From positions 33,956 to 97,955 of the forward strand of contig CAYORV010000001.1 of NCBI GenBank assembly GCA_964406515.1: a stretch of 64,000 nucleotides of DNA, written 5' to 3'. This document shows, piece after piece, positions 1 to 64,000 of the stretch. The translations under genes and the position numbers were made by a program. The notes beneath the pieces are model-generated. The model did no database searches. It was not told the origin of the DNA and was given only the letters and a program-made list of their open reading frames with translations. The stretch is from Candidatus Woesearchaeota archaeon (GTDB lineage Archaea; Nanobdellota; Nanobdellia; Pacearchaeales; GW2011-AR1). Positions within the stretch are counted from its first letter, which is position 1. Each line of letters opens with the position of its first letter.

Positions 1-266
1 TTATCGCAATTTATCCTATCGCCACCTTGGTCGCACAGATACCTATCACCATTAGTGGATTGGGTACAAGGGAAGCCACCTTGATTGGATTATTTGGATT
101 ATTTGGGATTGAGGCTGTCAAAATCTTTTCAATGTCCATCATAGGTTTATTTATAATGGCTATTATTCCTTCATTGATAATTATCCCTTTTATATTGAAA
201 GAGAGAAATAAAAATGAAATACACAAAATCAAAGAAAGCAGACGAAAAAGTAGAGAAGGATCTTGA
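1..266 (+). CDS. Partial CDS (5' end outside the window). C-terminal piece of a membrane protein with a flippase-like / lysyl-PG-synthase-TM type region.
   Basis: Open frame from the window edge. Hydrophobic segments and an 'ISGLGTREATLIGLFG' (GxGxRE) motif typical of the PF03706-like TM domain. Overlaps the next gene by ~50 nt. Confidence 0.4.
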   Translation, partial: IAIYPIATLVAQIPITISGLGTREATLIGLFGLFGIEAVKIFSMSIIGLFIMAIIPSLIIIPFILKERNKNEIHKIKESRRKSREGS

Positions 267-1416
267 AATAATTAAGAAGATACTTGTTGAAGAATTAAAA
301 CCTATTTCCATTGTACTTTTTGGGGGTTTTGGAAGAGGTGAAGGAAGTTATGAAACTGTTGGTGGAAATATTGTTCCATTAAACGATTATGATCTTTATG
401 TTGTTACAAAGAAAGAAATTTCTGATAAGGAATTAGAAAGGGTTGGGATGTTATGTTCTAAAGCAATTGAAAGGGGTGGGGGGGAATTTGTTGAAAATTT
501 TAGAGATGGAATTTATGATAAGAATAAATTCTTTCATGTGGATTTGAGATGGCTTAATTATTCTAAGCTTGGAAAAATGAGAAGAATCAATCGGACTTAT
601 GAATTAAAACATGGTAGTACGGTTATTTATGGAGAAAATATTAAAGAAAAAATAAATGATATTTCTGTTCCCTTGTCAGAAGCTTTTCGTTATTTGATAA
701 ATCCTGCTTGTCATCTTTTGTTGGTTATGGACGAGCGAAGATTAAAGGGTGAATGGAAAAAAGATGAGGAGTTTTACGCTCAACACCATATTGTCAAAAC
801 ATATTTGGCCATAGCTTCTTCTCTTATTATTTCTGAAAGAAGTTTTAAACCAAATTATACAGAGACTGTAAAAGAATTTTCCAGATTGTATGAGAAGGAA
901 TTTCCCGGATTAGTAAAAAAAGTTGAAGAAGCTTTAAAATTGAAAACAGAATCTCGAAAAGATTTGAAAAATATTGGGAAAAGATGGTTTGATGCTAGGG
1001 ATGATTTGATTTTTGCCTTAAAGTATATTTCAAAGAAACATTTAAACATTAAAGAAACTGAACTTAAGAAATTAATAAAAAAATTATATAAAAAACTTCC
1101 TTATGTTTATTTTGCTCCTTATCTTCCTCTTCCCAGATTTCTTGCAAAGCTTGCTTTTCCTTCGCAATATTTTTTAAATATAATTTATGCTAAAAGGTCT
1201 AAATTTTTTAGAGTTTTATTGAATTGGAAGGACGTTGGTTTAAGGATAGCACTATCTGCTTTTCTTTTACTTTATGCTAAAGATGACGAAAAATTGCTTG
1301 ATGAAAGTTATTCTTATATCAAAACTTTTGCTCCAATTAAGAGTAAAACTTGGGAAAATTTAAGAATGGCTTTATTGTACTCGTTTGATAGATATTATTC
1401 GCAAAAATTAATTTAA
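214..1416 (+). CDS. Pol-beta superfamily nucleotidyltransferase-domain protein
   Basis: ATG at 214. N-terminal 'LFGGFGRGEGS...NDYDLYVV' (G[GS]x9-13Dx[DE] minimal NTase motif). 400 aa, rest of the protein uncharacterised. Confidence 0.5.
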   Translation: MKYTKSKKADEKVEKDLEIIKKILVEELKPISIVLFGGFGRGEGSYETVGGNIVPLNDYDLYVVTKKEISDKELERVGMLCSKAIERGGGEFVENFRDGIYDKNKFFHVDLRWLNYSKLGKMRRINRTYELKHGSTVIYGENIKEKINDISVPLSEAFRYLINPACHLLLVMDERRLKGEWKKDEEFYAQHHIVKTYLAIASSLIISERSFKPNYTETVKEFSRLYEKEFPGLVKKVEEALKLKTESRKDLKNIGKRWFDARDDLIFALKYISKKHLNIKETELKKLIKKLYKKLPYVYFAPYLPLPRFLAKLAFPSQYFLNIIYAKRSKFFRVLLNWKDVGLRIALSAFLLLYAKDDEKLLDESYSYIKTFAPIKSKTWENLRMALLYSFDRYYSQKLI

Positions 1417-1417
1417 A

Positions 1418-2506
1418 ATGTTATGTATTTTTATAGACGCCTTAAATCCATCATACCTTAAGCATATGCCTTTTTTGAATTCCTTGAGGGAAAATTCGTT
1501 GCATGGATTTCTTGAAGTTCCTTTGGGATATACTGGAATTATTGCATCTTTTATGACTGGTGTGTGGCCGGATAAACACAAAATATTTGATTTGTTTGTT
1601 CCAGATAAAGAAATAAAGAAAAAAATAAAGAACAAGTATTTGCTCGCAGCGATGAGATTATTGCAAGATAAGAGACTTTTTTATACGCCTTCAAAACTAA
1701 AAGCAATGGATTATTTTAAACCTAGTTTGAATAAAAATTGGGCTCAGAAGGATTGTCTTTCTTATCCTACTATTTTTGATTTTTTAGAAAAAAGCGGAAA
1801 AAGTTTTGAAGTTATAGATTGGCCAAATCATTTCAAAAATAGAAAAGCAAACATCCTTTTTTCAAAATCTTATCCTTCTGCATTAAAATTAGTAAAAAAA
1901 TCAAAAGCAGATTTTACTTTTGTTCATTTTTTAGATTTAGAAGTAGCTCATAAATTTGGGGTGGAATCTAAGGAAGTGATAAGAACAGCTAGAGAAATCG
2001 ATAATGCAGTTAAACAACTTTATGAAAAAGATGAAGATATTCTTATATTCTCTGACCATGGTATGGAAGATATTAAAAAAGAAGTGAATATTTTATTAGA
2101 AATTAAAAAATTGGGATTGAAATTTGGTGATGATTTTATATATATCATTGGTTCCACAACAGTGGAATTTTGGTTTAAGAACAAATATTCTGAAGAAAAG
2201 ATAATAAATATGTTGGAGAAATTAAATTACGGGAAGATTATAGATAAAAAAGAATTTCATATTGATACTGATTCTAATATTATTTTTTTGGCTAACTTAG
2301 GAATAGGATTTTATCCCAATTTTTTTTCTAGTCAACATTTTAAAGCTATGCACGGTTGGAATCCAAAAATTCAGAGAACCTATTATGTTTTAAAAAATCC
2401 TTTTAAAAAAGGTAGAAAAAATGCTAGGATGGTTGACTTCTTTCCTACAATTCTAAAGATAATGAATATTCCTGGAGCAGAATGTGATGGAAAATCAATC
2501 ATATAA
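1418..2506 (+). CDS. Alkaline-phosphatase-superfamily metalloenzyme (type I phosphodiesterase/NPP-like)
   Basis: 'IFIDALNPSY', 'GIIASFMTGVWPDKHKIF' and 'FSDHGM' motifs, i.e. the AP-superfamily metal-ligand pattern. Starts 2 nt after the upstream stop. Confidence 0.5.
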   Translation: MLCIFIDALNPSYLKHMPFLNSLRENSLHGFLEVPLGYTGIIASFMTGVWPDKHKIFDLFVPDKEIKKKIKNKYLLAAMRLLQDKRLFYTPSKLKAMDYFKPSLNKNWAQKDCLSYPTIFDFLEKSGKSFEVIDWPNHFKNRKANILFSKSYPSALKLVKKSKADFTFVHFLDLEVAHKFGVESKEVIRTAREIDNAVKQLYEKDEDILIFSDHGMEDIKKEVNILLEIKKLGLKFGDDFIYIIGSTTVEFWFKNKYSEEKIINMLEKLNYGKIIDKKEFHIDTDSNIIFLANLGIGFYPNFFSSQHFKAMHGWNPKIQRTYYVLKNPFKKGRKNARMVDFFPTILKIMNIPGAECDGKSII

Positions 2507-2508
2507 AA

Positions 2509-3033
2509 ATGGAAAATAACAAACTAGATGATACCTATAGTAGTGCAAATCCTTTAACTAAAGCTTATTTTAAAACCAAAGTTTGGCTGGCTATCAAAAT
2601 GGCTAAACTTTCAAAAAAAGACATAATTCTAGATTTTGGATGTGGGGGAGGATGGTTAGAAAAAAAATTGCAAAACTACAAAATTTATGGATATGATTCA
2701 AATCCGGAAAAAACATTCATTAAAAATTATAAAATTATAAATCCCACAAAAATTTTTGTTTTGGATGTTTTTGAGCACATCCCTCAAAATGAAATAAAAA
2801 AAATAATAAATGAATTTAAAAAATTAAATTCCAAATTTGAAATTATTGTTTCTATTCCTACTGAAAATTTTATTTCGAGAAAAATACGAAAATTTGTTGG
2901 AAAAGATGAAATTCCAAAAGAACACATTACAAAATATAAAGAAATCTTAGAAATATTGAAAAGTAATTTTAAAATAAAAAGGAAGATTAACTTTTTTACT
3001 GTAAGTCATATATTTTTATTTGAACACTCATGA
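2509..3033 (+). CDS. Class I SAM-dependent methyltransferase
   Basis: 'ILDFGCGGGWL' glycine-rich SAM-binding motif I. Confidence 0.6.
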   Translation: MENNKLDDTYSSANPLTKAYFKTKVWLAIKMAKLSKKDIILDFGCGGGWLEKKLQNYKIYGYDSNPEKTFIKNYKIINPTKIFVLDVFEHIPQNEIKKIINEFKKLNSKFEIIVSIPTENFISRKIRKFVGKDEIPKEHITKYKEILEILKSNFKIKRKINFFTVSHIFLFEHS

Positions 3034-4602
3034 AAAGTTTGATTCAAAAATAATTACTACTGGTTGTTCTCCTTGATTATATACTTGAACTGATTTCCAA
3101 AGGCTATTGTTTTGCAGATAATCTGTTACCCATTCTTCATGAGATTGGAAAACAGACCAAACTAAATATCTTGGTTTCACATCTTCCACATATGCATAAA
3201 ATTCTTCTTCAGAACAAGCAGGTTTATGATCTTCTGGACCATTATAACAATTATTGAACGTCGTTACTTTTCTTTCAGAATAATAAGATATTTGCGGGAA
3301 GGAATTAGTTATAACTCTGTCTCCTGGTTGGGAATTTGCTTTTATCCACTCTCCAGCAGGTTTAAGTTCATAATAAGACATTTTCTTATTTTCTGTTAAT
3401 TGATTTGCCCATAAAAGATTGGGTATAAGGGCTAAAATGAAAATAATCAAGATCAAAATAGCCATAATTTTTTTGTTAATCTTAAGATGTTTTTTGATTA
3501 ATCCTCCTATCTTGAACAAAGATATAATTGCTATTAAAAATAAAAAAGGATGCTGAGCCAGAGTGTATCTTTGTTCTGCAATTCCATTAACTCCGCCAAG
3601 ATATCCTAAAAATAAAAATGGAACAACTATCCATAAAAAAATAAAGAATTTCTTTTGAATTTTTTTATTTTTAAATATTTTATCAAATCCCAAAAAAAGA
3701 TCTGCGAAAAAATAAGGTATTCCGATTAAAAACAAAATTAATATGGGTTTAGTCAAATTATATGATAAATCCTTGAAATAGATTAGAACATTGGAAAAAT
3801 CTCGTTTTGCAACAGTTAATGCTGTTTCAGATTTAACACCAAAGATATATGACATTATATCTACCACCGGATTTCCAAAATGTTGAGAATACATGATAAC
3901 GAGGGGCAATAAAATTAGAGCAAATATGCCAAGTGCTATCCACAATGGCTTATTTTTTAATAATTTTAATTTGTCTTTTATGAACATAAAAAGTAAAAAA
4001 ATTGGAGCAAAAATCCAATTCTGCATTCTTGTTAAAATTGCAAGAGCAAAGAAAATTGCAAAGAGATAAATAAATTTGTTTCCTTGTTTAAGTTCGTATC
4101 CTTTCCAAAAAAATAGTAGACTTAACAGAATAAAAAAAGTTGAGGGAATTGAAGTCATTGGCCTTCCAGTGAAAAAAAGAGATACCCAAGACAAAGATAA
4201 TCCAATGCAGGCATAGAGAGCATATTTTTTGTTAAACATGTTTTTTATTAAGAAATATGAAACTGCTACTATCCCTGTAGAAAATAATACTGTAACAAAT
4301 CGAATGGTTGCGTCTCCTAACCCAATTCTAAAGAAAAGTGAACCTAAAAACGGCCATAAAAACCCCCTACGATAATACCAAATATCGCTCATCTCTCCAA
4401 TCCCTGCCCAATATTTTGCAGTAGACATATATTCTGCAGCGTCAAACCACATTGCTTGATCTTTTGTTGCTATGAAAACTAAAATCCTTATTATAAAAGC
4501 AGCCAATAATACTATAAGAAAAGCTTTGTCATAATTATTTTTTACCCATCCAAAAATATTTTTTTTAATCCAATTTTTTCTTTTTTCTAAAAATTCTTCC
4601 AT
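3028..4602 (-). CDS. GT-C fold polytopic membrane glycosyltransferase (ArnT/PMT-like, GT39/GT83 type)
   Basis: More than 10 predicted TM helices. N-terminal 'RILVFIATKDQAMWFDAAEYM' loop with acidic residues, as in lipid-linked-sugar-dependent GT-C enzymes. Confidence 0.55.
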   Translation of the reverse strand: MEEFLEKRKNWIKKNIFGWVKNNYDKAFLIVLLAAFIIRILVFIATKDQAMWFDAAEYMSTAKYWAGIGEMSDIWYYRRGFLWPFLGSLFFRIGLGDATIRFVTVLFSTGIVAVSYFLIKNMFNKKYALYACIGLSLSWVSLFFTGRPMTSIPSTFFILLSLLFFWKGYELKQGNKFIYLFAIFFALAILTRMQNWIFAPIFLLFMFIKDKLKLLKNKPLWIALGIFALILLPLVIMYSQHFGNPVVDIMSYIFGVKSETALTVAKRDFSNVLIYFKDLSYNLTKPILILFLIGIPYFFADLFLGFDKIFKNKKIQKKFFIFLWIVVPFLFLGYLGGVNGIAEQRYTLAQHPFLFLIAIISLFKIGGLIKKHLKINKKIMAILILIIFILALIPNLLWANQLTENKKMSYYELKPAGEWIKANSQPGDRVITNSFPQISYYSERKVTTFNNCYNGPEDHKPACSEEEFYAYVEDVKPRYLVWSVFQSHEEWVTDYLQNNSLWKSVQVYNQGEQPVVIIFESNFS

Positions 4603-4642
4603 GATTAGTTTTGGGGAAAAGGGTTTTTATTTGTTATTGTGA

Positions 4643-5671
4643 TTATAAATCTATGAACGTCTCTTTATTTGTTCCTGGACAATCTTTACAAAGTGGGATT
4701 TCTTTTTTATTTTTTAGAATCATCTTCCTAAAATTTGTATATTTTTGATTATTCCAAATTTCTTTGATTGGACTTTTGAATGCATTTCCAAAAACAAAAA
4801 GATTGTTCATATCAAAACAACATGGGACTACTGTTCCATCCCAATTTATTACTATTTCTTCCCAAATAAAATCACACCAATTTTTTACCTTAACTTTTGA
4901 TTTCACTCCCTCTTCTTGGATTTCATATCTTGAGTATTTTTTGTTTGTTGGAATGTATTTTTTTATATCCTTTTTAGAAAAATAATCCATAATCCCCACT
5001 GTTTTGAAAACCAATTCATCTATGCCTATTTTTTTTGCAAGAAATTTTATTTTGTTAATCTCATGTTCATTGTGTTTCATAATTATAAATTGTAACTTGA
5101 TATAAGGAGATTTTTTATTCAGTCTCTTTTTTTCTTCTACTAAAAGTTTTATTGATTCTATAATCTTGTTAAAATCCCCTCCTTTTCTATATTTTTTGTA
5201 AGTTTCTTCAGAGGCCCCATCTAAGGAGATTATTAATTCGTCTAAACCAGATTTGATTAAGTTCTTTGCTATTTCATCATTTAAAAAATAACTATTGGTA
5301 CTTAGGTTGGTGAATATTTTCTTTTCTTTAGCATAGGCAATCATTTTGAAAATATCTTTATTCAATAAAGGCTCACCCCAATTCCACATTCTTAGATGGA
5401 TTACATAATCTGCCATTTCATCAATTATTTTCTTAAAATTTGGGAAGGTTAGGAAACCTTTTGCTCGTTTCACTAAACCAGCCCCCGTTGGACACAAAGG
5501 ACATTTAAGATTACAGATGTTTGTTGGTTCAATCATTATTGTCGTGGGATATCCTTTGATTTTAGAAAGTTTTAGATATTTTGAAACATTTATCATAATA
5601 AGATTCATTAATCTTTTCTTACTAAAAAGGACGTATTTTAAAAAATAATTTATTTTTCTTTTTAATTTCAT
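4643..5671 (-). CDS. Radical SAM enzyme with C-terminal SPASM/twitch Cys cluster
   Basis: 'EPTNICNLKCPLCP' CxxxCxxC motif. C-terminal 'CDFIWEEIVINWDGTVVPCCFD...CKDCPG' cysteine cluster. Confidence 0.75.
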   Translation of the reverse strand: MKLKRKINYFLKYVLFSKKRLMNLIMINVSKYLKLSKIKGYPTTIMIEPTNICNLKCPLCPTGAGLVKRAKGFLTFPNFKKIIDEMADYVIHLRMWNWGEPLLNKDIFKMIAYAKEKKIFTNLSTNSYFLNDEIAKNLIKSGLDELIISLDGASEETYKKYRKGGDFNKIIESIKLLVEEKKRLNKKSPYIKLQFIIMKHNEHEINKIKFLAKKIGIDELVFKTVGIMDYFSKKDIKKYIPTNKKYSRYEIQEEGVKSKVKVKNWCDFIWEEIVINWDGTVVPCCFDMNNLFVFGNAFKSPIKEIWNNQKYTNFRKMILKNKKEIPLCKDCPGTNKETFIDL

Positions 5672-6588
5672 TTTTTATAATCCAAGGTTTTTGTTGATTC
5701 TGAACGAGACCATTGTGCAACATATGTGGTTTTTTTAATTTTTATTTCATAAAATGTTTTTAACCAAACATATAATCTTGGAGGATATAATAAAAAAGTC
5801 CAATAAAACTCCTTTATAGTCTTAGGGAAAGAAAGTGCAAAAGAAAATCCGTAGAAAATTTCATTGATTAAGGACTTTTGTTTAATTTCTTTTGAGGTAA
5901 CATACTTGTTCATAGCTTCATGAGATTTTGCAGAACGAACTTTTTGTTTTACCCAATCAGAAAAATTTCGTGGGTACATCACATATACTTTTGCATTTGG
6001 TTGGTAGATATTTTTATAACCTTTTTGTATAATCAAATAAGGGATTATTGCATCTTCTGCAACATCATTTGGGATTTCTTTCAAAAGATTATTTTTCATT
6101 GCTAAAAGGTTCGCACATTGTTCTACAAATTTTCCCTTGTGAAATCGCATTTCCCTTAATTTATGGGCTGCGTTTGTTAGAAGGTGTGCCCAAAATCCAA
6201 AAATATTGTCTCGATTATTTTGTGGACAAGGTTTTCCACCAACACATCCAACAGAGGGGTCTTCAAATTCTTTCAAAATTATTTTAATAGCATCTTTTTC
6301 AACAAATTTATTTCCATCTGTCCAAATTAAAATTTCCCCTTTAGCTAATTTAAGAATTTTGTTCATTAATTTATTTTTGTCAGGGTCGTCTTGTTTAACA
6401 TAACGAATTATAGAAGGATATCTCTTTTTGTAATCCATTATTACTTTTTTTGTGGGTTCATCAGGACAAGCCACGATAAGTTCAAATTTTTCATTGAAAT
6501 CCTCTTGATTAAGAAGTCGTTTAATACACTCGTTTGTTGATTTTGGGTCGTTATATGCTGTAACAATTAGTGAAATCATTTCAGTCAT
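5668..6588 (-). CDS. Family 2 glycosyltransferase
   Basis: 'ISLIVTAYNDP' GT2 N-terminus, 'ILIWTDGNKF' DxD-like region. Paralog of 12545..13462. 4-nt overlap with the downstream radical SAM gene. Confidence 0.7.
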   Translation of the reverse strand: MTEMISLIVTAYNDPKSTNECIKRLLNQEDFNEKFELIVACPDEPTKKVIMDYKKRYPSIIRYVKQDDPDKNKLMNKILKLAKGEILIWTDGNKFVEKDAIKIILKEFEDPSVGCVGGKPCPQNNRDNIFGFWAHLLTNAAHKLREMRFHKGKFVEQCANLLAMKNNLLKEIPNDVAEDAIIPYLIIQKGYKNIYQPNAKVYVMYPRNFSDWVKQKVRSAKSHEAMNKYVTSKEIKQKSLINEIFYGFSFALSFPKTIKEFYWTFLLYPPRLYVWLKTFYEIKIKKTTYVAQWSRSESTKTLDYKK

Positions 6589-6640
6589 AATCAGACTGTT
6601 TTTAAAAGGTTTATGAAGGTTAAACAGATGATATAGAGTT

Positions 6641-6662
6641 TATCTACAAAATTCTTATAAAG
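6641..6662 (+). promoter_or_regulatory. Archaeal-type TATA-like element (cTTATAAAg) ~22 bp upstream of the ATG at 6684
   Basis: Weaker member of the recurrent upstream motif family. Confidence 0.35.
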
Positions 6663-6683
6663 TGAGGTCTATAAATAATAAGA

Positions 6684-7430
6684 ATGAGAGCAATTTTACT
6701 TTCTGCTGGAAGGGGGGAAAGATTAAAACCCTTAACAGATACTATGCCAAAAGTCATGATTCCAATAAATGGTAAGCCACTTCTTCAATATTGGATAGAA
6801 TTTTTGAAGAAATATGGAATTGAAGAGATAGCAATTAATGTATGGTACCTGGGCGAACAAATAATGAATTATTTTGGAGATGGTTCTAAATTTGGTGTAA
6901 AGATAAAATACTCAAAAGAAGAAGCTCTTCTTGGAACAGCTACGCCCATTAAAAGGATTGAAGAATTATATCCTGGGTTTTGTTCAGAAGATAAATTTTT
7001 GGTAATTTATGCAGATAATTTAACAGATATGGATTTGAAAAAAGTTTTTGAATTTCATGAATTACATAAACCTCTTGTTACATTAACTTTGCATAAACAT
7101 GATGAACCTTGGACAAGAGGGATTGTTAGCACAACAGAAGAAGGTAAAGTTACAGGTTTTATAGAAAAACCACAAAAAGAAGATATTTTATCTGGAAAAT
7201 ATCCTGGAGAATCTGCATCATGTGTTTATATTCTTGAGCCAGGCGTATTAAAATATTTGAAAGATGAGAAAGAAGACCTTGGGACAGATTTGTTCCCTCG
7301 ATTATTGGAAAATAATTGCGAATTATATGCTTTTAATCCTCATGCATGTGTAATGGATACTGGAACCTCAGAAAGATATAAAAGAGCAAAAAAAGAAGTT
7401 GCAGAAAATCCTGAGAGGTTTAATTTCTAA
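6684..7430 (+). CDS. Sugar-1-phosphate nucleotidyltransferase, HddC-like (D-glycero-alpha-D-manno-heptose-1-P guanylyltransferase candidate)
   Basis: 'MRAILLSAGRGERLKPLT...PKVMIPINGKPLL' G-x-G-x-R-L pyrophosphorylase motif. ~250 aa and adjacent to HddA/GmhA homologs. Confidence 0.65.
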   Translation: MRAILLSAGRGERLKPLTDTMPKVMIPINGKPLLQYWIEFLKKYGIEEIAINVWYLGEQIMNYFGDGSKFGVKIKYSKEEALLGTATPIKRIEELYPGFCSEDKFLVIYADNLTDMDLKKVFEFHELHKPLVTLTLHKHDEPWTRGIVSTTEEGKVTGFIEKPQKEDILSGKYPGESASCVYILEPGVLKYLKDEKEDLGTDLFPRLLENNCELYAFNPHACVMDTGTSERYKRAKKEVAENPERFNF

Positions 7431-7450
7431 CTATAAAATATATATTTTCT

Positions 7451-7470
7451 CTTCATAATCCTTAAAAAAG
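7451..7470 (+). promoter_or_regulatory. BRE/TATA-like promoter motif (cttcataatcCTTAAAAAAG) upstream of 7493
   Basis: Matches the recurrent motif. ~23 bp to the ATG. Confidence 0.45.
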
Positions 7471-7492
7471 AATTATATTTTATAAAAAAGAG

Positions 7493-9217
7493 ATGATAAT
7501 ATCAAGAACACCTTACAGAGTTGATTTGATTGGAGATGGCACAGATATCGGAAGTTTTTGTAATAAAGAAAGAGGGTGTATTGTTAATGCAACTATTCAA
7601 AAATATATTTATGTTATTGTTCATCCTTCAAAAGATAAAAAGATTAATGTTAGTTGCGGAGGAGAAACAGAAATAGTTGGTAATGTAGAAGAATTAAAAA
7701 ATGGCCGTGTGAAGGAAGCGATGAAAATGGTGGGGGTTTTTGGAGGAATTGAGATTCATTCTATTGCAGATGCGCAAACAGGGACAGGTCTTGGAGGTTC
7801 AAGTTCTTTTACTGTGGGAGTGTTAAATGCTCTCCATAAATACAAGGGAGAAGAAGTAACCCAAGAAGTATTAGCAAAAGAAGCATCTCAAGTAGAAATT
7901 GACATTTTAAAAGAACCAATAGGAAGGCAGGACCAATATGCTGCTGCTTATGGGGGATTTAATCAAATGGAATTTGTTAATGAAAAAGTAGTTGTTTCAA
8001 AATTAATAAATAATTTAGAATTAAAAAAAGAGGTAGAGGAAAAAATGATGATGTTTTCTCTTGGTGAAGATAGGTCGGCCACTTCAATTCTCTCAGAACA
8101 AAATAAAGAAATGCAAACAAATCAGAGAGTTTTTGATGCTATGAGGGATATGAGGAACCTTGCAGATTATTCTTCTTTTGAAATTAAAAGTGGGGAAATT
8201 GAAAATTTTGGGAAATTTTTGCAAAAAAATTGGAATCTTAAAAAAGAACTTATTCAGAATATAAATAATCCTTCTATTGAAGAATATTATAATCTTGCAA
8301 TAGAAAATGGGGCAGAAGGAGCAAAACTCTCTGGTGCAGGGGGAAGTGGTTTTCTTTTAGTTTATGCTCCCTTAGAAAAACAGGAGAGGATAAGATATGC
8401 TCTTCATGATTTAGAAGAACACAAATTTGAACTTGAAGAAAAAGGAAGTTCAATTATTTATTCTAAAGAAGATGATGGAGAACAATTAACTTTAAATAAA
8501 AATTCCGAGAAAGAAATTAATAATATGGTAAAAGGTATAGCATTTGATTTGGAAGGGACTGTAGTTAATTTAGACCCCCTTCATATTTCTGCGCACTTAG
8601 AAGTTTTTAGAAGGGTTGGATTAAATTTATCTAGTGAAGAGGCTATGGAAAAAATTGAACATTTTATTGGAGGCCCAGATAGTGCAATAATGGAAGATGT
8701 TTACAATTTAGGTTATACTAATATGTCAATTGAAGAAATGGTAAAGTTAGATAAACAATTGTATGAAGAACAACTTAATGTGGCTGAAATTTCTCCTCGT
8801 CCAGGATTTTTAGAATTTCTTGAAAAAATAAAAGAATTGGAAATCCCCTATTCTATAGGTTCATTAACTGCAACTGAACAAGCAGATTTCATCTTAGAAA
8901 AATCTGGGCTCTATAATCATTTTAAGAAAGATAAAATTGTTTTAAAAGAAAATGTGAAAAATCTTAAACCCTCTCCGGATGTTTATTTAGAGACCGCGAG
9001 AAAGATGGGAATTCCCCCAGAAAATCAATTAGTATTTGAAGATTCCCACAATGGAGTAAAAGCTGCATTGGCTGCAGGATCAAAAGTAATTGGGATGCCA
9101 GTTTATCAAACTAAATTTATAATCAATAGATTAAATAAAACCGGAGCACATAAAGTTCTTTTAGGATGGGAAGGGGTGAATATTATTCAACTCTCTGAGG
9201 AAATTTTTAAGCATTAA
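7493..9217 (+). CDS. Bifunctional GHMP sugar kinase (HddA-like heptose-7-P kinase) fused to a HAD-superfamily phosphatase (GmhB-like role)
   Basis: N-term 'MIISRTPYRVDLIGDGTD' and 'GTGLGGSSSFTVG' (GHMP motifs). C-term 'IAFDLEGTVVN' (HAD DxD/E motif I) and 'VFEDSHNG' (HAD motif III/IV). Confidence 0.7.
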   Translation: MIISRTPYRVDLIGDGTDIGSFCNKERGCIVNATIQKYIYVIVHPSKDKKINVSCGGETEIVGNVEELKNGRVKEAMKMVGVFGGIEIHSIADAQTGTGLGGSSSFTVGVLNALHKYKGEEVTQEVLAKEASQVEIDILKEPIGRQDQYAAAYGGFNQMEFVNEKVVVSKLINNLELKKEVEEKMMMFSLGEDRSATSILSEQNKEMQTNQRVFDAMRDMRNLADYSSFEIKSGEIENFGKFLQKNWNLKKELIQNINNPSIEEYYNLAIENGAEGAKLSGAGGSGFLLVYAPLEKQERIRYALHDLEEHKFELEEKGSSIIYSKEDDGEQLTLNKNSEKEINNMVKGIAFDLEGTVVNLDPLHISAHLEVFRRVGLNLSSEEAMEKIEHFIGGPDSAIMEDVYNLGYTNMSIEEMVKLDKQLYEEQLNVAEISPRPGFLEFLEKIKELEIPYSIGSLTATEQADFILEKSGLYNHFKKDKIVLKENVKNLKPSPDVYLETARKMGIPPENQLVFEDSHNGVKAALAAGSKVIGMPVYQTKFIINRLNKTGAHKVLLGWEGVNIIQLSEEIFKH

Positions 9218-9240
9218 TAGTAAAAGTAATGTATATAGTA

Positions 9241-9261
9241 TTCCTCAACAATCTTTAAAAG
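9241..9261 (+). promoter_or_regulatory. BRE/TATA-like promoter motif (ttcctcaacaatcTTTAAAAG)
   Basis: ~27-34 bp upstream of the ATG at 9288. Near-identical copies at 11977 and 42262. Confidence 0.55.
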
Positions 9262-9287
9262 AAAAGAGTATCTAAATAATAAAAAGG

Positions 9288-10259
9288 ATGATAATTTCAA
9301 AAACACCATTGAGGATAAATTTTTCTGGAGGAGCGACAGACTTAAAAGATTATAGGCAGGTTCATGGAGGGGCAGTTCTTAATGTTTCTATTAATCAGTA
9401 TGCATATATTATTGCAAAAGAAAGAGTTGATAATGACCTCTGGTTAAAATATTCAAAAAATGAAATTGTGAAAAATGTAGACCAGGTACAAAATGAAGTA
9501 TGGAAAGAATGCTTGATGGCTACAGGAGTCACTAAAGGGGCAGAGATCGTTGCAATGGCAGATATTCCTAAAGGATTTGGACTTGGAGGATCAAGTGCCT
9601 TTACAGTTGGTTCATTAAATGCCCTTCATGCTTTAACTGGAAAACATAAATCTGGAAAAGAGCTTGCTGAAGAAGCTGTAGAAATTGGGAAAAAGATATC
9701 AAAGGCATATGGGTCTCAAGATTATTATGCTTCATCTCATGGAGGCCTTAATCTTATTGAATTTGGAAAAGAAGAGGGGGTTTTTGTTAATCCAATAATC
9801 ATTCCTCCTTCATTGAAGAAAAGTCTTTCTCAGAATTTGTTATTATTTGACATGAGAACGCAAAAGGCAATAGATCCCTTATCAAATTTAAATACAGGAA
9901 TGCAAACAAATGAAGGAACACTTCATAAAATTAAAGAGATTGTTTATGCTACTAGAGATTCATTGCATTCTTTAGATTTAAGGAGGTTTGGAGAATTATT
10001 ACATGAAAATTGGGAGTATAAAAAGACAGTTCTAAAGAATATCTCTAATTCAGAAATTGATAGATATTATAATCTAGCGAGAGAGGCTGGGGCGATAGGT
10101 GGAAAAATGTGTTGCAGTCCAGAATCTGGAGGATTCTTATTAGTTTATGGGGAACCAGAAAAACAAGACCAAATTAGAGCAGCATTAAATCTTAAGGAAG
10201 TTCCATTTGAATTTGAATCTGGACAATCAGGAAGTAAAATTATTTATGTTGGAGAGTAA
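9288..10259 (+). CDS. GHMP kinase, second HddA-like paralog (no phosphatase domain)
   Basis: 'MIISKTPLRINFSGGATD', 'GFGLGGSSAFTVGS' and 'GGKMCCSPESGGFLLVYG' motifs. Paralogous to the N-terminal half of 7493..9217. Confidence 0.7.
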   Translation: MIISKTPLRINFSGGATDLKDYRQVHGGAVLNVSINQYAYIIAKERVDNDLWLKYSKNEIVKNVDQVQNEVWKECLMATGVTKGAEIVAMADIPKGFGLGGSSAFTVGSLNALHALTGKHKSGKELAEEAVEIGKKISKAYGSQDYYASSHGGLNLIEFGKEEGVFVNPIIIPPSLKKSLSQNLLLFDMRTQKAIDPLSNLNTGMQTNEGTLHKIKEIVYATRDSLHSLDLRRFGELLHENWEYKKTVLKNISNSEIDRYYNLAREAGAIGGKMCCSPESGGFLLVYGEPEKQDQIRAALNLKEVPFEFESGQSGSKIIYVGE

Positions 10260-10871
10260 ATGAATTTTGCAAAAGAATATTTCCGGGAATTATATGAGGG
10301 ATTAGACAAAATTGATCCAGACAAAATAGAAAAAGTAACAGATGTTTTGTTAAACGCTTGGAAGAATGGTCAACAGGTTTTTATTTTAGGTAATGGGGGG
10401 AGTGCGGCTACTGCATCTCATATGGCATGTGATTTTGGAAAGGGAACTTTGAAAAAAATGTATGACCCTGTAGAAAAAAGATTTAAAGTTATATCCTTGA
10501 CAGATAATGCTCCTTTATTAACTGCATTGGCAAATGATGTCGGTTATGAAAATATTTTTGCCCAGCAGTTATATAATCAAATTAAGATGGGAGATATAGT
10601 TATAGTTATAACAGGTAGTGGGAACAGTGAAAATGTATTAAGGGCAATTAAAGTAGCTCAAGATAAAAAAGCCACCATCATAGCATTTTTGGGTGCTGAT
10701 GGCGGTAAGGCAAAAGACATGGTGGATTATTGCATAATCTATGAAGAATTACATTATGGGAGAATAGAAGATGCACATAGTATTCTTTCACATTTAATTA
10801 CTAATTGGTTAAAAGAAAAATTAGATAGTCTAAAAGGTTCTGGGGAATTTTTTAAGGAAGAAGCAAAATGA
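10260..10871 (+). CDS. gmhA: Sedoheptulose-7-phosphate isomerase (SIS domain, GmhA)
   Basis: 'FILGNGGSAATASHMACDF' and 'VITGSGNSENVLRAIKVAQDKKATIIAFLGADGG' align colinearly with E. coli GmhA signature blocks. Start abuts the upstream stop. Confidence 0.8.
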   Translation: MNFAKEYFRELYEGLDKIDPDKIEKVTDVLLNAWKNGQQVFILGNGGSAATASHMACDFGKGTLKKMYDPVEKRFKVISLTDNAPLLTALANDVGYENIFAQQLYNQIKMGDIVIVITGSGNSENVLRAIKVAQDKKATIIAFLGADGGKAKDMVDYCIIYEELHYGRIEDAHSILSHLITNWLKEKLDSLKGSGEFFKEEAK

Positions 10872-11965
10872 AAGTGTTAATAACTGGTGGAGCAGGATTT
10901 ATTGGAAGTCATACAGCAGATTTACTTTCATCAAAAGGATATTCAATAAAGATTTTAGATAATCTTAGTCCTCCAGTCCATGATGGAGATTGGCCAGATT
11001 ATGTTAAAAATAAAGGATATGAGCTAATCAGAGGGGATGTTACTGATAAAGAGGTTTTTACTGAAGCAATGAGGGATGTTAATTATATATTTCATCTTGC
11101 TGCATATCAAGATCAAATGCCAGATTTTAGTAAATTTTTTAGAGTAAATACAGTAAGCACGGCTCTTATCTTTGAAATTATTTTAGAAAATAAGTTTCCT
11201 GTTAAAAAGATAGTTTATGCAAGTTCTCAATTTGTATATGGGGATGGAGTTTATATTTCAAGTGATGGAAAAGAATTTTATCCTGAATTAAGATCAGAAG
11301 AACAATTTAAAAATAAAATATGGAATATATTGGATGCAAAAGGGGAGCTTGCAAAATTTATTCCGTTCAAAGAAGAGCAAAAGGTTAATCCGACAAATTG
11401 TTATGGATTATCAAAGATGGCTTCTGAGAATTTATCTATAAGATTGGGAAAAACTTATGGAATTCCTGTTTCAATTGTGAGATATTCTATTGTCCAGGGT
11501 TCAAGACAATCCCCAAAAAATATGTACTCTGGAGCATTAAGAATTTTTGTGACGCAAGCACTTGCTGAACAACCCATCACAGTTACTGAAGATGGAAATC
11601 AAGTGAGGGATTTTGTGAATGTTGAAGATGTTGCAAGAGCAAATGTTTTAATGATAGAGGAACCAAGAACAGATTTTGAAATATATAATGTTGGAGGTGG
11701 ACAGGGGTACAAGATTAAGGATTTTGCAGAGATGGTCAAAAGAATAACAAATTCTAATTCTGAAATTTTAATTGATGGAAGATTTAGAAGAACAGATGCA
11801 AGAGATTCTATATCAAATATATCAAAATTAAGAAATTTGGGTTGGAATCCGATTCATACTCCTGAAAAATCAATTAAAGATTATACTAATTGGATTAAAA
11901 CAGCAGGATTTGATGTTGGAGAAATTGCAAAAGGAGTGAATGAAGGACAGAAAAAATTAGTTTGA
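10868..11965 (+). CDS. NAD-dependent sugar-nucleotide epimerase/dehydratase (extended SDR), possible heptose epimerase
   Basis: 'VLITGGAGFIGSH' Rossmann motif and 'YGLSKMASE' YxxxK. ATGA overlap with gmhA. Confidence 0.7.
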   Translation: MKVLITGGAGFIGSHTADLLSSKGYSIKILDNLSPPVHDGDWPDYVKNKGYELIRGDVTDKEVFTEAMRDVNYIFHLAAYQDQMPDFSKFFRVNTVSTALIFEIILENKFPVKKIVYASSQFVYGDGVYISSDGKEFYPELRSEEQFKNKIWNILDAKGELAKFIPFKEEQKVNPTNCYGLSKMASENLSIRLGKTYGIPVSIVRYSIVQGSRQSPKNMYSGALRIFVTQALAEQPITVTEDGNQVRDFVNVEDVARANVLMIEEPRTDFEIYNVGGGQGYKIKDFAEMVKRITNSNSEILIDGRFRRTDARDSISNISKLRNLGWNPIHTPEKSIKDYTNWIKTAGFDVGEIAKGVNEGQKKLV

Positions 11966-11976
11966 AATATGTATTC

Positions 11977-11997
11977 TTCCTCAACAATATTTAAAAC
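11977..11997 (+). promoter_or_regulatory. BRE/TATA-like promoter motif (ttcctcaacaatATTTAAAAC)
   Basis: ~34 bp upstream of the ATG at 12030. Confidence 0.5.
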
Positions 11998-12029
11998 AAT
12001 TAGATTTTTAAAGAAAATAATAACATAAA

Positions 12030-12593
12030 ATGTTCCCAATAAATAATATTGAAATTTATTCTTCAGGAAAAATCATCAAACCAGAAGAAGTAGCTGTTTT
12101 TGTCTCAAAGTTGAAAAGTTTTGGGAAAAAAGTCGGTCTTTGTCTCGGATGTTTTGACCTGTTACATCCAGGTCATGTGAAACATTTAGAATCTGCTAAA
12201 AAATTATGTGATTATTTGATTGTTGCTGTAACTGCAGACAAATTTATAATCTCAAGAAAAGGTTCAGAAAGACCAATATTTAACGAACAGTTAAGAGCTT
12301 ATATGCTTGCAACCTTAGAAGTTGTAGATTGCGTGGTTATTCAAAATTTTGAAAAAGGAACAGAACTTCTAGAATTGATTAAACCTTCTTTTTATATTAA
12401 AGGACCTGATATAATTAATCTTGATACTCCTGCAATAAATGAAGAACGTGAGATGACTAAAAAAGTTGGTGGAGAGATGAGATATACTCGCGATCCTAAA
12501 TGGGCCACAACAGACATTATAGAATTTATGAGTAATTTAAATAATCAGGAAGGTTCAAGTTCTGGAACATCTCCTCTCCATATGGGAACATAA
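12030..12593 (+). CDS. Cytidylyltransferase-fold nucleotidyltransferase, HldE domain-II-like (heptose-1-P adenylyltransferase candidate)
   Basis: 'LGCFDLLHPGHVKHLESAKKLCDYLIVAVTAD...RP...LEVVDCVV' is colinear with the RfaE/HldE domain II HxGH family. Confidence 0.6.
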   Translation: MFPINNIEIYSSGKIIKPEEVAVFVSKLKSFGKKVGLCLGCFDLLHPGHVKHLESAKKLCDYLIVAVTADKFIISRKGSERPIFNEQLRAYMLATLEVVDCVVIQNFEKGTELLELIKPSFYIKGPDIINLDTPAINEEREMTKKVGGEMRYTRDPKWATTDIIEFMSNLNNQEGSSSGTSPLHMGT

Positions 12594-13435
12594 TGTCTTT
12601 TTCTAATTCTTAGCGAATAATATCCTCTCAATTGAACATATATCAGAAAGAAAATAAATGATAAAGACCAAAAAAATTCTTTAAAAGTATCTTTTATCGT
12701 TGAAAAGATTATTCTATTGTAAAAACTATGATATTTAATCTGGCTATTTTTTGTATATTTCAATAATTCCATATGTGCTTTTGTACTACGGGCTCTTTGT
12801 TTAAACAAATCAATAAAGTTTTTTGGATGCGAGACATAAACCTTTGCTCCTTCAACATAAGAATTTTTGTATCCTTTGTTACTTATTAAAAAAGATATTA
12901 TGGCGCCCTCTGCGACCTCTAAGGGAATTTTTTTAATTATTCCGTTTCTCATTGCAAGTATATTTATTGTGTGTTCTATAAATTCATTTTTATTGAATAG
13001 GTTTTTCCTCATCTTGTGTAATCCTTCTGTTAAAAGATGCGCCCAAAAACCGTATAGGGTGTTTCTATCTCCCATTGGAATAATCCTGCCTCCAACAATT
13101 CCTACTGCCTCATCCTCAAATGGTTCAAGTAGTAATTTAATAGAATTTTTTTCAAAAAATTTATTTCCATCTGTCCAAATCAAGATTCTGCCTTTAGCAA
13201 TTTTGAATATTTCATTCATTAGTTGATTTTTTGAACAAGTATACTCTTGATGTACATATTTTACTATTCTTGGGCATTTCTTTTTACAATCCATTATTGC
13301 TTTTTTTGTTGGTTCATCTGGACAAGCCACAATAATCTCGAATTCTTCATTTAAACCTTCTTGATTAAGAATTCTTTCTATACATTCTTTAGTCAAATCT
13401 GGACATTCAAATGCAGTTACAATTATACTTATCAT
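12545..13435 (-). CDS. Family 2 glycosyltransferase (paralog of 5668..6588)
   Basis: 'MISIIVTAFECPDLTKECIERILNQEGLNEEFEIIVACPDEPTKK' is ~60% identical to the other GT2. The ATG at 13435 is preferred by homology with the paralog; the track ORF extends to 13462. Confidence 0.7.
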   Translation of the reverse strand: MISIIVTAFECPDLTKECIERILNQEGLNEEFEIIVACPDEPTKKAIMDCKKKCPRIVKYVHQEYTCSKNQLMNEIFKIAKGRILIWTDGNKFFEKNSIKLLLEPFEDEAVGIVGGRIIPMGDRNTLYGFWAHLLTEGLHKMRKNLFNKNEFIEHTINILAMRNGIIKKIPLEVAEGAIISFLISNKGYKNSYVEGAKVYVSHPKNFIDLFKQRARSTKAHMELLKYTKNSQIKYHSFYNRIIFSTIKDTFKEFFWSLSFIFFLIYVQLRGYYSLRIRKRHYVPIWRGDVPELEPS

Positions 13436-13483
13436 TTTTGTGTTTATTATGAAGGAGAACACAGATTTAAAAGGATTATCAAT

Positions 13484-15022
13484 CTACACCCTATATCTTG
13501 TTTTGTCATACCAGATTTTGAAATTTACAGGCAAAGAGCGGTAGAGGGGTTTTGCTATTCTTTCTCTTATGATATCCAACAAACGTATTATTCTCAAGAT
13601 TATAAAAGTCGGAAATTGATTTCTTAAATTTTTTCTCACTCTCTCTGGTTTTAATAAATAATTTAGAAGAGAATTGGGCATAACCCCAAATCTTGATTTT
13701 GTAACAGAACCTCTCATGAGGTTTAGAATTAAATTGAGATATCTATTATTCTTTTTTAACAAAATATGTGCACTTCTGTCCCAATAATTAAGATTTTCTG
13801 CTGAATCTTTTTTTGATTTTATCAGGCCTTCTTTCTTTGCTCTGTCGTATAATTTTGTTCCTGGGAAGAAAACTAGATTATTAACAGATAGGTAATATGG
13901 TTTTGGAAGTTTTTGCAAAAGACGAATTAAGTTTATGACATCTTCGGGTTTTTCATAAGGGTTGCAGGTGATTACATCATACATAACTGCAAGCTTGTCT
14001 TTGTATTTGTTCAATATTCTAGCTGCATTTAAAACATCTTTGTCTGTTTGATTTCTATGGTAAATTTCCAGATTTATCCTTTCGCTTCCTTGAATTCCTA
14101 TGATTATATCGGTACATCCTGCATCAATCAATAATTTTATTTTTTCTTCTGAAACTGTGTGAGGATCTGCCAAGCATTTGAAACGCATGTTTACTTTTTC
14201 TTTGTAGAGCTTGCAGAATTTTTCTATGTCTTCTATGGGCCGAAGTGAAAATGTGTCATCCCTTATATCAAAATAACCAAGAGTGTTTGGAAATTTTTCC
14301 TTTAGTTTTAGAATTCCTTCTATGATGTATTCTGGTGAGTGCCATCTGAGAATCTTTTTTCTTTTCCCTTCATAAAGTTTATTGAAAAACGAATTGCTAC
14401 AATAGTCACACCCATAAGGGCAGCCCCTACCAGTTAGAAAAAATATTTGTCCGGCCAAATCATATTCTCTGAATTTCCTTATTTTCCTTTTTTCTAGGAT
14501 GAAGTGATTTTCAATATCATAATCTGGGCGTGGAAGAGAATCAATGTTGTCAATTATGTTTCTAACAGGATTTTTTGTTACATTGTTTTCTTGCTTTATC
14601 CAAAAATTTTTTATCTTGTTGAAGTTTTTGTTTTGTTCTATTGCTTTTGCTAAATCTAGTATTGCTTCTTCACTTTCACCTACGCAAACAATATCTGCAT
14701 ATTTTATGCAATCTTCTGGAGAAATTGTTGCATGCACTCCCCCATAAACTATTGGAATGCCGAGATTTTTTTTTAAAAAAGATATTATTCTTGCTGCTCT
14801 TTGAGAAGTTGAAGCAAAAGAATTTATTCCTATAAGTTGGCTGTCTTTGCAGATATTCAATAATTGCTTTAGTTCTTCTATTGAGTAATTTCTTGAATAG
14901 TCTTCTGTCAAGGTCATGAAAATTAATTGCACTTCGTAACCTGCTCTTTTTAAAACAGAAGAAATTGTTCTGATTCCCTGATCGGAAGGAAAAGTAGATG
15001 TTGAAATGAGAGTTATTTTCAT
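13484..15022 (-). CDS. Cobalamin-binding (class B) radical SAM enzyme
   Basis: N-terminal B12-binding Rossmann ('KITLISTS...YEVQLIF', 'VGESEEAI'). 'GRGCPYGCDYCSNS' CxxxCxxC. Confidence 0.75.
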   Translation of the reverse strand: MKITLISTSTFPSDQGIRTISSVLKRAGYEVQLIFMTLTEDYSRNYSIEELKQLLNICKDSQLIGINSFASTSQRAARIISFLKKNLGIPIVYGGVHATISPEDCIKYADIVCVGESEEAILDLAKAIEQNKNFNKIKNFWIKQENNVTKNPVRNIIDNIDSLPRPDYDIENHFILEKRKIRKFREYDLAGQIFFLTGRGCPYGCDYCSNSFFNKLYEGKRKKILRWHSPEYIIEGILKLKEKFPNTLGYFDIRDDTFSLRPIEDIEKFCKLYKEKVNMRFKCLADPHTVSEEKIKLLIDAGCTDIIIGIQGSERINLEIYHRNQTDKDVLNAARILNKYKDKLAVMYDVITCNPYEKPEDVINLIRLLQKLPKPYYLSVNNLVFFPGTKLYDRAKKEGLIKSKKDSAENLNYWDRSAHILLKKNNRYLNLILNLMRGSVTKSRFGVMPNSLLNYLLKPERVRKNLRNQFPTFIILRIIRLLDIIRERIAKPLYRSLPVNFKIWYDKTRYRV

Positions 15023-15090
15023 AAAAACAACAGAAAGAAGTAATTTTTAAAATTACTCTATTGTAAATATATATTTCAGAAGCATATAGT

Positions 15091-15105
15091 TTTCTTATAT
15101 AAATG
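15091..15105 (+). promoter_or_regulatory. TATA-like element (tttcTTATATAAAtg) upstream of 15135
   Basis: AT-rich box ~31 bp upstream of the ATG. Confidence 0.35.
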
Positions 15106-15134
15106 CTTTAAAGAGTTTAAGCCGAAAGATTTGT

Positions 15135-17015
15135 ATGAAGGCTGTGATAATTGCTGGCGGGAAAGGAACAAGATTAAAAGAATTCTCAGAAGATAAAAAT
15201 AAGGCTATGCTAAAAATATATGACAAAACTATTCTAGAATATAACTTAGATAGAGCAATAGAAGCTAAGGTGATTGAAATAATCCTTGTTCTTTGCTATA
15301 AACCTGAAGAAATTATAAAAAAAATAGGAAAAGATTACAATGGAGTTAGGGTGACTTATGTTATTGAAAAAGAAGGGAAGGGAATTGTAAATGCTATTCA
15401 CAATGCAAGAGATGCTATAGGTAAAAGTGATTTTATTCTTATGCTGGGAGATGAAATCCTAATTAATGCAGATATTGTTGGGATGCTAAAAAAATTTAGA
15501 AGAGAAGACCTATTTGCTATTTGTGGCATAGTTAATGAAAAGGATAAGTCTAGTATCAAAAAAACTTACTCTGTTCTATCTAATGAGGATGGAAGAATTT
15601 TTAGATTAATTGAGAAGCCAAGATTTCCGATTAGTGATATAAAGGGCACAGGACATTGTGTTTTCAGAAATGAAATTTTGGATTACATTGACAAAACTCC
15701 AATTAACATGTATAGAAATCAGAAAGAACTTGTAGACATGATTCAATGTGCTGTTGATGATGGAAAAAATATCAAAATCCACAAGATAGCTGAAGGATAT
15801 GCTAATATAAATGAGTTTGAAGATTTAAATATGGCAAAAGAAATGATAAAAAAAATAAAACCTAAAGTTTTGATAATCCATAATCAGATGAAATATTATG
15901 GTGGAGGAGAATTGCTAATTGTTGAACTTGCAAATGAATTAACAAGAAGGGGCATAAAAAATGATATCCTTGCTTTGTCAAAATCAGAGGAAGTTGAAAA
16001 TGCTCTTTTGAACACTGAAATTATAACTCCAAATAATAATATTGACCTCAGACCTCCAGGATATAAAAATATGGGAGATATTTTTAATGCAATAAAAGTT
16101 TTTAGAAAAAAACTAAAAGAGATAGAAAAGAACTATGATGTTATTAATTTCCATGATTTTCCAGTAACGTGGACTTTGTGGCCCCGAAAAAAACCTTGTG
16201 TTTGGTTTATGAATCTCCCCCCAAATCTTTATAGCAAACCCGATGCAGGATTTTTTTATAAAACTCTGAATAAGGTAAGAATTTGGTTAGATAAGTTTAT
16301 TGTTAGACAAAGTGTAGATATAATAACTGTGGCAGAGAGTTTAAATCTGATTAGAGCAAAAAAAAGATATGGTAAACAGGCTAAATTGATTGATTTTGGA
16401 ATTGATTATAATTTCTTCTCCAAGGGAAATGCACAAAGAGCAATAAAGAAATTTAACCTGAAAAATAAGTTTGTTGTTGTTCAATCAGGAATATTATGCG
16501 ATGTTAAAAATCAATTTGAAAGTGTGAAAGCAATTGAAAAAGTAAAAGATAAAATTCCAAACATATTCTTAATCTTCACTGGAAAAGAAGATGCAGAATA
16601 CAGAAAGAAACTTGATGCTTATATAAAAGAAAAAAAACTCGAAGAACATATTTTATTTGCAGGATTTCTTGAAACAAGGAATGAACTAAGAGACATATAC
16701 AAGGCTGCGGATGTTGGATTATTTCCTATAAAGAAACAAGGAGGAGTTTTGGCTCCATTAGAAGCTTTATGTGCTGGAATTCCAATAATTGTATCTGAGG
16801 ACATGGAAACAGCGCCACTAATTAAAAAAGAAAATCTGGGAATTACAACAAAAGAATATGATAAAGTTTTATTAGATGTCTATAATAATAAAGAATCTCA
16901 TAAACAACTAGCAAAAAAAGCTGTTTTGTTTGTTAAAGAAAATTTAAACTGGAAGGCATTTGCAGATAAAATGGTTCAAGCGTATATTGTAGCTTGGAAA
17001 AAGTATAAAAAATAG
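15135..17015 (+). CDS. Fusion of a sugar-1-phosphate nucleotidyltransferase (N-terminal) and a GT4 glycosyltransferase (C-terminal)
   Basis: 'MKAVIIAGGKGTRLKEF' pyrophosphorylase motif. C-terminal 'FAGFLETRNELRDIYKAADVGLFP...GGVLAPLEALCAGIPII' GT4 E-x7-E region. Confidence 0.65.
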   Translation: MKAVIIAGGKGTRLKEFSEDKNKAMLKIYDKTILEYNLDRAIEAKVIEIILVLCYKPEEIIKKIGKDYNGVRVTYVIEKEGKGIVNAIHNARDAIGKSDFILMLGDEILINADIVGMLKKFRREDLFAICGIVNEKDKSSIKKTYSVLSNEDGRIFRLIEKPRFPISDIKGTGHCVFRNEILDYIDKTPINMYRNQKELVDMIQCAVDDGKNIKIHKIAEGYANINEFEDLNMAKEMIKKIKPKVLIIHNQMKYYGGGELLIVELANELTRRGIKNDILALSKSEEVENALLNTEIITPNNNIDLRPPGYKNMGDIFNAIKVFRKKLKEIEKNYDVINFHDFPVTWTLWPRKKPCVWFMNLPPNLYSKPDAGFFYKTLNKVRIWLDKFIVRQSVDIITVAESLNLIRAKKRYGKQAKLIDFGIDYNFFSKGNAQRAIKKFNLKNKFVVVQSGILCDVKNQFESVKAIEKVKDKIPNIFLIFTGKEDAEYRKKLDAYIKEKKLEEHILFAGFLETRNELRDIYKAADVGLFPIKKQGGVLAPLEALCAGIPIIVSEDMETAPLIKKENLGITTKEYDKVLLDVYNNKESHKQLAKKAVLFVKENLNWKAFADKMVQAYIVAWKKYKK

Positions 17016-17019
17016 TTGG

Positions 17020-18018
17020 TTATCTCTTTGCTAGTGTCTTTAATGGATGCTTCCTCAAATTCCTAACCATTTCACAAAGAAGGTAACAATCTTCATAACA
17101 TTTTAGGTTTTTTATCTTCTTAGTATAATCCTTTTGAAGAATTGTAGTTTGTTTGATATTTCCCAATGGAGCAATCTTCCCAACCAAGTTTTCACAAGGG
17201 AATATATCGCCGGTAAAATCTATGTAAATTGAATTTGTTCCTGCATAGCAAACATTTGTTATTGTTTTGTTTTCATAGAATCTTTTGAAAAATAAAAAAT
17301 AAGTATCATCAAAGAATGGTCTTTTTCTCTCTGCATAAATTTTCTTAAGCTGTTCTAATACTTTTTGTTTTTGAGAGTCTGCTAATGCTCTTCCTTCTTC
17401 GGTGTTTAATCTTCCATAATCCATTTCTGGGGAGAACATTATGTTTATGTCCTGTTCTTTAGCAAAATTCCATGCCCATAACAACTGGTCATAATTTTCT
17501 TTTGTCACAGTAAAAATAAAACTCATGTTTTGTCCTAATTTTTTCAGGTTTTCAATTGTTTCTAATAATTTTTTAAAGTTTCCTTTTACTCCTCTTATTT
17601 CATCGTGAGTTTCTTCTTTTCCATTAAAAGAAAGATTTATCAAAACATCTCTGGGCATATTCTTTACTTTTTCGTATATTAATTCTGGGAGCAAAGCATT
17701 TGTTAAGATAGCTAGGTGTAAATTGGGATTCTTTTGTTTGAACATATTTACAATTTCGTCTATATCTTTTCTCAAAAATGGCTCTCCTCCTGTCAAGGCC
17801 AAAAATCTAGCTTCTTTAAATATGGGAGTTTCAGCAAATTTTTTTAAATCGCCCGTGTTTGGTTCAATCTTCTTTTTGTTTTTCCATAAAAAACAAGTTT
17901 TACACCTTGAATTGCACAAATTGGTTAAAGCCAAGATTATCCTTCTTCGTTTTTTTATTGGAAGAATATTTTCTAGAGCATATAAATAATCAGTTTTCAT
18001 TTTTCCCCTCTTTCTCAT
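17020..18018 (-). CDS. Radical SAM enzyme with SPASM/twitch domain
   Basis: 'LTNLCNSRCKTCF' CxxxCxxC. C-terminal 'CYAGTNSIYIDFTGDIFPCENL...CYEDCYLLCE'. Confidence 0.7.
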   Translation of the reverse strand: MRKRGKMKTDYLYALENILPIKKRRRIILALTNLCNSRCKTCFLWKNKKKIEPNTGDLKKFAETPIFKEARFLALTGGEPFLRKDIDEIVNMFKQKNPNLHLAILTNALLPELIYEKVKNMPRDVLINLSFNGKEETHDEIRGVKGNFKKLLETIENLKKLGQNMSFIFTVTKENYDQLLWAWNFAKEQDINIMFSPEMDYGRLNTEEGRALADSQKQKVLEQLKKIYAERKRPFFDDTYFLFFKRFYENKTITNVCYAGTNSIYIDFTGDIFPCENLVGKIAPLGNIKQTTILQKDYTKKIKNLKCYEDCYLLCEMVRNLRKHPLKTLAKR

Positions 18019-19129
18019 AAGCTGGACACAATTTACACTCTTCAGGACATTTATTTTTCCTTATTGCTTTTCTCATTGCTTTGTATTTTGGAGAATACCA
18101 AATTTCCTTGAATGGTTTTTCTAATGCGTTGCCTAATGCCATTTTTTTCTGCCATTCTCGAGCATTTGCTTCGTTTTGACTACAACAAGGAGTAACATCT
18201 CCTGTAACAAAAATAAACGGCATTATATATTCCTTGCAGTTTTTCATTTTGGGCTTTTTTTCCAAACCTTCTGCTCCTTGTTTCGCAGACATATTAATTG
18301 TTATGGGGATTTTGTATTTTCTTGCTCTTTCTTTTATTAAATTCACATAATTTTCATCTATTTCGACAGCATACTTTTCAGCTTCTTTAAAACTGTGTAA
18401 CAAGGGAGTTACAAGAACTTCTCCAACTTCTGTGTTTAGTGAATGAACAAAATCTAAAAAGTCCAGAACCTCTGGTTTTGATTCACTTGTGATTATATAA
18501 TGAAAATTCAGTAGAGGAAATCTTTTTTTCATTTCTTTTTTTAGTCTAACAAAAGTTTTTATGTTTTTTTCAACTTCATCATAATTGCTTCCAGCACAAA
18601 TTTTTTCAAAACTTTTTTTGCTTGCTCCGTAGGTTGAAACAAATTGGAAATCTGGGCCAATCTCTATTAATTCCCTAATTTGATTATCGTCCTTAAAATG
18701 CGCGAAATGGTCCATCACTTCTATGATTGTTCCTTTTGATTTTGCATACCTCAACATTTTATGGAAATCCTTATTGAGATAAGAAGAGCCAATACCTGTA
18801 AGTCCAAGCCATTTTGGTTTACCATTCCCAAAATTGTCAATTATTCTTTTAAATTGTTCAAAACTCATATTTTTTGGTGGCTCTTTCCAATAAGTATGCT
18901 CGCAACAAACACACTTAAAGTTGCAGATTGTTGTTGGTTCTATTTCAAGGAATGGGGGGAACAAATCAATTCCGATTCTTGGGAAAATTTTATTTAATAA
19001 AAAAGATGCCATTTTTCTATTCCACCAAAATGGATAAACCCAAAACATGTTTAGTATTTCCTTCCATCTCCCAGCTAAAATATAATTAGAAAATAATCTC
19101 ATCTTATGGGTCAAAGGCATAGTTGGCAT
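17990..19129 (-). CDS. Radical SAM enzyme with SPASM domain
   Basis: 'EPTTICNFKCVCCEH' with Cys at 0, 4 and 7. C-terminal 'CCSQNEANA...CPEECKLCPAYE'. Confidence 0.7.
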   Translation of the reverse strand: MPTMPLTHKMRLFSNYILAGRWKEILNMFWVYPFWWNRKMASFLLNKIFPRIGIDLFPPFLEIEPTTICNFKCVCCEHTYWKEPPKNMSFEQFKRIIDNFGNGKPKWLGLTGIGSSYLNKDFHKMLRYAKSKGTIIEVMDHFAHFKDDNQIRELIEIGPDFQFVSTYGASKKSFEKICAGSNYDEVEKNIKTFVRLKKEMKKRFPLLNFHYIITSESKPEVLDFLDFVHSLNTEVGEVLVTPLLHSFKEAEKYAVEIDENYVNLIKERARKYKIPITINMSAKQGAEGLEKKPKMKNCKEYIMPFIFVTGDVTPCCSQNEANAREWQKKMALGNALEKPFKEIWYSPKYKAMRKAIRKNKCPEECKLCPAYEKEGKNEN

Positions 19130-19230
19130 TTTAGAAAATGGGAGTGGAGGTTTTTAAAGATTATCTAGTTTTTATCTTATATCCCACCTTAATTAAATTT
19201 ATAAATCTCGTCTTTTTCAAAGTCCTACTT

Positions 19231-20784
19231 ATGAAAAATAAAATTCTTTTTTTGAAGGCAAGAACGGGGATTGATGATCCTTCCCCCCCATTATCATTTG
19301 GTTATTTGGGTGGAATCGCGAAAGAAAAAGGATTTGAAGTTCTTGTTGAAAATCTTAATGCTCAATATAATAATTTTTCAAACCAAGATATTATAGAACT
19401 AATAAAGAAAGAGAAACCAGATATTGTGGGGGTTCATATTTTTACAAATGCGGCTAGGGATTCTTATAAATTAATAAAAATGATAAGACCGCATAGTAAA
19501 ATGATTATTGCAGGGGGGCCTCATGCAACTGCTTATCCTGAAGAAATATTAGAAAGAGGAGTTGATATTGCTTTTGTAGGAGAGGCAGACATTTCTTTTG
19601 GAAAATTTTTAGATTCTATCTTATCCAAAAAATCTCTTAAAAAAGTAAAGGGGATTGTCTATAAAGAAAAAGGGAAAGTAATAAAAACAAAACCAGCAGA
19701 TTCAGTTGTTAATCTTGATGTCATTCCATTACAGGATAAATCAATTCATAGGAAATCTGATTATGTAAAAGTAAAGGATGAAATAAATAACTTTGGGCAA
19801 ATTTTGTCTACAAGGGGTTGTCCTGGAAGATGCACATATTGTTTTTCTTTGTTTAATAAATGTTATAGATATATGTCTGCTAAAAAAGTATTTGATGAAA
19901 TTCTGCAACTGCATAAGGATTATGACATTAATTTTTTTAATTTTATCGACGACGCATTTACAATAGATAAAAAAAGATTAAATGAACTTTGCGATTTGTT
20001 TATAAATTCTGATTTAAATCTTAAATGGTCTTGTGGGACAAGAGTTGATTTTTTAGATGAGGAGATAATCTCTAAAATGAAGGAAGCTGGATGTGAAATG
20101 ATTACGCTTGGAATTGAAACTTGTCTTCCTAAAACATTAAAAGAGATGGATAAAGTAATTGGAGCAAATGGGATAACAACACCTCAACTTTATACCAAAC
20201 GTGCTGATGATATCTTAAAATGGTGTTATAGAAAAAATATCAGAGTGGGGGTTAATGCCTTAACAGGATTTCCCTGGGAAACAGCAAAGGATATGAGAGA
20301 AATGCAAGATTACATAAACAGGATAAAAAAATATGTGACTCAGGGATTTTATGGAGGGATTTTACAGCCACAACCTGGAACAAAAATGTATAATGAATAT
20401 GCAAAAGAATATGGTTTTGAAGAATGGTGGATACACAAAAAACCGCTTTTTGAAGACACAAGTTACCATCCTTTCTTTATGACATACTATCATCAATATT
20501 GGGACCATCTCCATAATGATTTTTTTAAATTTGATAAGGAGATGTTCAAGGAATTAGATAAATTATACAGATTGATGGGAAGATGGAACATATATATTTT
20601 TTCTAGAAGAAGATTTGGTAAGAATTTTTTATCATATGGAATCTATCAAGGAGTTCTTTTTTTGAGCAAGATTTCTTATTTGATTTTCAAAGTTTCTCCA
20701 AAAATAGAAAGAATACTTATGGAAAGAGTAAAAAAATTTAGTTATCAATTTAAGTTTAGAAAAGGAAATAAAAATCTGAATTAA
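19231..20784 (+). CDS. Cobalamin-binding radical SAM enzyme
   Basis: 'STRGCPGRCTYCFS'. B12-binding N-terminus begins at 'MKNKILFLKARTG'. The internal ATG at 19231 is preferred over the track start at 19138 because it leaves a ~100 bp divergent intergenic region containing 'aaaTTTATAAAtc' 28 bp upstream. Confidence 0.7.
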   Translation: MKNKILFLKARTGIDDPSPPLSFGYLGGIAKEKGFEVLVENLNAQYNNFSNQDIIELIKKEKPDIVGVHIFTNAARDSYKLIKMIRPHSKMIIAGGPHATAYPEEILERGVDIAFVGEADISFGKFLDSILSKKSLKKVKGIVYKEKGKVIKTKPADSVVNLDVIPLQDKSIHRKSDYVKVKDEINNFGQILSTRGCPGRCTYCFSLFNKCYRYMSAKKVFDEILQLHKDYDINFFNFIDDAFTIDKKRLNELCDLFINSDLNLKWSCGTRVDFLDEEIISKMKEAGCEMITLGIETCLPKTLKEMDKVIGANGITTPQLYTKRADDILKWCYRKNIRVGVNALTGFPWETAKDMREMQDYINRIKKYVTQGFYGGILQPQPGTKMYNEYAKEYGFEEWWIHKKPLFEDTSYHPFFMTYYHQYWDHLHNDFFKFDKEMFKELDKLYRLMGRWNIYIFSRRRFGKNFLSYGIYQGVLFLSKISYLIFKVSPKIERILMERVKKFSYQFKFRKGNKNLN

Positions 20785-20785
20785 T

Positions 20786-21958
20786 ATGAAAATCAAAGCT
20801 GTTCTTATTTCGCATGCATCTGTTTCAGTATATATGAAAGGTCAGAAACCACTCAGACAGATGATTCTTGACGATTGGTATTCTTTAACTGCCCAGCAAA
20901 TTAAAAAATTTTATCCTGAAATTGATGTTGAATGTTGGACTCCAGAGAGGGCGTTCAAAAAACCCCAAGAATTCAAAGAAAAAAATATAACCTACAGGCA
21001 ATTTCCTACAACTTTTTCTCCAAAATATGGTCTTGATTTTTCTATTCAAATGTTAAGAGAAATGAAAGAAGAAATGAAAAGAGCGGAGAAAGAGAATTAT
21101 AAAGTTATATTCCATTTACATGAATATCATAATTTACATGGTTTGATGATTGCCACGTTGTTTAAGAAAGGAAATATAATCGGGCAACACCATGGAGGAA
21201 GCTGGCCATTGAAACATCTAAAAGAAAATAAAAAATATCGTTTTTTCTTTCCTTTCTTTTTACTAGCACAAGTTTGGGAGAAGAAGGTCTTAAAGAATAT
21301 CAAATATTTTTATGCTTTGGGAAAAGAAGAAATAAATTATTTAGAAAAAATTGCTCCGAATTCTAAAACAAGATTTCAGACAATGGGAATTGAAGATTAT
21401 TATTATGAAAATATGGAAAAAGATGTTGCAAGAAAAAAGTTGAAATGGCCTCTTAATAAAAAAATACTCCTTTTTTTAGGGAGGCTTATTCCTGTAAAAG
21501 GTATTACCTATTTAATGGATGCTATGAAAGATTTGAAAGACGTTGAGTTAAAGGTTATTGGATGGGGAGATCAGGAACAAGAATACAAAGATTATGCTAA
21601 AATTAGAAAATTAGAAAATGTGGAATTTTTGGGTTCTTTTTTTTATAAGGAAAAGCTTCCCTACCTAAGTGGTGCTGATATTTTTATACTTCCCTCATCT
21701 AAGGAGGGAGCATCTGTGTCTGTTATGGAAGCTATGGCAAGAAATCTTCCGATTATCACGACAGACATTGGGGGAATGCCATTAATGGTGAAAAATGATA
21801 GAGAAGGTATAGTAATAGAGCAAAGAAATCCAAAAGATATTGTTAAAGCGGTTAGAAAAATATTAAATTGGAAAATAAAAAATGTTAAAAAATATGCGGA
21901 AAGGTATCGATGGAAAAAGATTATTGATGATACTGTGAAAGATTATGAAAATATATAA
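20786..21958 (+). CDS. GT4 family glycosyltransferase
   Basis: 'PSSKEGASVSVMEAMARNLPIITTDIGG' E-x7-E motif. A truncated paralog copy lies at 24927..25428. Confidence 0.7.
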   Translation: MKIKAVLISHASVSVYMKGQKPLRQMILDDWYSLTAQQIKKFYPEIDVECWTPERAFKKPQEFKEKNITYRQFPTTFSPKYGLDFSIQMLREMKEEMKRAEKENYKVIFHLHEYHNLHGLMIATLFKKGNIIGQHHGGSWPLKHLKENKKYRFFFPFFLLAQVWEKKVLKNIKYFYALGKEEINYLEKIAPNSKTRFQTMGIEDYYYENMEKDVARKKLKWPLNKKILLFLGRLIPVKGITYLMDAMKDLKDVELKVIGWGDQEQEYKDYAKIRKLENVEFLGSFFYKEKLPYLSGADIFILPSSKEGASVSVMEAMARNLPIITTDIGGMPLMVKNDREGIVIEQRNPKDIVKAVRKILNWKIKNVKKYAERYRWKKIIDDTVKDYENI

Positions 21959-21996
21959 TCTTGGATAGAAATTCTTAAAAACTTTTTATTTTTAAG

Positions 21997-22968
21997 ATGA
22001 AAATGAGAATAGGCCTTATTGGGATTGGGGATATTGCAAATGAACATATTTATGCAATCGAAAAAGTAGATGGACTAGAATTAAAAGCATTATCTGATTT
22101 AGATGAAAAAAGAAATCCAAATATTTCGGGGGTTAAATTTTACAGAGATTATAAAGAAATGCTAAAAGATTCTGATTTAGGGGCTGTTACCATAGCAACT
22201 CCAAATTACCTTCATGAGCAGATGACTATAGACTCCTTAGATTCAGGAAAGCATGTTTTAGTGGAAAAGCCTATGGCTGCAACAATAGAACAGGCAGAAA
22301 GGATGACTGAAGCCGCAAAAAAATCAGACAAGAGTTTAATTGTTTCTTATCATTTTCAATTCAAACCAGAGATTCTTCATTTCCTTGGATCAATAAAAGA
22401 ATATGGAAAAATAAATGGGTTTAAAGTGCATATCAGCACTCCTCCACCTACATATAGACAATGGCTTTTAAAAAAAGAGCAATCGGGTGGCGGGCCTTGG
22501 ATCGATAATGGAACAAATTGTATAAGCATGATAAGATTATTTGTTAATGATTTGAAAGTTACTAAAGCTGAATTTGGTTATGAACAACAAGATGTTATCT
22601 GTAACAAAAAGATTGAAGATTATGCAAGAGTTGAGCTTTCTGGGAAGGGAGTTCAGGGAACAGCAGTATCTGATTGGAGAATGAATAGTAATCAACTAAA
22701 ACTAATCTCTCACTATGAAACATCAAAAGGTTCTGTTGTTCTAGATCATTTAGATAATACTGTTTCCTTTAATGGAAAAGAAGTTTTTAGAGGTATGAAT
22801 AGAAAAACAAAGGGGGGTGCTCTTGAGAAAGATCGGAGATATGAAATGGTTTATCAAGATTTTTTAAATAGAATTAGTAACAGAACAGGCAACATTGATG
22901 ATTCACTAAAATGTATGCGACTTGTTGTCGAAGCATATGAGTTGGGAAATAAAAATATTATTCTGTAA
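21997..22968 (+). CDS. Gfo/Idh/MocA-family NAD(P)-dependent oxidoreductase (sugar or sugar-nucleotide dehydrogenase type)
   Basis: 'MRIGLIGIGDIANEHI' N-terminal Rossmann, 'EKPMAAT' motif. Confidence 0.65.
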   Translation: MKMRIGLIGIGDIANEHIYAIEKVDGLELKALSDLDEKRNPNISGVKFYRDYKEMLKDSDLGAVTIATPNYLHEQMTIDSLDSGKHVLVEKPMAATIEQAERMTEAAKKSDKSLIVSYHFQFKPEILHFLGSIKEYGKINGFKVHISTPPPTYRQWLLKKEQSGGGPWIDNGTNCISMIRLFVNDLKVTKAEFGYEQQDVICNKKIEDYARVELSGKGVQGTAVSDWRMNSNQLKLISHYETSKGSVVLDHLDNTVSFNGKEVFRGMNRKTKGGALEKDRRYEMVYQDFLNRISNRTGNIDDSLKCMRLVVEAYELGNKNIIL

Positions 22969-22994
22969 ATCTTATCAGTTTTTATTCTATCTCA

Positions 22995-23022
22995 AGATTA
23001 TACCTCAATAATCTTTATAAAT
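22995..23022 (+). promoter_or_regulatory. BRE/TATA-like promoter (agattatacctcaataatcTTTATAAAt)
   Basis: 28-bp element identical to 23839..23866. ~21 bp to the ATG at 23043. Confidence 0.55.
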
Positions 23023-23042
23023 AATATTTTTGATTTAAGTTA

Positions 23043-23810
23043 ATGTTAGGGAATTATACACCCATAGATTATCGGAAATGGGTTCTTGGAGATAAAACAA
23101 GAGAAGGAGTTAATATAAAGAGGCTAAATTTGTTGACCCCCAATGAATTAAAAGTTTGGAAAGAAGCAGTTCCTTATCAAGATCAGAGAAATGATCCTGG
23201 GCATGGAGAGCTTGCTACTTATTTTGCAATAAAATCTCTTGATTATCTTCCTGGAAAAAGAGAGATTGCTATTCCTGCTGTAATTTGCCATGATACTGGT
23301 TGGCATGGAAATGATCCTGAAGCATGGAAAAGATTAACTGAAGCAAATAAAGATAACCCTCAAGCTCTTGATAGTGAAGAAAATCGAAGACCTCACCAAA
23401 ATAGAGGGATTTTATTAGCAGGAAGAATTTTAGAAAGAGCAGGATATTTTGAAAATTATCCTGTTGAAAACTGGTTGGAAATCGCAGATGCTATTGGAGA
23501 CCATGATACAAGAAAACTTCCAGTAACAGAAAATGGAAAAATTCTTAGAACAGGGGATTTTTTATGGAGAGTTACTTATCCTTGCATAGAAATGTATCTG
23601 AGCGATTTGAATTCTGAGGAATTGTTTGAAAGGGTGAAAAAAACGTGCTTAAATGATCCCACATCTCCATTAGAAGGAATTAGTTTTGAAATAGCCAAAT
23701 TTGAATTAGCAAATACAATGTATTTTAAGTTTGGAGAAGAACAAGCAAGACAAACTCTTGGTGAGGAATATAGTGAAGAATTAATGCAAGTTAAAGATTT
23801 TTACAAATAA
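23043..23810 (+). CDS. Hypothetical protein, possible HD-domain metal-dependent phosphohydrolase
   Basis: Spaced 'PGHGE ... VICHDTGWHG ... IGDHDTRK' His/Asp pattern reminiscent of the HD domain. Weak. Confidence 0.35.
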   Translation: MLGNYTPIDYRKWVLGDKTREGVNIKRLNLLTPNELKVWKEAVPYQDQRNDPGHGELATYFAIKSLDYLPGKREIAIPAVICHDTGWHGNDPEAWKRLTEANKDNPQALDSEENRRPHQNRGILLAGRILERAGYFENYPVENWLEIADAIGDHDTRKLPVTENGKILRTGDFLWRVTYPCIEMYLSDLNSEELFERVKKTCLNDPTSPLEGISFEIAKFELANTMYFKFGEEQARQTLGEEYSEELMQVKDFYK

Positions 23811-23838
23811 CTAACCTCAAAAGATAAAATTGTTATAA

Positions 23839-23866
23839 AGATTATACCTCAATAATCTTTATAAAT
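23839..23866 (+). promoter_or_regulatory. BRE/TATA-like promoter, second copy of the 28-bp element
   Basis: Identical to 22995..23022. ~21 bp to the ATG at 23886. Confidence 0.55.
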
Positions 23867-23885
23867 TAAGTTAATAAAAAATTTC

Positions 23886-24863
23886 ATGAGTGTAATTAAT
23901 TTAGAACAAGCGAGTAAGGGTTTGTTAGATTTTCACAATCATTCAACTTATTCTGATGGAGGAGATACTCCCTCACAACTTGTAGAAAGAGCAAAAGAAT
24001 ATGGAGTTAGTGCTATGGCATTAACAGACCATCATGTTATAGGTGGCTTACCTGAATTTAGAAATGCTTGTGAAGAATTAGATATTTTGGGTATTCCTTT
24101 TGGAACAGAAATTGGGGTAGAACTTCCTCAAGAGATTTTAGAGGAAGGAGATAATGATTCTCCAGACATGGTTATTTTAGGGAGAAATCCAAGAAATGTG
24201 GAAGCAAAAATACAAGAGTATCAAGCCATTTTACAAGAAGACAGAGCAAATAGATTTTTACCAGAAACTTTTGAAAGAATGATAGAAAGGGGGTTTGATA
24301 TTCCCAGATTACCTTCAGATATAAAAACTGCTAATCCTGAAAGGCTAAACGAGTTAACAGAAGATTTGAAAAGAAATATGGCCAAAGGAGAGAATCTTGG
24401 AAAATTAATTGATTATATTCATAGCGTTGATTCTTCTATTAGGAGAGAAGATATTGAAGAACAACCAGGGAAATATGCAAATAAATTTTTTGCCATAGGT
24501 CAACCAGGATATGTAAAAAGATTGGAAGGATTTAGTTTAAGTGACGCAAAGACTTTATCAGAGGCGATGAATTGTAAATTGGGCATCGCACATCCAGGAG
24601 GAGAATACGGATTCCTATCAGATTCAGTATTATATCATATGATTGAAAAAGGAACCCACATAATAGAAACCCGAAATTATTTTAACACTCCTGAGCAAAA
24701 TGTCAGGTTTGATAAGATAGCAGGCGAACATAATTTAACCAGGTCTGGTGGTTCAGATTGTCATGGGGATAATAGCCCATTTAAAATTGGCATGTATGAT
24801 CGTCCTCAAAATCAGGTTCCTAAAGAGGTTCTAGAAGAATTGTGGGAAAGTTTGCCTGAATAA
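23886..24863 (+). CDS. PHP-domain metal-dependent phosphoesterase
   Basis: 'LDFHNHSTYSDGGDTP...MALTDHH' PHP signature. Confidence 0.6.
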   Translation: MSVINLEQASKGLLDFHNHSTYSDGGDTPSQLVERAKEYGVSAMALTDHHVIGGLPEFRNACEELDILGIPFGTEIGVELPQEILEEGDNDSPDMVILGRNPRNVEAKIQEYQAILQEDRANRFLPETFERMIERGFDIPRLPSDIKTANPERLNELTEDLKRNMAKGENLGKLIDYIHSVDSSIRREDIEEQPGKYANKFFAIGQPGYVKRLEGFSLSDAKTLSEAMNCKLGIAHPGGEYGFLSDSVLYHMIEKGTHIIETRNYFNTPEQNVRFDKIAGEHNLTRSGGSDCHGDNSPFKIGMYDRPQNQVPKEVLEELWESLPE

Positions 24864-24869
24864 TTGGTT

Positions 24870-24925
24870 AAATAAAATTCACATCGCCACCATAACAATC
24901 TATTGTTGAATTGATTAAAATGGCC
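24870..24925. repeat. Displaced ~55-bp copy (2-3 mismatches) of the 3' end of the radical SAM gene at 26934..28016
   Basis: 'aaataaaattcacatcgccaccataacaatctattgttgaattgattaaaat' here versus 'aaataaaattcacatcatcaccataacaatctattgttgaattgattagaat' at 26936..26988. Confidence 0.7.
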
Positions 24926-24926
24926 A

Positions 24927-25428
24927 ATGGATAAAAAGATTATCATTTATTTGGGTAGGGTTGGTTATCTTAAAGGTACTAATTATTTAATAGAAGCTAT
25001 GAAAAAATTAAAAGATGTTGATTTAAAATTAATAGGGTGGCTTCAAGATGCAAATTTCAAAGAACTTGAATTATCTAAAGAAATGAAAAATGTTGAGTAT
25101 TTTGGAGCAATTTTTGGAAAAAAGAAACTTGTTTATACAAGTGCATGTGATGCTTTTGTTTTGCCTTCAACAAAAGAAGGAGCTTCAATTGTTGTAATGG
25201 AAGCTCTTGCAAGAAATTTGCCAGTTGTTTCAACAGATGTTGGAGTAATAAAATTAGTAATAGAAGGTGGTTTAAATGGTAAAATAATTCCCCGGAGATA
25301 GTGATGCCATTGTCAAAGCTGTAAAAGAAATTTTGATATGGAAGAAAAAAATGTGAAACAATATGCAGAAAAATATAGGTGGGAAAAAATAATTGATGAT
25401 ACTATAGAAGATTATGAAAATATTTAAT
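24927..25428 (+). pseudogene. N-terminally truncated and frameshifted GT4 glycosyltransferase fragment (paralog of 20786..21958)
   Basis: The 124-aa ORF matches only the C-terminal third of the GT4 ('LGRVGYLKGTNYLIEAMKKLKDVDLKLIGW...PSTKEGASIVVMEALARNLPVVSTDVG'). The remainder ('...AIVKAVKEILIWKKKNVKQYAEKYRWEKIIDDTIEDYENI*') continues in another frame to 25428. Confidence 0.65.
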
Positions 25429-25432
25429 ATGT

Positions 25433-25460
25433 GAGATTATAACTCAATAAATTTTATAAA
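25433..25460 (+). promoter_or_regulatory. BRE/TATA-like promoter (gagattataactcaataaatTTTATAAA)
   Basis: ~22 bp upstream of the ATG at 25482. Confidence 0.5.
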
Positions 25461-25481
25461 CTAAGTTATGTCTTTCTTTTT

Positions 25482-26909
25482 ATGGTGCAAAGAAAAAAAG
25501 TTATATTGATGTATCCTAATTTTGAATGGGCAGAATTTATGGAGAGAACAAAATGGATTACACATCCTTATAATATTGGGATTCTTGCAGCAATGATTGA
25601 AGATAAATATGATGTGAGTATAATTGATGCAAATATGGATAATTTATCTAAAAACGAATTTGCTGAATTAATAAAAAATTCACAACCAGATGTTCTTGGA
25701 ATATCTGTAGCTACAAACGAATATACCAAATCTGGATTAATTGCAGCTGAGATAGCAAAAAAAAATAATCCGAACACAAAGATCATCATGGGGGGTGTTG
25801 CAGTAACATCTAATCATAAACCTTTCATTGAAAACCCTCATGTAGATGGTGTAATTATTGGGGAAGGAGAATATGCTTTCAAAAAGTTTTGTAGTTTTTT
25901 ATGTGGGAAAGACGATTTTCCAGAAAAAGGAATTTTGTATAAAAAAGATGGTGAGATCATGGGAAGTGGCAGGGTAGATTTTATTCAAGATTTAGATAAA
26001 CTCCCTCTACCTGCATATCATCTAGTTGATTTTAAGAAATATACTACCCAAACACCAAGGGAGGGTATTGATAGACCAAGAGACAGACCTTATGCACGAA
26101 TTCTCACTTCTAGAGGTTGCCCACATAATTGCTGTTTTTGTGAAGTCGGTTCTATATCTGGAAAAAAAGTAAGATTTAGAAGTGTGGAAAATATTATCAA
26201 GGAGATTGAATGGTTAATCAAGGAATATGGTATAAAGGCGTTGATTTTTGATGATGATAATCTTACTATTGATAAAGAGAGAGCTAAGAAATTATTTAGA
26301 ACAATGATTGATAGAAAGTATAATTTAAAATGGCATGATTCTGCGATAGCCATAGGCACTTTGGATGATGAAATGCTCAGTCTGATGAAAGAAAGCGGTT
26401 GTGAATTTATAAATGTAGCAATTGAAAGTGGGAATCCAAGAGTGTCTAAAGAAATTGTACACAAACCTATTAATTTAGGATCTGTCAAAGAAATGATAAA
26501 GAAAATAAAGGATCCTGGGATTGATGTGGGTGCTAATTTTATAATAGGGTTTCCTGGAGAAACCTGGGAAGAGATAAGAGAAACTATTAAGTTTGCTGAA
26601 GACATAGATGTTGATTATGTAAGAATATTTATTGCAACTCCTCTCCCCAACACAGAACTCTATAGAATGGCAAGAGAAGGTGGATATTTAAAAGAAGGTT
26701 TTGATTTTAACAGGCATTTATGGACAGATGGGTGGATTGAAACCAATGAATTTCGTGCGCAGGATTTGAAAATTTTAAGAGCCTATGAATGGGACAGAAT
26801 TAATTTCTCAGACCCAGAGAAGAGGAAAAAGATAGCAAGAATGATGGGAATGAATGAAGAAAGGCTAAATGAAATTAGAAAAGATACCTTAAAGAGAGCT
26901 AATCCTTAG
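25482..26909 (+). CDS. Cobalamin-binding radical SAM enzyme
   Basis: 'KVILMYPNFEW...' B12-binding N-terminus. 'TSRGCPHNCCFCEVG' CxxxCxxC. Confidence 0.75.
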   Translation: MVQRKKVILMYPNFEWAEFMERTKWITHPYNIGILAAMIEDKYDVSIIDANMDNLSKNEFAELIKNSQPDVLGISVATNEYTKSGLIAAEIAKKNNPNTKIIMGGVAVTSNHKPFIENPHVDGVIIGEGEYAFKKFCSFLCGKDDFPEKGILYKKDGEIMGSGRVDFIQDLDKLPLPAYHLVDFKKYTTQTPREGIDRPRDRPYARILTSRGCPHNCCFCEVGSISGKKVRFRSVENIIKEIEWLIKEYGIKALIFDDDNLTIDKERAKKLFRTMIDRKYNLKWHDSAIAIGTLDDEMLSLMKESGCEFINVAIESGNPRVSKEIVHKPINLGSVKEMIKKIKDPGIDVGANFIIGFPGETWEEIRETIKFAEDIDVDYVRIFIATPLPNTELYRMAREGGYLKEGFDFNRHLWTDGWIETNEFRAQDLKILRAYEWDRINFSDPEKRKKIARMMGMNEERLNEIRKDTLKRANP

Positions 26910-26933
26910 TTTAAGAATTGTTTTGGAAAAATA

Positions 26934-28016
26934 TCAAATAAAATTCACATCATCACCATAACAATCTATTGTTGAATTGATTAGAATATTTTTTGCATTA
27001 TTTGCACAATGATGCTTGCATTGTTCTTGAGGATTAAATGTTTCAAATATCTTTTTTGCTTCTTCGCTAAACCATAGCTCTTTGAAAGATTTATCTTTTA
27101 TTGAACCAAGAATTCCTGTTGATGAATAAGCTTTGTCATGACAAAAATAAACATTGCAATCAGCGCCAATCACAGGAACAGTCTGCATTATCCAACATCG
27201 ATTATAATTTCTTTCAGAAACACTTGCTCCTGAGAAGTCTCCTTCATATGTATCATAAACATTAAAACTTTCATCTTGGAATTCTTTTTTTGCTCTTTCA
27301 ATTTGTTCTAAAACTTGAGAATTTATTGGTGCATGATATTCTTTGAAATTCTGTATCCACATTGGAGTAATTTTTATATGGTTGCATCCCAAATCTTTAA
27401 AGTGTTTCACACTTCGATAAACTTGGTCAGCATTATCTTTATGGACGACAAAGTTTATTCCTAGTTCGCAGTTAGGGTCTTTTATTTGAGCAAATTTTCT
27501 TATGTTTTCTGTTAGCTTGTGAAACCATTCCTCAGGAACTCGTCTTATTTTTGAAAAAGATGCTGCATCACTTGCATCTGAAGATATTCTGACCCAATGC
27601 GCACGAGAAAGAATTTCTGCTTTTTTTCCTTCTAAACCTTGCCCGTTTGTTATAATTGATAGATTAATACCTGCATCAAGAATTTTCTGCATTGCTTCTT
27701 CAATATATGGATAAATCAAAGGTTCTCCTCCTCCAGAAAAAGTTACAGATTTAACTCCCATTTCTTTAAAGTCATTTATTATTTCCATTGTTTTTTCACG
27801 GGGAATTTCATCTAATCTATCTTTCATTTTATCCCTAACTTCTGTGTCCCCAGTATCAGGGGCATAAGAACAAAAAGCGCAATGATGATTACATCTATTG
27901 GTTGGTTTAAATCTAACATAAATTGGAGGAGTAATCTTTCCATCTACAAAAGATTTAAGTTTTTCATGATGCCAGAGAATCTTAAGCCCACCGTATCTTT
28001 GTTTTATTTCAGTCAT
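26934..28016 (-). CDS. Radical SAM enzyme with C-terminal SPASM/twitch-like Cys cluster
   Basis: 'KPTNRCNHHCAFCSY'. C-terminal 'CWIMQTVPVIGADCNVYFCHDK...CKHHCAN'. The ATG at 28016 (MTEIKQ) is preferred: it removes the overlap with the aminotransferase and sits ~25 bp downstream of a 'TTTATAAAtt' box. The track start is at 28079. Confidence 0.7.
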   Translation of the reverse strand: MTEIKQRYGGLKILWHHEKLKSFVDGKITPPIYVRFKPTNRCNHHCAFCSYAPDTGDTEVRDKMKDRLDEIPREKTMEIINDFKEMGVKSVTFSGGGEPLIYPYIEEAMQKILDAGINLSIITNGQGLEGKKAEILSRAHWVRISSDASDAASFSKIRRVPEEWFHKLTENIRKFAQIKDPNCELGINFVVHKDNADQVYRSVKHFKDLGCNHIKITPMWIQNFKEYHAPINSQVLEQIERAKKEFQDESFNVYDTYEGDFSGASVSERNYNRCWIMQTVPVIGADCNVYFCHDKAYSSTGILGSIKDKSFKELWFSEEAKKIFETFNPQEQCKHHCANNAKNILINSTIDCYGDDVNFI

Positions 28017-28050
28017 CTTATAAAAGGATAATTTTAATTTATAAATATTA

Positions 28051-29235
28051 TTATCTTTTTTCCCTATCTTCAAGAACATTCCTCATTCTTTCTATTCCTT
28101 TCTCAATATTCTTAATAGAATTAGCGTAACATAATCTAACATAACCTTCACCTTGTTCTCCAAAAAAATTCCCCGGGCATATAGCAACTCCTGCTTTTTC
28201 AAGCATAAGATCAGAAAATTCTCCACTTGTAAGTCCGGTCTCCTTTATATTTGGGAAAACATAAAACGCTCCTTTTGGATTTAAACAACTAATGCCGGGT
28301 AAACTATTTAATTTTTCAACAATAACATCTCTCCTTTTTCTAAATTCATCTATCATATCACTAATCGGTTCTTGACTGCCTTTCATAGCTTCTATTCCTG
28401 CCCTTTGTATGAATGGTGAAACGCATGAACTTGTTGTTTCAAGCAACAACCCCATTTTTTCAATTAAATCCGAAGGTCCTGTCACAGCTCCAAGACGCCA
28501 ACCAGTCATAGCATAAGTTTTGCTAAAAGCATGAACCACAATTGTTCTTTTTTTACATTGGTCATATTTGCTTGGAGAACAAAAATGAGTTTCTGAATCA
28601 GGATAAACCATTCTGCCATAAACTTCATCACTTAATAAGTATAAATCATATTTTTCAGCGATATTATAAATTCTTTCCATTTCTTTTTCTGTCATAACAG
28701 AACCTGTAGGATTGTGCGGGGAATTAATTATAATCATCCTTGTTTTATCTGTTATCATTTTTTCAACATCATCAGGATTTAATCTAAATTCATTTTTTTC
28801 ATAAAGAGGAATCTTTACTGGCTTAACTCCTAGAACTTTAAGTATTGAATTATATGAAACAAAACTGGGATCAGGAATAATAACTTCTTCCCCGGGATTT
28901 ACTGCACATGATACAGCATAATAAATTTGTATATTTGCTCCTGCAGTAACTAAAATTTGATTTAATTCAGGTTTAAATTTTCTAGACCTTTCTGTCATCT
29001 CTACTGCAATTTTTTTAAATTCTAATAACCCAGAAGAATTTGTATAATGGGTATCTCCTTTTTTTAAGGCTTCACAAGCAGCTTCAACAATACTTTTTGG
29101 AGTATCAAAATCAGGGTCCCCTATTTCAAAATGAATAATTTCCTTTCCTTGCCTTTCAAGCTCTTGAGCCTTGGCAAGTATTTGAAACATTTTTTGCCCT
29201 TCTATTTTATGTGCAACATCGGATAATCTTCTCAT
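28051..29235 (-). CDS. PLP-dependent aminotransferase, class I/II fold (AspAT family)
   Basis: 'AFSKTYAMTGWRLG' Lys motif, 'INSPHNPTG'. Confidence 0.75.
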   Translation of the reverse strand: MRRLSDVAHKIEGQKMFQILAKAQELERQGKEIIHFEIGDPDFDTPKSIVEAACEALKKGDTHYTNSSGLLEFKKIAVEMTERSRKFKPELNQILVTAGANIQIYYAVSCAVNPGEEVIIPDPSFVSYNSILKVLGVKPVKIPLYEKNEFRLNPDDVEKMITDKTRMIIINSPHNPTGSVMTEKEMERIYNIAEKYDLYLLSDEVYGRMVYPDSETHFCSPSKYDQCKKRTIVVHAFSKTYAMTGWRLGAVTGPSDLIEKMGLLLETTSSCVSPFIQRAGIEAMKGSQEPISDMIDEFRKRRDVIVEKLNSLPGISCLNPKGAFYVFPNIKETGLTSGEFSDLMLEKAGVAICPGNFFGEQGEGYVRLCYANSIKNIEKGIERMRNVLEDREKR

Positions 29236-29368
29236 TTTAATATAAAAGTTTAATGAAATTTGTATATAAATATTCCCTAAGATACCTCTTCATAATTTAG
29301 GTTATTGTAAGAAATAGCTATTAAAGATATATAAATTTTAAAAAGCTAGTAATTTTTATTATATTTCA

Positions 29369-30154
29369 ATGGATTTAGAGATAAAAAATAAAAAAGCCCT
29401 TGTGACTGGTGCAGGAAGAGGGCTTGGAAAATCAATAGCAATTAATTTAGCAAAAGAAGGGGTAAAAGTTGTAGTTGTATCTAGAACAGAATCTTATTTA
29501 AAAGAAGTTCTAGAAGAAATGGGTGGAGAAAACGAAGGGCATTATATGATTGTATGTGATTTAATGGGAGAAGGAGCACCACAAAAAGTTTTTGAAGAAA
29601 TTAAAGAAAAATTTGGAGAACCAGATATTTTAGTAAATAATTTAGGTGGAGTATTAGATATCAGAGACCCTTTTTGTTCATTAGATGATTGGAAGAAGAC
29701 CTATAGAATTAATTTGGAAGTTGCTATTGAGTTAAATAATTTAGTTATACCTTATATGGAAAGTAAAGGGTGGGGACGAATTGTTAATGTTTCTTCAACT
29801 GCAGGAATGGAAAATAATGGTCCAATAACTTACTGCACAATGAAAGCGGCTCTTACAGCATATACTCGATCTTTAGGAAGAGTTTTAGCAAAATCAGGGA
29901 TTGTGATGTCGGCTATTATGCCAGGAGCAGTCCTCACAAAAGGGGGCGATTGGGATAAAGTGTTGAAGGAAAGACCAGAACATGCAGAAAAATATCTAGC
30001 TGAAAGATGTCCTATGGGAAAATTTGGAGAACCCGATGATATAGGAACTATGGTAACCATATTATGCTCAAAACAAGCAAAATTTTGTCAGGGATCGATT
30101 TTTCCAGTAGATGGAGGACAAAGTAGACATTATTTTTGGACACGAGATGACTGA
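29369..30154 (+). CDS. Short-chain dehydrogenase/reductase (classical SDR)
   Basis: 'VTGAGRGLGKSIA', 'NVSSTAG', 'YCTMKAAL' (YxxxK). Confidence 0.75.
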   Translation: MDLEIKNKKALVTGAGRGLGKSIAINLAKEGVKVVVVSRTESYLKEVLEEMGGENEGHYMIVCDLMGEGAPQKVFEEIKEKFGEPDILVNNLGGVLDIRDPFCSLDDWKKTYRINLEVAIELNNLVIPYMESKGWGRIVNVSSTAGMENNGPITYCTMKAALTAYTRSLGRVLAKSGIVMSAIMPGAVLTKGGDWDKVLKERPEHAEKYLAERCPMGKFGEPDDIGTMVTILCSKQAKFCQGSIFPVDGGQSRHYFWTRDD

Positions 30155-30178
30155 AATTAAAAAACAAAACTAAACAAA

Positions 30179-31969
30179 ATGAAATTATCAGATTATGTTG
30201 CAGAATTTTTAGCTAAACAAGAAGTGAAACATGTATTTGGAATAACCGGAGGAGCAATAGTACATATTTTTGATTCTTTAGGAAAAAGAGAGGACATTTC
30301 ATATATTTGTCCACAGCATGAACAAGCAGCTGCAATGGCTGCAGATGCATATGCAAGAATTACAGGAAATTTAGGGGTGGCAATAGCTACAACAGGCCCA
30401 GGAGCAACAAATTTAATCACGGGAGTTGCTTGTGCTTATTTTGATTCTATCCCAACACTTTTCATAACAGGGCAAGTAGCAAGATTTAGATTAAATAAAG
30501 ATAAAAAAGCAAGACAAATCGGGTTTCAAGAAATTGATGTGGTAAGTATGTTTAAACCAATAACAAAATATGCTGTTCTTGTTGAAGATCCAAAAAAAAT
30601 AAGATATGAATTAGAAAAAGCAGTTTATTTGGCAAAATCTGGAAGGCCTGGTTCTGTATTAGTGGATATTCCAGATGATGTGCAAAGAGAAGAAATTAAT
30701 CCAGATGAATTATCCTCTTATGTTCCGGAAAAAGAAATTAGAAGTGATAAAGAATTAGATAGGCAAATTGAGGAATGTATCTCTTTAATTAAAAAAGCAA
30801 AAAGACCAATAATCATCCCGGGAGCAGGAGTTAAATTAGGGAAGGTTCAAGAAGAAACAAAAAAATTTATTGAGAAACTTAATTTTCCAGTTGCACTAAC
30901 CTGGGCAACACTAGATATGTATTCATATGATGACCCCATTAATGCTGGGGGTTTTGGAATAACTTCTCCAAGAACAGGAAATTTCGCTGTACAGAATTCA
31001 GATTTAATTATTGCACTTGGTTCAAAATTAGATACGCACCATACAGGAACTCCAATAAATACTTTTGCACGAGAAGCCAAAAAAATAGTTTTAGACATTG
31101 ATAAAAGTGAATTAGATAAATTTGAAAAGTATGGTGTGGAAGTTGATATTTTAATTAACTCGGATATTAAACCTTTCATAAATAAAATAAATGAAAAAAT
31201 AGAAAATATAGAAACACAAGATGTTTCTGAATGGATTAAAAAAATAGGAGAATGGAAAGAAAAATACAAGGCATACCAAAAAAAAGACTTTGATATAGAA
31301 GATTCTCTCGATGCTTATATTTTCTTAGATGAACTATCAGAACAATCTTCTGAAGGAGATATAATTATCCCTGATGCTGGGGGGAATTTAACTCAAACTT
31401 TTGCAGGATATAGACCAAAACAAAACCAAACAATCTTCAGCGCTTTTAATAATTCTCCAATGGGTTATTCACTTCCTGCAAGTATTGGGGCTTGTTTTGC
31501 AAATGAGAAGAAACAAGTAATTTGTATAATTGGTGATGGAGGAATCCAAATGAATATACAAGAATTAGCAACTATTGTCAAACATAAATTGCCAATAAAA
31601 ATCTTTGTTTTTAACAATAAAGGGTATGGTATGATAAAACAAACCCAAGATGATTGGCTTAGTTCAAATTATCAAGCATCTTCTACTGAAGGGGGAGTAG
31701 CAATACCTAATTTTGTAGAAATTGCAAACGCTTATGGATTAAAAACAGAAAAAATATCTAATTATCAAGAATTAAAATCAAAGATGAGGGCTATTTTAGA
31801 TAGTGAAGAAGCTATCCTTTGCGACGTCAATATTTCGAAAGATCAAAGAACAATACCAATGCTAAAATTTGGGAGACCTATAGAAGATTCAAAACCCCTA
31901 TTAGATAGAAAAGAATTTCTTGAAAACATGATTGTTAAACCTTTAGATGCTTCTTTAGAAGAAGAGTAA
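30179..31969 (+). CDS. Thiamine-diphosphate enzyme of the acetolactate-synthase/YerE-like family
   Basis: N-terminal 'HVFGITGGAI...AAAMAADAYAR' pyrimidine domain. 'IGDGGIQMNIQELATIV...FVFNNKGYGMI' GDG-x(24-27)-NN TPP motif. Confidence 0.75.
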   Translation: MKLSDYVAEFLAKQEVKHVFGITGGAIVHIFDSLGKREDISYICPQHEQAAAMAADAYARITGNLGVAIATTGPGATNLITGVACAYFDSIPTLFITGQVARFRLNKDKKARQIGFQEIDVVSMFKPITKYAVLVEDPKKIRYELEKAVYLAKSGRPGSVLVDIPDDVQREEINPDELSSYVPEKEIRSDKELDRQIEECISLIKKAKRPIIIPGAGVKLGKVQEETKKFIEKLNFPVALTWATLDMYSYDDPINAGGFGITSPRTGNFAVQNSDLIIALGSKLDTHHTGTPINTFAREAKKIVLDIDKSELDKFEKYGVEVDILINSDIKPFINKINEKIENIETQDVSEWIKKIGEWKEKYKAYQKKDFDIEDSLDAYIFLDELSEQSSEGDIIIPDAGGNLTQTFAGYRPKQNQTIFSAFNNSPMGYSLPASIGACFANEKKQVICIIGDGGIQMNIQELATIVKHKLPIKIFVFNNKGYGMIKQTQDDWLSSNYQASSTEGGVAIPNFVEIANAYGLKTEKISNYQELKSKMRAILDSEEAILCDVNISKDQRTIPMLKFGRPIEDSKPLLDRKEFLENMIVKPLDASLEEE

Positions 31970-31980
31970 GTTAATTCAAA

Positions 31981-32637
31981 ATGACAGAAATAAACTTGAT
32001 GGAGAGATATCCTCAAACTAAAAGAAATTTGAGTGAAAGGAGTCAAGAAAAAACAGAAGAAGACAGGGTTATTGCAGGGAAATTTGGGAAAGAATACTTT
32101 GATGGCGATAGAAAATATGGTTATGGGGGCTATAGTTATCATCCAAGATTTTTTTCTGAAGTTGTGGAGGATATGGTAAGACATTATGGACTTTCTGAGG
32201 GAAGCAAAATTCTTGATGTGGGATGTGCTAAAGGATTTATGTTACATGATTTTAAGAGATTGCATCCTGAAATAATTGTGAGAGGTATTGATATTTCTGA
32301 GTATTCTATTGAAAATTCTAAGCCAGAAGTTAGAGAATTTTTAAGTGTCGGAAATGCAAGAGATTTGAGTGAATTTGGAGATGATGAATTTAATTTAGTA
32401 ATCTCAATAAATACTATTCATAATCTTCCTTTAGAAGAATGTAAGCAAGCACTTAAAGAAATTCAAAGAGTTGGAAAAAATTCATTCATTACAGTTGATG
32501 CGTGGAGGGATGATGCTGGAAAAGAAGACATGAATACTTGGAATTTGACAGCAAAAACATTCATGCAAGTAGATGATTGGAAAAATTTATTTGATGGGGT
32601 AGGATATACTGGAGATTATTATTGGTTTATTCCCTGA
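31981..32637 (+). CDS. Class I SAM-dependent methyltransferase
   Basis: 'KILDVGCAKGFMLHD' motif I. Confidence 0.6.
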   Translation: MTEINLMERYPQTKRNLSERSQEKTEEDRVIAGKFGKEYFDGDRKYGYGGYSYHPRFFSEVVEDMVRHYGLSEGSKILDVGCAKGFMLHDFKRLHPEIIVRGIDISEYSIENSKPEVREFLSVGNARDLSEFGDDEFNLVISINTIHNLPLEECKQALKEIQRVGKNSFITVDAWRDDAGKEDMNTWNLTAKTFMQVDDWKNLFDGVGYTGDYYWFIP

Positions 32638-32677
32638 TTTTCATAAGGAATGACAAAAAATAATTTTACTAGTCTTA

Positions 32678-32697
32678 CTACATAAATCTTTATAAAT
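32678..32697 (+). promoter_or_regulatory. BRE/TATA-like promoter (ctacataaatcTTTATAAAt)
   Basis: ~21 bp upstream of the ATG at 32717. Confidence 0.5.
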
Positions 32698-32716
32698 TAA
32701 ATTAATAATAAAATTT

Positions 32717-33331
32717 ATGGAAAAAGAAGAGTTAATCAGCTTTACAAAAGAGATAGAAGAATTGTGGAATCAAGCAAAAATAAGAGCCCCTATTCATCTT
32801 TCTGGAGGAAACGAGGAACAATTAATTGAACTTTTTAGAGAAATAAAAAAGGGGGATTATATTTTTTCAACTTGGCGTTCTCATTACCATTATCTTTTAG
32901 CTGGAGGCTCTAAAGAAAAACTTAAACAAATGATTTTAGATGGGCATAGCATGCATATTAATGATAAAGAATTAAATTTTATTACTTCTTCAATTGTCGC
33001 AGGAACTCCGCCAATAGCTGCAGGAGTTGCCCTTGCTTTGAAAAAGAAAGGGAGCGACAAGCATGTTTGGTGCTTTATAGGGGATGGTGCAGAAGATGAA
33101 GGACATGTATATGAAGCAATACGATATGTGGATGGGCATAATTTACCTTGTACTTTTGTAATAGAGGATAATAATCGGGCTGTTGAAACACCCAAAAATG
33201 AAAGATATGGGAGTTCAGAAATGCCTTGGCCCAAATGTGTAAAAAGATATCATTATGTTCCAACTTATCCTCATTTAGATAATGGAGCATGGGTTAATTT
33301 TTCAGGTCAAAAAGCAGGAGGCTTATTATGA
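32717..33331 (+). CDS. TPP-binding alpha subunit of a split E1/transketolase-like enzyme
   Basis: 'CFIGDGAEDEGHVYEAIRYVDGHNLPCTFVIEDNNRAVETP' GDG-x(25)-NN motif. Only 204 aa. Confidence 0.55.
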   Translation: MEKEELISFTKEIEELWNQAKIRAPIHLSGGNEEQLIELFREIKKGDYIFSTWRSHYHYLLAGGSKEKLKQMILDGHSMHINDKELNFITSSIVAGTPPIAAGVALALKKKGSDKHVWCFIGDGAEDEGHVYEAIRYVDGHNLPCTFVIEDNNRAVETPKNERYGSSEMPWPKCVKRYHYVPTYPHLDNGAWVNFSGQKAGGLL

Positions 33332-34872
33332 AATATAAAGATGCTTTAATAAAATCTATGAATATGCTTGCAGAAGATAAAAATACAATTTTTTTAGGAT
33401 ATAATCTTAATTTTGGTACAAAATGTTATGGTACCTTGGAAGGAATTTCTAATGAACAAAGGTTGGAAACACCTTTGGCAGAAAATTTAATGACAGGCCT
33501 ATGTACAGGATTAGCATTAGAAGGATTTAGACCAGTTTTATTTTTTGAAAGGCATGATTATATTTTACTGGCCCTTGATGCCATAGTAAATCATTTAGGC
33601 AAATTAAAGGAAATGACTAATGGACAATTCAAAGCTCCAGTTATAATTAGAGCAACAGTAGGTTCTTCAAAACCAATTCATCCAGGCCCTCAACATATAC
33701 AAGATTTTTCAGAAGAATTAAAGAAAATGATATCTTTTCCAGTTTATGAACCAAAAAATTCACAAGAAGTATTAGACGTTTATGAAAAAATAAAAAACAT
33801 TGAAACTCCTGTATTAATTCTAGAAAGAAAAGAACTGTATGGGCAAGATACATCTGTATCTGGTGAAGAAAAAGAAATTAAACAAAAAGTTTTAGTTACA
33901 GGAGGAGCAGGTTATGTTGGAAGTGTTTTAGTTCCAAATCTTTTAGAAAAAGGCTATGAAGTCAGGGTTTTAGATTCTATGCTTTTTAGCTCACAAGGTT
34001 TAGATTCTGTAAAAGATAAATGTGAAATTGTGGAAGGAGATATAAGAGATTATAATTTGGTAGAAAAATGTTTAGAAGATATAGATTTTGTTATTCATCT
34101 TGCAGCAATTTCTAATGACCCTTGTTCTGATTTAGATCCAGAACTAACAAAGCAAGTTAATTTTGAAGCCACTAAAAATTTAGTTAAATTATCAAAAGAA
34201 AAAAAGGTTAAAAGATTTATTTATGCGTCAAGTAGCAGTGTTTATGGAATCAAACAAGATCCAAATGTTACAGAAGATCTACCTTTAGATCCCTTGACAA
34301 TTTATTCTAAAACAAAAGAATGGTCAGAACAGGTTGTAAGGCAAAGCAATGATAATGACTTTACAGCAGTAGTTCTAAGACCTGCTACAGTTTGTGGATA
34401 TTCTCCAAGAATGCGTTTGGATTTAACAGTAAATATTCTAACAGACCATGCAATTAACAAGGGAAAAATAACAGTTTTTGGAGGATCTCAAAAAAGGCCA
34501 AATATCCATATAGAAGATATAACTAATTATTACATAGAATTATTAAAAATTCCTAAAGAGAAAATAGCTGGAGAAACATTTAATGCAGGCTATGAAAACC
34601 ACACAGTTATTGAAATTGCAGAAATGATAAAAGAAATTATTGGAAACAACGTGACAATTGAGAGAACAGAATCAGATGATTTAAGATCTTATCATATTTC
34701 CTCTGAAAAAATAAAAAAGATGTTAGGTTTAGCTCCAAAAAAGACAATAAAAGATGCGGTAAGTGATTTGAAAATTGCTTTTGAAAAAGGACTTATCCCA
34801 AACCCCTTAGACTCTAATTATAAAAATATTGAAAAAATGAAAGAGATTGGGATAGAAAATTTAACAGAATAA
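33328..34872 (+). CDS. Fusion of an E1-beta/transketolase pyrimidine-binding domain (N-terminal) with an NAD-dependent sugar epimerase/dehydratase (C-terminal)
   Basis: 'ETPLAENLMTGLCTGLALEGFRPVL' (E1beta-like), then 'VLVTGGAGYVGSVLVPNLLEKGYEVRVLD' and 'YSKTKEWSE' (YxxxK). ATGA overlap with the alpha gene. Confidence 0.6.
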   Translation: MKYKDALIKSMNMLAEDKNTIFLGYNLNFGTKCYGTLEGISNEQRLETPLAENLMTGLCTGLALEGFRPVLFFERHDYILLALDAIVNHLGKLKEMTNGQFKAPVIIRATVGSSKPIHPGPQHIQDFSEELKKMISFPVYEPKNSQEVLDVYEKIKNIETPVLILERKELYGQDTSVSGEEKEIKQKVLVTGGAGYVGSVLVPNLLEKGYEVRVLDSMLFSSQGLDSVKDKCEIVEGDIRDYNLVEKCLEDIDFVIHLAAISNDPCSDLDPELTKQVNFEATKNLVKLSKEKKVKRFIYASSSSVYGIKQDPNVTEDLPLDPLTIYSKTKEWSEQVVRQSNDNDFTAVVLRPATVCGYSPRMRLDLTVNILTDHAINKGKITVFGGSQKRPNIHIEDITNYYIELLKIPKEKIAGETFNAGYENHTVIEIAEMIKEIIGNNVTIERTESDDLRSYHISSEKIKKMLGLAPKKTIKDAVSDLKIAFEKGLIPNPLDSNYKNIEKMKEIGIENLTE

Positions 34873-34890
34873 CACCATAATTTTTATAAA
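34871..34890 (+). promoter_or_regulatory. TATA-like promoter (aacaccataaTTTTTATAAAt)
   Basis: ~23 bp upstream of the ATG at 34913. Confidence 0.45.
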
Positions 34891-34912
34891 TTAAAATAAG
34901 TAAAGCCATTAT

Positions 34913-35311
34913 ATGGAAAAAGATCTTTTAAACCAAGAATTAGATAAAAATGCTGTAAAGACTTGTTTAGATACTATCAAACTTGTAACAACATGGCAGG
35001 TAAATCCTTCTCCTGCAGAAGAATTAAAAGAAGGACAAGCAATTTTAGCTTACTCTTTTGGAATAGGTAAAAGAAGGGATGGGCAAGAAGAGAGAGAAGA
35101 TCCTTCAAAGATACGATACTCTCATAAAGTTTATTCTCCGGGCTTAAGTAATATTAAATTGGCAAGAAGTATTTCAAATCTTCATCATAAGGGGGGATTG
35201 AATGTCCCAACATTTGTTCAATGGGAAATTGGAGAAGCCCTACAAGAAATAGCTTCAAGGATCCACAATGTTTTTTTTAAAAAAACTCTGGCAGTAAAAG
35301 ATTTTGATTAA
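34913..35311 (+). CDS. Hypothetical protein
   Basis: ORF with a promoter-like box upstream. No recognisable motif. Confidence 0.3.
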   Translation: MEKDLLNQELDKNAVKTCLDTIKLVTTWQVNPSPAEELKEGQAILAYSFGIGKRRDGQEEREDPSKIRYSHKVYSPGLSNIKLARSISNLHHKGGLNVPTFVQWEIGEALQEIASRIHNVFFKKTLAVKDFD

Positions 35312-35314
35312 AAA

Positions 35315-36505
35315 ATGAAAGAGGAGTTAAATAAGAAACAAATTGTGTTCATTGAACCAAAACCAACTGTGACTATGTATCGTGTAGCGAGGAGCTTAAA
35401 ACAAACAGGAAAATATGAAACGATTCTTTTTTCTTTTTCTGAACTTGATAGAGAATTTTATGAAAAAGCTTATGATAAAATTTTTATTTTAGATTTAAGT
35501 CATAAAATTAAAACCAAAGATTTATTTGATTTTTCTAAAAGGATATTAAATGGGAAAGTTAAATCATTTCTTGAAAAAATAAAGAAAATGAGGCCATATC
35601 TTTTTAATATTACTGGACCAGATTTATTCGTTTTTATGGCAATGTCTTCTTTGATAAAAAATCCGAGTCCAAAGATTTATTATCCTAATGATATTTGGGG
35701 GGCACTTAAAAAAAATTACTTTTTTACAAAAGAATTTTGGATAAAGGGGGAATTTCAAAAATTCTTTGAAAAGATTTGTTTTAAAATGGCTGATGGAGTT
35801 CTAAATAAAGGAGCTCCACAACACTTAGATTTGTTGAATTATAGTATAAGTGTTCCAAGGATGGCCCTTCCTTCTTATTGCCTTGATGCTTGGATGTTTC
35901 CTCCAAGAAAAAAGAAAAATAAAGAGATTCATGTTGCTTTTGGGGCGAGCCCAGCACATCCATTATTCTTGGGTGAATTGTCCCACATAGAAATTATAAA
36001 AACCATCACTTCACAGAAGATTCACCTTCATACATATGGGCCTTGTTTTGATGAAAAAGAAAATAAAATCTTTGTTAAAGAATCAAAAAAGAACAAATAT
36101 TATCATTTTCATGGGCTAGTAAAACCTGGTGTGTTAAATAAAGAAATGTCAAAATACAATTATGGTATTTTTTTATTCTTTATGGATCCTGTAAAGGGAA
36201 TCCCATTCACAAAATTAGCAAAACCCATGCTTAATTCAAAGATGATAAACTATCTTGAATCAGGATTGCCAATAATTATAAACAAACAATATGAATATAT
36301 GGCTGGAATAATTGAAAAACATGGTCTAGGGTTGGCAATAGATGCTGAAGATTTAAAAAATCTCAGGAAGATTCTGGAACAAAAAGATTATTCTCAATTT
36401 CAAAAAAATATTAAAAAGTTTCAAAAAGAATTTTGCTTGAGTAAAAAAATAAAAGAAATAGAAGCATTTTATGATAAGATTGTGAAAATTAAAACTCCTT
36501 CTTGA
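35315..36505 (+). CDS. Hypothetical protein, possible GT-B-fold glycosyltransferase-like
   Basis: C-terminal 'KMINYLESGLPIIINK...GLGLAID' resembles the GT-B nucleotide-sugar-binding half. Weak. Confidence 0.3.
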   Translation: MKEELNKKQIVFIEPKPTVTMYRVARSLKQTGKYETILFSFSELDREFYEKAYDKIFILDLSHKIKTKDLFDFSKRILNGKVKSFLEKIKKMRPYLFNITGPDLFVFMAMSSLIKNPSPKIYYPNDIWGALKKNYFFTKEFWIKGEFQKFFEKICFKMADGVLNKGAPQHLDLLNYSISVPRMALPSYCLDAWMFPPRKKKNKEIHVAFGASPAHPLFLGELSHIEIIKTITSQKIHLHTYGPCFDEKENKIFVKESKKNKYYHFHGLVKPGVLNKEMSKYNYGIFLFFMDPVKGIPFTKLAKPMLNSKMINYLESGLPIIINKQYEYMAGIIEKHGLGLAIDAEDLKNLRKILEQKDYSQFQKNIKKFQKEFCLSKKIKEIEAFYDKIVKIKTPS

Positions 36506-36518
36506 GATTTATATACTT

Positions 36519-36540
36519 CACCTAATAAATCTTTAAAAAC
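36519..36540 (+). promoter_or_regulatory. BRE/TATA-like promoter (cacctaataaatcTTTAAAAAC)
   Basis: ~21 bp upstream of the ATG at 36561. Confidence 0.5.
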
Positions 36541-36560
36541 TATCTTCAAAATAAAACTTC

Positions 36561-38771
36561 ATGGAAATCTTGGATAATTTCTCCGACAAAAATTATACAA
36601 CTAGGGAAACATGTAGGGTTTGTGGTTCAGAAAATTTAACTCCTCTTTTTTCATTAGGAGATTTATATATTTCTACTTTTGTTAAAAATCCTTACGAGAG
36701 CATTGGAAAGGCTCCTCTTGAATTAGTATGGTGTGAAAATTGTACATTAGTACAGCTTAAGCATACTGCACCCCAAGAACTTATGTATTCAAAGCATTAT
36801 TGGTATCATTCTAAATTAAATAAGGTTATTGTAGAGGATTTAAGAGAAATAACAGAGATTGCTAATAAAATGGTTGACCTAAAAGAAGGAGATGTTATTC
36901 TTGACATTGGAGCGAATGACGGAACATTGTTGAGTTTTTATCCTTCAAGATACCTTCGAGTTGGATGTGAACCTGCAACAAATTTAATTGAAGATATGAG
37001 AAAACATTGTAATATTGCGATGAATGACTTCTGGACTTATGAGAATTACAAAAATGCTGTTGGAGAAAGAAAAGCAAAAATAATTACTGCTATTGGAATG
37101 TTTTATGATATGGAGGATCCAAATCAGTTTATCCGTGATTCTGCCGAGGCACTTGAAGAAGATGGTGTTTTTATTGCTCAATTGATGACTTCAAAAAAAA
37201 TGTTAGAACAAAATGATATAGGGAATATTTGCCATGAGCATATTGAATATTATTCTTACGAGTCTCTTAAATATCTTTTTGAAAAAAATGGTTTAGAAAT
37301 ATTTAAGGTTGAAGAAAATGCGATTAATGGAGGAAGTTATAGATTGTTTGCAAGAAAATACAAAACAGGAAGTGTTCATTATCCTGAAAACATAACTAAA
37401 GAAAATTATTTAGATTTTGCCAAGAAAATAGAAGAAAACAGACAAAATTGTTTGAATTTACTCAATGAACTCAATAAGCAAGGTAAAAAAATCTATGGTT
37501 ATGGAGCCTCTACAAAAGGGAATACAATTCTCCAATATTATGGTATAGGTACTGGTTTGATTAAAGGAATTGCAGAAATAAGTGAAGAAAAATTTGGCAA
37601 ATATACTGTTGGATCAGGAATTCCAATAATTGAGGAAAAAGAAGCAAAAAAAGATGCAGATTATTTTTTAATCTTGCCTTATGCATTTAGAGATTCTTTT
37701 ATTGAAAAAGAGCAGGAATGGATTAAGAATGGAGGAAAATTTATTTTTGCTTTGCCAGAAGTAGAAATTTATCCTAAGGAAGATTTTGAAAAAAAGAAAA
37801 AAGCTTTAATTTTGGGAATTACTGGGCAGGATGGAAGTTATCTTGCAGAATTTCTTTTAGAAAAAGGATATGAAGTTCATGGGATGATAAGAAAATCTGC
37901 TACAGGAAATACAAAAAATATAAAGCATATTATGGGCAAGATTGTTCTGCATAAGGGGAACTTAACAGACCCTGTTTCAATTTATAAAATCATTGATGAC
38001 GTTAGACCTGAAGAGATTTATAATGAAGCCGATCAAGATCACGTAAGTTGGAGTTTTGATATGGCAGGTTATAGTTATGATGTTACAGGGGCTGCTGTTG
38101 GGAGAATTCTTGAAATAATAAAACAAATTAATCCTAAAATAAAATATTTTCAACCTTTATCATCAAATATTTTTGGAATTCCTGAAGAGACACCCCAGAC
38201 AGAAGAAACTAATGTAAGGCCTCAGAGCCCATATGCTTGTGGAAAAGTGTTAGCCCAAGTTTTGTGTAAATATTATCGGGATGTTTATGGTATGTTTATT
38301 TCTACTGCAATTTTCTACAATCACGAATCTCCAAGAAGAACAGAAGATTATGTGACACATAAAATTACTAAAGCTGCTGTTAAAATCTCAAAAGGATTGC
38401 AAAAAAAATTATCTTTGGGAGATTTATCGACAAGGGTTGATTTTGGTTATGCTCCAGAATACATGGAAGCTGCATGGAATATGATGCAATTAGATAAACC
38501 AGATGATTTTATTATATGTACTGGCGAGACCCATACTGTTCAAGAATTTTTGCAAGAAGCATTTAAAGAAGTGGGATTAAATGCGGATGATTATGTTGAG
38601 TATGACAAACAATTTGAAAGGCCTGGAAAAACAGGAGATCTGATTGGAGATTATTCTAAAGCAAATAGGGCTTTTGGATTTACTCCACGAACTAAATTTA
38701 AAGAGATTGTAAGGATGTTAATTAAAAATGATTTAAAGGAAGTTGAGAGGGAAATGCAGGAAAATGATTGA
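36561..38771 (+). CDS. Fusion of an NDP-hexose C-methyltransferase (TylC3/TcaB9-like, N-terminal Zn ribbon) with a GDP-mannose 4,6-dehydratase
   Basis: N-term 'CRVCGS...CENCTLVQL' Cys4 ribbon plus 'LDIGANDGTLL' MTase. C-term '[31 protein letters not shown]', 'YNEADQDHV', 'PYACGK' (GMD/SDR). Confidence 0.7.
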   Translation: MEILDNFSDKNYTTRETCRVCGSENLTPLFSLGDLYISTFVKNPYESIGKAPLELVWCENCTLVQLKHTAPQELMYSKHYWYHSKLNKVIVEDLREITEIANKMVDLKEGDVILDIGANDGTLLSFYPSRYLRVGCEPATNLIEDMRKHCNIAMNDFWTYENYKNAVGERKAKIITAIGMFYDMEDPNQFIRDSAEALEEDGVFIAQLMTSKKMLEQNDIGNICHEHIEYYSYESLKYLFEKNGLEIFKVEENAINGGSYRLFARKYKTGSVHYPENITKENYLDFAKKIEENRQNCLNLLNELNKQGKKIYGYGASTKGNTILQYYGIGTGLIKGIAEISEEKFGKYTVGSGIPIIEEKEAKKDADYFLILPYAFRDSFIEKEQEWIKNGGKFIFALPEVEIYPKEDFEKKKKALILGITGQDGSYLAEFLLEKGYEVHGMIRKSATGNTKNIKHIMGKIVLHKGNLTDPVSIYKIIDDVRPEEIYNEADQDHVSWSFDMAGYSYDVTGAAVGRILEIIKQINPKIKYFQPLSSNIFGIPEETPQTEETNVRPQSPYACGKVLAQVLCKYYRDVYGMFISTAIFYNHESPRRTEDYVTHKITKAAVKISKGLQKKLSLGDLSTRVDFGYAPEYMEAAWNMMQLDKPDDFIICTGETHTVQEFLQEAFKEVGLNADDYVEYDKQFERPGKTGDLIGDYSKANRAFGFTPRTKFKEIVRMLIKNDLKEVEREMQEND

Positions 38772-39240
38772 GTTAAATGGGAAAAAAGAAAAAATAGTTA
38801 TGGTTAGTGGGGGATTTGATCCATTGCATTTGGGACACTTGCTTTCTTTTCAAGCAGCTAAAAGATTAGGTGATAAGCTTGTAGTAGTTATTGATGGAGA
38901 TGAATATTTAATAAAAAAGAGAGGGCATGTTTTTATGCCGATTGAAGATAGAATTGCCATAATAAGGGAGTTGGAGTGTGTAGATGATGTAATTACTATG
39001 GGTGATGGGGATCTTAGTGAAACAATCTTGCATATGAAACCAGATATCTTTGCAAACGGAGGAGATAAAAATCTTTTAGAAAAAATTCCTTCCTCTGAAA
39101 TAGAGGCCTGTGAAAAAGTAGGATGTAAAATTATTTTTAATGTTGGTGGAGGAAACAAATTGAGATCAAGTTCTGAATTATTAGATAGGTGGGTGACATT
39201 AAATAAAAATAAACTAATTAAAAATGAAGAAAGATTTTGA
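38764..39240 (+). CDS. Cytidylyltransferase-fold nucleotidyltransferase (HxGH)
   Basis: 'IVMVSGGFDPLHLGHLLSFQAAKRLGDKLVVVI'. The ATG at 38764 gives an ATGA-type 8-nt overlap with the upstream gene. The track start is at 38743. Confidence 0.6.
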   Translation: MIELNGKKEKIVMVSGGFDPLHLGHLLSFQAAKRLGDKLVVVIDGDEYLIKKRGHVFMPIEDRIAIIRELECVDDVITMGDGDLSETILHMKPDIFANGGDKNLLEKIPSSEIEACEKVGCKIIFNVGGGNKLRSSSELLDRWVTLNKNKLIKNEERF

Positions 39241-40102
39241 AATTGAGAAAACACAAGAGAGTATTCCTCTTATTAGAAAGAATATTGAAAATACAAAGAT
39301 TGTGTATTGTTTTGGATTAAGTGCAGCAGATCCTGAAAATCTTGATAGACTAAGAGAAAGTAAAAAATATTTAGAACATGTTCTTAATCCTATGATTGAG
39401 AAAGGAGAGGTTGGAGATGGCGTTAAAAGTAAATGGGATGATAGAAAGTTTAGGTTTCATTCAGCTAATTTAAAAGATAGCAAATTAGAATTAAATTTAG
39501 GGATAACACATTATCAAGAATGTGCTAATTGTAGATGTTGGGATGAAGAAAAAAGAATTAAAATGATTAAAGAGGGTGAAAAGATATTTAGTGACCCCAA
39601 CGCATTTTTTACAAGAGGATGTGGGATAGGAGTCACACCTATAACCTCTGAAGGTTCTATTTTTGTAGGAAAAAGACAAACTGAAGATAGTTCATATTCT
39701 GGAGAATTGGGTGCGATTAATGGATGGGTTGATTATGTGGAAAGAGTAGATGAGATTGATTTTACATTAGATGTTTTAAGAGAGATGAAAGAAGAATATG
39801 GTATACTTGAAAAAGATATTGATAAATTAATTTTTTCAGCAATAATCTCTCCACCTTCAAGGGCCGACACTGATTTTAGTTATCTTGCTTTATTGAGAAT
39901 TAATGATGAAAAATTCTTAGAAAGATTTCAAACAAGGCAAGATAGAGAACATGGTGAACTTGTTCAAATAGCAAATTATAGTGACATGCAAATATTATTA
40001 CAAACAGGAAGGTTGCCTAAAATTGAAGAAAAATTTAATCTTCTTTATTGCTTAAGAGCTTCTTTAGAACAAATAAAACCTAATGAAATGGTTCTAAATT
40101 AG
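39224..40102 (+). CDS. Hypothetical protein (degenerate Nudix-like segment at best)
   Basis: 'GWVDYVERVDEIDFTLDVLREMKEEYGI' loosely resembles a Nudix box but is not canonical. Confidence 0.3.
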   Translation: MKKDFEIEKTQESIPLIRKNIENTKIVYCFGLSAADPENLDRLRESKKYLEHVLNPMIEKGEVGDGVKSKWDDRKFRFHSANLKDSKLELNLGITHYQECANCRCWDEEKRIKMIKEGEKIFSDPNAFFTRGCGIGVTPITSEGSIFVGKRQTEDSSYSGELGAINGWVDYVERVDEIDFTLDVLREMKEEYGILEKDIDKLIFSAIISPPSRADTDFSYLALLRINDEKFLERFQTRQDREHGELVQIANYSDMQILLQTGRLPKIEEKFNLLYCLRASLEQIKPNEMVLN

Positions 40103-40155
40103 AATATATTCCCTACCTTCTAAAAACTTATAAAACAATTCTCTTTATTCTCCAA

Positions 40156-41301
40156 ATGGTAAAAGAAAAGGACTTATACAAAATACGAGCGGAAATTTCT
40201 CCTGGTTTTAATTACTATTTTGATAAGTTTACTTCTCTTTTTGTAAAAAGTAAGACACATCCAATAAAGAATCCTAAAAAGATTTTGTTTATACGAAATG
40301 ATCATATCGGAGACATGGTTTATTCTACTCAAATTTTTAGAGAAATTAAGAAAATTTTTCCAAATACTAAAATTAGTGTTTTAGCTACAAGGAGCAATAG
40401 AGAAATAATAGAAAAAGATCCTTATGTTGATGAAATTTTGGAGATAGATCTTTTTTGGAGAAGAGGATTAAGGGGGTTTTTAGATTATTTTAAGATACTT
40501 AAAAAAATAAAAAAAGAGAAATTCGACGTAGGTGTTGATCTTAGAAGAAGTAAATTGAATATTATTTTTTTCTTATGGATTCCTAAGATTAAAGCACGAG
40601 CAAGTTTCTATAATTTAAATGGTGGAAAAGCATTTTTGACCCATCCTATTTTGTATGACAAAAAAGCGAATTATGCTCAAGAAAATATTAGATTAATCAA
40701 CAAAGTTTTTGGATTAGATATTAAAAATTATTTGCCGCATGTTATAGCTGATAAAGAAGATGAAAAAGAAGTGGAAAAGTTATTAAAGAAAAATGATTTG
40801 AAAAAATATGTTGTTTTTGCTCCAGGAGCAACTGCAAATTCTAAAAGATGGCCTGAAGAAAAATTCAAAGAGTTAATTGAACGATTTCATGATAAATATC
40901 CCAATCATAAGATTATCTTATCTGGAGCAGGAAGTGACACAAATCTGATAAGGAGATTAGGTGATGATAGAGATTTTTGTGTTCCACTTATTAATTTTAA
41001 TTTAAGATTGATGTCAGTTATTTTCAAAAAGGCAGGAGCTGTTGTTGCTAATGACGGATGCGCAACAGATATATGCTGGGTTGCGGGAGGAAATTTGGTT
41101 GCACTTGTTGGACCAGTCGATTTGGAACTTTGCAAACCTTTAAAGAAAAGTAAAATAATTCATCACAAGGTAGATTGTTATCCTTGTTTTTGGGCAAGAG
41201 AATGTGAAAAGCCTAAAAAAGAATGGTGTATGAATTTAATCACTACTGACGAAGTTATAAAAGCTATTCATGAATTTATGGGAGAAAATAAATTATCTTA
41301 G
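40156..41301 (+). CDS. GT9-family glycosyltransferase (ADP-heptose:acceptor heptosyltransferase-like)
   Basis: 'KKILFIRNDHIGDMVYSTQIFREIKKIFPNTKISVLA' and 'VVFAPGATANSKRWPEEKFKELIERF' match RfaC/RfaF/WaaQ conserved blocks. Confidence 0.65.
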   Translation: MVKEKDLYKIRAEISPGFNYYFDKFTSLFVKSKTHPIKNPKKILFIRNDHIGDMVYSTQIFREIKKIFPNTKISVLATRSNREIIEKDPYVDEILEIDLFWRRGLRGFLDYFKILKKIKKEKFDVGVDLRRSKLNIIFFLWIPKIKARASFYNLNGGKAFLTHPILYDKKANYAQENIRLINKVFGLDIKNYLPHVIADKEDEKEVEKLLKKNDLKKYVVFAPGATANSKRWPEEKFKELIERFHDKYPNHKIILSGAGSDTNLIRRLGDDRDFCVPLINFNLRLMSVIFKKAGAVVANDGCATDICWVAGGNLVALVGPVDLELCKPLKKSKIIHHKVDCYPCFWARECEKPKKEWCMNLITTDEVIKAIHEFMGENKLS

Positions 41302-42159
41302 ACATAACACATTTTTTGCGAAGGGGTTTAAATTAATTATTTCTTTTCCTTCCATTAATATTAAATCTTTTTTGTCTTCGTCAAGATAATAAAAATTAAA
41401 ATTAAGTTTCTTTAAAAGTTTCAGATATTTTTCTTGCCCAAATTTAGAACGTTCAAGTCCTCCAGGAAATAATTCAGTAATTAGTTTAATCTTAGGGTTC
41501 TCTTTTAGTAAATTTTCTCCCCCCATAACAACATAGGGTTCAGCACCTTCTACATCCATCTTAATGAAATTTATTTTCTTATCCAAATTCTTAAAATAAT
41601 CATCTAAACTTATGGCTTCAACTTCAACAGAAGAATGAAAAGATTTGGATTCGAATAAACTACTTGATGCGGAATGTATATTATCTGAATGTAACTTCTT
41701 TTTTTCAAATTTATCTGAAACTGCTTTTTGTTCAAGAATAACATTCTGGTATTTATTTATTTCAACATTTTTCTTCAATAAAGAAAAATTGCTTGGGTCT
41801 GGTTCAAAAGCATAAACTTTACCCTCGTCCCCAACTAACTTTGCAAGAAGCAGAGTATAAAAACCAATATTAGCGCCCAGATCAATAACAATATCTCCTT
41901 TTTTAACAAGGCTTTTTATTGTTTCTGCTTCTAATTCCTCTCTTTCCCAATTAGTATGAACACTTAAATGTAATGCATCATATTTATCTAAGAATAATTT
42001 ATGCCCTTCGGAAGTAATAATAAATTCTGGTTTTAATTTCTTGCGGATATTATCATTTAACTTCATAATCTTTTTTGATTTAGTTAAGAAAGTATTGTTA
42101 AACATATTTACTAATTTTTTATAACTTTTTGCTAATAATTCTTTAGTTTTGATACCCAT
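41293..42159 (-). CDS. FkbM-family SAM-dependent methyltransferase
   Basis: 'IVIDLGANIGFYTLLLAK' FkbM motif. Confidence 0.6.
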   Translation of the reverse strand: MGIKTKELLAKSYKKLVNMFNNTFLTKSKKIMKLNDNIRKKLKPEFIITSEGHKLFLDKYDALHLSVHTNWEREELEAETIKSLVKKGDIVIDLGANIGFYTLLLAKLVGDEGKVYAFEPDPSNFSLLKKNVEINKYQNVILEQKAVSDKFEKKKLHSDNIHSASSSLFESKSFHSSVEVEAISLDDYFKNLDKKINFIKMDVEGAEPYVVMGGENLLKENPKIKLITELFPGGLERSKFGQEKYLKLLKKLNFNFYYLDEDKKDLILMEGKEIINLNPFAKNVLCLR

Positions 42160-42260
42160 TATATTATTTAATTAATGTCCCTTATAAATTTTTATATAAA
42201 ACATAATAAAAAATTAATAAATGCTAATGAATTTATGAGTAAAAAATAGTAATATATATT

Positions 42261-42282
42261 TTCCCTCAATAATCTTTAAAAG
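42261..42282 (+). promoter_or_regulatory. BRE/TATA-like promoter (ttccctcaataatcTTTAAAAG)
   Basis: ~22 bp upstream of the ATG at 42304. Confidence 0.55.
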
Positions 42283-42303
42283 ACATCATCTTCTTTTGCA
42301 TTA

Positions 42304-43377
42304 ATGAAAAGAGCGTTAATAACTGGAATTACAGGACAGGATGGAAGTTATCTTGCTGAATTTTTAATCAATTTAGGTTATGAGGTTCATGGAATTGTTA
42401 GAAGAAGCAGTTCACATAATCGTGGGAGGATAGATCATCTCACAAGTGCAGACAAACACACTTCTATAGCGCAAGAAAATCCAATTTTGCATCACGGAGA
42501 TTTGACGGATTCTTCTTCTGTTGAAAATATTATAAGAGAAGTTAAACCTGACGAAGTTTATAATCTCGGTGCGCAAAGCCATGTTCGGATTAGTTTTGAT
42601 ATCCCCGAAAACACTGCGAATATTGTGGCTTTAGGAACACAGAGAGTTCTAGAAGCTATTAGAAAATTCTGCCCTGATGCAAAATTTTACCAAGCTAGCT
42701 CTTCTGAAATGTTCGGAAAAGTCACAGAAACTCCCCAAACAGAAGAAACTCCCTTTCATCCTAGGAGCCCTTATGGATGCGCCAAAGTCCATGCCCATTA
42801 TATTACTATAAACTACAGGGAAGCTTATGGAATTCACGCATCAAATGGAATTTTATTTAATCATGAAAGTGAAAGACGAGGAGAAAATTTTGTTACAAGA
42901 AAAATTACAAGAAATCTTTCCAGAATTAAAGTAGGAATCCAAAAAAATTTCTCTCTTGGAAATCTTAATGCTGAGAGAGATTGGGGACATGCTCAAGATT
43001 ATGTAAGAGCCATGTGGATGATGCTCCAACAAGAAAATCCAGATGATTATGTTATTGGTACAGGAGAAAAACATTCTGTGAGGGAATTTATTAAAGAAAC
43101 AGCGAAATGTCTTGGAATGGACCTCAAATCAAATGGAGAGGAAGGAGTAAATGAAAAATATATCGATGAGAAAGGAAATGTTGTCATAGAAATTAACCCA
43201 TTATATTTTAGACCGTCAGAAGTAGATTTACTTTTTTCTAATCCTTCTAAAGCAAAAAATGTGTTAGGCTGGGAACCCAAAATTAGATTTAAGGAACTTG
43301 TTAAAAAGATGGTGGATGCTGATTTGACTCTTGCTGAAAAAGAAGCGCAAATAAATCAAAGAATTAAAACATTTTAA
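42304..43377 (+). CDS. gmd: GDP-mannose 4,6-dehydratase
   Basis: '[37 protein letters not shown]', 'YNLGAQSHV', 'SPYGCAKV...Y' and 'NHESERRG' are all GMD hallmark blocks. Confidence 0.8.
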
Positions 43378-44448
43378 ATGGAATATAAATATCCTATAGC
43401 AAAACCCTGCTTAAAGGGAAACGAATTGGAATATGTCACAAATGCCGTTAAAACCGGATGGATTTCTTCTCAAGGAGATTATGTGAAAAGATTTGAAGAA
43501 AAATTTGCTGAATGGAACAGCACTAAATATGGGGTTTCATGTTCTTCAGGAACAGCAGCACTTCTCATAGCATTAAGGGCATTAGGGATCAAACAAGGAG
43601 ATGAGGTTATTGTTCCAGAATTTACAATGATTGCTTCTGCTTGGGCGGTTAGTTATACTGGAGCAACTCCTGTTTTTGTGGATTGTAAGGATGACTTGAA
43701 CATCAATGAAAAACTTATAGAAGAAAAGATAACTGAAAAAACAAAAGCTATAATGCCTGTTCATATTTATGGGAGAAGGTGCAACATGGAAAAGATTATG
43801 GATCTTGCTTATAACTACAATTTGTTTGTTGTTGAAGATTCTGCAGAAGGCCATGGAATAAAACCTGTTGGAGATATTGCTTGCTTTTCTCTTTTTGCTA
43901 ATAAAATCATAACTTCGGGAGAAGGGGGAATTTGCGTAACAAATAACAAACGATTAGCAGAACAAATGGTTCATTTGAGAGGTATGGCTTTTACTCCAGA
44001 ACATGATTTTATACATAAAAAACTTGCTTATAATTTTAGGATAACTAATTTACAAGCAGCGGTTGCACTTGCTCAGACAGAAAAGATAAATGAATTTCTG
44101 CAAAAGAGAAAACAAATAGAATTTTGGTATGATGAAAATTTAAGGAATATCCCTCAAATTCAATTAATGCCCAATCGCGAGGTCTTATGGATGTATGATG
44201 TTTTAGTTAAAGATAGAGATAAATTAATGGAATATTTAAAGGAAAATGGAATTGAAACAAGGAAATTTTTTAGACCAATGAGTCAACAACCAATGTATTT
44301 TGATGAAAATTGGAAGAACCTCAATGCTGTTAAATTTAGTGATAGTGGAATTTATCTTCCAACTTATTTTGAACTAAAAGAGGAGGATATAAGATTTATT
44401 GCTAATAAAATAAGGGAATTTTATTCTGGAGTAGAAAATGTCCAATAA
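43378..44448 (+). CDS. DegT/DnrJ/EryC1-family PLP sugar aminotransferase (GDP-perosamine synthase-like)
   Basis: 'KAIMPVHIYGRRCNMEKIMDLAYNYNLFVVEDSAEGHG', 'SLFANKIITSGEGG'. Immediately follows gmd. Confidence 0.75.
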   Translation: MEYKYPIAKPCLKGNELEYVTNAVKTGWISSQGDYVKRFEEKFAEWNSTKYGVSCSSGTAALLIALRALGIKQGDEVIVPEFTMIASAWAVSYTGATPVFVDCKDDLNINEKLIEEKITEKTKAIMPVHIYGRRCNMEKIMDLAYNYNLFVVEDSAEGHGIKPVGDIACFSLFANKIITSGEGGICVTNNKRLAEQMVHLRGMAFTPEHDFIHKKLAYNFRITNLQAAVALAQTEKINEFLQKRKQIEFWYDENLRNIPQIQLMPNREVLWMYDVLVKDRDKLMEYLKENGIETRKFFRPMSQQPMYFDENWKNLNAVKFSDSGIYLPTYFELKEEDIRFIANKIREFYSGVENVQ

Positions 44449-44893
44449 GATATCTAATGAATTGTACGATCAGATTTTAGAGAACATTCCTATTTGTTGT
44501 GTTGATATTATAGTATCTCATAATGGCAAAGTTTTACTAATACATCGTAAAGAAGAACCTGCTAAGGATAAATGGTGGGTTGTTGGAGGAAGAATTTTGA
44601 AAGGAGAAAAATTTATAGAGGCGGTCAAACGAAAAGTAAAAGAAGAGGTTGGATTAGAAATTGAGGTCGAAAAAAGGGTTGGTGTTTACGAACTTATTTT
44701 TGAACAGGGGGATTCTTTAGAGGTAAGAGATGGCACTCATGCTGTAACAATTGTGTATTTGGTTAAACCTTCTAAAGAACAAGATATAAAAATTGATGCA
44801 ACAAGTTCAGACCATAAATGGATTAATGGTATTGAAGAAGACTTAGATCCTTATATTAAACAAATTTTAAAAGATTCAGAGGTTTTTGATTAA
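44438..44893 (+). CDS. Nudix hydrolase (GDP-mannose mannosyl hydrolase Gmm/NudD-like)
   Basis: 'GGRILKGEKFIEAVKRKVKEEVGLEI' canonical Nudix box Gx5Ex7REUxEExGU. Confidence 0.6.
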   Translation: MSNKISNELYDQILENIPICCVDIIVSHNGKVLLIHRKEEPAKDKWWVVGGRILKGEKFIEAVKRKVKEEVGLEIEVEKRVGVYELIFEQGDSLEVRDGTHAVTIVYLVKPSKEQDIKIDATSSDHKWINGIEEDLDPYIKQILKDSEVFD

Positions 44894-47083
44894 ATGGAAG
44901 TATCTCCTGCAGAAATAATCGATAGAATGAGCATTGTTCGATTAAAAATAGAACGAATAGGAAATCCTGAATTAAATTTAGAGATGACTGCGCTGAAACA
45001 AGCACTTGAAGAATTTAGAGAGGGAGAGATTCATATTGAAGATGGGTGGCTTGATGAACTTTATGATATAAATTCAAAAGAATGGGATTTATTAGATAAG
45101 ATGAATGAAGAGAAAAACAAAGGGAATTATGAGGAGGTTGGAAAATTATACTTGGAAACAGAGATGTTGAATAAAAAGAGAAGCAATGTTAAAAATAAAA
45201 TTGTCGAAAAAACAGAAAAGGGATTTAGGGAAATTAAAAAAGGTCATATTTCTGATATGGATAATAAGGAACTAGAAGAAGAAAATAAAAAAGTTCTTCA
45301 AGAAGAGTGTGTAAAAGTTTCTCTTGAAACAGCTAGGGGGGGAATTAAAGAATCCTGTGTGCTTCCAGAACATTTAAGTCAATATGAGGTGGATATTAGT
45401 CCGGAGACTAAAGCCGTGCTTATTACTCCAGACATGGGAAAAGTGAGTAATAAAGATGAAATCATAATTCCAAATCTTCATAATGGTCTCTTTCGGATTC
45501 ATGCATTTCTTCATGAAAAAAATATCTCCTCAGTTACATTGGATACTAGCCTTGATAATGTAAAAAGAGCGTGGGAGTTAATTGGTCGGCACAAGCCCCC
45601 TTTTATTGCATTTAGTCCTTATTATGATAGCATACGTAATGATTTAAACAACGTTGTAAAGGTTCTTGAACTTTCTCCCAATTCTATTATTGTAGCTGGA
45701 GGATTTGAAGCATCACTTAACCCTCAATGGGAAACTCTCGGGGGATTGATAGATATTCTTGTCAAAGGCGAAGGAGAATGGGCTTTAACAGAATTGATTC
45801 AAAGGCATCAAAAGTTTTTTCAGGATAATCCTTATGCAGACAAATTAAAATTTTTAGAGTATTTAAAAAAAGACTTTGAAATTCATCCAATTCCAGGAGT
45901 TTCTATTTTGAGTGCAGATGGCACAATACAAACATCTCCTGTAAAAAAGAGAATTGACCCTAATTTGTATCAGGAAATAAATCTCAATGCATTTCAAAAG
46001 TATCTATCTCTTTCACCAATCGAAAAATATTGGAAGATTAATCGGTGGTTATTTGGGGGTAAAAAGGATGCGTATTTTCGTTTTGTTTCTAGTGATCACT
46101 GCCCCTATAAGTGTGTTTTTTGCCAAAGTTCTGTTTATTATTCAAAAATTATGGGGAAAAAATTTTCTCCTGTTCGTTATATCAATCCTGAAAATATATT
46201 AAAAATAATCAAAGCTGTTTCAGACCAACTTCCATTTATTAATGGTATGTATATAGATGATGAGAATTTTATAATCAATCGTGAGCGTGCAATTGAAGCA
46301 TTAAATTTGATCATTGATGGACGGGAAACTGGAGAAATACGAAAGGACATAGTATTTCAGTGTAGAACAAGAACAGATAATATTGATTCGGAGATTTGCA
46401 GACTCTTGAAACAAGCAGGTTTTGAAACAGTATCTGTAGGATCCGAAAGTTATTCTTCTAAGGAATTGGAATATTTAAATAAAAATACTTCTCCCGAACA
46501 AAATTTGAAAGCAATTAAAATTATACTGGATAGTGGACTCAATGTAGCGGAGAATTATATTTTGTTTACTCCTGCCACAACTGCAGATACATTTTATGAT
46601 AATGCTTTGAGAATTTGTCAGAATATTGGGGAATTGGGTGTTGATGGAACTGCTACATTATTTTTAACTCCTCTTCCCGGGACTAAATTGTGGGGGGATG
46701 GAAATTATGAAATAGTGAGAGATTTTCCTTACAAACAAGAATTATTTAAAAATAAAGTGATGTTTTATAATCCAAAAACAGGATATGATTATATCGGAGA
46801 AGAAATTAAAGTTCCGGGAACAAATAGTATTCTTCCTCACCCTGAAATTATGTTGGTAAATAATCCTTTAATGCGTAAAGTTTCCTTGGAATTTCTCCAG
46901 CATCTCCCAAAAACTATTAATTATTTTAGAGAACTTGCAGGTGGAGAACATTCTCTTTCTAGAGAATTTATTACCTTGGCCAATCTCTCGGCAGCTTCAG
47001 AAATCTTATATGGATTAACAAAAGAACAACGTTGGAAGGATTTAAACAATAGAATTGAAGAGATTGTGAGAAAGAAATCCTAA
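44894..47083 (+). CDS. Cobalamin-binding radical SAM enzyme with a ~250-aa N-terminal extension
   Basis: 'SSDHCPYKCVFCQSS'. B12-binding segment 'VLELSPNSIIVAGGFEAS'. N-terminal charged / coiled-coil-like region has no known motif. Confidence 0.65.
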   Translation: MEVSPAEIIDRMSIVRLKIERIGNPELNLEMTALKQALEEFREGEIHIEDGWLDELYDINSKEWDLLDKMNEEKNKGNYEEVGKLYLETEMLNKKRSNVKNKIVEKTEKGFREIKKGHISDMDNKELEEENKKVLQEECVKVSLETARGGIKESCVLPEHLSQYEVDISPETKAVLITPDMGKVSNKDEIIIPNLHNGLFRIHAFLHEKNISSVTLDTSLDNVKRAWELIGRHKPPFIAFSPYYDSIRNDLNNVVKVLELSPNSIIVAGGFEASLNPQWETLGGLIDILVKGEGEWALTELIQRHQKFFQDNPYADKLKFLEYLKKDFEIHPIPGVSILSADGTIQTSPVKKRIDPNLYQEINLNAFQKYLSLSPIEKYWKINRWLFGGKKDAYFRFVSSDHCPYKCVFCQSSVYYSKIMGKKFSPVRYINPENILKIIKAVSDQLPFINGMYIDDENFIINRERAIEALNLIIDGRETGEIRKDIVFQCRTRTDNIDSEICRLLKQAGFETVSVGSESYSSKELEYLNKNTSPEQNLKAIKIILDSGLNVAENYILFTPATTADTFYDNALRICQNIGELGVDGTATLFLTPLPGTKLWGDGNYEIVRDFPYKQELFKNKVMFYNPKTGYDYIGEEIKVPGTNSILPHPEIMLVNNPLMRKVSLEFLQHLPKTINYFRELAGGEHSLSREFITLANLSAASEILYGLTKEQRWKDLNNRIEEIVRKKS

Positions 47084-47388
47084 ATATACCCTCTATCTCC
47101 AAGATGTTTTTTTAACTTCGCCTCTTCCCGCTCAGTATACGGATCCACTTCTTCTTCCTCGGCGTCTATTTTTTGTATTTGATTTCCTATAGCAGTTGCA
47201 AATTCTGCCTCTTCATCTTTAGTATATATTTCCTTTCTTTCATCTTCTTCATTTTCAAAAACTACTTGTTCTAAAACAAAAGTGATATATTGTTGAATAG
47301 ATTCAAAACTTGTTTCTTTTGTTTTCTTTTCTAATTTTTGTTTTAATTCCTTAGAAATTGAAAGATTTATTTTATTTGCCATCTTCAC
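47080..47388 (-). CDS. Small acidic protein with an RHH (CopG/Arc)-like N-terminus (family member 1 of 3)
   Basis: 'INLSISKELKQKLEKK...SIQQYITFVLEQ' beta-alpha-alpha pattern. Acidic tail with two 'YTxEEA' repeats, ending '...LKKHLGDRGYI'. 4-nt overlap with the upstream sulfatase-family gene. Confidence 0.4.
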   Translation of the reverse strand: MKMANKINLSISKELKQKLEKKTKETSFESIQQYITFVLEQVVFENEEDERKEIYTKDEEAEFATAIGNQIQKIDAEEEEVDPYTEREEAKLKKHLGDRGYI

Positions 47389-48815
47389 AATAATTTATTT
47401 TGCTTTATAAGAATTTGTATTCTTCTTTTTTCATTTAGTGTTTTCAGATCTCTTAAGGTTTTGTCTAATTTTGATTTCATTTCTCTTGTAATCTCTTTAT
47501 TTTTTTCAGCTAAATTTATATTTTCGTCCGGATCTTTTTCTAAATCATATAATGCGGTAATTGGTCCGTGCGTTGTATTACAGAGACAACACACAGAATT
47601 CTCTTTTTCAGGAGATTCCATATATTTATATTTTTTTGTTCTAATCGCTCTTCTTTTTATTCCTGCTGCATTTCCCTCTAAAATGATAGATTCTCTAATC
47701 TCTTCATCTTTTCCAAATAAGAGTGGAAATAAACTTTTACCATCAAATAATAAGGGGTCATATTTTATGCCGATTAAATCTAAAACTGTTGGAGCAAGAT
47801 CTTTTGATTGAATTAATGCTTCAACTTTTTTATTTTTTGGAATTTCTCCCCCAAAAATTATTAAGGGTATGCTAAAATTTGCATCGTATACTCCAGTATT
47901 ACTCAAACACAACACATGCTCACAAGGATCCATTCCATGATCTGCAAACAAGAAAACTATTGTGTCTTTTAGCAAGTTTTCATTTTTTAAGGTGTCAATT
48001 ATTTTTTCTATTAAAAAATCATCATAAAAAATGGCTGTATCATATTTTGCTATTAATCCTTCAAAAGTTTCATCAGACTTAAAACTATTCTTAGTCATCT
48101 CTATCGCTTTTTTATTATAACCTTCTGCAGAGTTTAATGCTTCAAATATCTTTTTACCTTCTTTAGTTGAAGTAAATTTATTATTCAACCAATGAGGAAA
48201 CATGTATGGGCCATGAGTCTCTTGATAATGTAAACAAAGAAAAAAATTATTTTCTTTATTTTGTTTTATTATCTCTATTGCATTGTTTGTGATTATTTCT
48301 CCATTATTATTGAATCGAATTTTGCTTTCCAATTTTTTTGGAACAATGTGGGTGTTGTGCAAAATAGATTTAAATAAATTGTACATCAATGGTTTTTTTT
48401 TGATAGATCTAATTAAACCCCATTTTTTTGATATGTCTAAATTATTTTGCTCAAAATAATAATCAAACCCCATTTTTTGCCAACCCCACAATTTTCTTGG
48501 AAAATGTGTTTTATAACCATTTTTTTGAAGTATTTCTGATAAGAAAACCCCTCCTGTCTCGAAAAAATAATCCATTTCCCTTTGTGTTGGATAATGCATA
48601 AAATCTTGTAATAAAAGATGTCTTCCACTGAGAATTGAGAAAAAAGATTTATGGGTGCCATTAGATACTGAGAAAAAATTTTTGAATAATACTCCTTGAC
48701 TTGCATAAGAATCTATATTTGGAGAAGTATTTCTTTCATATCCATAACAACCTAAGTTTTTTGGTCTTAAACCATCTATTGATAAAAAGATTATGTTTGG
48801 TTTTTTATTTTCCAT
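47385..48815 (-). CDS. Sulfatase-family (PF00884-type, AP superfamily) enzyme with Gly-Thr at the FGly position (Thr-nucleophile phosphotransferase/hydrolase type)
   Basis: 'PNIIFLSIDGLRPKNLGCYG...SVSNGTHKSFFSILSGRH' aligns with the sulfatase 'C-T-P-S-R' block but reads G-T-H-K-S. 'FADHGM'. Start taken at ATG 48815 (MENKKPN, matches the paralog); the track start at 48830 is a TTG. Confidence 0.65.
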   Translation of the reverse strand: MENKKPNIIFLSIDGLRPKNLGCYGYERNTSPNIDSYASQGVLFKNFFSVSNGTHKSFFSILSGRHLLLQDFMHYPTQREMDYFFETGGVFLSEILQKNGYKTHFPRKLWGWQKMGFDYYFEQNNLDISKKWGLIRSIKKKPLMYNLFKSILHNTHIVPKKLESKIRFNNNGEIITNNAIEIIKQNKENNFFLCLHYQETHGPYMFPHWLNNKFTSTKEGKKIFEALNSAEGYNKKAIEMTKNSFKSDETFEGLIAKYDTAIFYDDFLIEKIIDTLKNENLLKDTIVFLFADHGMDPCEHVLCLSNTGVYDANFSIPLIIFGGEIPKNKKVEALIQSKDLAPTVLDLIGIKYDPLLFDGKSLFPLLFGKDEEIRESIILEGNAAGIKRRAIRTKKYKYMESPEKENSVCCLCNTTHGPITALYDLEKDPDENINLAEKNKEITREMKSKLDKTLRDLKTLNEKRRIQILIKQNKLL

Positions 48816-48816
48816 T

Positions 48817-49104
48817 TCACATATATCCAAGATCTTCTAAACTTTCCTTCAAATCTGCTTCTTCCTCTCCGCTGTACCCCTTTCTCTTCTTATCTTCTTC
48901 ATCCCACCGAACATTTCCCTTAATGCCTGCTTCCTCTTCTTTTGTATATCCTTTTCTTTCTGTTTCCCTTCCAGAAAACATCTGTTCTAAAATAAAAAGC
49001 AAGTAATCTTGAATTGATTTAAAATTTGTTTGTTTTATCCTCTCGTCTAATTTTTGTTTTAATTCTTCGGGGATTGAAATAATTATTTCAGCTGTCATCT
49101 TCAC
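48817..49104 (-). CDS. Small acidic RHH-like protein (family member 2)
   Basis: 'IIISIPEELKQKLDERIKQTNFKSIQDYLLFILEQ'. 'GYTKEEEA...GYSGEEEADLKESLEDLGYM' repeats. Confidence 0.4.
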   Translation of the reverse strand: MKMTAEIIISIPEELKQKLDERIKQTNFKSIQDYLLFILEQMFSGRETERKGYTKEEEAGIKGNVRWDEEDKKRKGYSGEEEADLKESLEDLGYM

Positions 49105-50531
49105 AATAATTTATTTTTCTTTATAAGAATTTGTATTCTTCTTTTTTCATTTAATTTTTTCAAATCTCCTAAAGTTTTATCTAATTTTGATTTCATTTCT
49201 CTTGTAACTTTTTTATTTTTTTCAGCTAAATTTATATTTTCGTCCGGATCTTTTTCTAAATCATATAATGCGGTAATTGGTCCGTGCGTTGTATTACAGA
49301 TTCCACATACAGTGTGCTCTTTTTCAGGGGATTCCATATATTTATATTTTTTTGTTCTAATTGCTCTTCTTTTTATTCCTGCATTTTGTTCTTCCATAAT
49401 GATAGAATCTCTAATCTCTTTATCCCGACCAAATAAAAGCGGGAATAAACTTTTACCATCAAATGATAAAGAATCGTACTTTATTCCAATTAAATCAAGA
49501 ACTGTTGGAGCAAGATCTTCTAACTGGGTCAGTGCTTTAACATTTTTGTTTTGGGGAATTCCACTGCCAAAAATTATTAGGGGGATATTAAAAGAGACAT
49601 CATACACCCCCTCATTGTTGAAATAAACTTCATGTTCTCCAAGGCTTATCCCATGATCAGCGAATAAAAAAATGATAGTATCCTTTAGTAAATTCTCTTT
49701 TTTCAAAGTCTCAATTATTCTTCCTATCAATAAATCATCATAAAAAATGGCTGTATCATATTTTGTGGTTAATCCTTCGATGGTCTCATCAAATTTCCAA
49801 CAACCCCTTGAAAAATCTATATCTTTTTTATTATACCCTTCCATAGAATTTAATACCTCAAAGATTTTTTTACCCCCCGAGGGGATAGTGAATTTTTTAC
49901 TAAGAGCATAGGGAAACATATGGGGAACATGAGCATCATCATAATGTAACCATAAAAAAAAGTTGTTGTTTTTATTTTGTTTTATTATTTCTATTGCTTC
50001 ATTTGTCATTCTTTCTCCATTATTATTAAATCTTATTTTGCTTTCCAACCTTTTTGGGGTAAGATGAGTATTATGCAAAATAAATTTGAAGAAATTGTAT
50101 ATTAATGGTTTTTTTTGGAGAGATTTTATTAAATTCCATTTTTTTGATGCTTCTAAACTATCTTGTTCAAAAAAATAATCAAATCCTTTTTTTTGCCAAC
50201 CGAATAATTTTTCTAAAAAATGTGTTTTATAACCATGTTTTTGGAGTATTTCTGATAAGAGAACCCCCCCTGTATCAAAAAAAGAATTCATTTCTCTTTT
50301 AGAGGCATAATTCCCAAAATCTCTTGCTAAAATATGCCTTCCTCCGAGAATAGAGGAGAAAGATTTGTGAGTAACTGAGTAATACGAAAAAAAATTTTCG
50401 AATAATACTCCTTGGCTTGCATAAGAATCTATATTTGGGGAAGTATCTCTTTTATATCCATAACAACCAAGATTCCTTGGCCTTAAACCATCTACAGATA
50501 AAAAAATTATATTTGGTTTTTTATTTTCCAT
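49101..50531 (-). CDS. Sulfatase-family enzyme, tandem paralog of 47385..48815
   Basis: 'MENKKPNIIFLSVDGLRPRNLGCYG...' ~70% aa identity to the paralog, including long identical nucleotide runs. Confidence 0.65.
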   Translation of the reverse strand: MENKKPNIIFLSVDGLRPRNLGCYGYKRDTSPNIDSYASQGVLFENFFSYYSVTHKSFSSILGGRHILARDFGNYASKREMNSFFDTGGVLLSEILQKHGYKTHFLEKLFGWQKKGFDYFFEQDSLEASKKWNLIKSLQKKPLIYNFFKFILHNTHLTPKRLESKIRFNNNGERMTNEAIEIIKQNKNNNFFLWLHYDDAHVPHMFPYALSKKFTIPSGGKKIFEVLNSMEGYNKKDIDFSRGCWKFDETIEGLTTKYDTAIFYDDLLIGRIIETLKKENLLKDTIIFLFADHGISLGEHEVYFNNEGVYDVSFNIPLIIFGSGIPQNKNVKALTQLEDLAPTVLDLIGIKYDSLSFDGKSLFPLLFGRDKEIRDSIIMEEQNAGIKRRAIRTKKYKYMESPEKEHTVCGICNTTHGPITALYDLEKDPDENINLAEKNKKVTREMKSKLDKTLGDLKKLNEKRRIQILIKKNKLL

Positions 50532-50616
50532 TCATCTTAATATTTTAATCTATTTTTAAATTTTATGGACCTGGAATAGTAGAAATGTTTTAATACCTTA
50601 ATTTCATTTGTGAAGC

Positions 50617-50835
50617 ATGGATAAAAAAAGAGAATATGGAACAGTATCATTACCCTTGCCACTAATAACTTCTATTAAAGATAAGATTGAAGGAACAGGA
50701 ATACATTCTGTTTCTGCTTATATTTGTTTTATTCTTAGACAGATTCTTTCTTCTCCAGAAGAGAGTGATACTCCTTTAGACCGAAAAACAGAAGAAGAGA
50801 TTAAAAAGAGATTAAAAAAATTAGGCTATATCTAA
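50617..50835 (+). CDS. Small RHH-like protein (family member 3, single C-terminal repeat)
   Basis: 'VSAYICFILRQILSSPEES...KTEEEIKKRLKKLGYI' shares the helix and the C-terminal 'EEE.xK.L.xLGYI' with the other two. Confidence 0.35.
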   Translation: MDKKREYGTVSLPLPLITSIKDKIEGTGIHSVSAYICFILRQILSSPEESDTPLDRKTEEEIKKRLKKLGYI

Positions 50836-50898
50836 TAAAATTTATTACCGAGGAATACTAAATAAGATTTAAAAAGTAATTATATATAATTATATACA

Positions 50899-52317
50899 AT
50901 GGCAGAGGTTTCAAAAAAGAACGTGAGTAAAATAATGTTTCTAACTCCTAGATATACTTTGTTTAAAAATGATGTTAGAAGATGTGTGACTCCTCTTGGA
51001 TTAGCTTATTTAGGAGCATACTTGGAAAGAGAAGGTTATGAAGTAAAAATTCTTGATGTTGCTAATGAAGGGTATAATAATATTAAACCCAATTGTGAGT
51101 TTATTACTTTTGGTTTAAATGATGAAGAAATTAAAGAAAAAATCAAAGAATTTCAACCAGATATTGTTGGAGTTTCTTGTATATTTTCGACACAAGCAGA
51201 GAATGCAAAAGAGATTCTTAAGCTTGTTAAAGAAATTGATTCTGAAATTTTTACGATGATTGGGGGTTCTCATCCAACTTATGATTTATTAAATATTTTA
51301 GATAAAAATTATGTTGATTTTGTGGTGATGGGAGAAGGAGAATTGCCTGTTTCCCAATTACTGCTTGCATTAAATGAAGGAAAAGACCTATCTAAAATTG
51401 GGGGTCTTGCATACAAGTCAAACGGAAATAAAATAATAAACACCAACAAACAATATGTTGAAAACTTAGATGAATTAGCCTTTCCTGCGAGACATCTCTT
51501 AAATATGGATATGTATTTTAAGATTAATGCTCCACAAAACCCATATCCACAGGGAAAAAGGGTTGCTCAAATAATTACATCAAGGGGTTGCTCAGCGAAA
51601 TGTGTTTTTTGTACAACTACTAATTTTTGGGGGAATCGCCATAGAGGAAGAAGTGCTGAAAAAGTAATTGAAGAAATAAAGGAAATGAAGGAAAAATATA
51701 ATATAGATGAAATTCAAATCACAGATGATAATTTTACATTGAACAAAGAAAGAGCTATGCAAATTTTAGAAGGTATTAAGAATTTGAATTTATATTGGTG
51801 TGCTCCCCAAGGGATTGCTGTTTGGGCCCTAGACGAAGAATTATTGGAAAAGATGAAGGAAAGTGGTTGTTATCAATTGACTTTTGCTGTTGAAAGTGGT
51901 AATCAAAAAGTGCTGAATGAAATTGTGAAAAAGCCATTAAATCTTCAAAAAGTTAAACCTCTTGTCAAAAAAGCCAAGGAACTTGGAATTAAAGTTCATT
52001 CTTTTGCTATTTGTGGCTTACCTGGAGAAACAATAGAAAATATGCAAGAAACCTATGATTTTGTAAAAAATTGTAATTTTGATAGTGCTTCTTTTTTTGT
52101 TGCTACTCCCCTAATTGGTTCTGAATTATTGGAAACTTGTAAAAGAGAAGGTTGCTTAAGAAAAGAAATGACTTGTAAGGACCAATTGTTTAAGATTGGG
52201 AATATCTCAACTAAAGAATTTACTGCTAAACAAGTTCAGGAAATTTGTGCTAAGTTTAACAAGGAATATAATAAAAATGATACCAGGGAGAAAAAATTTG
52301 AAGATGAAAAATATTGA
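50899..52317 (+). CDS. Cobalamin-binding radical SAM enzyme (Fom3/PhpK-like position in a phosphonate operon)
   Basis: 'KIMFLTPRY...' B12-binding N-terminus. '[15 protein letters not shown]'. Overlaps the cytidylyltransferase-PEP mutase fusion gene by 14 nt. Confidence 0.7.
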
Positions 52318-53638
52318 AAATAAAAAAAGTGAAGATAAACCAAAAAAGATTTATGTGGCTATGTGTGCAGATTTGTTGCATCATGGACATATTAACATTA
52401 TAAAAGAAAGTAGGAAATTGGGAGAAGTTGTAGTTGGTTTGCTTACAGATGAGGCCATTGCGAGTTATAAAAGAGTTCCTCTTATCCCTTATGAACAAAG
52501 GAAAATAATTGTTGAGAATATAAAAGGTGTAAAAGAAGTTGTGGCTCAGGAAAATTTTGATTATGTTCCTACACTTAAAAAAGTGAGACCAGATTATGTT
52601 GTTCACGGAGATGATTGGAAAACAGGAATTCAAAGGAAGGTTCGGCAAAGAATTATAGATGTGCTTAATGAATGGGGAGGTAAAATTGTAGAAATACCTT
52701 ATACCAAAGGCATGTCCTCCACAGGACTACAAGGAAATGTAAAAGAAATAGGAATCACTCGAGAAATGAGAACGAAAAGATTAAGGAGGTTGCTTGAATT
52801 TAAACCACTGGTAAAAATTTTAGAATCCCATAATGGGTTGACAGCTATGATCGTAGAAAATACATTCATTGAAGAAAATAATGTAAAAAAAGAATTTGAT
52901 GGTGTATGGGTAAGTAGTTTAACTGACTCTGTCTCCAAAGGAAAGCCAGACACAGGAATTGTAGATTTGACTTCTAGATTGAGTACAATAAATCATATTT
53001 TAGAAGTGACTACAAAACCAATAATTCTTGATGGAGACAATGGGGGGGAAATTGAACATTTTTCATCCATGGTAAGAACATTGGAAAGATTGGGAGTTTC
53101 TGCAGTAATAATTGAAGATAAAATTGGATTCAAAAGAAATTCTTTATTTGGAACAGAAGCAAACCAATCACAAGAAGAGGTTTCAAAATTTGCAGAGAAA
53201 ATTTCTGCAGGGAAAAAAGTACAATTAGAAGATGATTTTATGATTATCTCGAGGATTGAAAGTTTAATTTTAGGAAAAGGAATTTATGATGCTCTTATTA
53301 GGGCAAAAGCATATATTGAAGCTGGAGCAGATGCCATAATGATTCACAGTAAAGAAAGAGATGGGAAAGAAATTTTAGAATTTTGTAAACAATATTCTCA
53401 AATTGAAAATAAAGTGCCCTTGGTCGTTGTGCCCTCTACATATAGCCATATTAAGGAAGAAGAATTAATCAATGCTGGAGTAAATATGGTTATCTATGCC
53501 AACCATTTATTAAGAAGTGCATATCCTGCAATGAAAAAAACAGCTGAAAAAATTTTATTGAATGAGAGAGCGTATGAGTGTGAAGAAGATTGCATGCCTA
53601 TCAAAGATCTTCTAAATTTAATTTCTGAAGGAAGATGA
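52304..53638 (+). CDS. Bifunctional cytidylyltransferase (HxGH) / phosphoenolpyruvate phosphomutase (Fom1-like architecture)
   Basis: N-term '[35 protein letters not shown]'. C-term '[15 protein letters not shown]', '[11 protein letters not shown]', '[18 protein letters not shown]', '[15 protein letters not shown]' and '[14 protein letters not shown]' match PepM/ICL-superfamily blocks. The ATG at 52304 is preferred; the track start at 52196 would lie inside the upstream gene. Confidence 0.8.
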
Positions 53639-54756
53639 TATCCTGCTCTGATTTAGCACACGTGTTTAAGGAAAATGATTTGACTTATTTTGCCGGTGTG
53701 CCTGATTCTACTTTTAAGGACTGGATGAGTTTTTTAGCAGATAGAAATAATTTAACAAACCGAATTGCATGTAATGAATGTGAGGCTATTGCTCTTGCAA
53801 CGGGATATCATCTTTCAACAAAAAATGTTGGAGTTGTTTATATGCAAAATTCTGGTTTAGGAAAAACAGTGAATCCTTTGACATCTTTAGCATCAAAAGA
53901 AGTTTATGGAATTCCTCTTATTTTAATGATTGGTTGGAGAGGAGAACCTGGAAAAAAGGATGAACCCCAACATAAAATGATGGGGAGAATTATGGAATCT
54001 CAACTTAAAACACTAGAAATTCCTTATTCAGTTCTCCCAGATAATATTGAAGATGTAGAAGAAACAATACGATGGGCTAAACAGACTGCAAAACAAAACA
54101 ACTATGCTTCAGCAATAATTATTAAAAAAAATACCTTGGAAAAATATGTCTCTGAGAATTCTACTGAAACAAATTATGAAATGTCAAGGGAAGAGGCAAT
54201 AAAAACTGTGATTGATAATTTGGAAGGAAATGAGGCAATTGTTTCAACAACAGGAAAAACTTCAAGAGAATTATTTGAATATCGGATTGCTCAAGGAGAA
54301 AAAGTCAGAGATTTTTTGACTCTTGGAAGCATGGGATGTTCTGCTTCAATTGTAGCAGAAGTGGCTTTGCAAAAACCTGATAAAAAGATTTATTGTTTTG
54401 ATGGAGATGGAGCCGTGTTGATGCAAATGGGGGCATTGTCCACTATTGGAAAATATAAACCAAAAAACTTTACTCATGTGATTTTTGATAATGCTTCTTA
54501 TGATTCAACAGGAGGGCAACCAACGAATTCAAGGAATGTTGATTTTGCACAGGTGGCAGAATCTTGTGGATATGTTAATACAAGAGTTGTTAAGACAAAA
54601 AGTGATTTAGGAAGAGTTGTTGAGAAATTAAGAAATTTAGAAGGGCCTAACATAGTTGTTGTTAATATTAATAAAGGATCGAGGAAGAATCTTGGAAGAC
54701 CCACAACAACACCCGAAGAAGATAAAACATCATTTATGGAATTTTTAGAAAAATGA
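53635..54756 (+). CDS. ppd: Phosphonopyruvate decarboxylase (TPP-dependent)
   Basis: '[16 protein letters not shown]' (Ppd N-terminal block). '[18 protein letters not shown]...[16 protein letters not shown]' TPP motif. ATGA overlap with the PepM fusion gene. Confidence 0.8.
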
Positions 54757-55856
54757 AACAACAAGAGTATTTTGACTTTGGAAGTTTAGAGAATCTTAGA
54801 GATATTTTGGAATATGAAAAATCAAGGAATGTTTTTCTTGTTACTGGAAGAGATTCTTATGAAAAATGTGGAGCTAAAGAAAAAATAGAAACGATCTTAG
54901 GAAATTCAGAAATTGGTTTTACAAGATTTTGTGATTTTTTTTCTAATCCTAACATAAAAGATATACAAAAAGGGTGTGATTCATTTAAGAAGAAAAACTA
55001 TGATCTTATTATGGGTGTTGGTGGTGGAAGTGTTATTGATACTGCAAAAGCCATTAAATTATTCAATTGCCCAAAAGCAGAGAAAATTCCTTTGATCGCG
55101 ATACCAACGACTGCCGGAAGCGGAAGTGAAGCTACGTGGTTTGTTGTTTTTTACAAAGGAAAAGAAAAACAATCTTGGGGAAATGAAACAATTACATTGC
55201 CCAATTATTCAGTCATTGACCCAAAATTAACAATGTCTCTGTCAAGAAAGGTTGCTGCGAGTACTGGTATGGATGCATTGGCTCAAGCAGTTGAATCATA
55301 TTGGTGCATTAATTCAACAGATGAATCAAAAAGAATTGCAAGACAATCGATAAAATTAACCTTAAAAAATTTGGAAAGAGCTGTTAATGGGAAAGGTAAG
55401 AGAGCAAGAGGAAATATGGCGTTATCTTCGAATCTTGCAGGAAAGGCCATTAACCTCACAAGGACTACTGCTTGTCATTCAATAGCTTATCCCATTACTT
55501 CTTATTTTGATGTTGCCCATGGGCATGCTGTTGGTTTAACTTTAGGAGAAATGCTGACTTATAATTCTAAAGTAACTGAAGGAGATTGTAATGATGGTAG
55601 GGGATTTGAGTATGCTAGAAAAACGATTAATGAATTAGTTGAGATATTTGAAGTAGGGTGTGTTGATGGAACTTCTCGTAGAATTAAAAATTTGATGGAT
55701 TCAATTGGATTAGAGACACGATTATCTGAAATAGAAATTGGCGAACAAGGAAGGGAGATTATAATCGACAAAGGATTTAAACCAGAAAGGGTTAAAAACA
55801 ATCCAAGGATATTAACAAGGAATGGATTGAGGAAAATTTTGGAGAAGATTGCTTAA
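54753..55856 (+). CDS. Iron-containing (group III) alcohol dehydrogenase (phosphonoacetaldehyde reductase, PhpC/FomC-like)
   Basis: 'DLIMGVGGGSVIDTAKAI' Fe-ADH glycine motif plus His-rich C-terminus ('CHSIAYP...HGHAVG'). ATGA overlap with ppd. Confidence 0.75.
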   Translation: MKQQEYFDFGSLENLRDILEYEKSRNVFLVTGRDSYEKCGAKEKIETILGNSEIGFTRFCDFFSNPNIKDIQKGCDSFKKKNYDLIMGVGGGSVIDTAKAIKLFNCPKAEKIPLIAIPTTAGSGSEATWFVVFYKGKEKQSWGNETITLPNYSVIDPKLTMSLSRKVAASTGMDALAQAVESYWCINSTDESKRIARQSIKLTLKNLERAVNGKGKRARGNMALSSNLAGKAINLTRTTACHSIAYPITSYFDVAHGHAVGLTLGEMLTYNSKVTEGDCNDGRGFEYARKTINELVEIFEVGCVDGTSRRIKNLMDSIGLETRLSEIEIGEQGREIIIDKGFKPERVKNNPRILTRNGLRKILEKIA

Positions 55857-57235
55857 TGAAAAAAGTATTTGTGTTTGGAATTGATGGTGCAATGCCTGAA
55901 AAGATTTTTGGCGAGTGGTTAGATGAGTTGCCAACCATCAAAAAACTTATGGGAGAAGGATGTTATGCTAAATTGAATTCGACTATTCCTCCTTTAACTG
56001 CTGTGGCTTGGACCTCTATGAGAACAGGTAAACCACCTGCTGAACATGGTCTTTTTGAATATATCTTTAGAAAAAAGAACTCTTACACAGATATGGGAGT
56101 TATATCTGCAAATAATATCCAAGAAAAATCTATTTGGCATATTGTATCTGAACACAATAAAAAATCAATAGTTTGTCTTGTTCCAATAACTTGGCCAATT
56201 AAACCTTTCACTGGAACAATTGTATCTGGATTTCTCACTCCAGATATTGAATCTGAATATACTTTTCCACGGGAATTCAAAAAAGAAATAAAATCTCTTT
56301 TTGACGAACCATTTATTATAGATCTCTATGATCATAGAAAACTATCTAAAAAAGAACTCTTAGAAAAATGTATTAAAATTACTGAAATGCATTTTAAATT
56401 AATGAAATATTTAATTCGAAAAAAGGAATGGGATTTATTTTTTGGAATAATTGCCGCGAGTGATTGGGTAAATCATAGTTTTTTCAAATATATGGATAAA
56501 GAACATAGAAATTATGAACCAGATTCTGAATTTAAAAATACTTTAAAAAATTATTATAAATTTGTAGATAAGAATCTTGGAGAATTGATAGAACTACTTC
56601 CAAAAGATACTACTATCATTATTGTTTCTGATCATGGTATAAAAAGGATGCATAATAGATTTAACTTGAGTGATTGGCTTTTGAAAAAAGGTTATTTGGT
56701 TTTAAAAGAAAAATTTGAAACAAAACTCCCTCTCAACTTAGAAATGATTGATTGGGAAAAAACAAGGGCTTGGGCGATTGGAGCATATGAAGGGCAGATA
56801 TTTATTAATTTAAAGAATCGAGAACCTGGAGGAATTGTAGACGAAAAAGATTATGATGAATTGGTGGAAGAGATTCAAGAAGGATTGTCTCAAATAAAAG
56901 GAGATCGAGGAGAGGAATTAGATACAAAATTCTTCAAGAAGAAAAAAGATTTTGTTGGGAAAAATAACCAACACGCTCCAGATCTGATGGTTTATTTTGA
57001 TGATTTGCAATATGGATGTAATAATTCTTTTGTCCACAATGAAACAATGTGGAATATTGAGACTCTGAAGGGGAAGGATGATGCGGGACATTCGAGACAA
57101 GGAATGTTTATAATGAACAAGTCTAATCAAAAGGGGTATATTGGAGAAATTGATATTTTAGATGTTGCTCCTACAATATTAAACCTATTAAAAGTAACAA
57201 TGCCCAGAGATCTTAAAGGAAAAATCATAAAATGA
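55856..57235 (+). CDS. Nucleotide pyrophosphatase/phosphodiesterase (NPP, PF01663-type) AP-superfamily enzyme
   Basis: 'VFGIDGAMPE', 'NSTIPPLTAVAWTSMRTGKPPAEHGLF' (T-x-P...TG..P..HG NPP block), 'VSDHGI'. TAATG overlap with the Fe-ADH. Confidence 0.6.
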   Translation: MKKVFVFGIDGAMPEKIFGEWLDELPTIKKLMGEGCYAKLNSTIPPLTAVAWTSMRTGKPPAEHGLFEYIFRKKNSYTDMGVISANNIQEKSIWHIVSEHNKKSIVCLVPITWPIKPFTGTIVSGFLTPDIESEYTFPREFKKEIKSLFDEPFIIDLYDHRKLSKKELLEKCIKITEMHFKLMKYLIRKKEWDLFFGIIAASDWVNHSFFKYMDKEHRNYEPDSEFKNTLKNYYKFVDKNLGELIELLPKDTTIIIVSDHGIKRMHNRFNLSDWLLKKGYLVLKEKFETKLPLNLEMIDWEKTRAWAIGAYEGQIFINLKNREPGGIVDEKDYDELVEEIQEGLSQIKGDRGEELDTKFFKKKKDFVGKNNQHAPDLMVYFDDLQYGCNNSFVHNETMWNIETLKGKDDAGHSRQGMFIMNKSNQKGYIGEIDILDVAPTILNLLKVTMPRDLKGKIIK

Positions 57236-57310
57236 TTTCTAAGCCTCCAAAATTTCATTGCCTATGAATACTCAATAAACTTTAAATAGTATTCCTAAAT
57301 AATTATTTTT

Positions 57311-58687
57311 ATGAGAAATAAAAAGGTGTTTGTTTTAGGGATTGATGGTGCTCCTCCCGAACTAATCTTCAATGAATGGTTGGATGATTTACCCGTAATT
57401 AAAAAATTAATGCTAGAAGGAACTTATGCAAAATTAAATAGCACCATTCCTCCTGTGTCTGCGGTTGCTTGGATATCGATGTGTACTGGAAAGTTGCCTT
57501 CTGATCATGGGGTTTTTGATTATATATGTAGAAAAAATAATTCCTATGAGGACATAAGTGTAGTTTCAACTAATAATGTTCAGGAAGAATCTGTTTGGGA
57601 AATTCTTTCTAGATATAATAAAAAATCAATTTTTTGTTTAATTCCAGTAACTTGGCCAATTAAACCCTTTGATGGCATTGGGGTTAGCGGATTTCTCACT
57701 CCGAGAGTTAAAAGAGATTATGTTTATCCTTCGCACCTACAACAAGAAGTTGAATCTCTTTTTGATGAACCTTTTATAATAGACATAGAAAAACATAGAG
57801 ATTTATCAAAAGAAGATTTGCTTGAAAAAATTTATAAAATGACTGAAATGCATTTTAAATTGATGAAGCATATGATAAAAAATAAACAATGGGATTTGTT
57901 CTGGGGAGTGATTATGGGAAGCGATAGAATGAATCATAACTTTTGGAGGTTCTTTGATAAGGGGCATAGAAGATATGAAAATAATCTTGAATTTGAAACT
58001 GCATTAAAAGATTATTATAAATTCCTGGATAAAAATCTTGGAGAATTAATTCAATTACTTGATGATGATACAACAATCATTGTAGTCTCGGACCATGGAA
58101 TACAGAAAATGGATACTAGGGTGAATTTAAGTGATTGGCTTATTAAAGAAGGATACTTGGTCCTTAAAGAACCTGTTAAAGAAAAAATGAAATTTACTAT
58201 GGATATGGTTAATTGGGACGAAACAAGGGTTTTTGCAAGGGGTGCATGGGATGGACAAATTTTTCTTAATTTAAAAGGCAGAGAAGAAAAAGGAATTGTG
58301 AATGAGGACGAATATGAAAATCTTATTGAAGAGTTAGAAATGAAATTAAAACAAATAAAAGGGGATGATGAAAAAGTTTTGGATACAAAGATTTTCAAGA
58401 AAAAAGATTATAGCGGGAAATTTGATAACATTGCGCCAGACATGATTATTTATTTTGATAATTTGAATTATGGATGTAATACAACTTTAATAGGAAATCC
58501 TACTTTTTGGTCTCCTCAAACAGCAATTGGTAGTGATGATGTCACTCATTCGAAAAAAGGGATATTTATTACTAATAATTCTCAGAAAGGAAACATTGGA
58601 GAAATTGGAATTATAGACATTGCTCCAACAATCCTAAATGAATTAGAAGTGCCAATCCCCAAAGATATGAAGGGGGAGATCTTATGA
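57311..58687 (+). CDS. NPP-family AP-superfamily enzyme, tandem paralog
   Basis: 'VLGIDGAPPE...NSTIPPVSAVAWISMCTGKLPSDHGVF...VSDHGI'. ~50% identical to 55856..57235. Confidence 0.6.
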   Translation: MRNKKVFVLGIDGAPPELIFNEWLDDLPVIKKLMLEGTYAKLNSTIPPVSAVAWISMCTGKLPSDHGVFDYICRKNNSYEDISVVSTNNVQEESVWEILSRYNKKSIFCLIPVTWPIKPFDGIGVSGFLTPRVKRDYVYPSHLQQEVESLFDEPFIIDIEKHRDLSKEDLLEKIYKMTEMHFKLMKHMIKNKQWDLFWGVIMGSDRMNHNFWRFFDKGHRRYENNLEFETALKDYYKFLDKNLGELIQLLDDDTTIIVVSDHGIQKMDTRVNLSDWLIKEGYLVLKEPVKEKMKFTMDMVNWDETRVFARGAWDGQIFLNLKGREEKGIVNEDEYENLIEELEMKLKQIKGDDEKVLDTKIFKKKDYSGKFDNIAPDMIIYFDNLNYGCNTTLIGNPTFWSPQTAIGSDDVTHSKKGIFITNNSQKGNIGEIGIIDIAPTILNELEVPIPKDMKGEIL

Positions 58688-59139
58688 AAGTTGTTTATAC
58701 ATATGTTGTTGCAGATTTATTGCATATGGGGCATGTTCTTTATTTAGAAAATGCTAGAACCTTCGGAGATAAATTAATTGTGGGGGTTTTAACAGACAAA
58801 GCTGCAATGGAAAAAAAACCAAAACCTGCCTTGGCTTTTAGTGAAAGAATGAGATTAGTAAAGGCACTTAAGTGTGTTGATTGTGTTGTTGCTCAAGATG
58901 ATTATTCTCCAATAAATAACATAAAATCAATTAAACCCGATGTCTTAATTGAGAGTTCTAGTCATTCTGAAGAAAATTTGCTGAAAGTAAAAGAACTTGC
59001 GAATGCAATTTCATGTAAGGTTATTGTAATGCCTTATTATCCTGGTCAAAGTTCAACTCAGATTAAGGAAGGTATAAGAAACAATATTGCAGATTCAGGA
59101 AATCAAGATAGTTTGAATAAGGAACCAAGAAGGGAGTGA
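58684..59139 (+). CDS. Cytidylyltransferase (TagD/LicC-like, HxGH)
   Basis: 'VVYTYVVADLLHMGHVLYLENARTFGDKLIVGVLTD'. ATGA overlap with the upstream NPP gene. Confidence 0.65.
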   Translation: MKVVYTYVVADLLHMGHVLYLENARTFGDKLIVGVLTDKAAMEKKPKPALAFSERMRLVKALKCVDCVVAQDDYSPINNIKSIKPDVLIESSSHSEENLLKVKELANAISCKVIVMPYYPGQSSTQIKEGIRNNIADSGNQDSLNKEPRRE

Positions 59140-59140
59140 A

Positions 59141-60340
59141 ATGGGAAAAGATAAATTCTGGCAGATTTGGAGTTCTTATGCAACCTATTATTTTGGCAGA
59201 GTTAATTTATCTATTGTAATTCCTGTTTTACTTGCTACTTATGGTTTAACGAAATATCATCTTGGACTTGTGGCAAGTGGTTTCTTTTTTGCATATGCTA
59301 TAGGGCAATTTTTACATGGCCAATTATCTGAAAGATTTAATCCCTATACTTATTTGGCAATTGGTTTAATTGGTTCTGCTATAATGAATTTATTTTTGGG
59401 ATTTTCCATGGGATTTTTTTGGATATTATTTATTGGAGAAATAATGGATGGAAGTTTTCAGTCTATGGGTTGGAGTTCTGCTGTAAGGGCTAATGCGGAA
59501 AATTCAAGGAAATTGGGAAAGAATATAGAAAAAAGATCTTGTGCTCTTGGGACTTCTTATCAAATTGGAAATTCAATAACTTGGTTGGTCTCTTCATTAG
59601 TTGTTGGGTTATTTGGATGGCAATGGGGATTCTTGACAGCGAGCGGATTTATGTTCTTGAGAGGTATAACATTATTGATAAATAGGCCAAGAATGAAATT
59701 TGAAAAACAGAAAGTTCAAAAACAATTAAAGAAAACTATTCAACCACCCATAGTCATTGCTGGATTTGCAATGATGCTATTGAATATTGTGAGATATGGT
59801 ATTATTGTGTGGATTCCAACCTATTTAATTGAAGTTCAGGGCTCAAGTATTATTGGTGCAGGATTGAAGATTTTCTTAATCCCTGTCGCAGGGGTTTTTG
59901 GAACCCTTATTTATAATAAATCGAAGATGAACAGGGATTTTTTAACAATTATCTTTTTAGCTGTTTTAAGCTCCATATTCATATTTTATGGCTATTTATC
60001 TAACTTAATGTCTGTTGTTGTATTAATCCTAAGTGGATTTTTCTTATATGGTCCCCATGTTTTTTTAGTTTCAACCTTTCCAAGCAAATTTTTAAAGGAT
60101 AATGTTGTTGGAGCTTCTACTGGATTCATAGATGGTATGGCTTATGTTGGGGCTATTATTGTTGGATTGCTTGTTCCTTTTTTGCTGGATATTAGTAATT
60201 GGGCATTAGTATTCTTATCTTGGTCAACTTGCTGTTTAATGATTATCTTATTAGTCATGTTCTTATATGTTGATGCACAAGTAGATGGGAAAAAAGCAAA
60301 AGAAAGAGATATATTGAATCTTAAAGAAGCCATAGAATAA
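59141..60340 (+). CDS. Major facilitator superfamily transporter
   Basis: ~12 TM segments. 'GQLSERFNPY' MFS motif A-like loop. Confidence 0.55.
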   Translation: MGKDKFWQIWSSYATYYFGRVNLSIVIPVLLATYGLTKYHLGLVASGFFFAYAIGQFLHGQLSERFNPYTYLAIGLIGSAIMNLFLGFSMGFFWILFIGEIMDGSFQSMGWSSAVRANAENSRKLGKNIEKRSCALGTSYQIGNSITWLVSSLVVGLFGWQWGFLTASGFMFLRGITLLINRPRMKFEKQKVQKQLKKTIQPPIVIAGFAMMLLNIVRYGIIVWIPTYLIEVQGSSIIGAGLKIFLIPVAGVFGTLIYNKSKMNRDFLTIIFLAVLSSIFIFYGYLSNLMSVVVLILSGFFLYGPHVFLVSTFPSKFLKDNVVGASTGFIDGMAYVGAIIVGLLVPFLLDISNWALVFLSWSTCCLMIILLVMFLYVDAQVDGKKAKERDILNLKEAIE

Positions 60341-60341
60341 T

Positions 60342-61895
60342 CTATTTTAAGTGTTTGTTTCTTTTGAATTTTTTAAAAATAGTTTTTATTATATACAAAT
60401 CATGTTCATCTAAACATTTTGTTGTTAAGAGTAAAAGAGTATAAACCGCTAGGAAAAAAATACCGCAAAGGATTAGAGATAGCAAGTTTGTTTCCATAAA
60501 AGATTTAACAATCAGGAGTAATATCGCAGACACGATTGTTATTAATGTTATTCTAACCATCTTTTTTCTTAATGGAATAATTGAAAGATATTTTTTAGCT
60601 TGTATTAGGAACAATACATTTAGGATTACTAAAGAGGTCATTGTGGCAAAACCTGCTCCTGTAATTCCATACAATGGTACTAATACGAAATTAAGGATTG
60701 CGTTTAGAATCCCTGCGAAAATTAAATCTATCAAAAGAAGTTTAGATTTTCCTTTCATAGAGAGGAGTTCTTGCGAAATTCCGAAAAGTGTTGAGAATAA
60801 AACTCCAATAGATAAAAATCTTAGAGCATTTACTGCTACAAGATACTCCTGACCAAAAAGGAGATTAATAACTGCTCCGGGAAAAATAATAAAAAGAACA
60901 AAAATTGGCAGAACCATCATAAAAACCCATTTACCAACCTGTTGACTTAATTGTTTTACTATTTCAAGTCTTCCTTTAGAGAATTCTTTTGTTACAAGAG
61001 GGAAAAAAAGTTGGGAAAAAAACATCATTGGCAAAGACAATAACATGGCTATTGGGATAGCAGCATTATAAAAACCAACATCTTTTGCAGTTTGGAATAT
61101 TCCAATCATAAAAGAATCAACCCAATAAAAAATGAATGTGACAACGCCATAAAAAACTAATGGCCAAGAATAAGAAAACATTTCTTTAAAGGCTTTTTTA
61201 GTTTCTAAGTTTTTTATTTTCTTCTTTGAACTAAAGATTTCAGAAAGTGTAATCTTACAAACAAAATAAGAGGCGATGAATATTGAGAGGGTTCCAATTA
61301 AATAAGATATTGGAACAGATTTTGAATTTATCCCAAAAAAGATTAACAGAATTAAAATTGCTAGTTTGATAAAATTTCCTAAAATATTTGCGATAAAAGA
61401 GAACCACCCTATTTTTTCATAAGCTCTTAAAACAGATAATAAAGTTTCTCCTAAAACCGCTAGAGGAACAGTAATACTAAAAATTTTTAGAAAAATAATT
61501 AAATTAGGATCAGAGAATATTTTCAATGCAATAAATTCGGAAAAAAAGAATAATAAAATACCTGCTATGATACTTGTAATGATTAAGATAATAAAGGAGA
61601 TTTTTATTAAACCTCGAATTTTCCCTTTTTCTCCTTTCCCCCTTAGTAGAGAGACATGTCTTAGAAGTCCTTGTTTAATTCCCAAATTAGAAATGACTCT
61701 AAACCAACTAAATAGCATAACTGATAAGGCAAATAAACCATAGATTTCTGGACCATAATGCCGAGCAATTACTATCCTATATCCATAAAAAATTATCTTT
61801 GATAAAAAAAGTCCAATAAAAACTATTATTGAAGATTTGGCCAGTAATTTTAATCCGGTTTTTATCCCTGCTTCATTGTCTTTCTCTAAGTTCAT
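60342..61895 (-). CDS. Wzx-like polysaccharide/oligosaccharide flippase (MOP superfamily)
   Basis: 517 aa, 12-14 TM helices. N-terminal 'LLAKSSIIVFIGLFLSKIIFYGYRIVIARHYGPEIYGLF', typical of polysaccharide-biosynthesis (Wzx) proteins. Confidence 0.65.
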   Translation of the reverse strand: MNLEKDNEAGIKTGLKLLAKSSIIVFIGLFLSKIIFYGYRIVIARHYGPEIYGLFALSVMLFSWFRVISNLGIKQGLLRHVSLLRGKGEKGKIRGLIKISFIILIITSIIAGILLFFFSEFIALKIFSDPNLIIFLKIFSITVPLAVLGETLLSVLRAYEKIGWFSFIANILGNFIKLAILILLIFFGINSKSVPISYLIGTLSIFIASYFVCKITLSEIFSSKKKIKNLETKKAFKEMFSYSWPLVFYGVVTFIFYWVDSFMIGIFQTAKDVGFYNAAIPIAMLLSLPMMFFSQLFFPLVTKEFSKGRLEIVKQLSQQVGKWVFMMVLPIFVLFIIFPGAVINLLFGQEYLVAVNALRFLSIGVLFSTLFGISQELLSMKGKSKLLLIDLIFAGILNAILNFVLVPLYGITGAGFATMTSLVILNVLFLIQAKKYLSIIPLRKKMVRITLITIVSAILLLIVKSFMETNLLSLILCGIFFLAVYTLLLLTTKCLDEHDLYIIKTIFKKFKRNKHLK

Positions 61896-61960
61896 ATGGA
61901 AAACAGAAAAAATTAGCTTTTAATCTTTATGTAACAAATGTATATTTGAAAACCATAGTT

Positions 61961-61982
61961 ATAATAAATAAATCTTTATAAG
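61961..61982 (+). promoter_or_regulatory. TATA-like promoter (ataataaataaatcTTTATAAG)
   Basis: ~22 bp upstream of the ATG at 62004. Confidence 0.5.
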
Positions 61983-62003
61983 AAGATTCACGATAGGAAT
62001 TAA

Positions 62004-63809
62004 ATGGATGAAGAGGAAATAGAATTATTTGTTCCTGGGAGATTATGTCTATTTGGAGAACATTCTGATTGGGCTGGAGGACATAGAAGGCAGAATCCAG
62101 CTATTGAAAAAGGTTATACCATTGTGGCTCCGACTAATCAAGGAAATTATGCTAGAGTTAAGAAAATTGATGAGCCAATTTTTCGTTTTAAGAGCTCTTT
62201 ATCTGATGAGAAGATGGAGGTTCGATTAGAACCACAAGCATTATTGAAAATTGCGGAAGAGGGTGGGTTGTTTAGTTATGTTGCAGGTGTTGTGCATGAA
62301 ATAATTTGTAGTTATCATGGTTTTATGGAACAAGGAATTGAAATAGATAATTACAAAACCGATTTGCCAACCAAAAAGGGAATTTCAAGTTCTGCTTCTA
62401 TTTGTGTTTTAGTGGCTAAAGCATTTAATGAAATTTACAATTTAGGATTTACTAACAAAAGGATTATGGAACTTGCATATTTTGGAGAAATAACAACTCC
62501 TTCAAGATGTGGAAAGATGGATCAAGCTTGTGCTTATAATAAACCTATTTTGATGACTTTTGATGGAGATAAATTAAATGTTGAAGAGTTGAAATTAGAG
62601 AAGGAGATTAATATTTTGGTAGTTGATTTAAACAGGGGGAAAGATACTGTGAAGATTCTTGCTGATTTAAATGAGGGGTTTCCTTGGCCGAATAGTGAAG
62701 TGGAGAGGAGTATTCACCAATATCTCGGAAAAATGAATAAGAGCATTGTTATTTCGGCAAAAAAGGCATTAGAAAAAGGAGATGCTGTTAAGGTTGGTTG
62801 TATGATGGAATTGGCCCAAAACTTTTTTGATGAATATTTAATTCCTGCTTCTGGTGAACTTGAAGCTCCAACACTTCATTCTGTTTTAGGGATGCAAGAA
62901 ATAAAAGAATTTATTTATGGTGGGAAATGTGTTGGGAGTGGGGGAGATGGAAGTGCTCAATTAATCTGTAAATCTATTAGAGTTAGAGAGAAGGTTAAAG
63001 AAATTTTGACAATGAAAGGGTTTAATTGTTTTGATTTAGATTTAAAGAGTTCGATAGAACCCCCTAATAATAAAATCACTGCTGTAATCCCTGCAGGAGG
63101 TTTTGGATTAAGATTATACCCTTTGACTGAAAATCAACCGAAATCATTATTAGAAATTCAAGGAAAACCATTAATAGATTATACGATTGATAAGATAAAT
63201 GAAATTGAAAACATTGATAAGATAATTATAACAACAAACAATAAGTTTTATGAGAAATTTAAAGAATGGGGCAAAGAAAAAGGAGAAAAAATAAAAATAA
63301 TTAATAATGGTGTGAACAATGAACAGGAAGCCCTAAGTGGATTTGGAGACTTAATGCTTGCCATAAATAATGAAAAAGTTGAAGGGGATATCTTAGTCCT
63401 TGGCGGGGATAATCTTTTTGACTGTTCTCTAAAAGAGATTTATAAAATTTTTAGGGGCGAGGAAAAAGATCTCGCGGTTTGCTATGATGTAATGAATATT
63501 GAAAAAGCAAAAAGTTTGGGTGTTGCAGAAATTAAAGATAACTTAATCAGAAATTTTAAAGAAAAACCAGAAAATCCAAAATCCACCATATGTTCTACAA
63601 GCGCTTACTTCTACAAAAAAGAAACCCTACAATTGATTAAAGAGTTTGCAGAAAAACATCCTCGTGGACATTTAGGCACTATTTTAGAATATCTTTTCCA
63701 AAGAGTTCCAATTTATGCATATATCATAAAAGATAAATGGATAGATATAAATGATAAGACTGCTTTGAAATTAGCTGATTCCATTACTTATCGGGATTTA
63801 TCTTTTTGA
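62004..63809 (+). CDS. Bifunctional GHMP sugar-1-kinase (N-terminal) / sugar-1-phosphate nucleotidyltransferase (C-terminal)
   Basis: 'LFVPGRLCLFGEHSDWAGG' and 'LPTKKGISSSASICVLVAKA' (galactokinase-like GHMP motifs). C-term 'AVIPAGGFGLRLYPLTENQPKSLLEIQGKPLI'. Confidence 0.65.
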   Translation: MDEEEIELFVPGRLCLFGEHSDWAGGHRRQNPAIEKGYTIVAPTNQGNYARVKKIDEPIFRFKSSLSDEKMEVRLEPQALLKIAEEGGLFSYVAGVVHEIICSYHGFMEQGIEIDNYKTDLPTKKGISSSASICVLVAKAFNEIYNLGFTNKRIMELAYFGEITTPSRCGKMDQACAYNKPILMTFDGDKLNVEELKLEKEINILVVDLNRGKDTVKILADLNEGFPWPNSEVERSIHQYLGKMNKSIVISAKKALEKGDAVKVGCMMELAQNFFDEYLIPASGELEAPTLHSVLGMQEIKEFIYGGKCVGSGGDGSAQLICKSIRVREKVKEILTMKGFNCFDLDLKSSIEPPNNKITAVIPAGGFGLRLYPLTENQPKSLLEIQGKPLIDYTIDKINEIENIDKIIITTNNKFYEKFKEWGKEKGEKIKIINNGVNNEQEALSGFGDLMLAINNEKVEGDILVLGGDNLFDCSLKEIYKIFRGEEKDLAVCYDVMNIEKAKSLGVAEIKDNLIRNFKEKPENPKSTICSTSAYFYKKETLQLIKEFAEKHPRGHLGTILEYLFQRVPIYAYIIKDKWIDINDKTALKLADSITYRDLSF

Positions 63810-63810
63810 G

Positions 63811-63828
63811 CATATAACTTTATAAAAT
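63811..63828 (+). promoter_or_regulatory. TATA-like promoter (catataacTTTATAAAat)
   Basis: ~21 bp upstream of the ATG at 63848. Confidence 0.45.
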
Positions 63829-63847
63829 TGTTTTTCAAATAAATTTC

Positions 63848-64000
63848 ATGTCAGATGAAAAAGTGTCGATAATTATTCCGTGTAAGGAAATTGATTCTTT
63901 GACTGAAAAATGTCTTGAAGAATGTCTAAAATTAGATTATGATGATTTTGAAATCTTGGTTCTACCAGATGAATCGAATCAAGAAAATCAAAAAAGGTTT
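63848..64000 (+). CDS. Partial family 2 glycosyltransferase (3' end outside the window)
   Basis: 'VSIIIPCKEIDSLTEKCLEECLKLDYDDFEILVLPDE' GT2 N-terminus. Confidence 0.5.
   Translation, partial: MSDEKVSIIIPCKEIDSLTEKCLEECLKLDYDDFEILVLPDESNQENQKRF

Follow-up and report, generated by a model that had tools for sequence, protein, structure and literature searches.

A putative phosphonate head-group operon homologous to the early fosfomycin pathway in the glycan island of a DPANN archaeon

The operon described here has a core that is, as judged by sequence comparison, homologous to the early fosfomycin pathway. It lies in a 64-kb stretch of DNA (hereafter the window) from a very small, uncultivated DPANN archaeon of the Nanoarchaeota/Woesearchaeota type with a GC content of 30%. 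The presence of the first four fosfomycin enzymes, and of none of the later ones, within a sugar-coat island suggests that the locus probably provides a CMP-activated methylated phosphonate for the cell surface rather than an antibiotic. The most likely product is cytidylyl-2-hydroxypropylphosphonate (HPP-CMP). We favour with reasonable confidence a phosphonate head-group operon in which HPP-CMP is kept as an activated donor and its phosphonyl group is moved to a surface glycan or glycoconjugate. If this is correct, the glycan would carry a 2-hydroxypropylphosphonate (2-HPP) head group, a substituent for which no report was found in the literature searched. The genes concerned are the following:

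47385..48830, minus strand: Thr-type sulfatase-fold protein, tandem paralogue of the next, 481 aa (PF00884, 156 bits)
49101..50531, minus strand: divergent sulfatase-fold protein, 476 aa (PF00884, 159 bits)
50617..50835, plus strand: 72-aa conserved ORF immediately 5' of the operon
50899..52317, plus strand: B12-binding radical SAM enzyme (rSAM), 472 aa, first gene of the four-gene core
52304..53638, plus strand: cytidylyltransferase-PEP phosphomutase (CyTase-PepM), 444 aa (453 aa if started at 52277, an alternative ATG)
53635..54756, plus strand: phosphonopyruvate decarboxylase (Ppd), 373 aa
54753..55856, plus strand: Fe-dependent alcohol dehydrogenase (Fe-ADH), 367 aa
55856..57235, plus strand: PDE1, NPP-like alkaline-phosphatase-superfamily enzyme, 459 aa (PF01663, 146.9 bits)
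57311..58687, plus strand: PDE2, tandem paralogue of PDE1, 458 aa (PF01663, 142 bits)
58684..59139, plus strand: stand-alone cytidylyl/adenylyltransferase, 151 aa (PF01467, 53.9 bits)
59141..60340, plus strand: MFS transporter, organophosphate:phosphate antiporter type, 399 aa (PF07690)
60342..61895, minus strand: polysaccharide flippase, Wzx/MurJ-like (PF13440, PF01943, MatE), convergent with the operon end

Re-examination of the ORFs and their translations left unchanged the coordinates that a first-pass annotation had given for the four core genes (50899-55856). All the peptide blocks quoted there are present in the translations, including YFAGVPDS, GDG...N and a ten-residue block corresponding to the EDKX5NS PepM motif. 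The same annotation described ATGA/TAATG overlaps at every junction. This is accurate for the second and third junctions, both ATGA, while the first is a 14-nt overlap, which grows to 41 nt if the gene begins at 52277, the alternative ATG chosen by gene callers. TAATG occurs at the junction between the Fe-ADH gene and a fifth gene, PDE1, absent from the earlier four-gene description. The co-directional gene string reaches 60340 and includes the two NPP-like phosphodiesterases, a second cytidylyltransferase, whose gene overlaps that of PDE2 by ATGA, and the MFS transporter. The setting is, as proposed, a glycan island with no epoxidase neighbour: the window encodes GT2, GT4 and GT9 glycosyltransferases, nucleotide-sugar enzymes and the Polysacc_synt flippase, but no HppE homologue. 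Four other B12-rSAMs are also found in the window and are presumably involved in glycan tailoring.

In the proposed route, the PepM domain would convert PEP to phosphonopyruvate, Ppd would decarboxylate this to phosphonoacetaldehyde and the Fe-ADH would reduce the latter to 2-hydroxyethylphosphonate (HEP). The N-terminal CyTase domain would then form HEP-CMP, and C2 methylation by the Fom3-like rSAM would give HPP-CMP. The predicted route is the same as that of fosfomycin (PEP, PnPy, PnAA, HEP, HEP-CMP, HPP-CMP; PMC8158854), and homologues of all four early enzymes of Streptomyces wedmorensis/fradiae are encoded in one operon (59% identity to full-length Fom1, 40% to Fom2, 31% to FomC and 41% to Fom3). 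The early-fosfomycin gene content suggested for the locus in the first-pass annotation, including each enzyme assignment, is supported, and neither of the findings named there as refuting it was obtained.

The CyTase-PepM protein includes the Pfam domains CTP_transf_like (PF01467) and PEP_mutase (PF13714), fused as in Fom1, and scores 398 bits against the NCBIfam PepM model TIGR02320 (cutoff 319.6). Its N-terminal domain is about 63% identical (E 5e-56) to the CyTase domain of Fom1 in the crystal structure 5x3d, a level that, like the fusion, is typical of a very large family and is not a specific Fom1 signature (PMC6697681). As a methylisocitrate lyase or a phosphonopyruvate hydrolase the C-terminal domain reaches only 101 and 146 bits respectively, far below its 398 as PepM. 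Similarly, the Ppd protein scores 447.7 bits against TIGR03297 (cutoff 312.5), while its score as an acetolactate synthase is at most about 45 bits; its 40% identity was measured with S. wedmorensis Fom2. The Fe-ADH carries the Fe-ADH and ADH_Fe_C Pfam domains. Its top NCBIfam match is the phosphonate-associated Phn_Fe-ADH model TIGR03405, with 167 bits, below the curated cutoff of 423.7, and it is presumed to be a FomC/PhpC-like phosphonoacetaldehyde reductase.

Of the 80 CyTase-PepM loci recovered from bacteria and archaea, most keep the order CyTase-PepM, Ppd and Fe-ADH, with the Fe-ADH gene in the same position after Ppd, and this module is common in both domains. A Fom3-like methylase accompanies it in only four of these loci, all of them Streptomyces fom clusters. 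The Fom3-like gene is the rare and informative part of the operon. The three-gene order and nucleotidyl activation for surface decoration are shared with phosphonoglycan clusters such as that of Stackebrandtia and with PntC pathways (PMC6697681, PMC8942020). CyT-PepM/Ppd/ADH clusters are known to make exopolysaccharide decorated with HEP, for example in Stackebrandtia (PMC8942020; loci L010 and L011). These clusters lack the rSAM, whereas the window has an additional predicted C-methylation.

HPP-CMP would undergo neither FomD-type cleavage nor epoxidation, because neither a FomD-type hydrolase nor an epoxidase is encoded at the locus. In the fosfomycin pathway, where FomD hydrolyses HPP-CMP and HppE/Fom4 is the epoxidase, the CMP ester is a transient intermediate, whereas the module in the window presumably stops at this ester. 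The phosphonyl group of HPP-CMP would pass to a hydroxyl on a cell-surface glycan or glycoconjugate that the island around the operon builds. Soluble Thr/Ser-nucleophile enzymes of the alkaline phosphatase superfamily (two NPP-like and two sulfatase-fold proteins) may carry out this step in the present lineage, and in sister lineages LicD or CDP-alcohol phosphotransferases could act at the equivalent place. We also infer roles for the second cytidylyltransferase and the MFS transporter.

Single-sequence search gave no PDB match for PDE1, which is only 13-17% identical to solved NPPs. Its AF2 model (pLDDT 96.5) retrieves ENPP1/3/5/6, Xac NPP and PhnA as top Foldseek matches (TM 0.55-0.62). The NPP-type active site is intact: the Thr48 nucleophile and the metal ligands D10, D203, H207, D259, H260 and H412 are conserved, so that PDE1 resembles the NPP/ENPP nucleotide pyrophosphatases in fold, bimetal site and nucleophile. 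PDE2 (61% identical to PDE1) has Ser at the nucleophile position (IPPVSAVAW). Members of the sulfatase fold that transfer phosphoryl groups, of the EptA and LtaS type, have Thr at the nucleophile position. Alignment to solved sulfatases shows the same feature in the protein encoded at 49101..50531, where T54 replaces the formylglycine Cys/Ser and the xPxR motif is missing (VTHKSF instead of STPSR). Its paralogue (72% identity over the 265-aa stretch compared) reads GTHKSF at this position. No membrane domain or signal peptide was identified in the two PDEs or the two sulfatase-fold proteins; all four are soluble by sequence, a difference from the NPP/ENPP and EptA/LtaS types.

PDE1 could merely hydrolyse HPP-CMP as an analogue of FomD, since the NPP-like fold is that of nucleotide-anhydride hydrolases. 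The locus would then yield a small molecule, free 2-HPP or a compound derived from it, with PDE1 and PDE2 as non-homologous FomD analogues, the GlpT/PgtP-like MFS transporter as exporter and the glycan island as a mere neighbour. We consider this unlikely, although PDE1 is structurally closest to nucleotide pyrophosphatases/phosphodiesterases and to phosphonoacetate hydrolase, all of them hydrolases, its gene is translationally coupled to that of the ADH and an organophosphate-type MFS gene ends the operon. The top NCBIfam match of this transporter, which shows several TM-like segments, is TIGR00881 (PgtP/GlpT/UhpC group; 137 bits, below cutoff). Moreover, searches of the 64-kb window revealed neither LicD nor a CDP-alcohol phosphotransferase, and in two Vulcanimicrobiota loci (L085 and L088; about 45% rSAM identity) a Fom3-like rSAM is paired with an MFS gene with no PepM within 10 kb. 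Nevertheless, a CMP ester made and hydrolysed at once would have no evident purpose without an HppE-like enzyme, absent here, and the relatives of the cassette point to transfer.

The rSAM, CyTase-PepM, Ppd and Fe-ADH cassette is kept in five other DPANN loci (L087, L092, L094, L095 and L096), which adjoin LicD, CDP-alcohol phosphotransferase or alkaline-phosphatase-superfamily genes. LicD lies directly upstream of the cassette in L096, and CDP-OH_P_transf lies beside it in L087, L092 and L094. As these enzymes use CMP/CDP-activated donors, their presence makes it more likely that a CMP-activated head group is transferred. In L095, the closest long relative, the flippase (63% identity), the sulfatase-fold gene 49101..50531 (67%, same position) and PDE1 (58%) are conserved, but the MFS transporter and the second cytidylyltransferase are not. 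The latter protein, below every NCBIfam equivalog cutoff, is the best window match (30% identity) to the stand-alone CyTases adjoining the cassette in L087 and L092. L086, an Omnitrophota locus, encodes a Fom3 homologue (64% identity) next to a Fom1-type CyTase that stands alone and a set of PepM, Ppd and Fe-ADH genes. A 56% rSAM homologue (L097) has no PepM in the contig part covered.

The head-group reading also depends on the reaction of the rSAM. As first annotated, this is a cobalamin-binding radical SAM enzyme: it carries B12-binding and Radical_SAM Pfam domains and a CSAKCVFC (CX3CX2C) motif. The authentic Fom3 used as reference is encoded directly upstream of HppE in the S. wedmorensis fom cluster, an identification anchored by the match of this HppE to PDB 1zz6 (441 bits). 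The two proteins are 41% identical over 496 residues, their full length (E 2e-137), a level at which the substrate and regiochemistry of a B12-rSAM are not readable from sequence. The first-pass annotation had called for a phylogeny with Fom3 and PhpK. In a rough tree, a simple NJ reconstruction on identity-derived distances that leaves out PhpK and Sden_1168 sequences, the clade of the window rSAM and that of Fom3 are sisters in 92/100 bootstraps, with other 43-50% identical B12-rSAMs falling outside.

It appears rather improbable that the enzyme is instead a P-methyltransferase of the PhpK/Sden_1168 type acting on a phosphinate, or that it methylates another position or substrate such as a glycan sugar, leaving HEP or an undefined derivative as head group. 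It shares the class B architecture of these P-methyltransferases, and its top NCBIfam model is NF038361 (Sden_1168 family B12-binding radical SAM P-methyltransferase). The score of 353 bits is far under the cutoff of 575, and the same model is also the best match (300 bits) of Fom3, whose C-methylase activity is proven, so that this label is not discriminating; the PhpK model gives only 124 bits (cutoff 600). P-methylation requires a P-H phosphinate substrate, for which the phosphinothricin pathway needs HEPD-type and further enzymes. The locus is without such phosphinate-forming enzymology: Pfam annotation of the window shows no cupin/HEPD-type domain, and a search with Fom4 gave no match. 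The four other presumed glycan-tailoring B12-rSAMs of the window, and the further B12-rSAM gene found right after ADH in L087, L094 and L095, are compatible with another substrate. The overlap of the rSAM gene with the CyTase-PepM gene, its position held in five other loci and its grouping with Fom3 argue for C2 methylation of HEP-CMP.

A cryptic or degenerate fosfomycin cluster with late genes elsewhere in the genome is most improbable in spite of the four early homologues in one operon, as homologues of HppE/Fom4, FomD and the resistance kinases FomA and FomB, all present within 10 kb in the four Streptomyces loci and only there, are absent from the 64-kb window and from the DPANN/Omnitrophota loci examined, and the locus sits in a glycan island. 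The 30% GC DPANN host and the gene order differ as well from the Streptomyces clusters. The rSAM gene comes first in the operon and overlaps the Fom1-like gene, while in L005 fom4, fomA and fomB stand between fom3 and fom1, placing fom3 about 3 kb upstream.

Finally, the 72-aa ORF (50617..50835) gave no match in a Pfam search. It is a gene call on the independent contigs L001 and L002, and a 73% identical ORF occupies the same position in L095.

Four genes resembling those of the early fosfomycin pathway lie in the same orientation in a gene string that continues with members of the alkaline phosphatase superfamily. They encode a cobalamin-binding radical SAM protein (rSAM), a cytidylyltransferase fused to a PEP phosphomutase (CyTase-PepM), a phosphonopyruvate decarboxylase (Ppd) and an iron-dependent alcohol dehydrogenase (Fe-ADH). 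The locus comprises the following features:

47385..48830 and 49101..50531, minus strand: tandem sulfatase-fold genes, divergent, upstream of the operon
50617..50835, plus strand: conserved 72-aa ORF, immediately before the operon
50899..52317, plus strand: rSAM, B12-binding and Radical_SAM domains; top NCBIfam match NF038361, 353 bits (cutoff 575)
52304..53638, plus strand: CyTase-PepM, CTP_transf_like and PEP_mutase domains; TIGR02320, 398.3 bits (cutoff 319.55)
53635..54756, plus strand: Ppd; TIGR03297, 447.7 bits (cutoff 312.5)
54753..55856, plus strand: Fe-ADH; top match TIGR03405 (Phn_Fe-ADH), 167.3 bits (cutoff 423.7, not reached)
55856..57235, plus strand: PF01663 enzyme PDE1; TAATG overlap with the Fe-ADH gene
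57311..58687, plus strand: PF01663 enzyme PDE2; 75-nt gap after PDE1
58684..59139, plus strand: stand-alone PF01467 cytidylyltransferase; ATGA overlap with PDE2
59141..60340, plus strand: GlpT/PgtP-like MFS transporter; 1-nt gap after the cytidylyltransferase
60342..61895, convergent on the end of the plus-strand gene string: Wzx-type flippase

The four reading frames of the cassette and their assignments, as proposed in the first-pass annotation, are borne out by Pfam and NCBIfam. Its claim of ATGA or TAATG overlaps at every junction fails for the first, where rSAM and CyTase-PepM overlap by 14 nt (41 nt with the ATG at 52277, the start chosen by public gene callers). Fe-ADH does overlap Ppd by ATGA, and the TAATG joins it to PDE1, a fifth gene that had been omitted.

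The fusion protein carries PF01467 at residues 22-140 and PF13714 at residues 161-418. A grouping of its mutase domain with (methyl)isocitrate lyases was checked and is not found: the PepM model scores 398 bits vs 101 for methylisocitrate lyase, 146 for phosphonopyruvate hydrolase and 44 for CPEP mutase. The peptide blocks that had been quoted all occur in the translations, among them the active-site motif EDKX5NS, which separates Ppm from the remaining PF13714 proteins (PMC6697681). By scores and motif the C-terminal domain is assigned to the PEP phosphomutase family and is predicted to convert PEP to phosphonopyruvate. An acetolactate synthase identity for Ppd was similarly discarded (448 bits vs at most ~45; sulfopyruvate decarboxylase beta subunit, 134). 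The description of the fourth enzyme as FomC-like stands in part: it belongs to the Fe-ADH family and follows Ppd, but it misses the cutoff of the curated Phn_Fe-ADH equivalog and is 31% identical to FomC. Phosphonoacetaldehyde is its presumed substrate.

Along 427 aa, the fusion protein is 59% identical to full-length Fom1, and its CyTase domain is ~63% identical (E 5e-56) to the crystallized CyTase domain of Fom1 (PDB 5x3d). In the alignment with this structure, its HHGH matches HPGH and its YTKGMSST matches YTPGISST (HxGH and GxSST motifs). The protein is of the Fom1 type by architecture and is predicted to cytidylylate 2-hydroxyethylphosphonate (HEP) with CTP. Taking 63% identity to Fom1 as fosfomycin-specific evidence was rejected since this level is typical for the whole fusion family. 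The Fom1 CyTase domain, used as a protein query, returned many relatives at 63-78% identity, the labelled ones coming from Bacteroidales, Elusimicrobia and Burkholderiales. The family yields 8000 scored matches, with 65-100% identity among the 120 matches listed, and roughly one Ppm protein in four is a PF01467-Ppm fusion (PMC6697681). Scanning genomes with the same domain as seed gave 80 loci (L005-L084). Most show a fused PepM followed by Ppd and then Fe-ADH, the order of the window, and they include Stackebrandtia, whose exopolysaccharide bears HEP (PMC8942020). CyTase-PepM, Ppd and ADH therefore constitute a common module for HEP-CMP. An rSAM homologue above 30% identity occurs in only 4 of the 80 loci, all from Streptomyces; the rSAM is the gene that discriminates a fosfomycin-type cassette.

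Fom3 is the B12-radical SAM enzyme that methylates an unactivated carbon in HEP-CMP. The window rSAM displays a class B architecture, with a predicted B12-binding domain (PF02310, residues 26-154) and radical SAM core (PF04055, residues 225-389) including CSAKCVFC, a CX3CX2C motif. For comparison we used the fom cluster of S. wedmorensis NRRL 3426 (L005), in which the ORF right after the B12-rSAM is HppE, the Fom4 epoxidase (441 bits to PDB 1zz6), thereby identifying L005:5204-6808 as Fom3 (534 aa). The window protein aligns with it end-to-end (41% identity over 496 residues, E 2e-137). The first-pass annotation had suggested a phylogeny against Fom3, PhpK and GenK. A neighbor-joining tree covering 123 members of the family places Streptomyces Fom3 together with P0102, an Omnitrophota homologue of the window rSAM (identity between P0102 and Fom3: 68% after alignment trimming; 64% by tblastn, across 535 aa). 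The Fom3 clade is sister to a DPANN clade containing the window rSAM; the joint clade is recovered in 92 of 100 bootstraps, with other clades of 43-50% identity outside. The evidence for orthology with Fom3 is good, though not final, the tree being rough and without PhpK or Sden_1168 sequences. In the window, in L001-L004 and in the related loci L087, L094 and L095, the rSAM gene overlaps that of CyTase-PepM; in L096 it lies immediately before it. Its substrate would be HEP-CMP; we infer that methylation takes place at C2.

About 66 metagenome protein clusters share 56% identity or more with the window rSAM, and those named derive from Nanoarchaeota-type archaea. A metagenome scan with the rSAM as single protein yielded three loci, two of them distant, and the neighborhoods of relatives were obtained by 11 exact-protein look-ups. 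The cassette was found on five DPANN contigs and one Omnitrophota contig. The order rSAM, CyTase-PepM, Ppd, Fe-ADH is conserved in L087 (P0027, 67% identical to the window rSAM), L094 (P0020, 69%), L095 (P0006, 72%) and L096 (P0045, 63%). L092 (P0076, 50%) has a stand-alone CyTase inserted between rSAM and CyTase-PepM. In the Omnitrophota locus L086 (P0102, 45%), the Fom3-like gene adjoins a stand-alone Fom1-type CyTase, and the set of PepM (with NTP_transf_3), Ppd and Fe-ADH is divergent. L095 shares with the window a sulfatase-fold gene, the 72-aa ORF, a PDE and a flippase.

Several related loci show further features. A second B12-rSAM of 526-535 aa directly follows Fe-ADH in three of them (L087:15009-16589, L094:15049-16632 and L095:14952-16559). 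It is only 22-25% identical to the window rSAMs, is absent from the window, where PDE1 occupies this position, and may perform a further phosphonate modification in those lineages. P0102 (L086:10001-11590, MAG GCA_030698625.1) is by far the closest to Streptomyces Fom3 among the non-Streptomyces sequences seen. Its locus is of glycan type, with GT2, UDP-glucose dehydrogenase, sulfotransferase and a gene for a giant 8605-aa protein; the CyTase (59% identity) appears as an uncalled gene on the minus strand between 11623 and 12012. In L093, on a contig that stops 1 kb downstream, P0085, a more remote member of the Fom3 family (L093:10001-11470, 47% identity), follows two same-strand sulfatase-fold genes of the Thr type (L093:7461-9954), so that the association of such genes with the rSAM family recurs beyond the clade of the window.

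Enzymes which transfer CMP- or CDP-activated head groups adjoin the cassette of the relatives: LicD immediately 5' of rSAM in L096, and a CDP-alcohol phosphotransferase (CDP-OH_P_transf) close by in L087, L092 and L094. Neither was found in the window, which, like L095, carries alkaline phosphatase superfamily proteins instead; this pattern of three possible alternatives rests on six loci. PDE1 matches PF01663 (147 bits, cutoff 23). A single-sequence search of the PDB with PDE1 gave zero matches; with a profile built from 58 sequences the search extends to Xanthomonas NPP, phosphonoacetate hydrolase and ENPP1. The AF2 model of PDE1 (pLDDT 96.5 with the 58 sequences, 40 from a 2-sequence alignment) matches ENPP1/3/5/6, Xac NPP and PhnA with TM scores of 0.55-0.62. 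The six metal ligands are kept (D10, D203, H207, D259, H260 and H412) and at the position of the nucleophile T48, 45 of the 58 sequences have Thr and 10 have Ser. By Pfam match, model and conserved residues, PDE1 is assigned to the NPP-type alkaline phosphatase superfamily, with a bimetal site and a Thr nucleophile.

The upstream pair matches the PF00884 fold, yet its VTHKSF and GTHKSF segments fall opposite STPSR and AAPSR when aligned to solved sulfatases. Thr occupies the fGly position without the Pro or Arg of the (C/S)xPxR motif, and a true sulfatase identity was rejected for both proteins since the fGly motif is missing. They cannot be classical sulfatases and, from their motifs, resemble phosphoryl-transfer members of the fold. 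Both types occur as two tandem paralogues, which share 72% identity in the sulfatase-fold pair and 61% in the PDE pair (with Ser in PDE2 vs Thr in PDE1 as nucleophile). None of the four proteins has a predicted TM segment. Given the transferases located at the cassette in relatives, the Thr or Ser nucleophiles, and the absence of LicD and CDP-OH_P_transf from the window, we propose that these four proteins handle the CMP-phosphonate, by transfer or hydrolysis.

The cassette would convert PEP to phosphonopyruvate, phosphonoacetaldehyde, HEP, HEP-CMP and finally 2-hydroxypropylphosphonate (HPP)-CMP. The CMP ester would be kept as donor to decorate a surface glycan or glycoconjugate. We consider this reading as a whole, a pathway to 2-HPP-CMP with the ester retained for surface decoration, to be probable; we infer in it a transferase and an acceptor, together with roles for the second cytidylyltransferase and the MFS transporter. 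In its main rival, PDE1 would hydrolyse the ester, as a non-homologous analogue of FomD, the HPP-CMP hydrolase; free HPP would then leave through the MFS transporter acting as exporter. The resemblance of PDE1 to phosphonoacetate hydrolase is compatible with such an activity, the head-group transferases of the relatives point to transfer, and we regard this route as unlikely.

Slightly less likely again is that the rSAM catalyses a different reaction. It misses the cutoffs of both P-methyltransferase models, NF038361 and TIGR04479 (124 bits, cutoff 600). A P-methyltransferase reading was rejected and the NF038361 (Sden_1168) match is uninformative, as Fom3 itself has the same sub-cutoff top match (300 bits vs 575). 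The gene overlaps with CyTase-PepM and the grouping with Fom3 speak for methylation of HEP-CMP. Counter-examples to a strict linkage of rSAM and PepM exist: in L097 (P0066, 56%) PepM was not found in the contig part examined, and in the Vulcanimicrobiota loci L085 and L088 (P0094 and P0090, 45%) it is absent within 10 kb. The latter carry a Fom3-family rSAM paired with an MFS gene (L085:10001-13002 and L088:10001-12945) for which similarity to the window MFS was not detected; these rSAMs may use a substrate that is imported, or serve some other role.

The complete fosfomycin cluster has HppE, FomD and the kinases FomA and FomB, and the window differs in lacking all four: tblastn of the S. wedmorensis proteins against it found nothing at E <= 1e-3. 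Homologues occur only in the Streptomyces loci L005-L008 and in none of the DPANN or Omnitrophota loci examined, making a split fosfomycin cluster, despite the shared early genes, highly improbable.

The enzyme families and the chemistry are each known. What is novel is the occurrence of a Fom3/Fom1/Fom2/FomC cassette, devoid of epoxidase and hydrolase, in glycan loci of DPANN and Omnitrophota, partnered by LicD, CDP-OH or alkaline phosphatase superfamily enzymes. The searchable literature, with most subscription journals outside its scope and an earlier mention therefore possible, links neither Fom3 homologues nor hydroxypropylphosphonate to glycans or DPANN. To our knowledge, HPP has been known solely as a fosfomycin intermediate and Fom3 chemistry had been associated with a single antibiotic pathway of a few Streptomyces. 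A four-enzyme module of Fom3 type without the late steps in a DPANN glycan island would, if our reading is true, bring a new natural phosphonate ester (2-HPP) into cell-surface chemistry. It would also give an evolutionary rationale for the CMP activation in fosfomycin synthesis, the donor having originally served for transfer, and many soluble low-GC Fom3 homologues, perhaps more tractable than the enzyme of Streptomyces, which is difficult to work with.

The fosfomycin pathway has the look of a module for surface head groups that later gained FomD and HppE. Such recruitment would account for its puzzling "transient" cytidylylation. More speculatively, and with doubts about the combination, 2-HPP could be a widespread, unrecognised surface head group of DPANN and some ultra-small bacteria (Omnitrophota). 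Streptomyces would have recruited the surface module and supplemented it with FomD and HppE, and the soluble Thr-nucleophile enzymes of the window would attach the head group as new phosphonyl transferases. Bacteria with C-P lyase that degrade marine polysaccharide phosphonates release propylene together with methane and ethylene, and a glycan source of hydroxypropylphosphonate would bear on this release.

The entire 64-kb window (GC ~30%, zero tRNAs in a scan) is a glycan island, containing GT2, GT4 and GT9 glycosyltransferases, a PMT_2 glycosyltransferase, GDP-mannose dehydratases and DegT aminotransferases. The setting noted at first pass, among glycosyltransferases and a flippase and without an epoxidase, agrees with the Pfam content of the window and the negative HppE search. 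Close homologues of its proteins are labelled Nanoarchaeota, Woesearchaeota or Nanoarchaeia, which places the source among the DPANN archaea. Gene calls on independent contigs include the 72-aa ORF, and its L095 counterpart shares 73% identity; the ORF has zero Pfam matches and may encode a small regulator. Within the ~30 nt 5' of the rSAM ATG there is an AT-rich TTATATATAATTATATA stretch, which may be an archaeal TATA element. Scans for sigma-70 promoters and terminators, with models ill-suited to archaea, gave counts not above those of shuffled sequence.

Elsewhere in the island, a bacterial-style heptose activation set is present in an archaeal genome (6684..11965 and 40156..41301), comprising an NTP-transferase, a GHMP kinase-HAD phosphatase fusion, a second GHMP kinase, a SIS isomerase and an epimerase, accompanied by a GT9 heptosyltransferase-family gene. 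A 736-aa fusion (36561..38771, plus strand) combines a sugar C-methyltransferase (Methyltransf_13/23/14) with a GDP-mannose 4,6-dehydratase; another dehydratase gene, unfused, lies at 42304..43377. A third, shorter PF01663 protein (362 aa; 1418..2506, plus strand) adjoins the PMT_2 glycosyltransferase at the far end, and a 124-aa GT1 fragment (24927..25301, plus strand) looks like a truncated gene. The radical SAM genes are:

13484..15022, minus; 19138..20784, plus; 25482..26909, plus; 44894..47083, plus; 50899..52317, plus: five B12-radical SAM genes
4643..5671, 17020..18018, 17990..19129 and 26934..28079, all minus: four further radical SAM genes, with SPASM domains in three

These nine genes, an unusually high density, are interleaved with glycosyltransferases and sugar-nucleotide enzymes, which suggests that glycans of this DPANN lineage are extensively modified by radical chemistry.

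Follow-up and report, generated by a model that had tools for sequence, protein, structure and literature searches.

Two NPP-type metalloenzymes at the end of an archaeal phosphonate operon: possible transferases of nucleotide-activated groups to surface glycans

The window, meaning the whole 64-kb stretch of DNA analysed here, holds a phosphonate operon of a DPANN archaeon that ends with two genes for NPP-type metalloenzymes and one for a small cytidylyltransferase. The first-pass annotation had located these three genes correctly, and they encode two PF01663 proteins and one PF01467 protein. The features from 50617 to 60340 all lie on the forward strand, and the genes from rSAM onward form two modules. 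The first runs in the order of rSAM, CyTase::Ppm, Ppd, Fe-ADH and NPP-A, and the second in the order of NPP-B, CTase and an MFS transporter.

The first gene 5′ of the operon is a ribbon-helix-helix-like (RHH-like) small ORF (50617..50835; 72 aa, C-terminal LGYI), for whose relatives no Pfam match was found. A B12-binding radical-SAM methyltransferase (rSAM; 50899..52317; Pfam and NCBIfam) takes the Fom3 position of the pathway, and among curated families it comes closest to the Sden_1168 P-methyltransferase, with 353 bits, below the cut-off of 575. The fusion of cytidylyltransferase and PEP mutase (CyTase::Ppm; 52277..53638; start set from the identical contig L001) has the Fom1-like architecture by Pfam and exceeds the TIGR02320 cut-off with 398 bits. 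Phosphonopyruvate decarboxylase (Ppd; 53635..54756) likewise exceeds the TIGR03297 cut-off with 448 bits. The Fe-dependent alcohol dehydrogenase (Fe-ADH; 54753..55856; Pfam), with Phn_Fe-ADH as the top NCBIfam match at 167 bits, below its cut-off, is a probable phosphonoacetaldehyde reductase by sequence and its product would be 2-HEP. NPP-A (55856..57235; 459 aa; PF01663, E 1.4e-42) closes this module.

An AT-rich spacer of 75 nt (57236..57310) follows. It is a candidate for an archaeal promoter and contains a TATA-like TTTAAATA at 57281-57288, 30 nt 5′ of the NPP-B ATG; counting both strands, this motif is present just 18 times in the 64 kb. NPP-B (57311..58687; 458 aa; PF01663, E 3.7e-41) then opens the second module, joined by the stand-alone HxGH nucleotidyltransferase (CTase; 58684..59139; 151 aa; PF01467, E 2.8e-14) and the MFS transporter of the organophosphate:phosphate antiporter type (59141..60340; PgtP/GlpT/UhpC-like by Pfam and NCBIfam). 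A Wzx-type polysaccharide flippase on the reverse strand (60342..61895; Pfam) closes the locus.

The Fe-ADH stop and the NPP-A start overlap by 1 nt (TAATG), and the NPP-B stop and the CTase start by 4 nt (ATGA). Translational coupling to Fe-ADH had been proposed for all three genes. Since the spacer parts NPP-A from NPP-B, this coupling is confined to NPP-A, and CTase overlaps NPP-B. The two NPP copies had also been ascribed to two acceptor positions, but two juxtaposed modules with their own nucleotidyltransferase each fit better.

On the other side of the operon, two Thr-type sulfatase-like genes of the alkaline-phosphatase superfamily are found by NCBIfam on the reverse strand (47385-48830 and 49101-50531; span 47385..50531), each followed by an RHH-like small ORF (47080-47388 and 48817-49104). 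Their proteins have Thr at the formylglycine position, with T-H-K-S-F instead of C-x-P-x-R.

NPP-A and NPP-B share 60% identity and 80% similarity over 457 aa, rather than the approximately 50% identity first noted. Their initial assignment to the NPP fold agrees with the AlphaFold (AF2) model of NPP-A (pLDDT 95), whose best Foldseek matches are ENPP1/3/5/6, snake-venom PDE, Xanthomonas (Xac) NPP and PhnA, with E-values of 1e-15 to 3e-18 and, for the core fold of the PF01663 NPPs, a TM-score of about 0.6 on the query.

The catalytic set of NPP-A comprises D10, T48, D203, H207, D259, H260 and H412. The nucleophile position aligns with the residue mutated in PhnA T64A (3t02) and NPP3 T205A (6f2y). 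By these alignments it is Thr48 in NPP-A (PPL-T-AVAW) and Ser50 in NPP-B (PPV-S-AVAW), and it is Ser in most family members; the Thr in the S-T-I-P block is not the nucleophile. The six metal ligands and the nucleophile, D-(S/T)-D-H-D-H-H, are kept in all 35 of 35 relatives, and the seven positions are conserved also throughout a 91-sequence alignment. Hence no loss of the active-site Thr or metal ligands, once sought as a refutation, is seen, and the two-metal site with its Ser/Thr nucleophile is complete. Of the motif blocks noted earlier, DHG (D259-H260-G261) is invariant in the family, while the His of TG..P..HG varies.

No signal peptide, transmembrane or hydrophobic segment was found in either protein. 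Because of this and the ligand Asp already at residue 10, both are predicted to be cytoplasmic. As read from the active site and the model, NPP-A and NPP-B would be soluble, catalytically competent two-metal enzymes in the NPP branch of the alkaline-phosphatase superfamily.

With the metal ligands and the nucleophile at homologous positions, cleavage of nucleotide-linked phosphoanhydrides or diesters is expected as in NPPs. However, identity to them is only 13–16%, and about 40% of the window protein is unmatched, with insertions around residues 120-200 and 265-400. The family has mostly Ser for Thr, and where NPPs have T-F-P-N-H, with an Asn after the nucleophile, it shows A-V-A-W, so its chemistry may depart from the NPP model. 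Unlike the secreted NPPs, the predicted cytoplasmic window proteins sit within biosynthetic operons, and their family is fused to donor-activating enzymes.

PhnA (PDB 3szy), an NPP-branch enzyme that acts on a phosphonate, is the sole PDB sequence match to a single NPP protein (E 0.013) and a good fold match. PhnA is catabolic and cleaves the C-P bond, whereas the window NPP scores 25 bits for TIGR02335 against a cut-off of 408 and gives no sign of C-P cleavage.

CTase carries H-M-G-H at residues 14-17 and is placed by sequence in the TagD/HldC/Fom1-CyTase superfamily of PF01467 HxGH nucleotidyltransferases, HldC being RfaE domain II. Among PDB entries it matches 5x9q best (E 6e-17), followed by 5x3d, the Fom1 CyTase domain (E 2e-14). 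Unlike rfaE_dom_II and TagD members, it falls under both curated NCBIfam cut-offs, with 93 bits (181) and 57 bits (165), respectively. It had been described as TagD/LicC-like; the HxGH motif and the TagD superfamily stand, but LicC belongs to another family, PF12804, without a match here, so that kinship is rejected.

CTase is only about 30% identical to the Ppm-fused CyTase domain of the window. Its relatives with 52–63% identity occur within other phosphonate (Ppm) operons, in keeping with the phosphonate setting originally assigned. It is probably a phosphonate or organophosphate cytidylyltransferase, and the MFS transporter is its conserved partner, the pair being found also in loci L044, L007 and L073.

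The NPP family is uncharacterised and very large, with some 18,500 clusters at the 50% identity level, and a literature search on its members found no paper. Its association with phosphonate genes is weak both ways: Ppm lies within 10 kb in only 6 of about 35 NPP homolog loci, and no NPP homolog lies in any of 80 metagenomic CyTase::Ppm loci (774 kb). The family is thus not phosphonate-specific, and the notion of phosphonate-dedicated NPPs fails on these counts and on the fusions to ATP sulfurylase and APS kinase. Homologs regularly found elsewhere with a defined unrelated function were to speak against the first-pass annotation; the contexts are indeed mostly non-phosphonate, and a defined unrelated function was not encountered.

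The family recurs in archaeal glycan islands beside nucleotidyltransferases and Thr-type sulfatase-like proteins. These loci are assembly islands with glycosyltransferases and with flippases recurring next to the NPP homologs. The fusion partners include NTP-transferase (P0101 and P0103), APS kinase (P0144), B12-radical-SAM (in L027), HD, pyruvate-kinase (PK) and SAM methyltransferase domains. ATP sulfurylase is found in PUA::ATP-sulfurylase::NPP (P0155) and in NPP::PK::PUA::ATP-sulfurylase (P0121), which belongs to the same NPP subfamily, given its 690 bits with the family profile. The fusions to donor-activating enzymes support a link of the family to nucleotide activation. Such a tie had been proposed and is upheld by the operon position and by the NTP_transferase::NPP and B12-rSAM::NPP fusions.

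Each module pairs a single NPP with a single nucleotidyltransferase, both in the window and in L042, L044, L007, L005 and L009. Three Ppm operons independent of one another, those of L005, L009 and L042, end in an NPP gene. In L042 an NPP-A ortholog (P0002; 80%) holds the equivalent position with an rSAM gene immediately 5′, and neither an MFS transporter nor a second CTase is present. The NPP-B clade, in L007 (84%) and L044, is always accompanied by CTase/HD/MFS. L044 carries an NPP-CTase-HD-MFS module without Ppm, and its NPP (P0009) is 67% identical to NPP-A. In a neighbour-joining tree, the NPP clades track context type, which fits donor- or acceptor-specific enzymes. Most likely, each NPP uses the product of its paired nucleotidyltransferase, a nucleotide-linked anhydride NMP–X.

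Our favoured but tentative reading is that the NPP enzymes split the NMP–X donor, passing X to a glycan. In module 1, Ppm, Ppd and Fe-ADH would make 2-hydroxyethylphosphonate, the fused CyTase would cytidylylate it, and the B12-radical-SAM enzyme probably methylates the CMP-tethered phosphonate, in the manner of fosfomycin biosynthesis. Thr48 of NPP-A would attack the CMP-phosphonate with CMP leaving. The enzyme would then hand the phosphonyl group to a glycan hydroxyl at the cytoplasmic face, the glycan being either lipid-linked or nascent, and the adjacent flippase would export the modified glycan. In module 2, a second organophosphate or phosphonate would be taken up or handled by the MFS transporter, activated by CTase with CTP, and transferred by NPP-B through Ser50. 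We infer the substrates, the phosphorus atom attacked and the second half-reaction to an acceptor rather than water.

LicD/TagF-type phosphotransferases usually move P-choline, AEP, glycerol-P and ribitol-P from CDP/CMP donors to glycans. The role proposed for the NPPs would be the same post-cytidylyltransferase step in surface-glycan tailoring, although the folds are unrelated. The steps after PEP mutase have been called enigmatic, and LicD-like phosphotransferases lie near bacterial PntC cytidylyltransferases (Rice et al. 2019, PMC6697681). Searches of the 64-kb window turned up no LicD, TagF-type or CDP-alcohol transferase, which counts for an NPP transferase, as the glycan-island setting counts for transfer to a glycan. 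Conversely, L004 carries a LicD in addition to an NTP_transferase::NPP fusion, and this and the weak two-way association with phosphonate genes count against it.

The alkaline-phosphatase superfamily includes Thr-nucleophile group transferases such as EptA/MCR-1, LtaS and the PF01663-type GPI ethanolamine-phosphate transferases, a precedent for transfer. EptA/MCR-1, LtaS, OpgB and PigN/O/G share the fold, have two or one metals, and pass a phospho-alcohol to a glycan or lipid hydroxyl via a covalent intermediate; the PigN type likewise falls in PF01663. However, these transferases are anchored in the membrane, work beyond the cytoplasm or inside the ER lumen and take phospholipids as donors, whereas the window proteins appear soluble and tied to nucleotide donors, which counts against transfer. 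No significant family-level NCBIfam match of the NPPs to the EptA/LtaS/Pig-type transferases was found. Moreover, the Thr-type sulfatase-like proteins, recurrent NPP-family partners in at least 9 shared loci and fused to a CTase in a single case (P0466, CTP_transf_like::sulfatase), are equally good candidates for the transferase.

The main rival, possible but unlikely, is a FomD-like hydrolase that removes the handle or proofreads. After the radical-SAM step it would turn CMP-phosphonate or NMP–X into CMP and free X, to be re-activated by the downstream stand-alone CTase or exported as a small molecule by the neighbouring MFS transporter. Canonical NPP/ENPP enzymes hydrolyse nucleotide diesters and anhydrides via a nucleotidyl-Thr intermediate. 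This chemistry, with attack on the nucleotide α-phosphate, counts against transfer, and the fold matches theirs. FomD, a CMP-2-hydroxypropylphosphonate hydrolase, is a DUF402 protein with a fold unrelated to NPP, and is possibly a functional analog. By Pfam and NCBIfam, the operon carries Fom1-, Fom2-, FomC- and Fom3-like genes and lacks DUF402/FomD and the HppE epoxidase, and the NPP gene takes the step after them. The B12-rSAM::NPP fusion and the rSAM gene just before the NPP-A ortholog mirror the order of Fom3 then FomD.

Simply hydrolysing the donor would, however, serve no purpose in the NTP_transferase and ATP-sulfurylase fusions or in the importer-CTase-NPP module, including the L044 one without Ppm, which favours transfer. 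The loci are glycan islands, not small-molecule clusters, and L042 has NPP-A with neither the second CTase nor the MFS transporter.

A phosphodiesterase or pyrophosphatase of the glycan island, unrelated to phosphonate, appears improbable. It would trim an NDP-sugar, a polyprenyl-pyrophosphate carrier or a phosphodiester-linked glycan intermediate, and share the operon only since both serve one surface glycan. Ppm contexts do hold a minority of the homologs, CyTase::Ppm loci hold none, and the L128 homolog is flanked by a PMT-like GT-C and glycosyltransferases near STT3/AglB. But the repeated donor-activating fusions, the 1-nt and 4-nt overlaps and the last position in three Ppm operons are left unexplained.

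Still less credible is removal of PPi to pull the nucleotidyl transfer, although CTase, NTP_transferase and ATP sulfurylase all release it. ATP-sulfurylase/APS-kinase/pyrophosphatase fusions exist in some eukaryotes as a parallel, and the NPP::PK::ATP-sulfurylase protein fits. Yet one general enzyme would suffice, rather than two diverged tandem paralogs and context-tracking clades. The fusion partners B12-rSAM, SAM methyltransferase and APS kinase release no PPi, and the active site is that of an NPP-type diesterase, with no pyrophosphatase family matched by NCBIfam or Foldseek.

A phosphomutase like iPGM or phosphopentomutase, shifting the phosphate of an imported sugar or alcohol phosphate to a 1-phosphate for the adjacent nucleotidyltransferase, is very improbable: it would suit the import, isomerisation and activation order of module 2 with its HldC-like enzyme, the source annotation of relatives (predicted AlkP superfamily phosphohydrolase/phosphomutase) and an NTP_transferase::ApgM-type mutase fusion adjoining an NPP homolog in L036, but has no role for C-P compounds, APS/PAPS enzymes or radical-SAM fusions, and the top structural matches are NPP and PhnA rather than either of these mutases.

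In summary, transfer from a nucleotide donor is the reading we tentatively prefer, and by it the NPP family may attach nucleotide-activated groups to cell-surface glycans.

The cluster lies on the plus strand of the window (G+C about 30%), which matches a stretch of the 213-kb metagenome contig L001 identically. Relatives of the window's proteins are labelled Pacearchaeota, Woesearchaeota or Nanoarchaeota, which makes a DPANN archaeon the most likely source. All three genes proposed by the first-pass annotation are present: NPP-A (459 aa, 55856–57235) and NPP-B (458 aa, 57311–58687), both matching PF01663, and the stand-alone cytidylyltransferase CTase (151 aa, 58684–59139), matching PF01467. 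Upstream, a 72-aa ribbon-helix-helix (RHH)-like ORF (50617–50835) is followed in order by a B12-binding radical-SAM (rSAM) enzyme, a cytidylyltransferase::PEP-mutase fusion (CyTase::Ppm; TIGR02320, 398 bits, over the cut-off), a phosphonopyruvate decarboxylase (Ppd; TIGR03297, 448 bits, over the cut-off) and Fe-ADH, the last gene ahead of NPP-A. The rSAM enzyme is assigned at the family level only, its best curated family being the Sden_1168 P-methyltransferase (353/575 bits). Downstream of CTase comes an MFS transporter of PgtP/GlpT/UhpC type (59141–60340, plus strand) and beyond it the gene of a Wzx-type flippase, read in the opposite direction. Two minus-strand sulfatase-like genes (47385–48830 and 49101–50531) flank the operon at its other end, each followed by a small RHH-like ORF.

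The start codon of NPP-A shares one base with the stop codon of Fe-ADH (TAATG), and that of CTase overlaps the NPP-B stop by four (ATGA). Between NPP-A and NPP-B there is an AT-rich spacer of 75 nt with a TATA-like element, TTTAAATA, 30 nt ahead of the NPP-B start codon. As this motif shows no enrichment in the window, the spacer is a candidate promoter by position only.

The homologs separate the two halves. An 80% ortholog of NPP-A (P0002) is the last gene of an operon of rSAM, CyTase::Ppm, Ppd, ADH, second rSAM and NPP genes in locus L042, which carries no NPP-B, CTase or MFS transporter. Members of the NPP-B clade occur in the order NPP, CTase, HD and MFS without any Ppm (L044), and in the order NPP, HD-like, CTase::Ppm and, further on, MFS (L007), where NPP-B is 84% and the transporter 89% identical to those of the window. 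Together with the spacer and its TATA-like element, these contexts indicate two modules side by side in the window: a phosphonate module with NPP-A as its last gene, and a distinct one of NPP-B, CTase and the MFS transporter. There is one nucleotidyltransferase with one NPP in each, and this arrangement replaces the earlier idea that two copies serve two acceptor positions. In a neighbor-joining tree of 35 sequences, the NPP clades track the context types and the NPPs associated with Ppm are not monophyletic.

The entire 64-kb window is a glycan-assembly island with many glycosyltransferases, sugar-nucleotide enzymes, at least seven rSAM genes and three further PF01467-type nucleotidyltransferases. 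A search across it for LicD, TagF-type or CDP-alcohol transferases came up empty, and the tRNA and Rfam scans of the window gave no matches. The rSAM genes, several of them B12-binding, are unusually dense within 1–47083 (at least seven), one encoding a 729-aa protein at 44894–47083. A GHMP-kinase::NTP-transferase fusion lies at 62004–63809. A third, very divergent PF01663 protein of 362 aa is encoded at 1418–2506 on the plus strand (E 1e-16); it is not a close paralog of NPP-A (BLASTP E 0.17). The 400-aa product of the gene directly before it (214–1416, plus strand) weakly matches a Pol-beta-type nucleotidyltransferase (E 0.0035), so the two may be another nucleotidyltransferase/NPP pair.

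NPP-A and NPP-B match PF01663 with E values of 1.4e-42 and 3.7e-41 (147 and 142 bits vs a cut-off of 23). They are paralogs as previously described, at 60% identity and 80% similarity over 457 residues rather than about 50% identity. The AlphaFold2 model of NPP-A, built with 91 homologs, has a mean pLDDT of 95 and a pTM of 0.93, and its top 50 Foldseek matches in the PDB are all ENPP, NPP or PhnA. The best are snake-venom PDE, ENPP1/3/5/6, Xanthomonas NPP, autotaxin and PhnA, all of the NPP branch of the alkaline-phosphatase superfamily (E 3e-18 to 3e-15, TM about 0.55–0.61 on the query, identity 13–16%). Family-specific insertions make up about 40% of the NPP-A chain. The structural comparison with NPPs and PhnA that had been suggested thus places NPP-A in the NPP branch.

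Loss of the active-site Thr or the metal ligands, which would have counted against the first-pass annotation, is not seen. The six metal ligands (D10, D203, H207, D259, H260 and H412) are invariant in all 91 aligned sequences, and with the nucleophile T/S48 they form seven catalytic positions kept in 35/35 relatives from genomic loci; the two-metal site of NPP type is predicted to be complete in both proteins. The nucleophile is Thr48 in NPP-A, Ser50 in NPP-B and, as a conservative variant, Ser in most relatives (at least 90% of the 91-sequence alignment at position 48). It occupies the position that NPP/PF01663 requires, where the helix following strand 2 begins. The family profile puts position 48 on the NPP3 nucleophile T205, mutated to Ala in 6f2y, and a single-sequence alignment puts it on PhnA T64, mutated to Ala in 3t02. 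In classical NPPs the nucleophile is followed by an Asn (T-F-P-N-H), which contacts the phosphoryl group being transferred, whereas the present proteins have A-V-A-W instead, with A51 and W52 invariant.

Neither protein has a hydrophobic segment, and there is no room for a signal peptide because the first metal ligand is already residue 10. With the active-site residues kept, both are predicted from sequence to be soluble enzymes of the cytoplasm whose active site is intact. Their fold and active site make them members of NPP/PF01663, in which they form a divergent, cytoplasmic and uncharacterised subfamily devoid of the NPP Asn. They score below the cut-off of every curated NCBIfam model, and no characterised close homolog was found in NCBIfam, the PDB sequences or the literature searched. 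They are not PhnA, scoring 25 bits vs the equivalog cut-off of 408 (TIGR02335), and belong to none of the known transferase families.

The stand-alone CTase matches PF01467 with E 2.8e-14 (54 bits vs a cut-off of 21) and carries the HxGH motif as H-M-G-H at residues 14–17. The expected HxGH cytidylyltransferase is therefore there, and of the TagD/LicC likeness only membership of the TagD/HldC/Fom1-CyTase superfamily holds: CTase stays below the equivalog cut-offs for TagD (TIGR01518, 57/165 bits) and HldC (TIGR02199, 93/181 bits), and has no match to the LicC-type PF12804 in Pfam. The solved structures closest to it are 5x9q (E 6e-17) and 5x3d, the CyTase domain of Fom1 (E 2e-14), and its identity with the window's own Ppm-fused CyTase domain is only about 30%. 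Among 311 relatives, the best 120 are all stand-alone proteins (104–186 aa, 55–100% identity).

Several relatives occur in Ppm contexts. P0364, 63% identical to CTase, comes from a Pacearchaeota operon in which two CTase genes precede those for a 454-aa protein with a weak cupin match, rSAM, Ppm, Ppd and ADH; a CDP-alcohol phosphatidyltransferase gene adjoins it. In L073, a CTase relative (52%) and an MFS gene are paired immediately upstream of CyTase::Ppm-Ppd, and the Ppm-fused CyTase domain of L007 is 52% identical to CTase. From these contexts, CTase is plausibly a phosphonate-type or organophosphate cytidylyltransferase. The PgtP/GlpT-like transporter at 59141–60340 is a conserved CTase partner whether Ppm is nearby or not (cf. 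L044, L007 and L073); it may import the CTase substrate, e.g. scavenged phosphonate, glycerol-3-P or PEP, or export a product.

The phosphonate operon on the Pacearchaeota contigs L125/L126/L127 (genes at about 4436–12450) consists of a CDP-alcohol phosphatidyltransferase followed by CTase-CTase-454-aa protein-rSAM/SPASM-Ppm-Ppd-Fe-ADH. The 454-aa protein of L125 is not a hidden NPP, showing no similarity and only a weak, C-terminal cupin match; its size and position are presumably those of an MpnS/HepD-type dioxygenase. The adjoining phosphatidyltransferase hints at a phosphonolipid.

The NPP family is very large. When 1.84 billion representative proteins were searched with its profile, 18,498 clusters (defined at 50% identity) matched with E ≤ 1e-3, and 4,599 with the stricter E ≤ 1e-30. 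Some sources label these relatives merely 'predicted AlkP superfamily phosphohydrolase/phosphomutase'. We surveyed 31 genome loci, almost all from DPANN archaea, along with loci fetched via individual homologs. Ppm lies within 10 kb of an NPP homolog in only six cases (the window, L004, L005, L007, L009 and L042/L043) and is absent from most loci. In reverse, 80 metagenome loci with CyTase::Ppm relatives of 50–79% identity (774 kb in total, 39 loci of at least 8 kb) mostly keep Ppd and ADH in the same order, and 0/80 contain an NPP homolog. Hence, the NPP is not a general component of this phosphonate pathway, CyTase::Ppm clusters do not normally include one, and the family as a whole lacks specificity for phosphonates. 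Of the proposed phosphonate-linked transferases, the tie to nucleotidyl activation is borne out by operons and fusions, while the phosphonate specificity is not.

Recurrent neighbours of the NPP homologs are a Thr-type sulfatase-like gene, a nucleotidyltransferase, B12-rSAM genes, HD-domain proteins, glycosyltransferases, methyltransferases and a flippase. The nucleotidyltransferases are of PF01467, or of PF12804/PF00483 fused to a P-loop kinase, RmlD-like reductase, DUF6564 or ApgM-type mutase. PMT-like GT-C and STT3/AglB are among the neighbours in L128. In an NPP clade of about 40% identity (L021, L023, L028, L030, L033 and L035), three conserved genes follow the NPP, their products (about 367, 360 and 210 aa) having no Pfam match; the NPPs of L022 and L023 have a C-terminal extension of about 350 aa. 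L009 encodes an 874-aa phosphonopyruvate decarboxylase::B12-rSAM fusion (6288–8912); the last genes of its operon are ADH and an NPP homolog.

What the NPP family associates with is seen most clearly from gene fusions. NPP domains are fused to NTP_transferase (P0101 and P0103, the latter in a Ppm/LicD locus), to B12-rSAM (L027, 1006 aa), to HD (P0115, P0119), to SAM-methyltransferase (P0192) and to a pyruvate-kinase barrel (P0104, P0126), which might regenerate NTP. Sulfate activation is represented by APS-kinase::NPP (P0144), PUA::ATP-sulfurylase::NPP (P0155) and NPP::PK::PUA::ATP-sulfurylase (P0121; L041, 7459–10914), in which the ATP sulfurylase part consists of PUA_2 and PF01747. With 690 bits against the family profile, P0121 belongs to the same subfamily as the window proteins. 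Its locus has the window's layout of flippase, sulfatase-like gene, small ORF, NPP fusion, rSAM and GT1. The constant part is thus the pair of sulfatase-like and NPP-like genes in a glycan island, and the variable part is the maker of the nucleotide-activated donor: CMP-phosphonate, other CDP/NDP-linked groups or APS.

In L004 (5137–12166), an NTP_transferase::NPP fusion adjoins CTP_transf_like::PPDK_N and Peptidase_C26/GATase proteins, a combination that we take to be reminiscent of the Campylobacter O-methyl-phosphoramidate pathway (Cj1418/Cj1417/Cj1416). This locus also encodes LicD, Ppm::NTP_transf_3 and a 1090-aa NTP_transferase::aminotransferase::B12-rSAM protein.

Both sulfatase-like proteins of the window, Thr-type members of the alkaline-phosphatase superfamily, have T-H-K-S-F in place of C/S-x-P-x-R, aligned to S-T-P-S-R of 9bas. 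With Thr for Cys/Ser and the motif Pro and Arg missing, they are not formylglycine sulfatases. They are predicted to be cytoplasmic, and their relatives stand alongside NPP homologs in most loci. A small-protein family of 72–105 aa recurs beside the sulfatase-like and NPP-like genes: in the window at 47080–47388 and 48817–49104 (minus strand) and 50617–50835 (plus strand), elsewhere in L042, L044, L007, L036 and L041, and directly upstream of the NPP genes in L021, L023, L029, L030, L033 and L035. It has an RHH-like N-terminus (ISLSKELKQKLE…F.SIQDY..FVLEQ), an acidic middle and a conserved C-terminal L.DLGY(I/L/M), and no Pfam match. A role as regulator, adaptor or carrier is conceivable for these proteins.

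On the reading with the best support, the substrate of each NPP-like enzyme is an NMP–X anhydride that the partner nucleotidyltransferase produces. CyTase::Ppm, Ppd, Fe-ADH and the B12-rSAM methyltransferase match the early fosfomycin pathway (Fom1, Fom2, FomC and Fom3). The enzyme families for the steps from PEP to 2-hydroxyethylphosphonate (2-HEP) are identified in the operon; by analogy with established pathways, PEP would be converted to phosphonopyruvate, phosphonoacetaldehyde and 2-HEP. The fused CyTase would then make CMP-HEP, like Fom1, and the B12-rSAM enzyme may methylate it. On the favoured reading, group transfer, the NPP Ser/Thr would attack the phosphonate phosphorus with CMP leaving, and a glycan hydroxyl on the cytoplasmic face would resolve the phosphonyl-enzyme before flipping.

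That the NPP-like enzymes are group transferases is possible, if somewhat short of an even chance. The main rival is that the NPP hydrolyses the CMP handle as FomD does, which we regard as unlikely. The late fosfomycin genes HppE and FomD are absent, with no cupin or DUF402 in 50617–60340 by Pfam and NCBIfam; hydrolysis is in line with the lack of a DUF402 gene, with canonical NPP chemistry, the rSAM::NPP fusion and the rSAM-then-NPP gene order. FomD has the DUF402 fold whereas the NPP proteins match only PF01663 in Pfam, and any likeness would be functional only. However, hydrolysing the donor would serve no purpose in the fusions with NTP-transferase and ATP sulfurylase or in the module of importer, CTase and NPP, which favours group transfer. 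So do the context-specific NPP clades, the lack of another candidate transferase of known type in the window and the precedent of alkaline-phosphatase-fold Thr enzymes that act as group transferases elsewhere (EptA, LtaS and PigN type). An unrelated diesterase of the glycan island is improbable, a pyrophosphatase removing PPi slightly more so, and a phosphomutase the least probable of all.

One caveat is serious: the sulfatase-like proteins of Thr type are just as plausible as the transferases, one relative (P0466, 767 aa) being fused to a PF01467 cytidylyltransferase. Extended to the whole cytoplasmic NPP-like family (COG3379-type PF01663), the group-transfer reading is more doubtful. The family may comprise unrecognised group transferases that move nucleotide-activated anionic groups to lipid-linked glycans before flipping, with CMP-phosphonates, CDP-alcohol phosphates and APS/PAPS-type sulfate as donors. 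If true, this would account for the 'phosphonyl transferase' that archaeal phosphonoglycans still lack and would add a new, non-canonical type of sulfotransferase. If the enzymes are plain hydrolases, a FomD replacement of a different fold would be identified, which is still useful.

We know of no described route by which nucleotide-activated phosphonates reach surface glycans in archaea. In the literature searched, no link of this NPP subfamily to nucleotide-activating enzymes, including those of sulfate activation, was found. Rice et al. (2019; PMC6697681) called the steps after PEP mutase enigmatic and noted only LicD-like phosphotransferases, encoded near bacterial cytidylyltransferases. 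The present locus offers concrete candidates for this unsolved surface-tailoring step, and they are suited to expression in soluble form. In DPANN archaea and many other lineages, members of the same family are linked to enzymes of sulfate activation or of other nucleotidyl activation, so one set of assays could assign a function to a family that is very large and uncharacterised. Such assays could also reveal how small-genome archaea add phosphonate, phospho-alcohol or sulfate to their surfaces.
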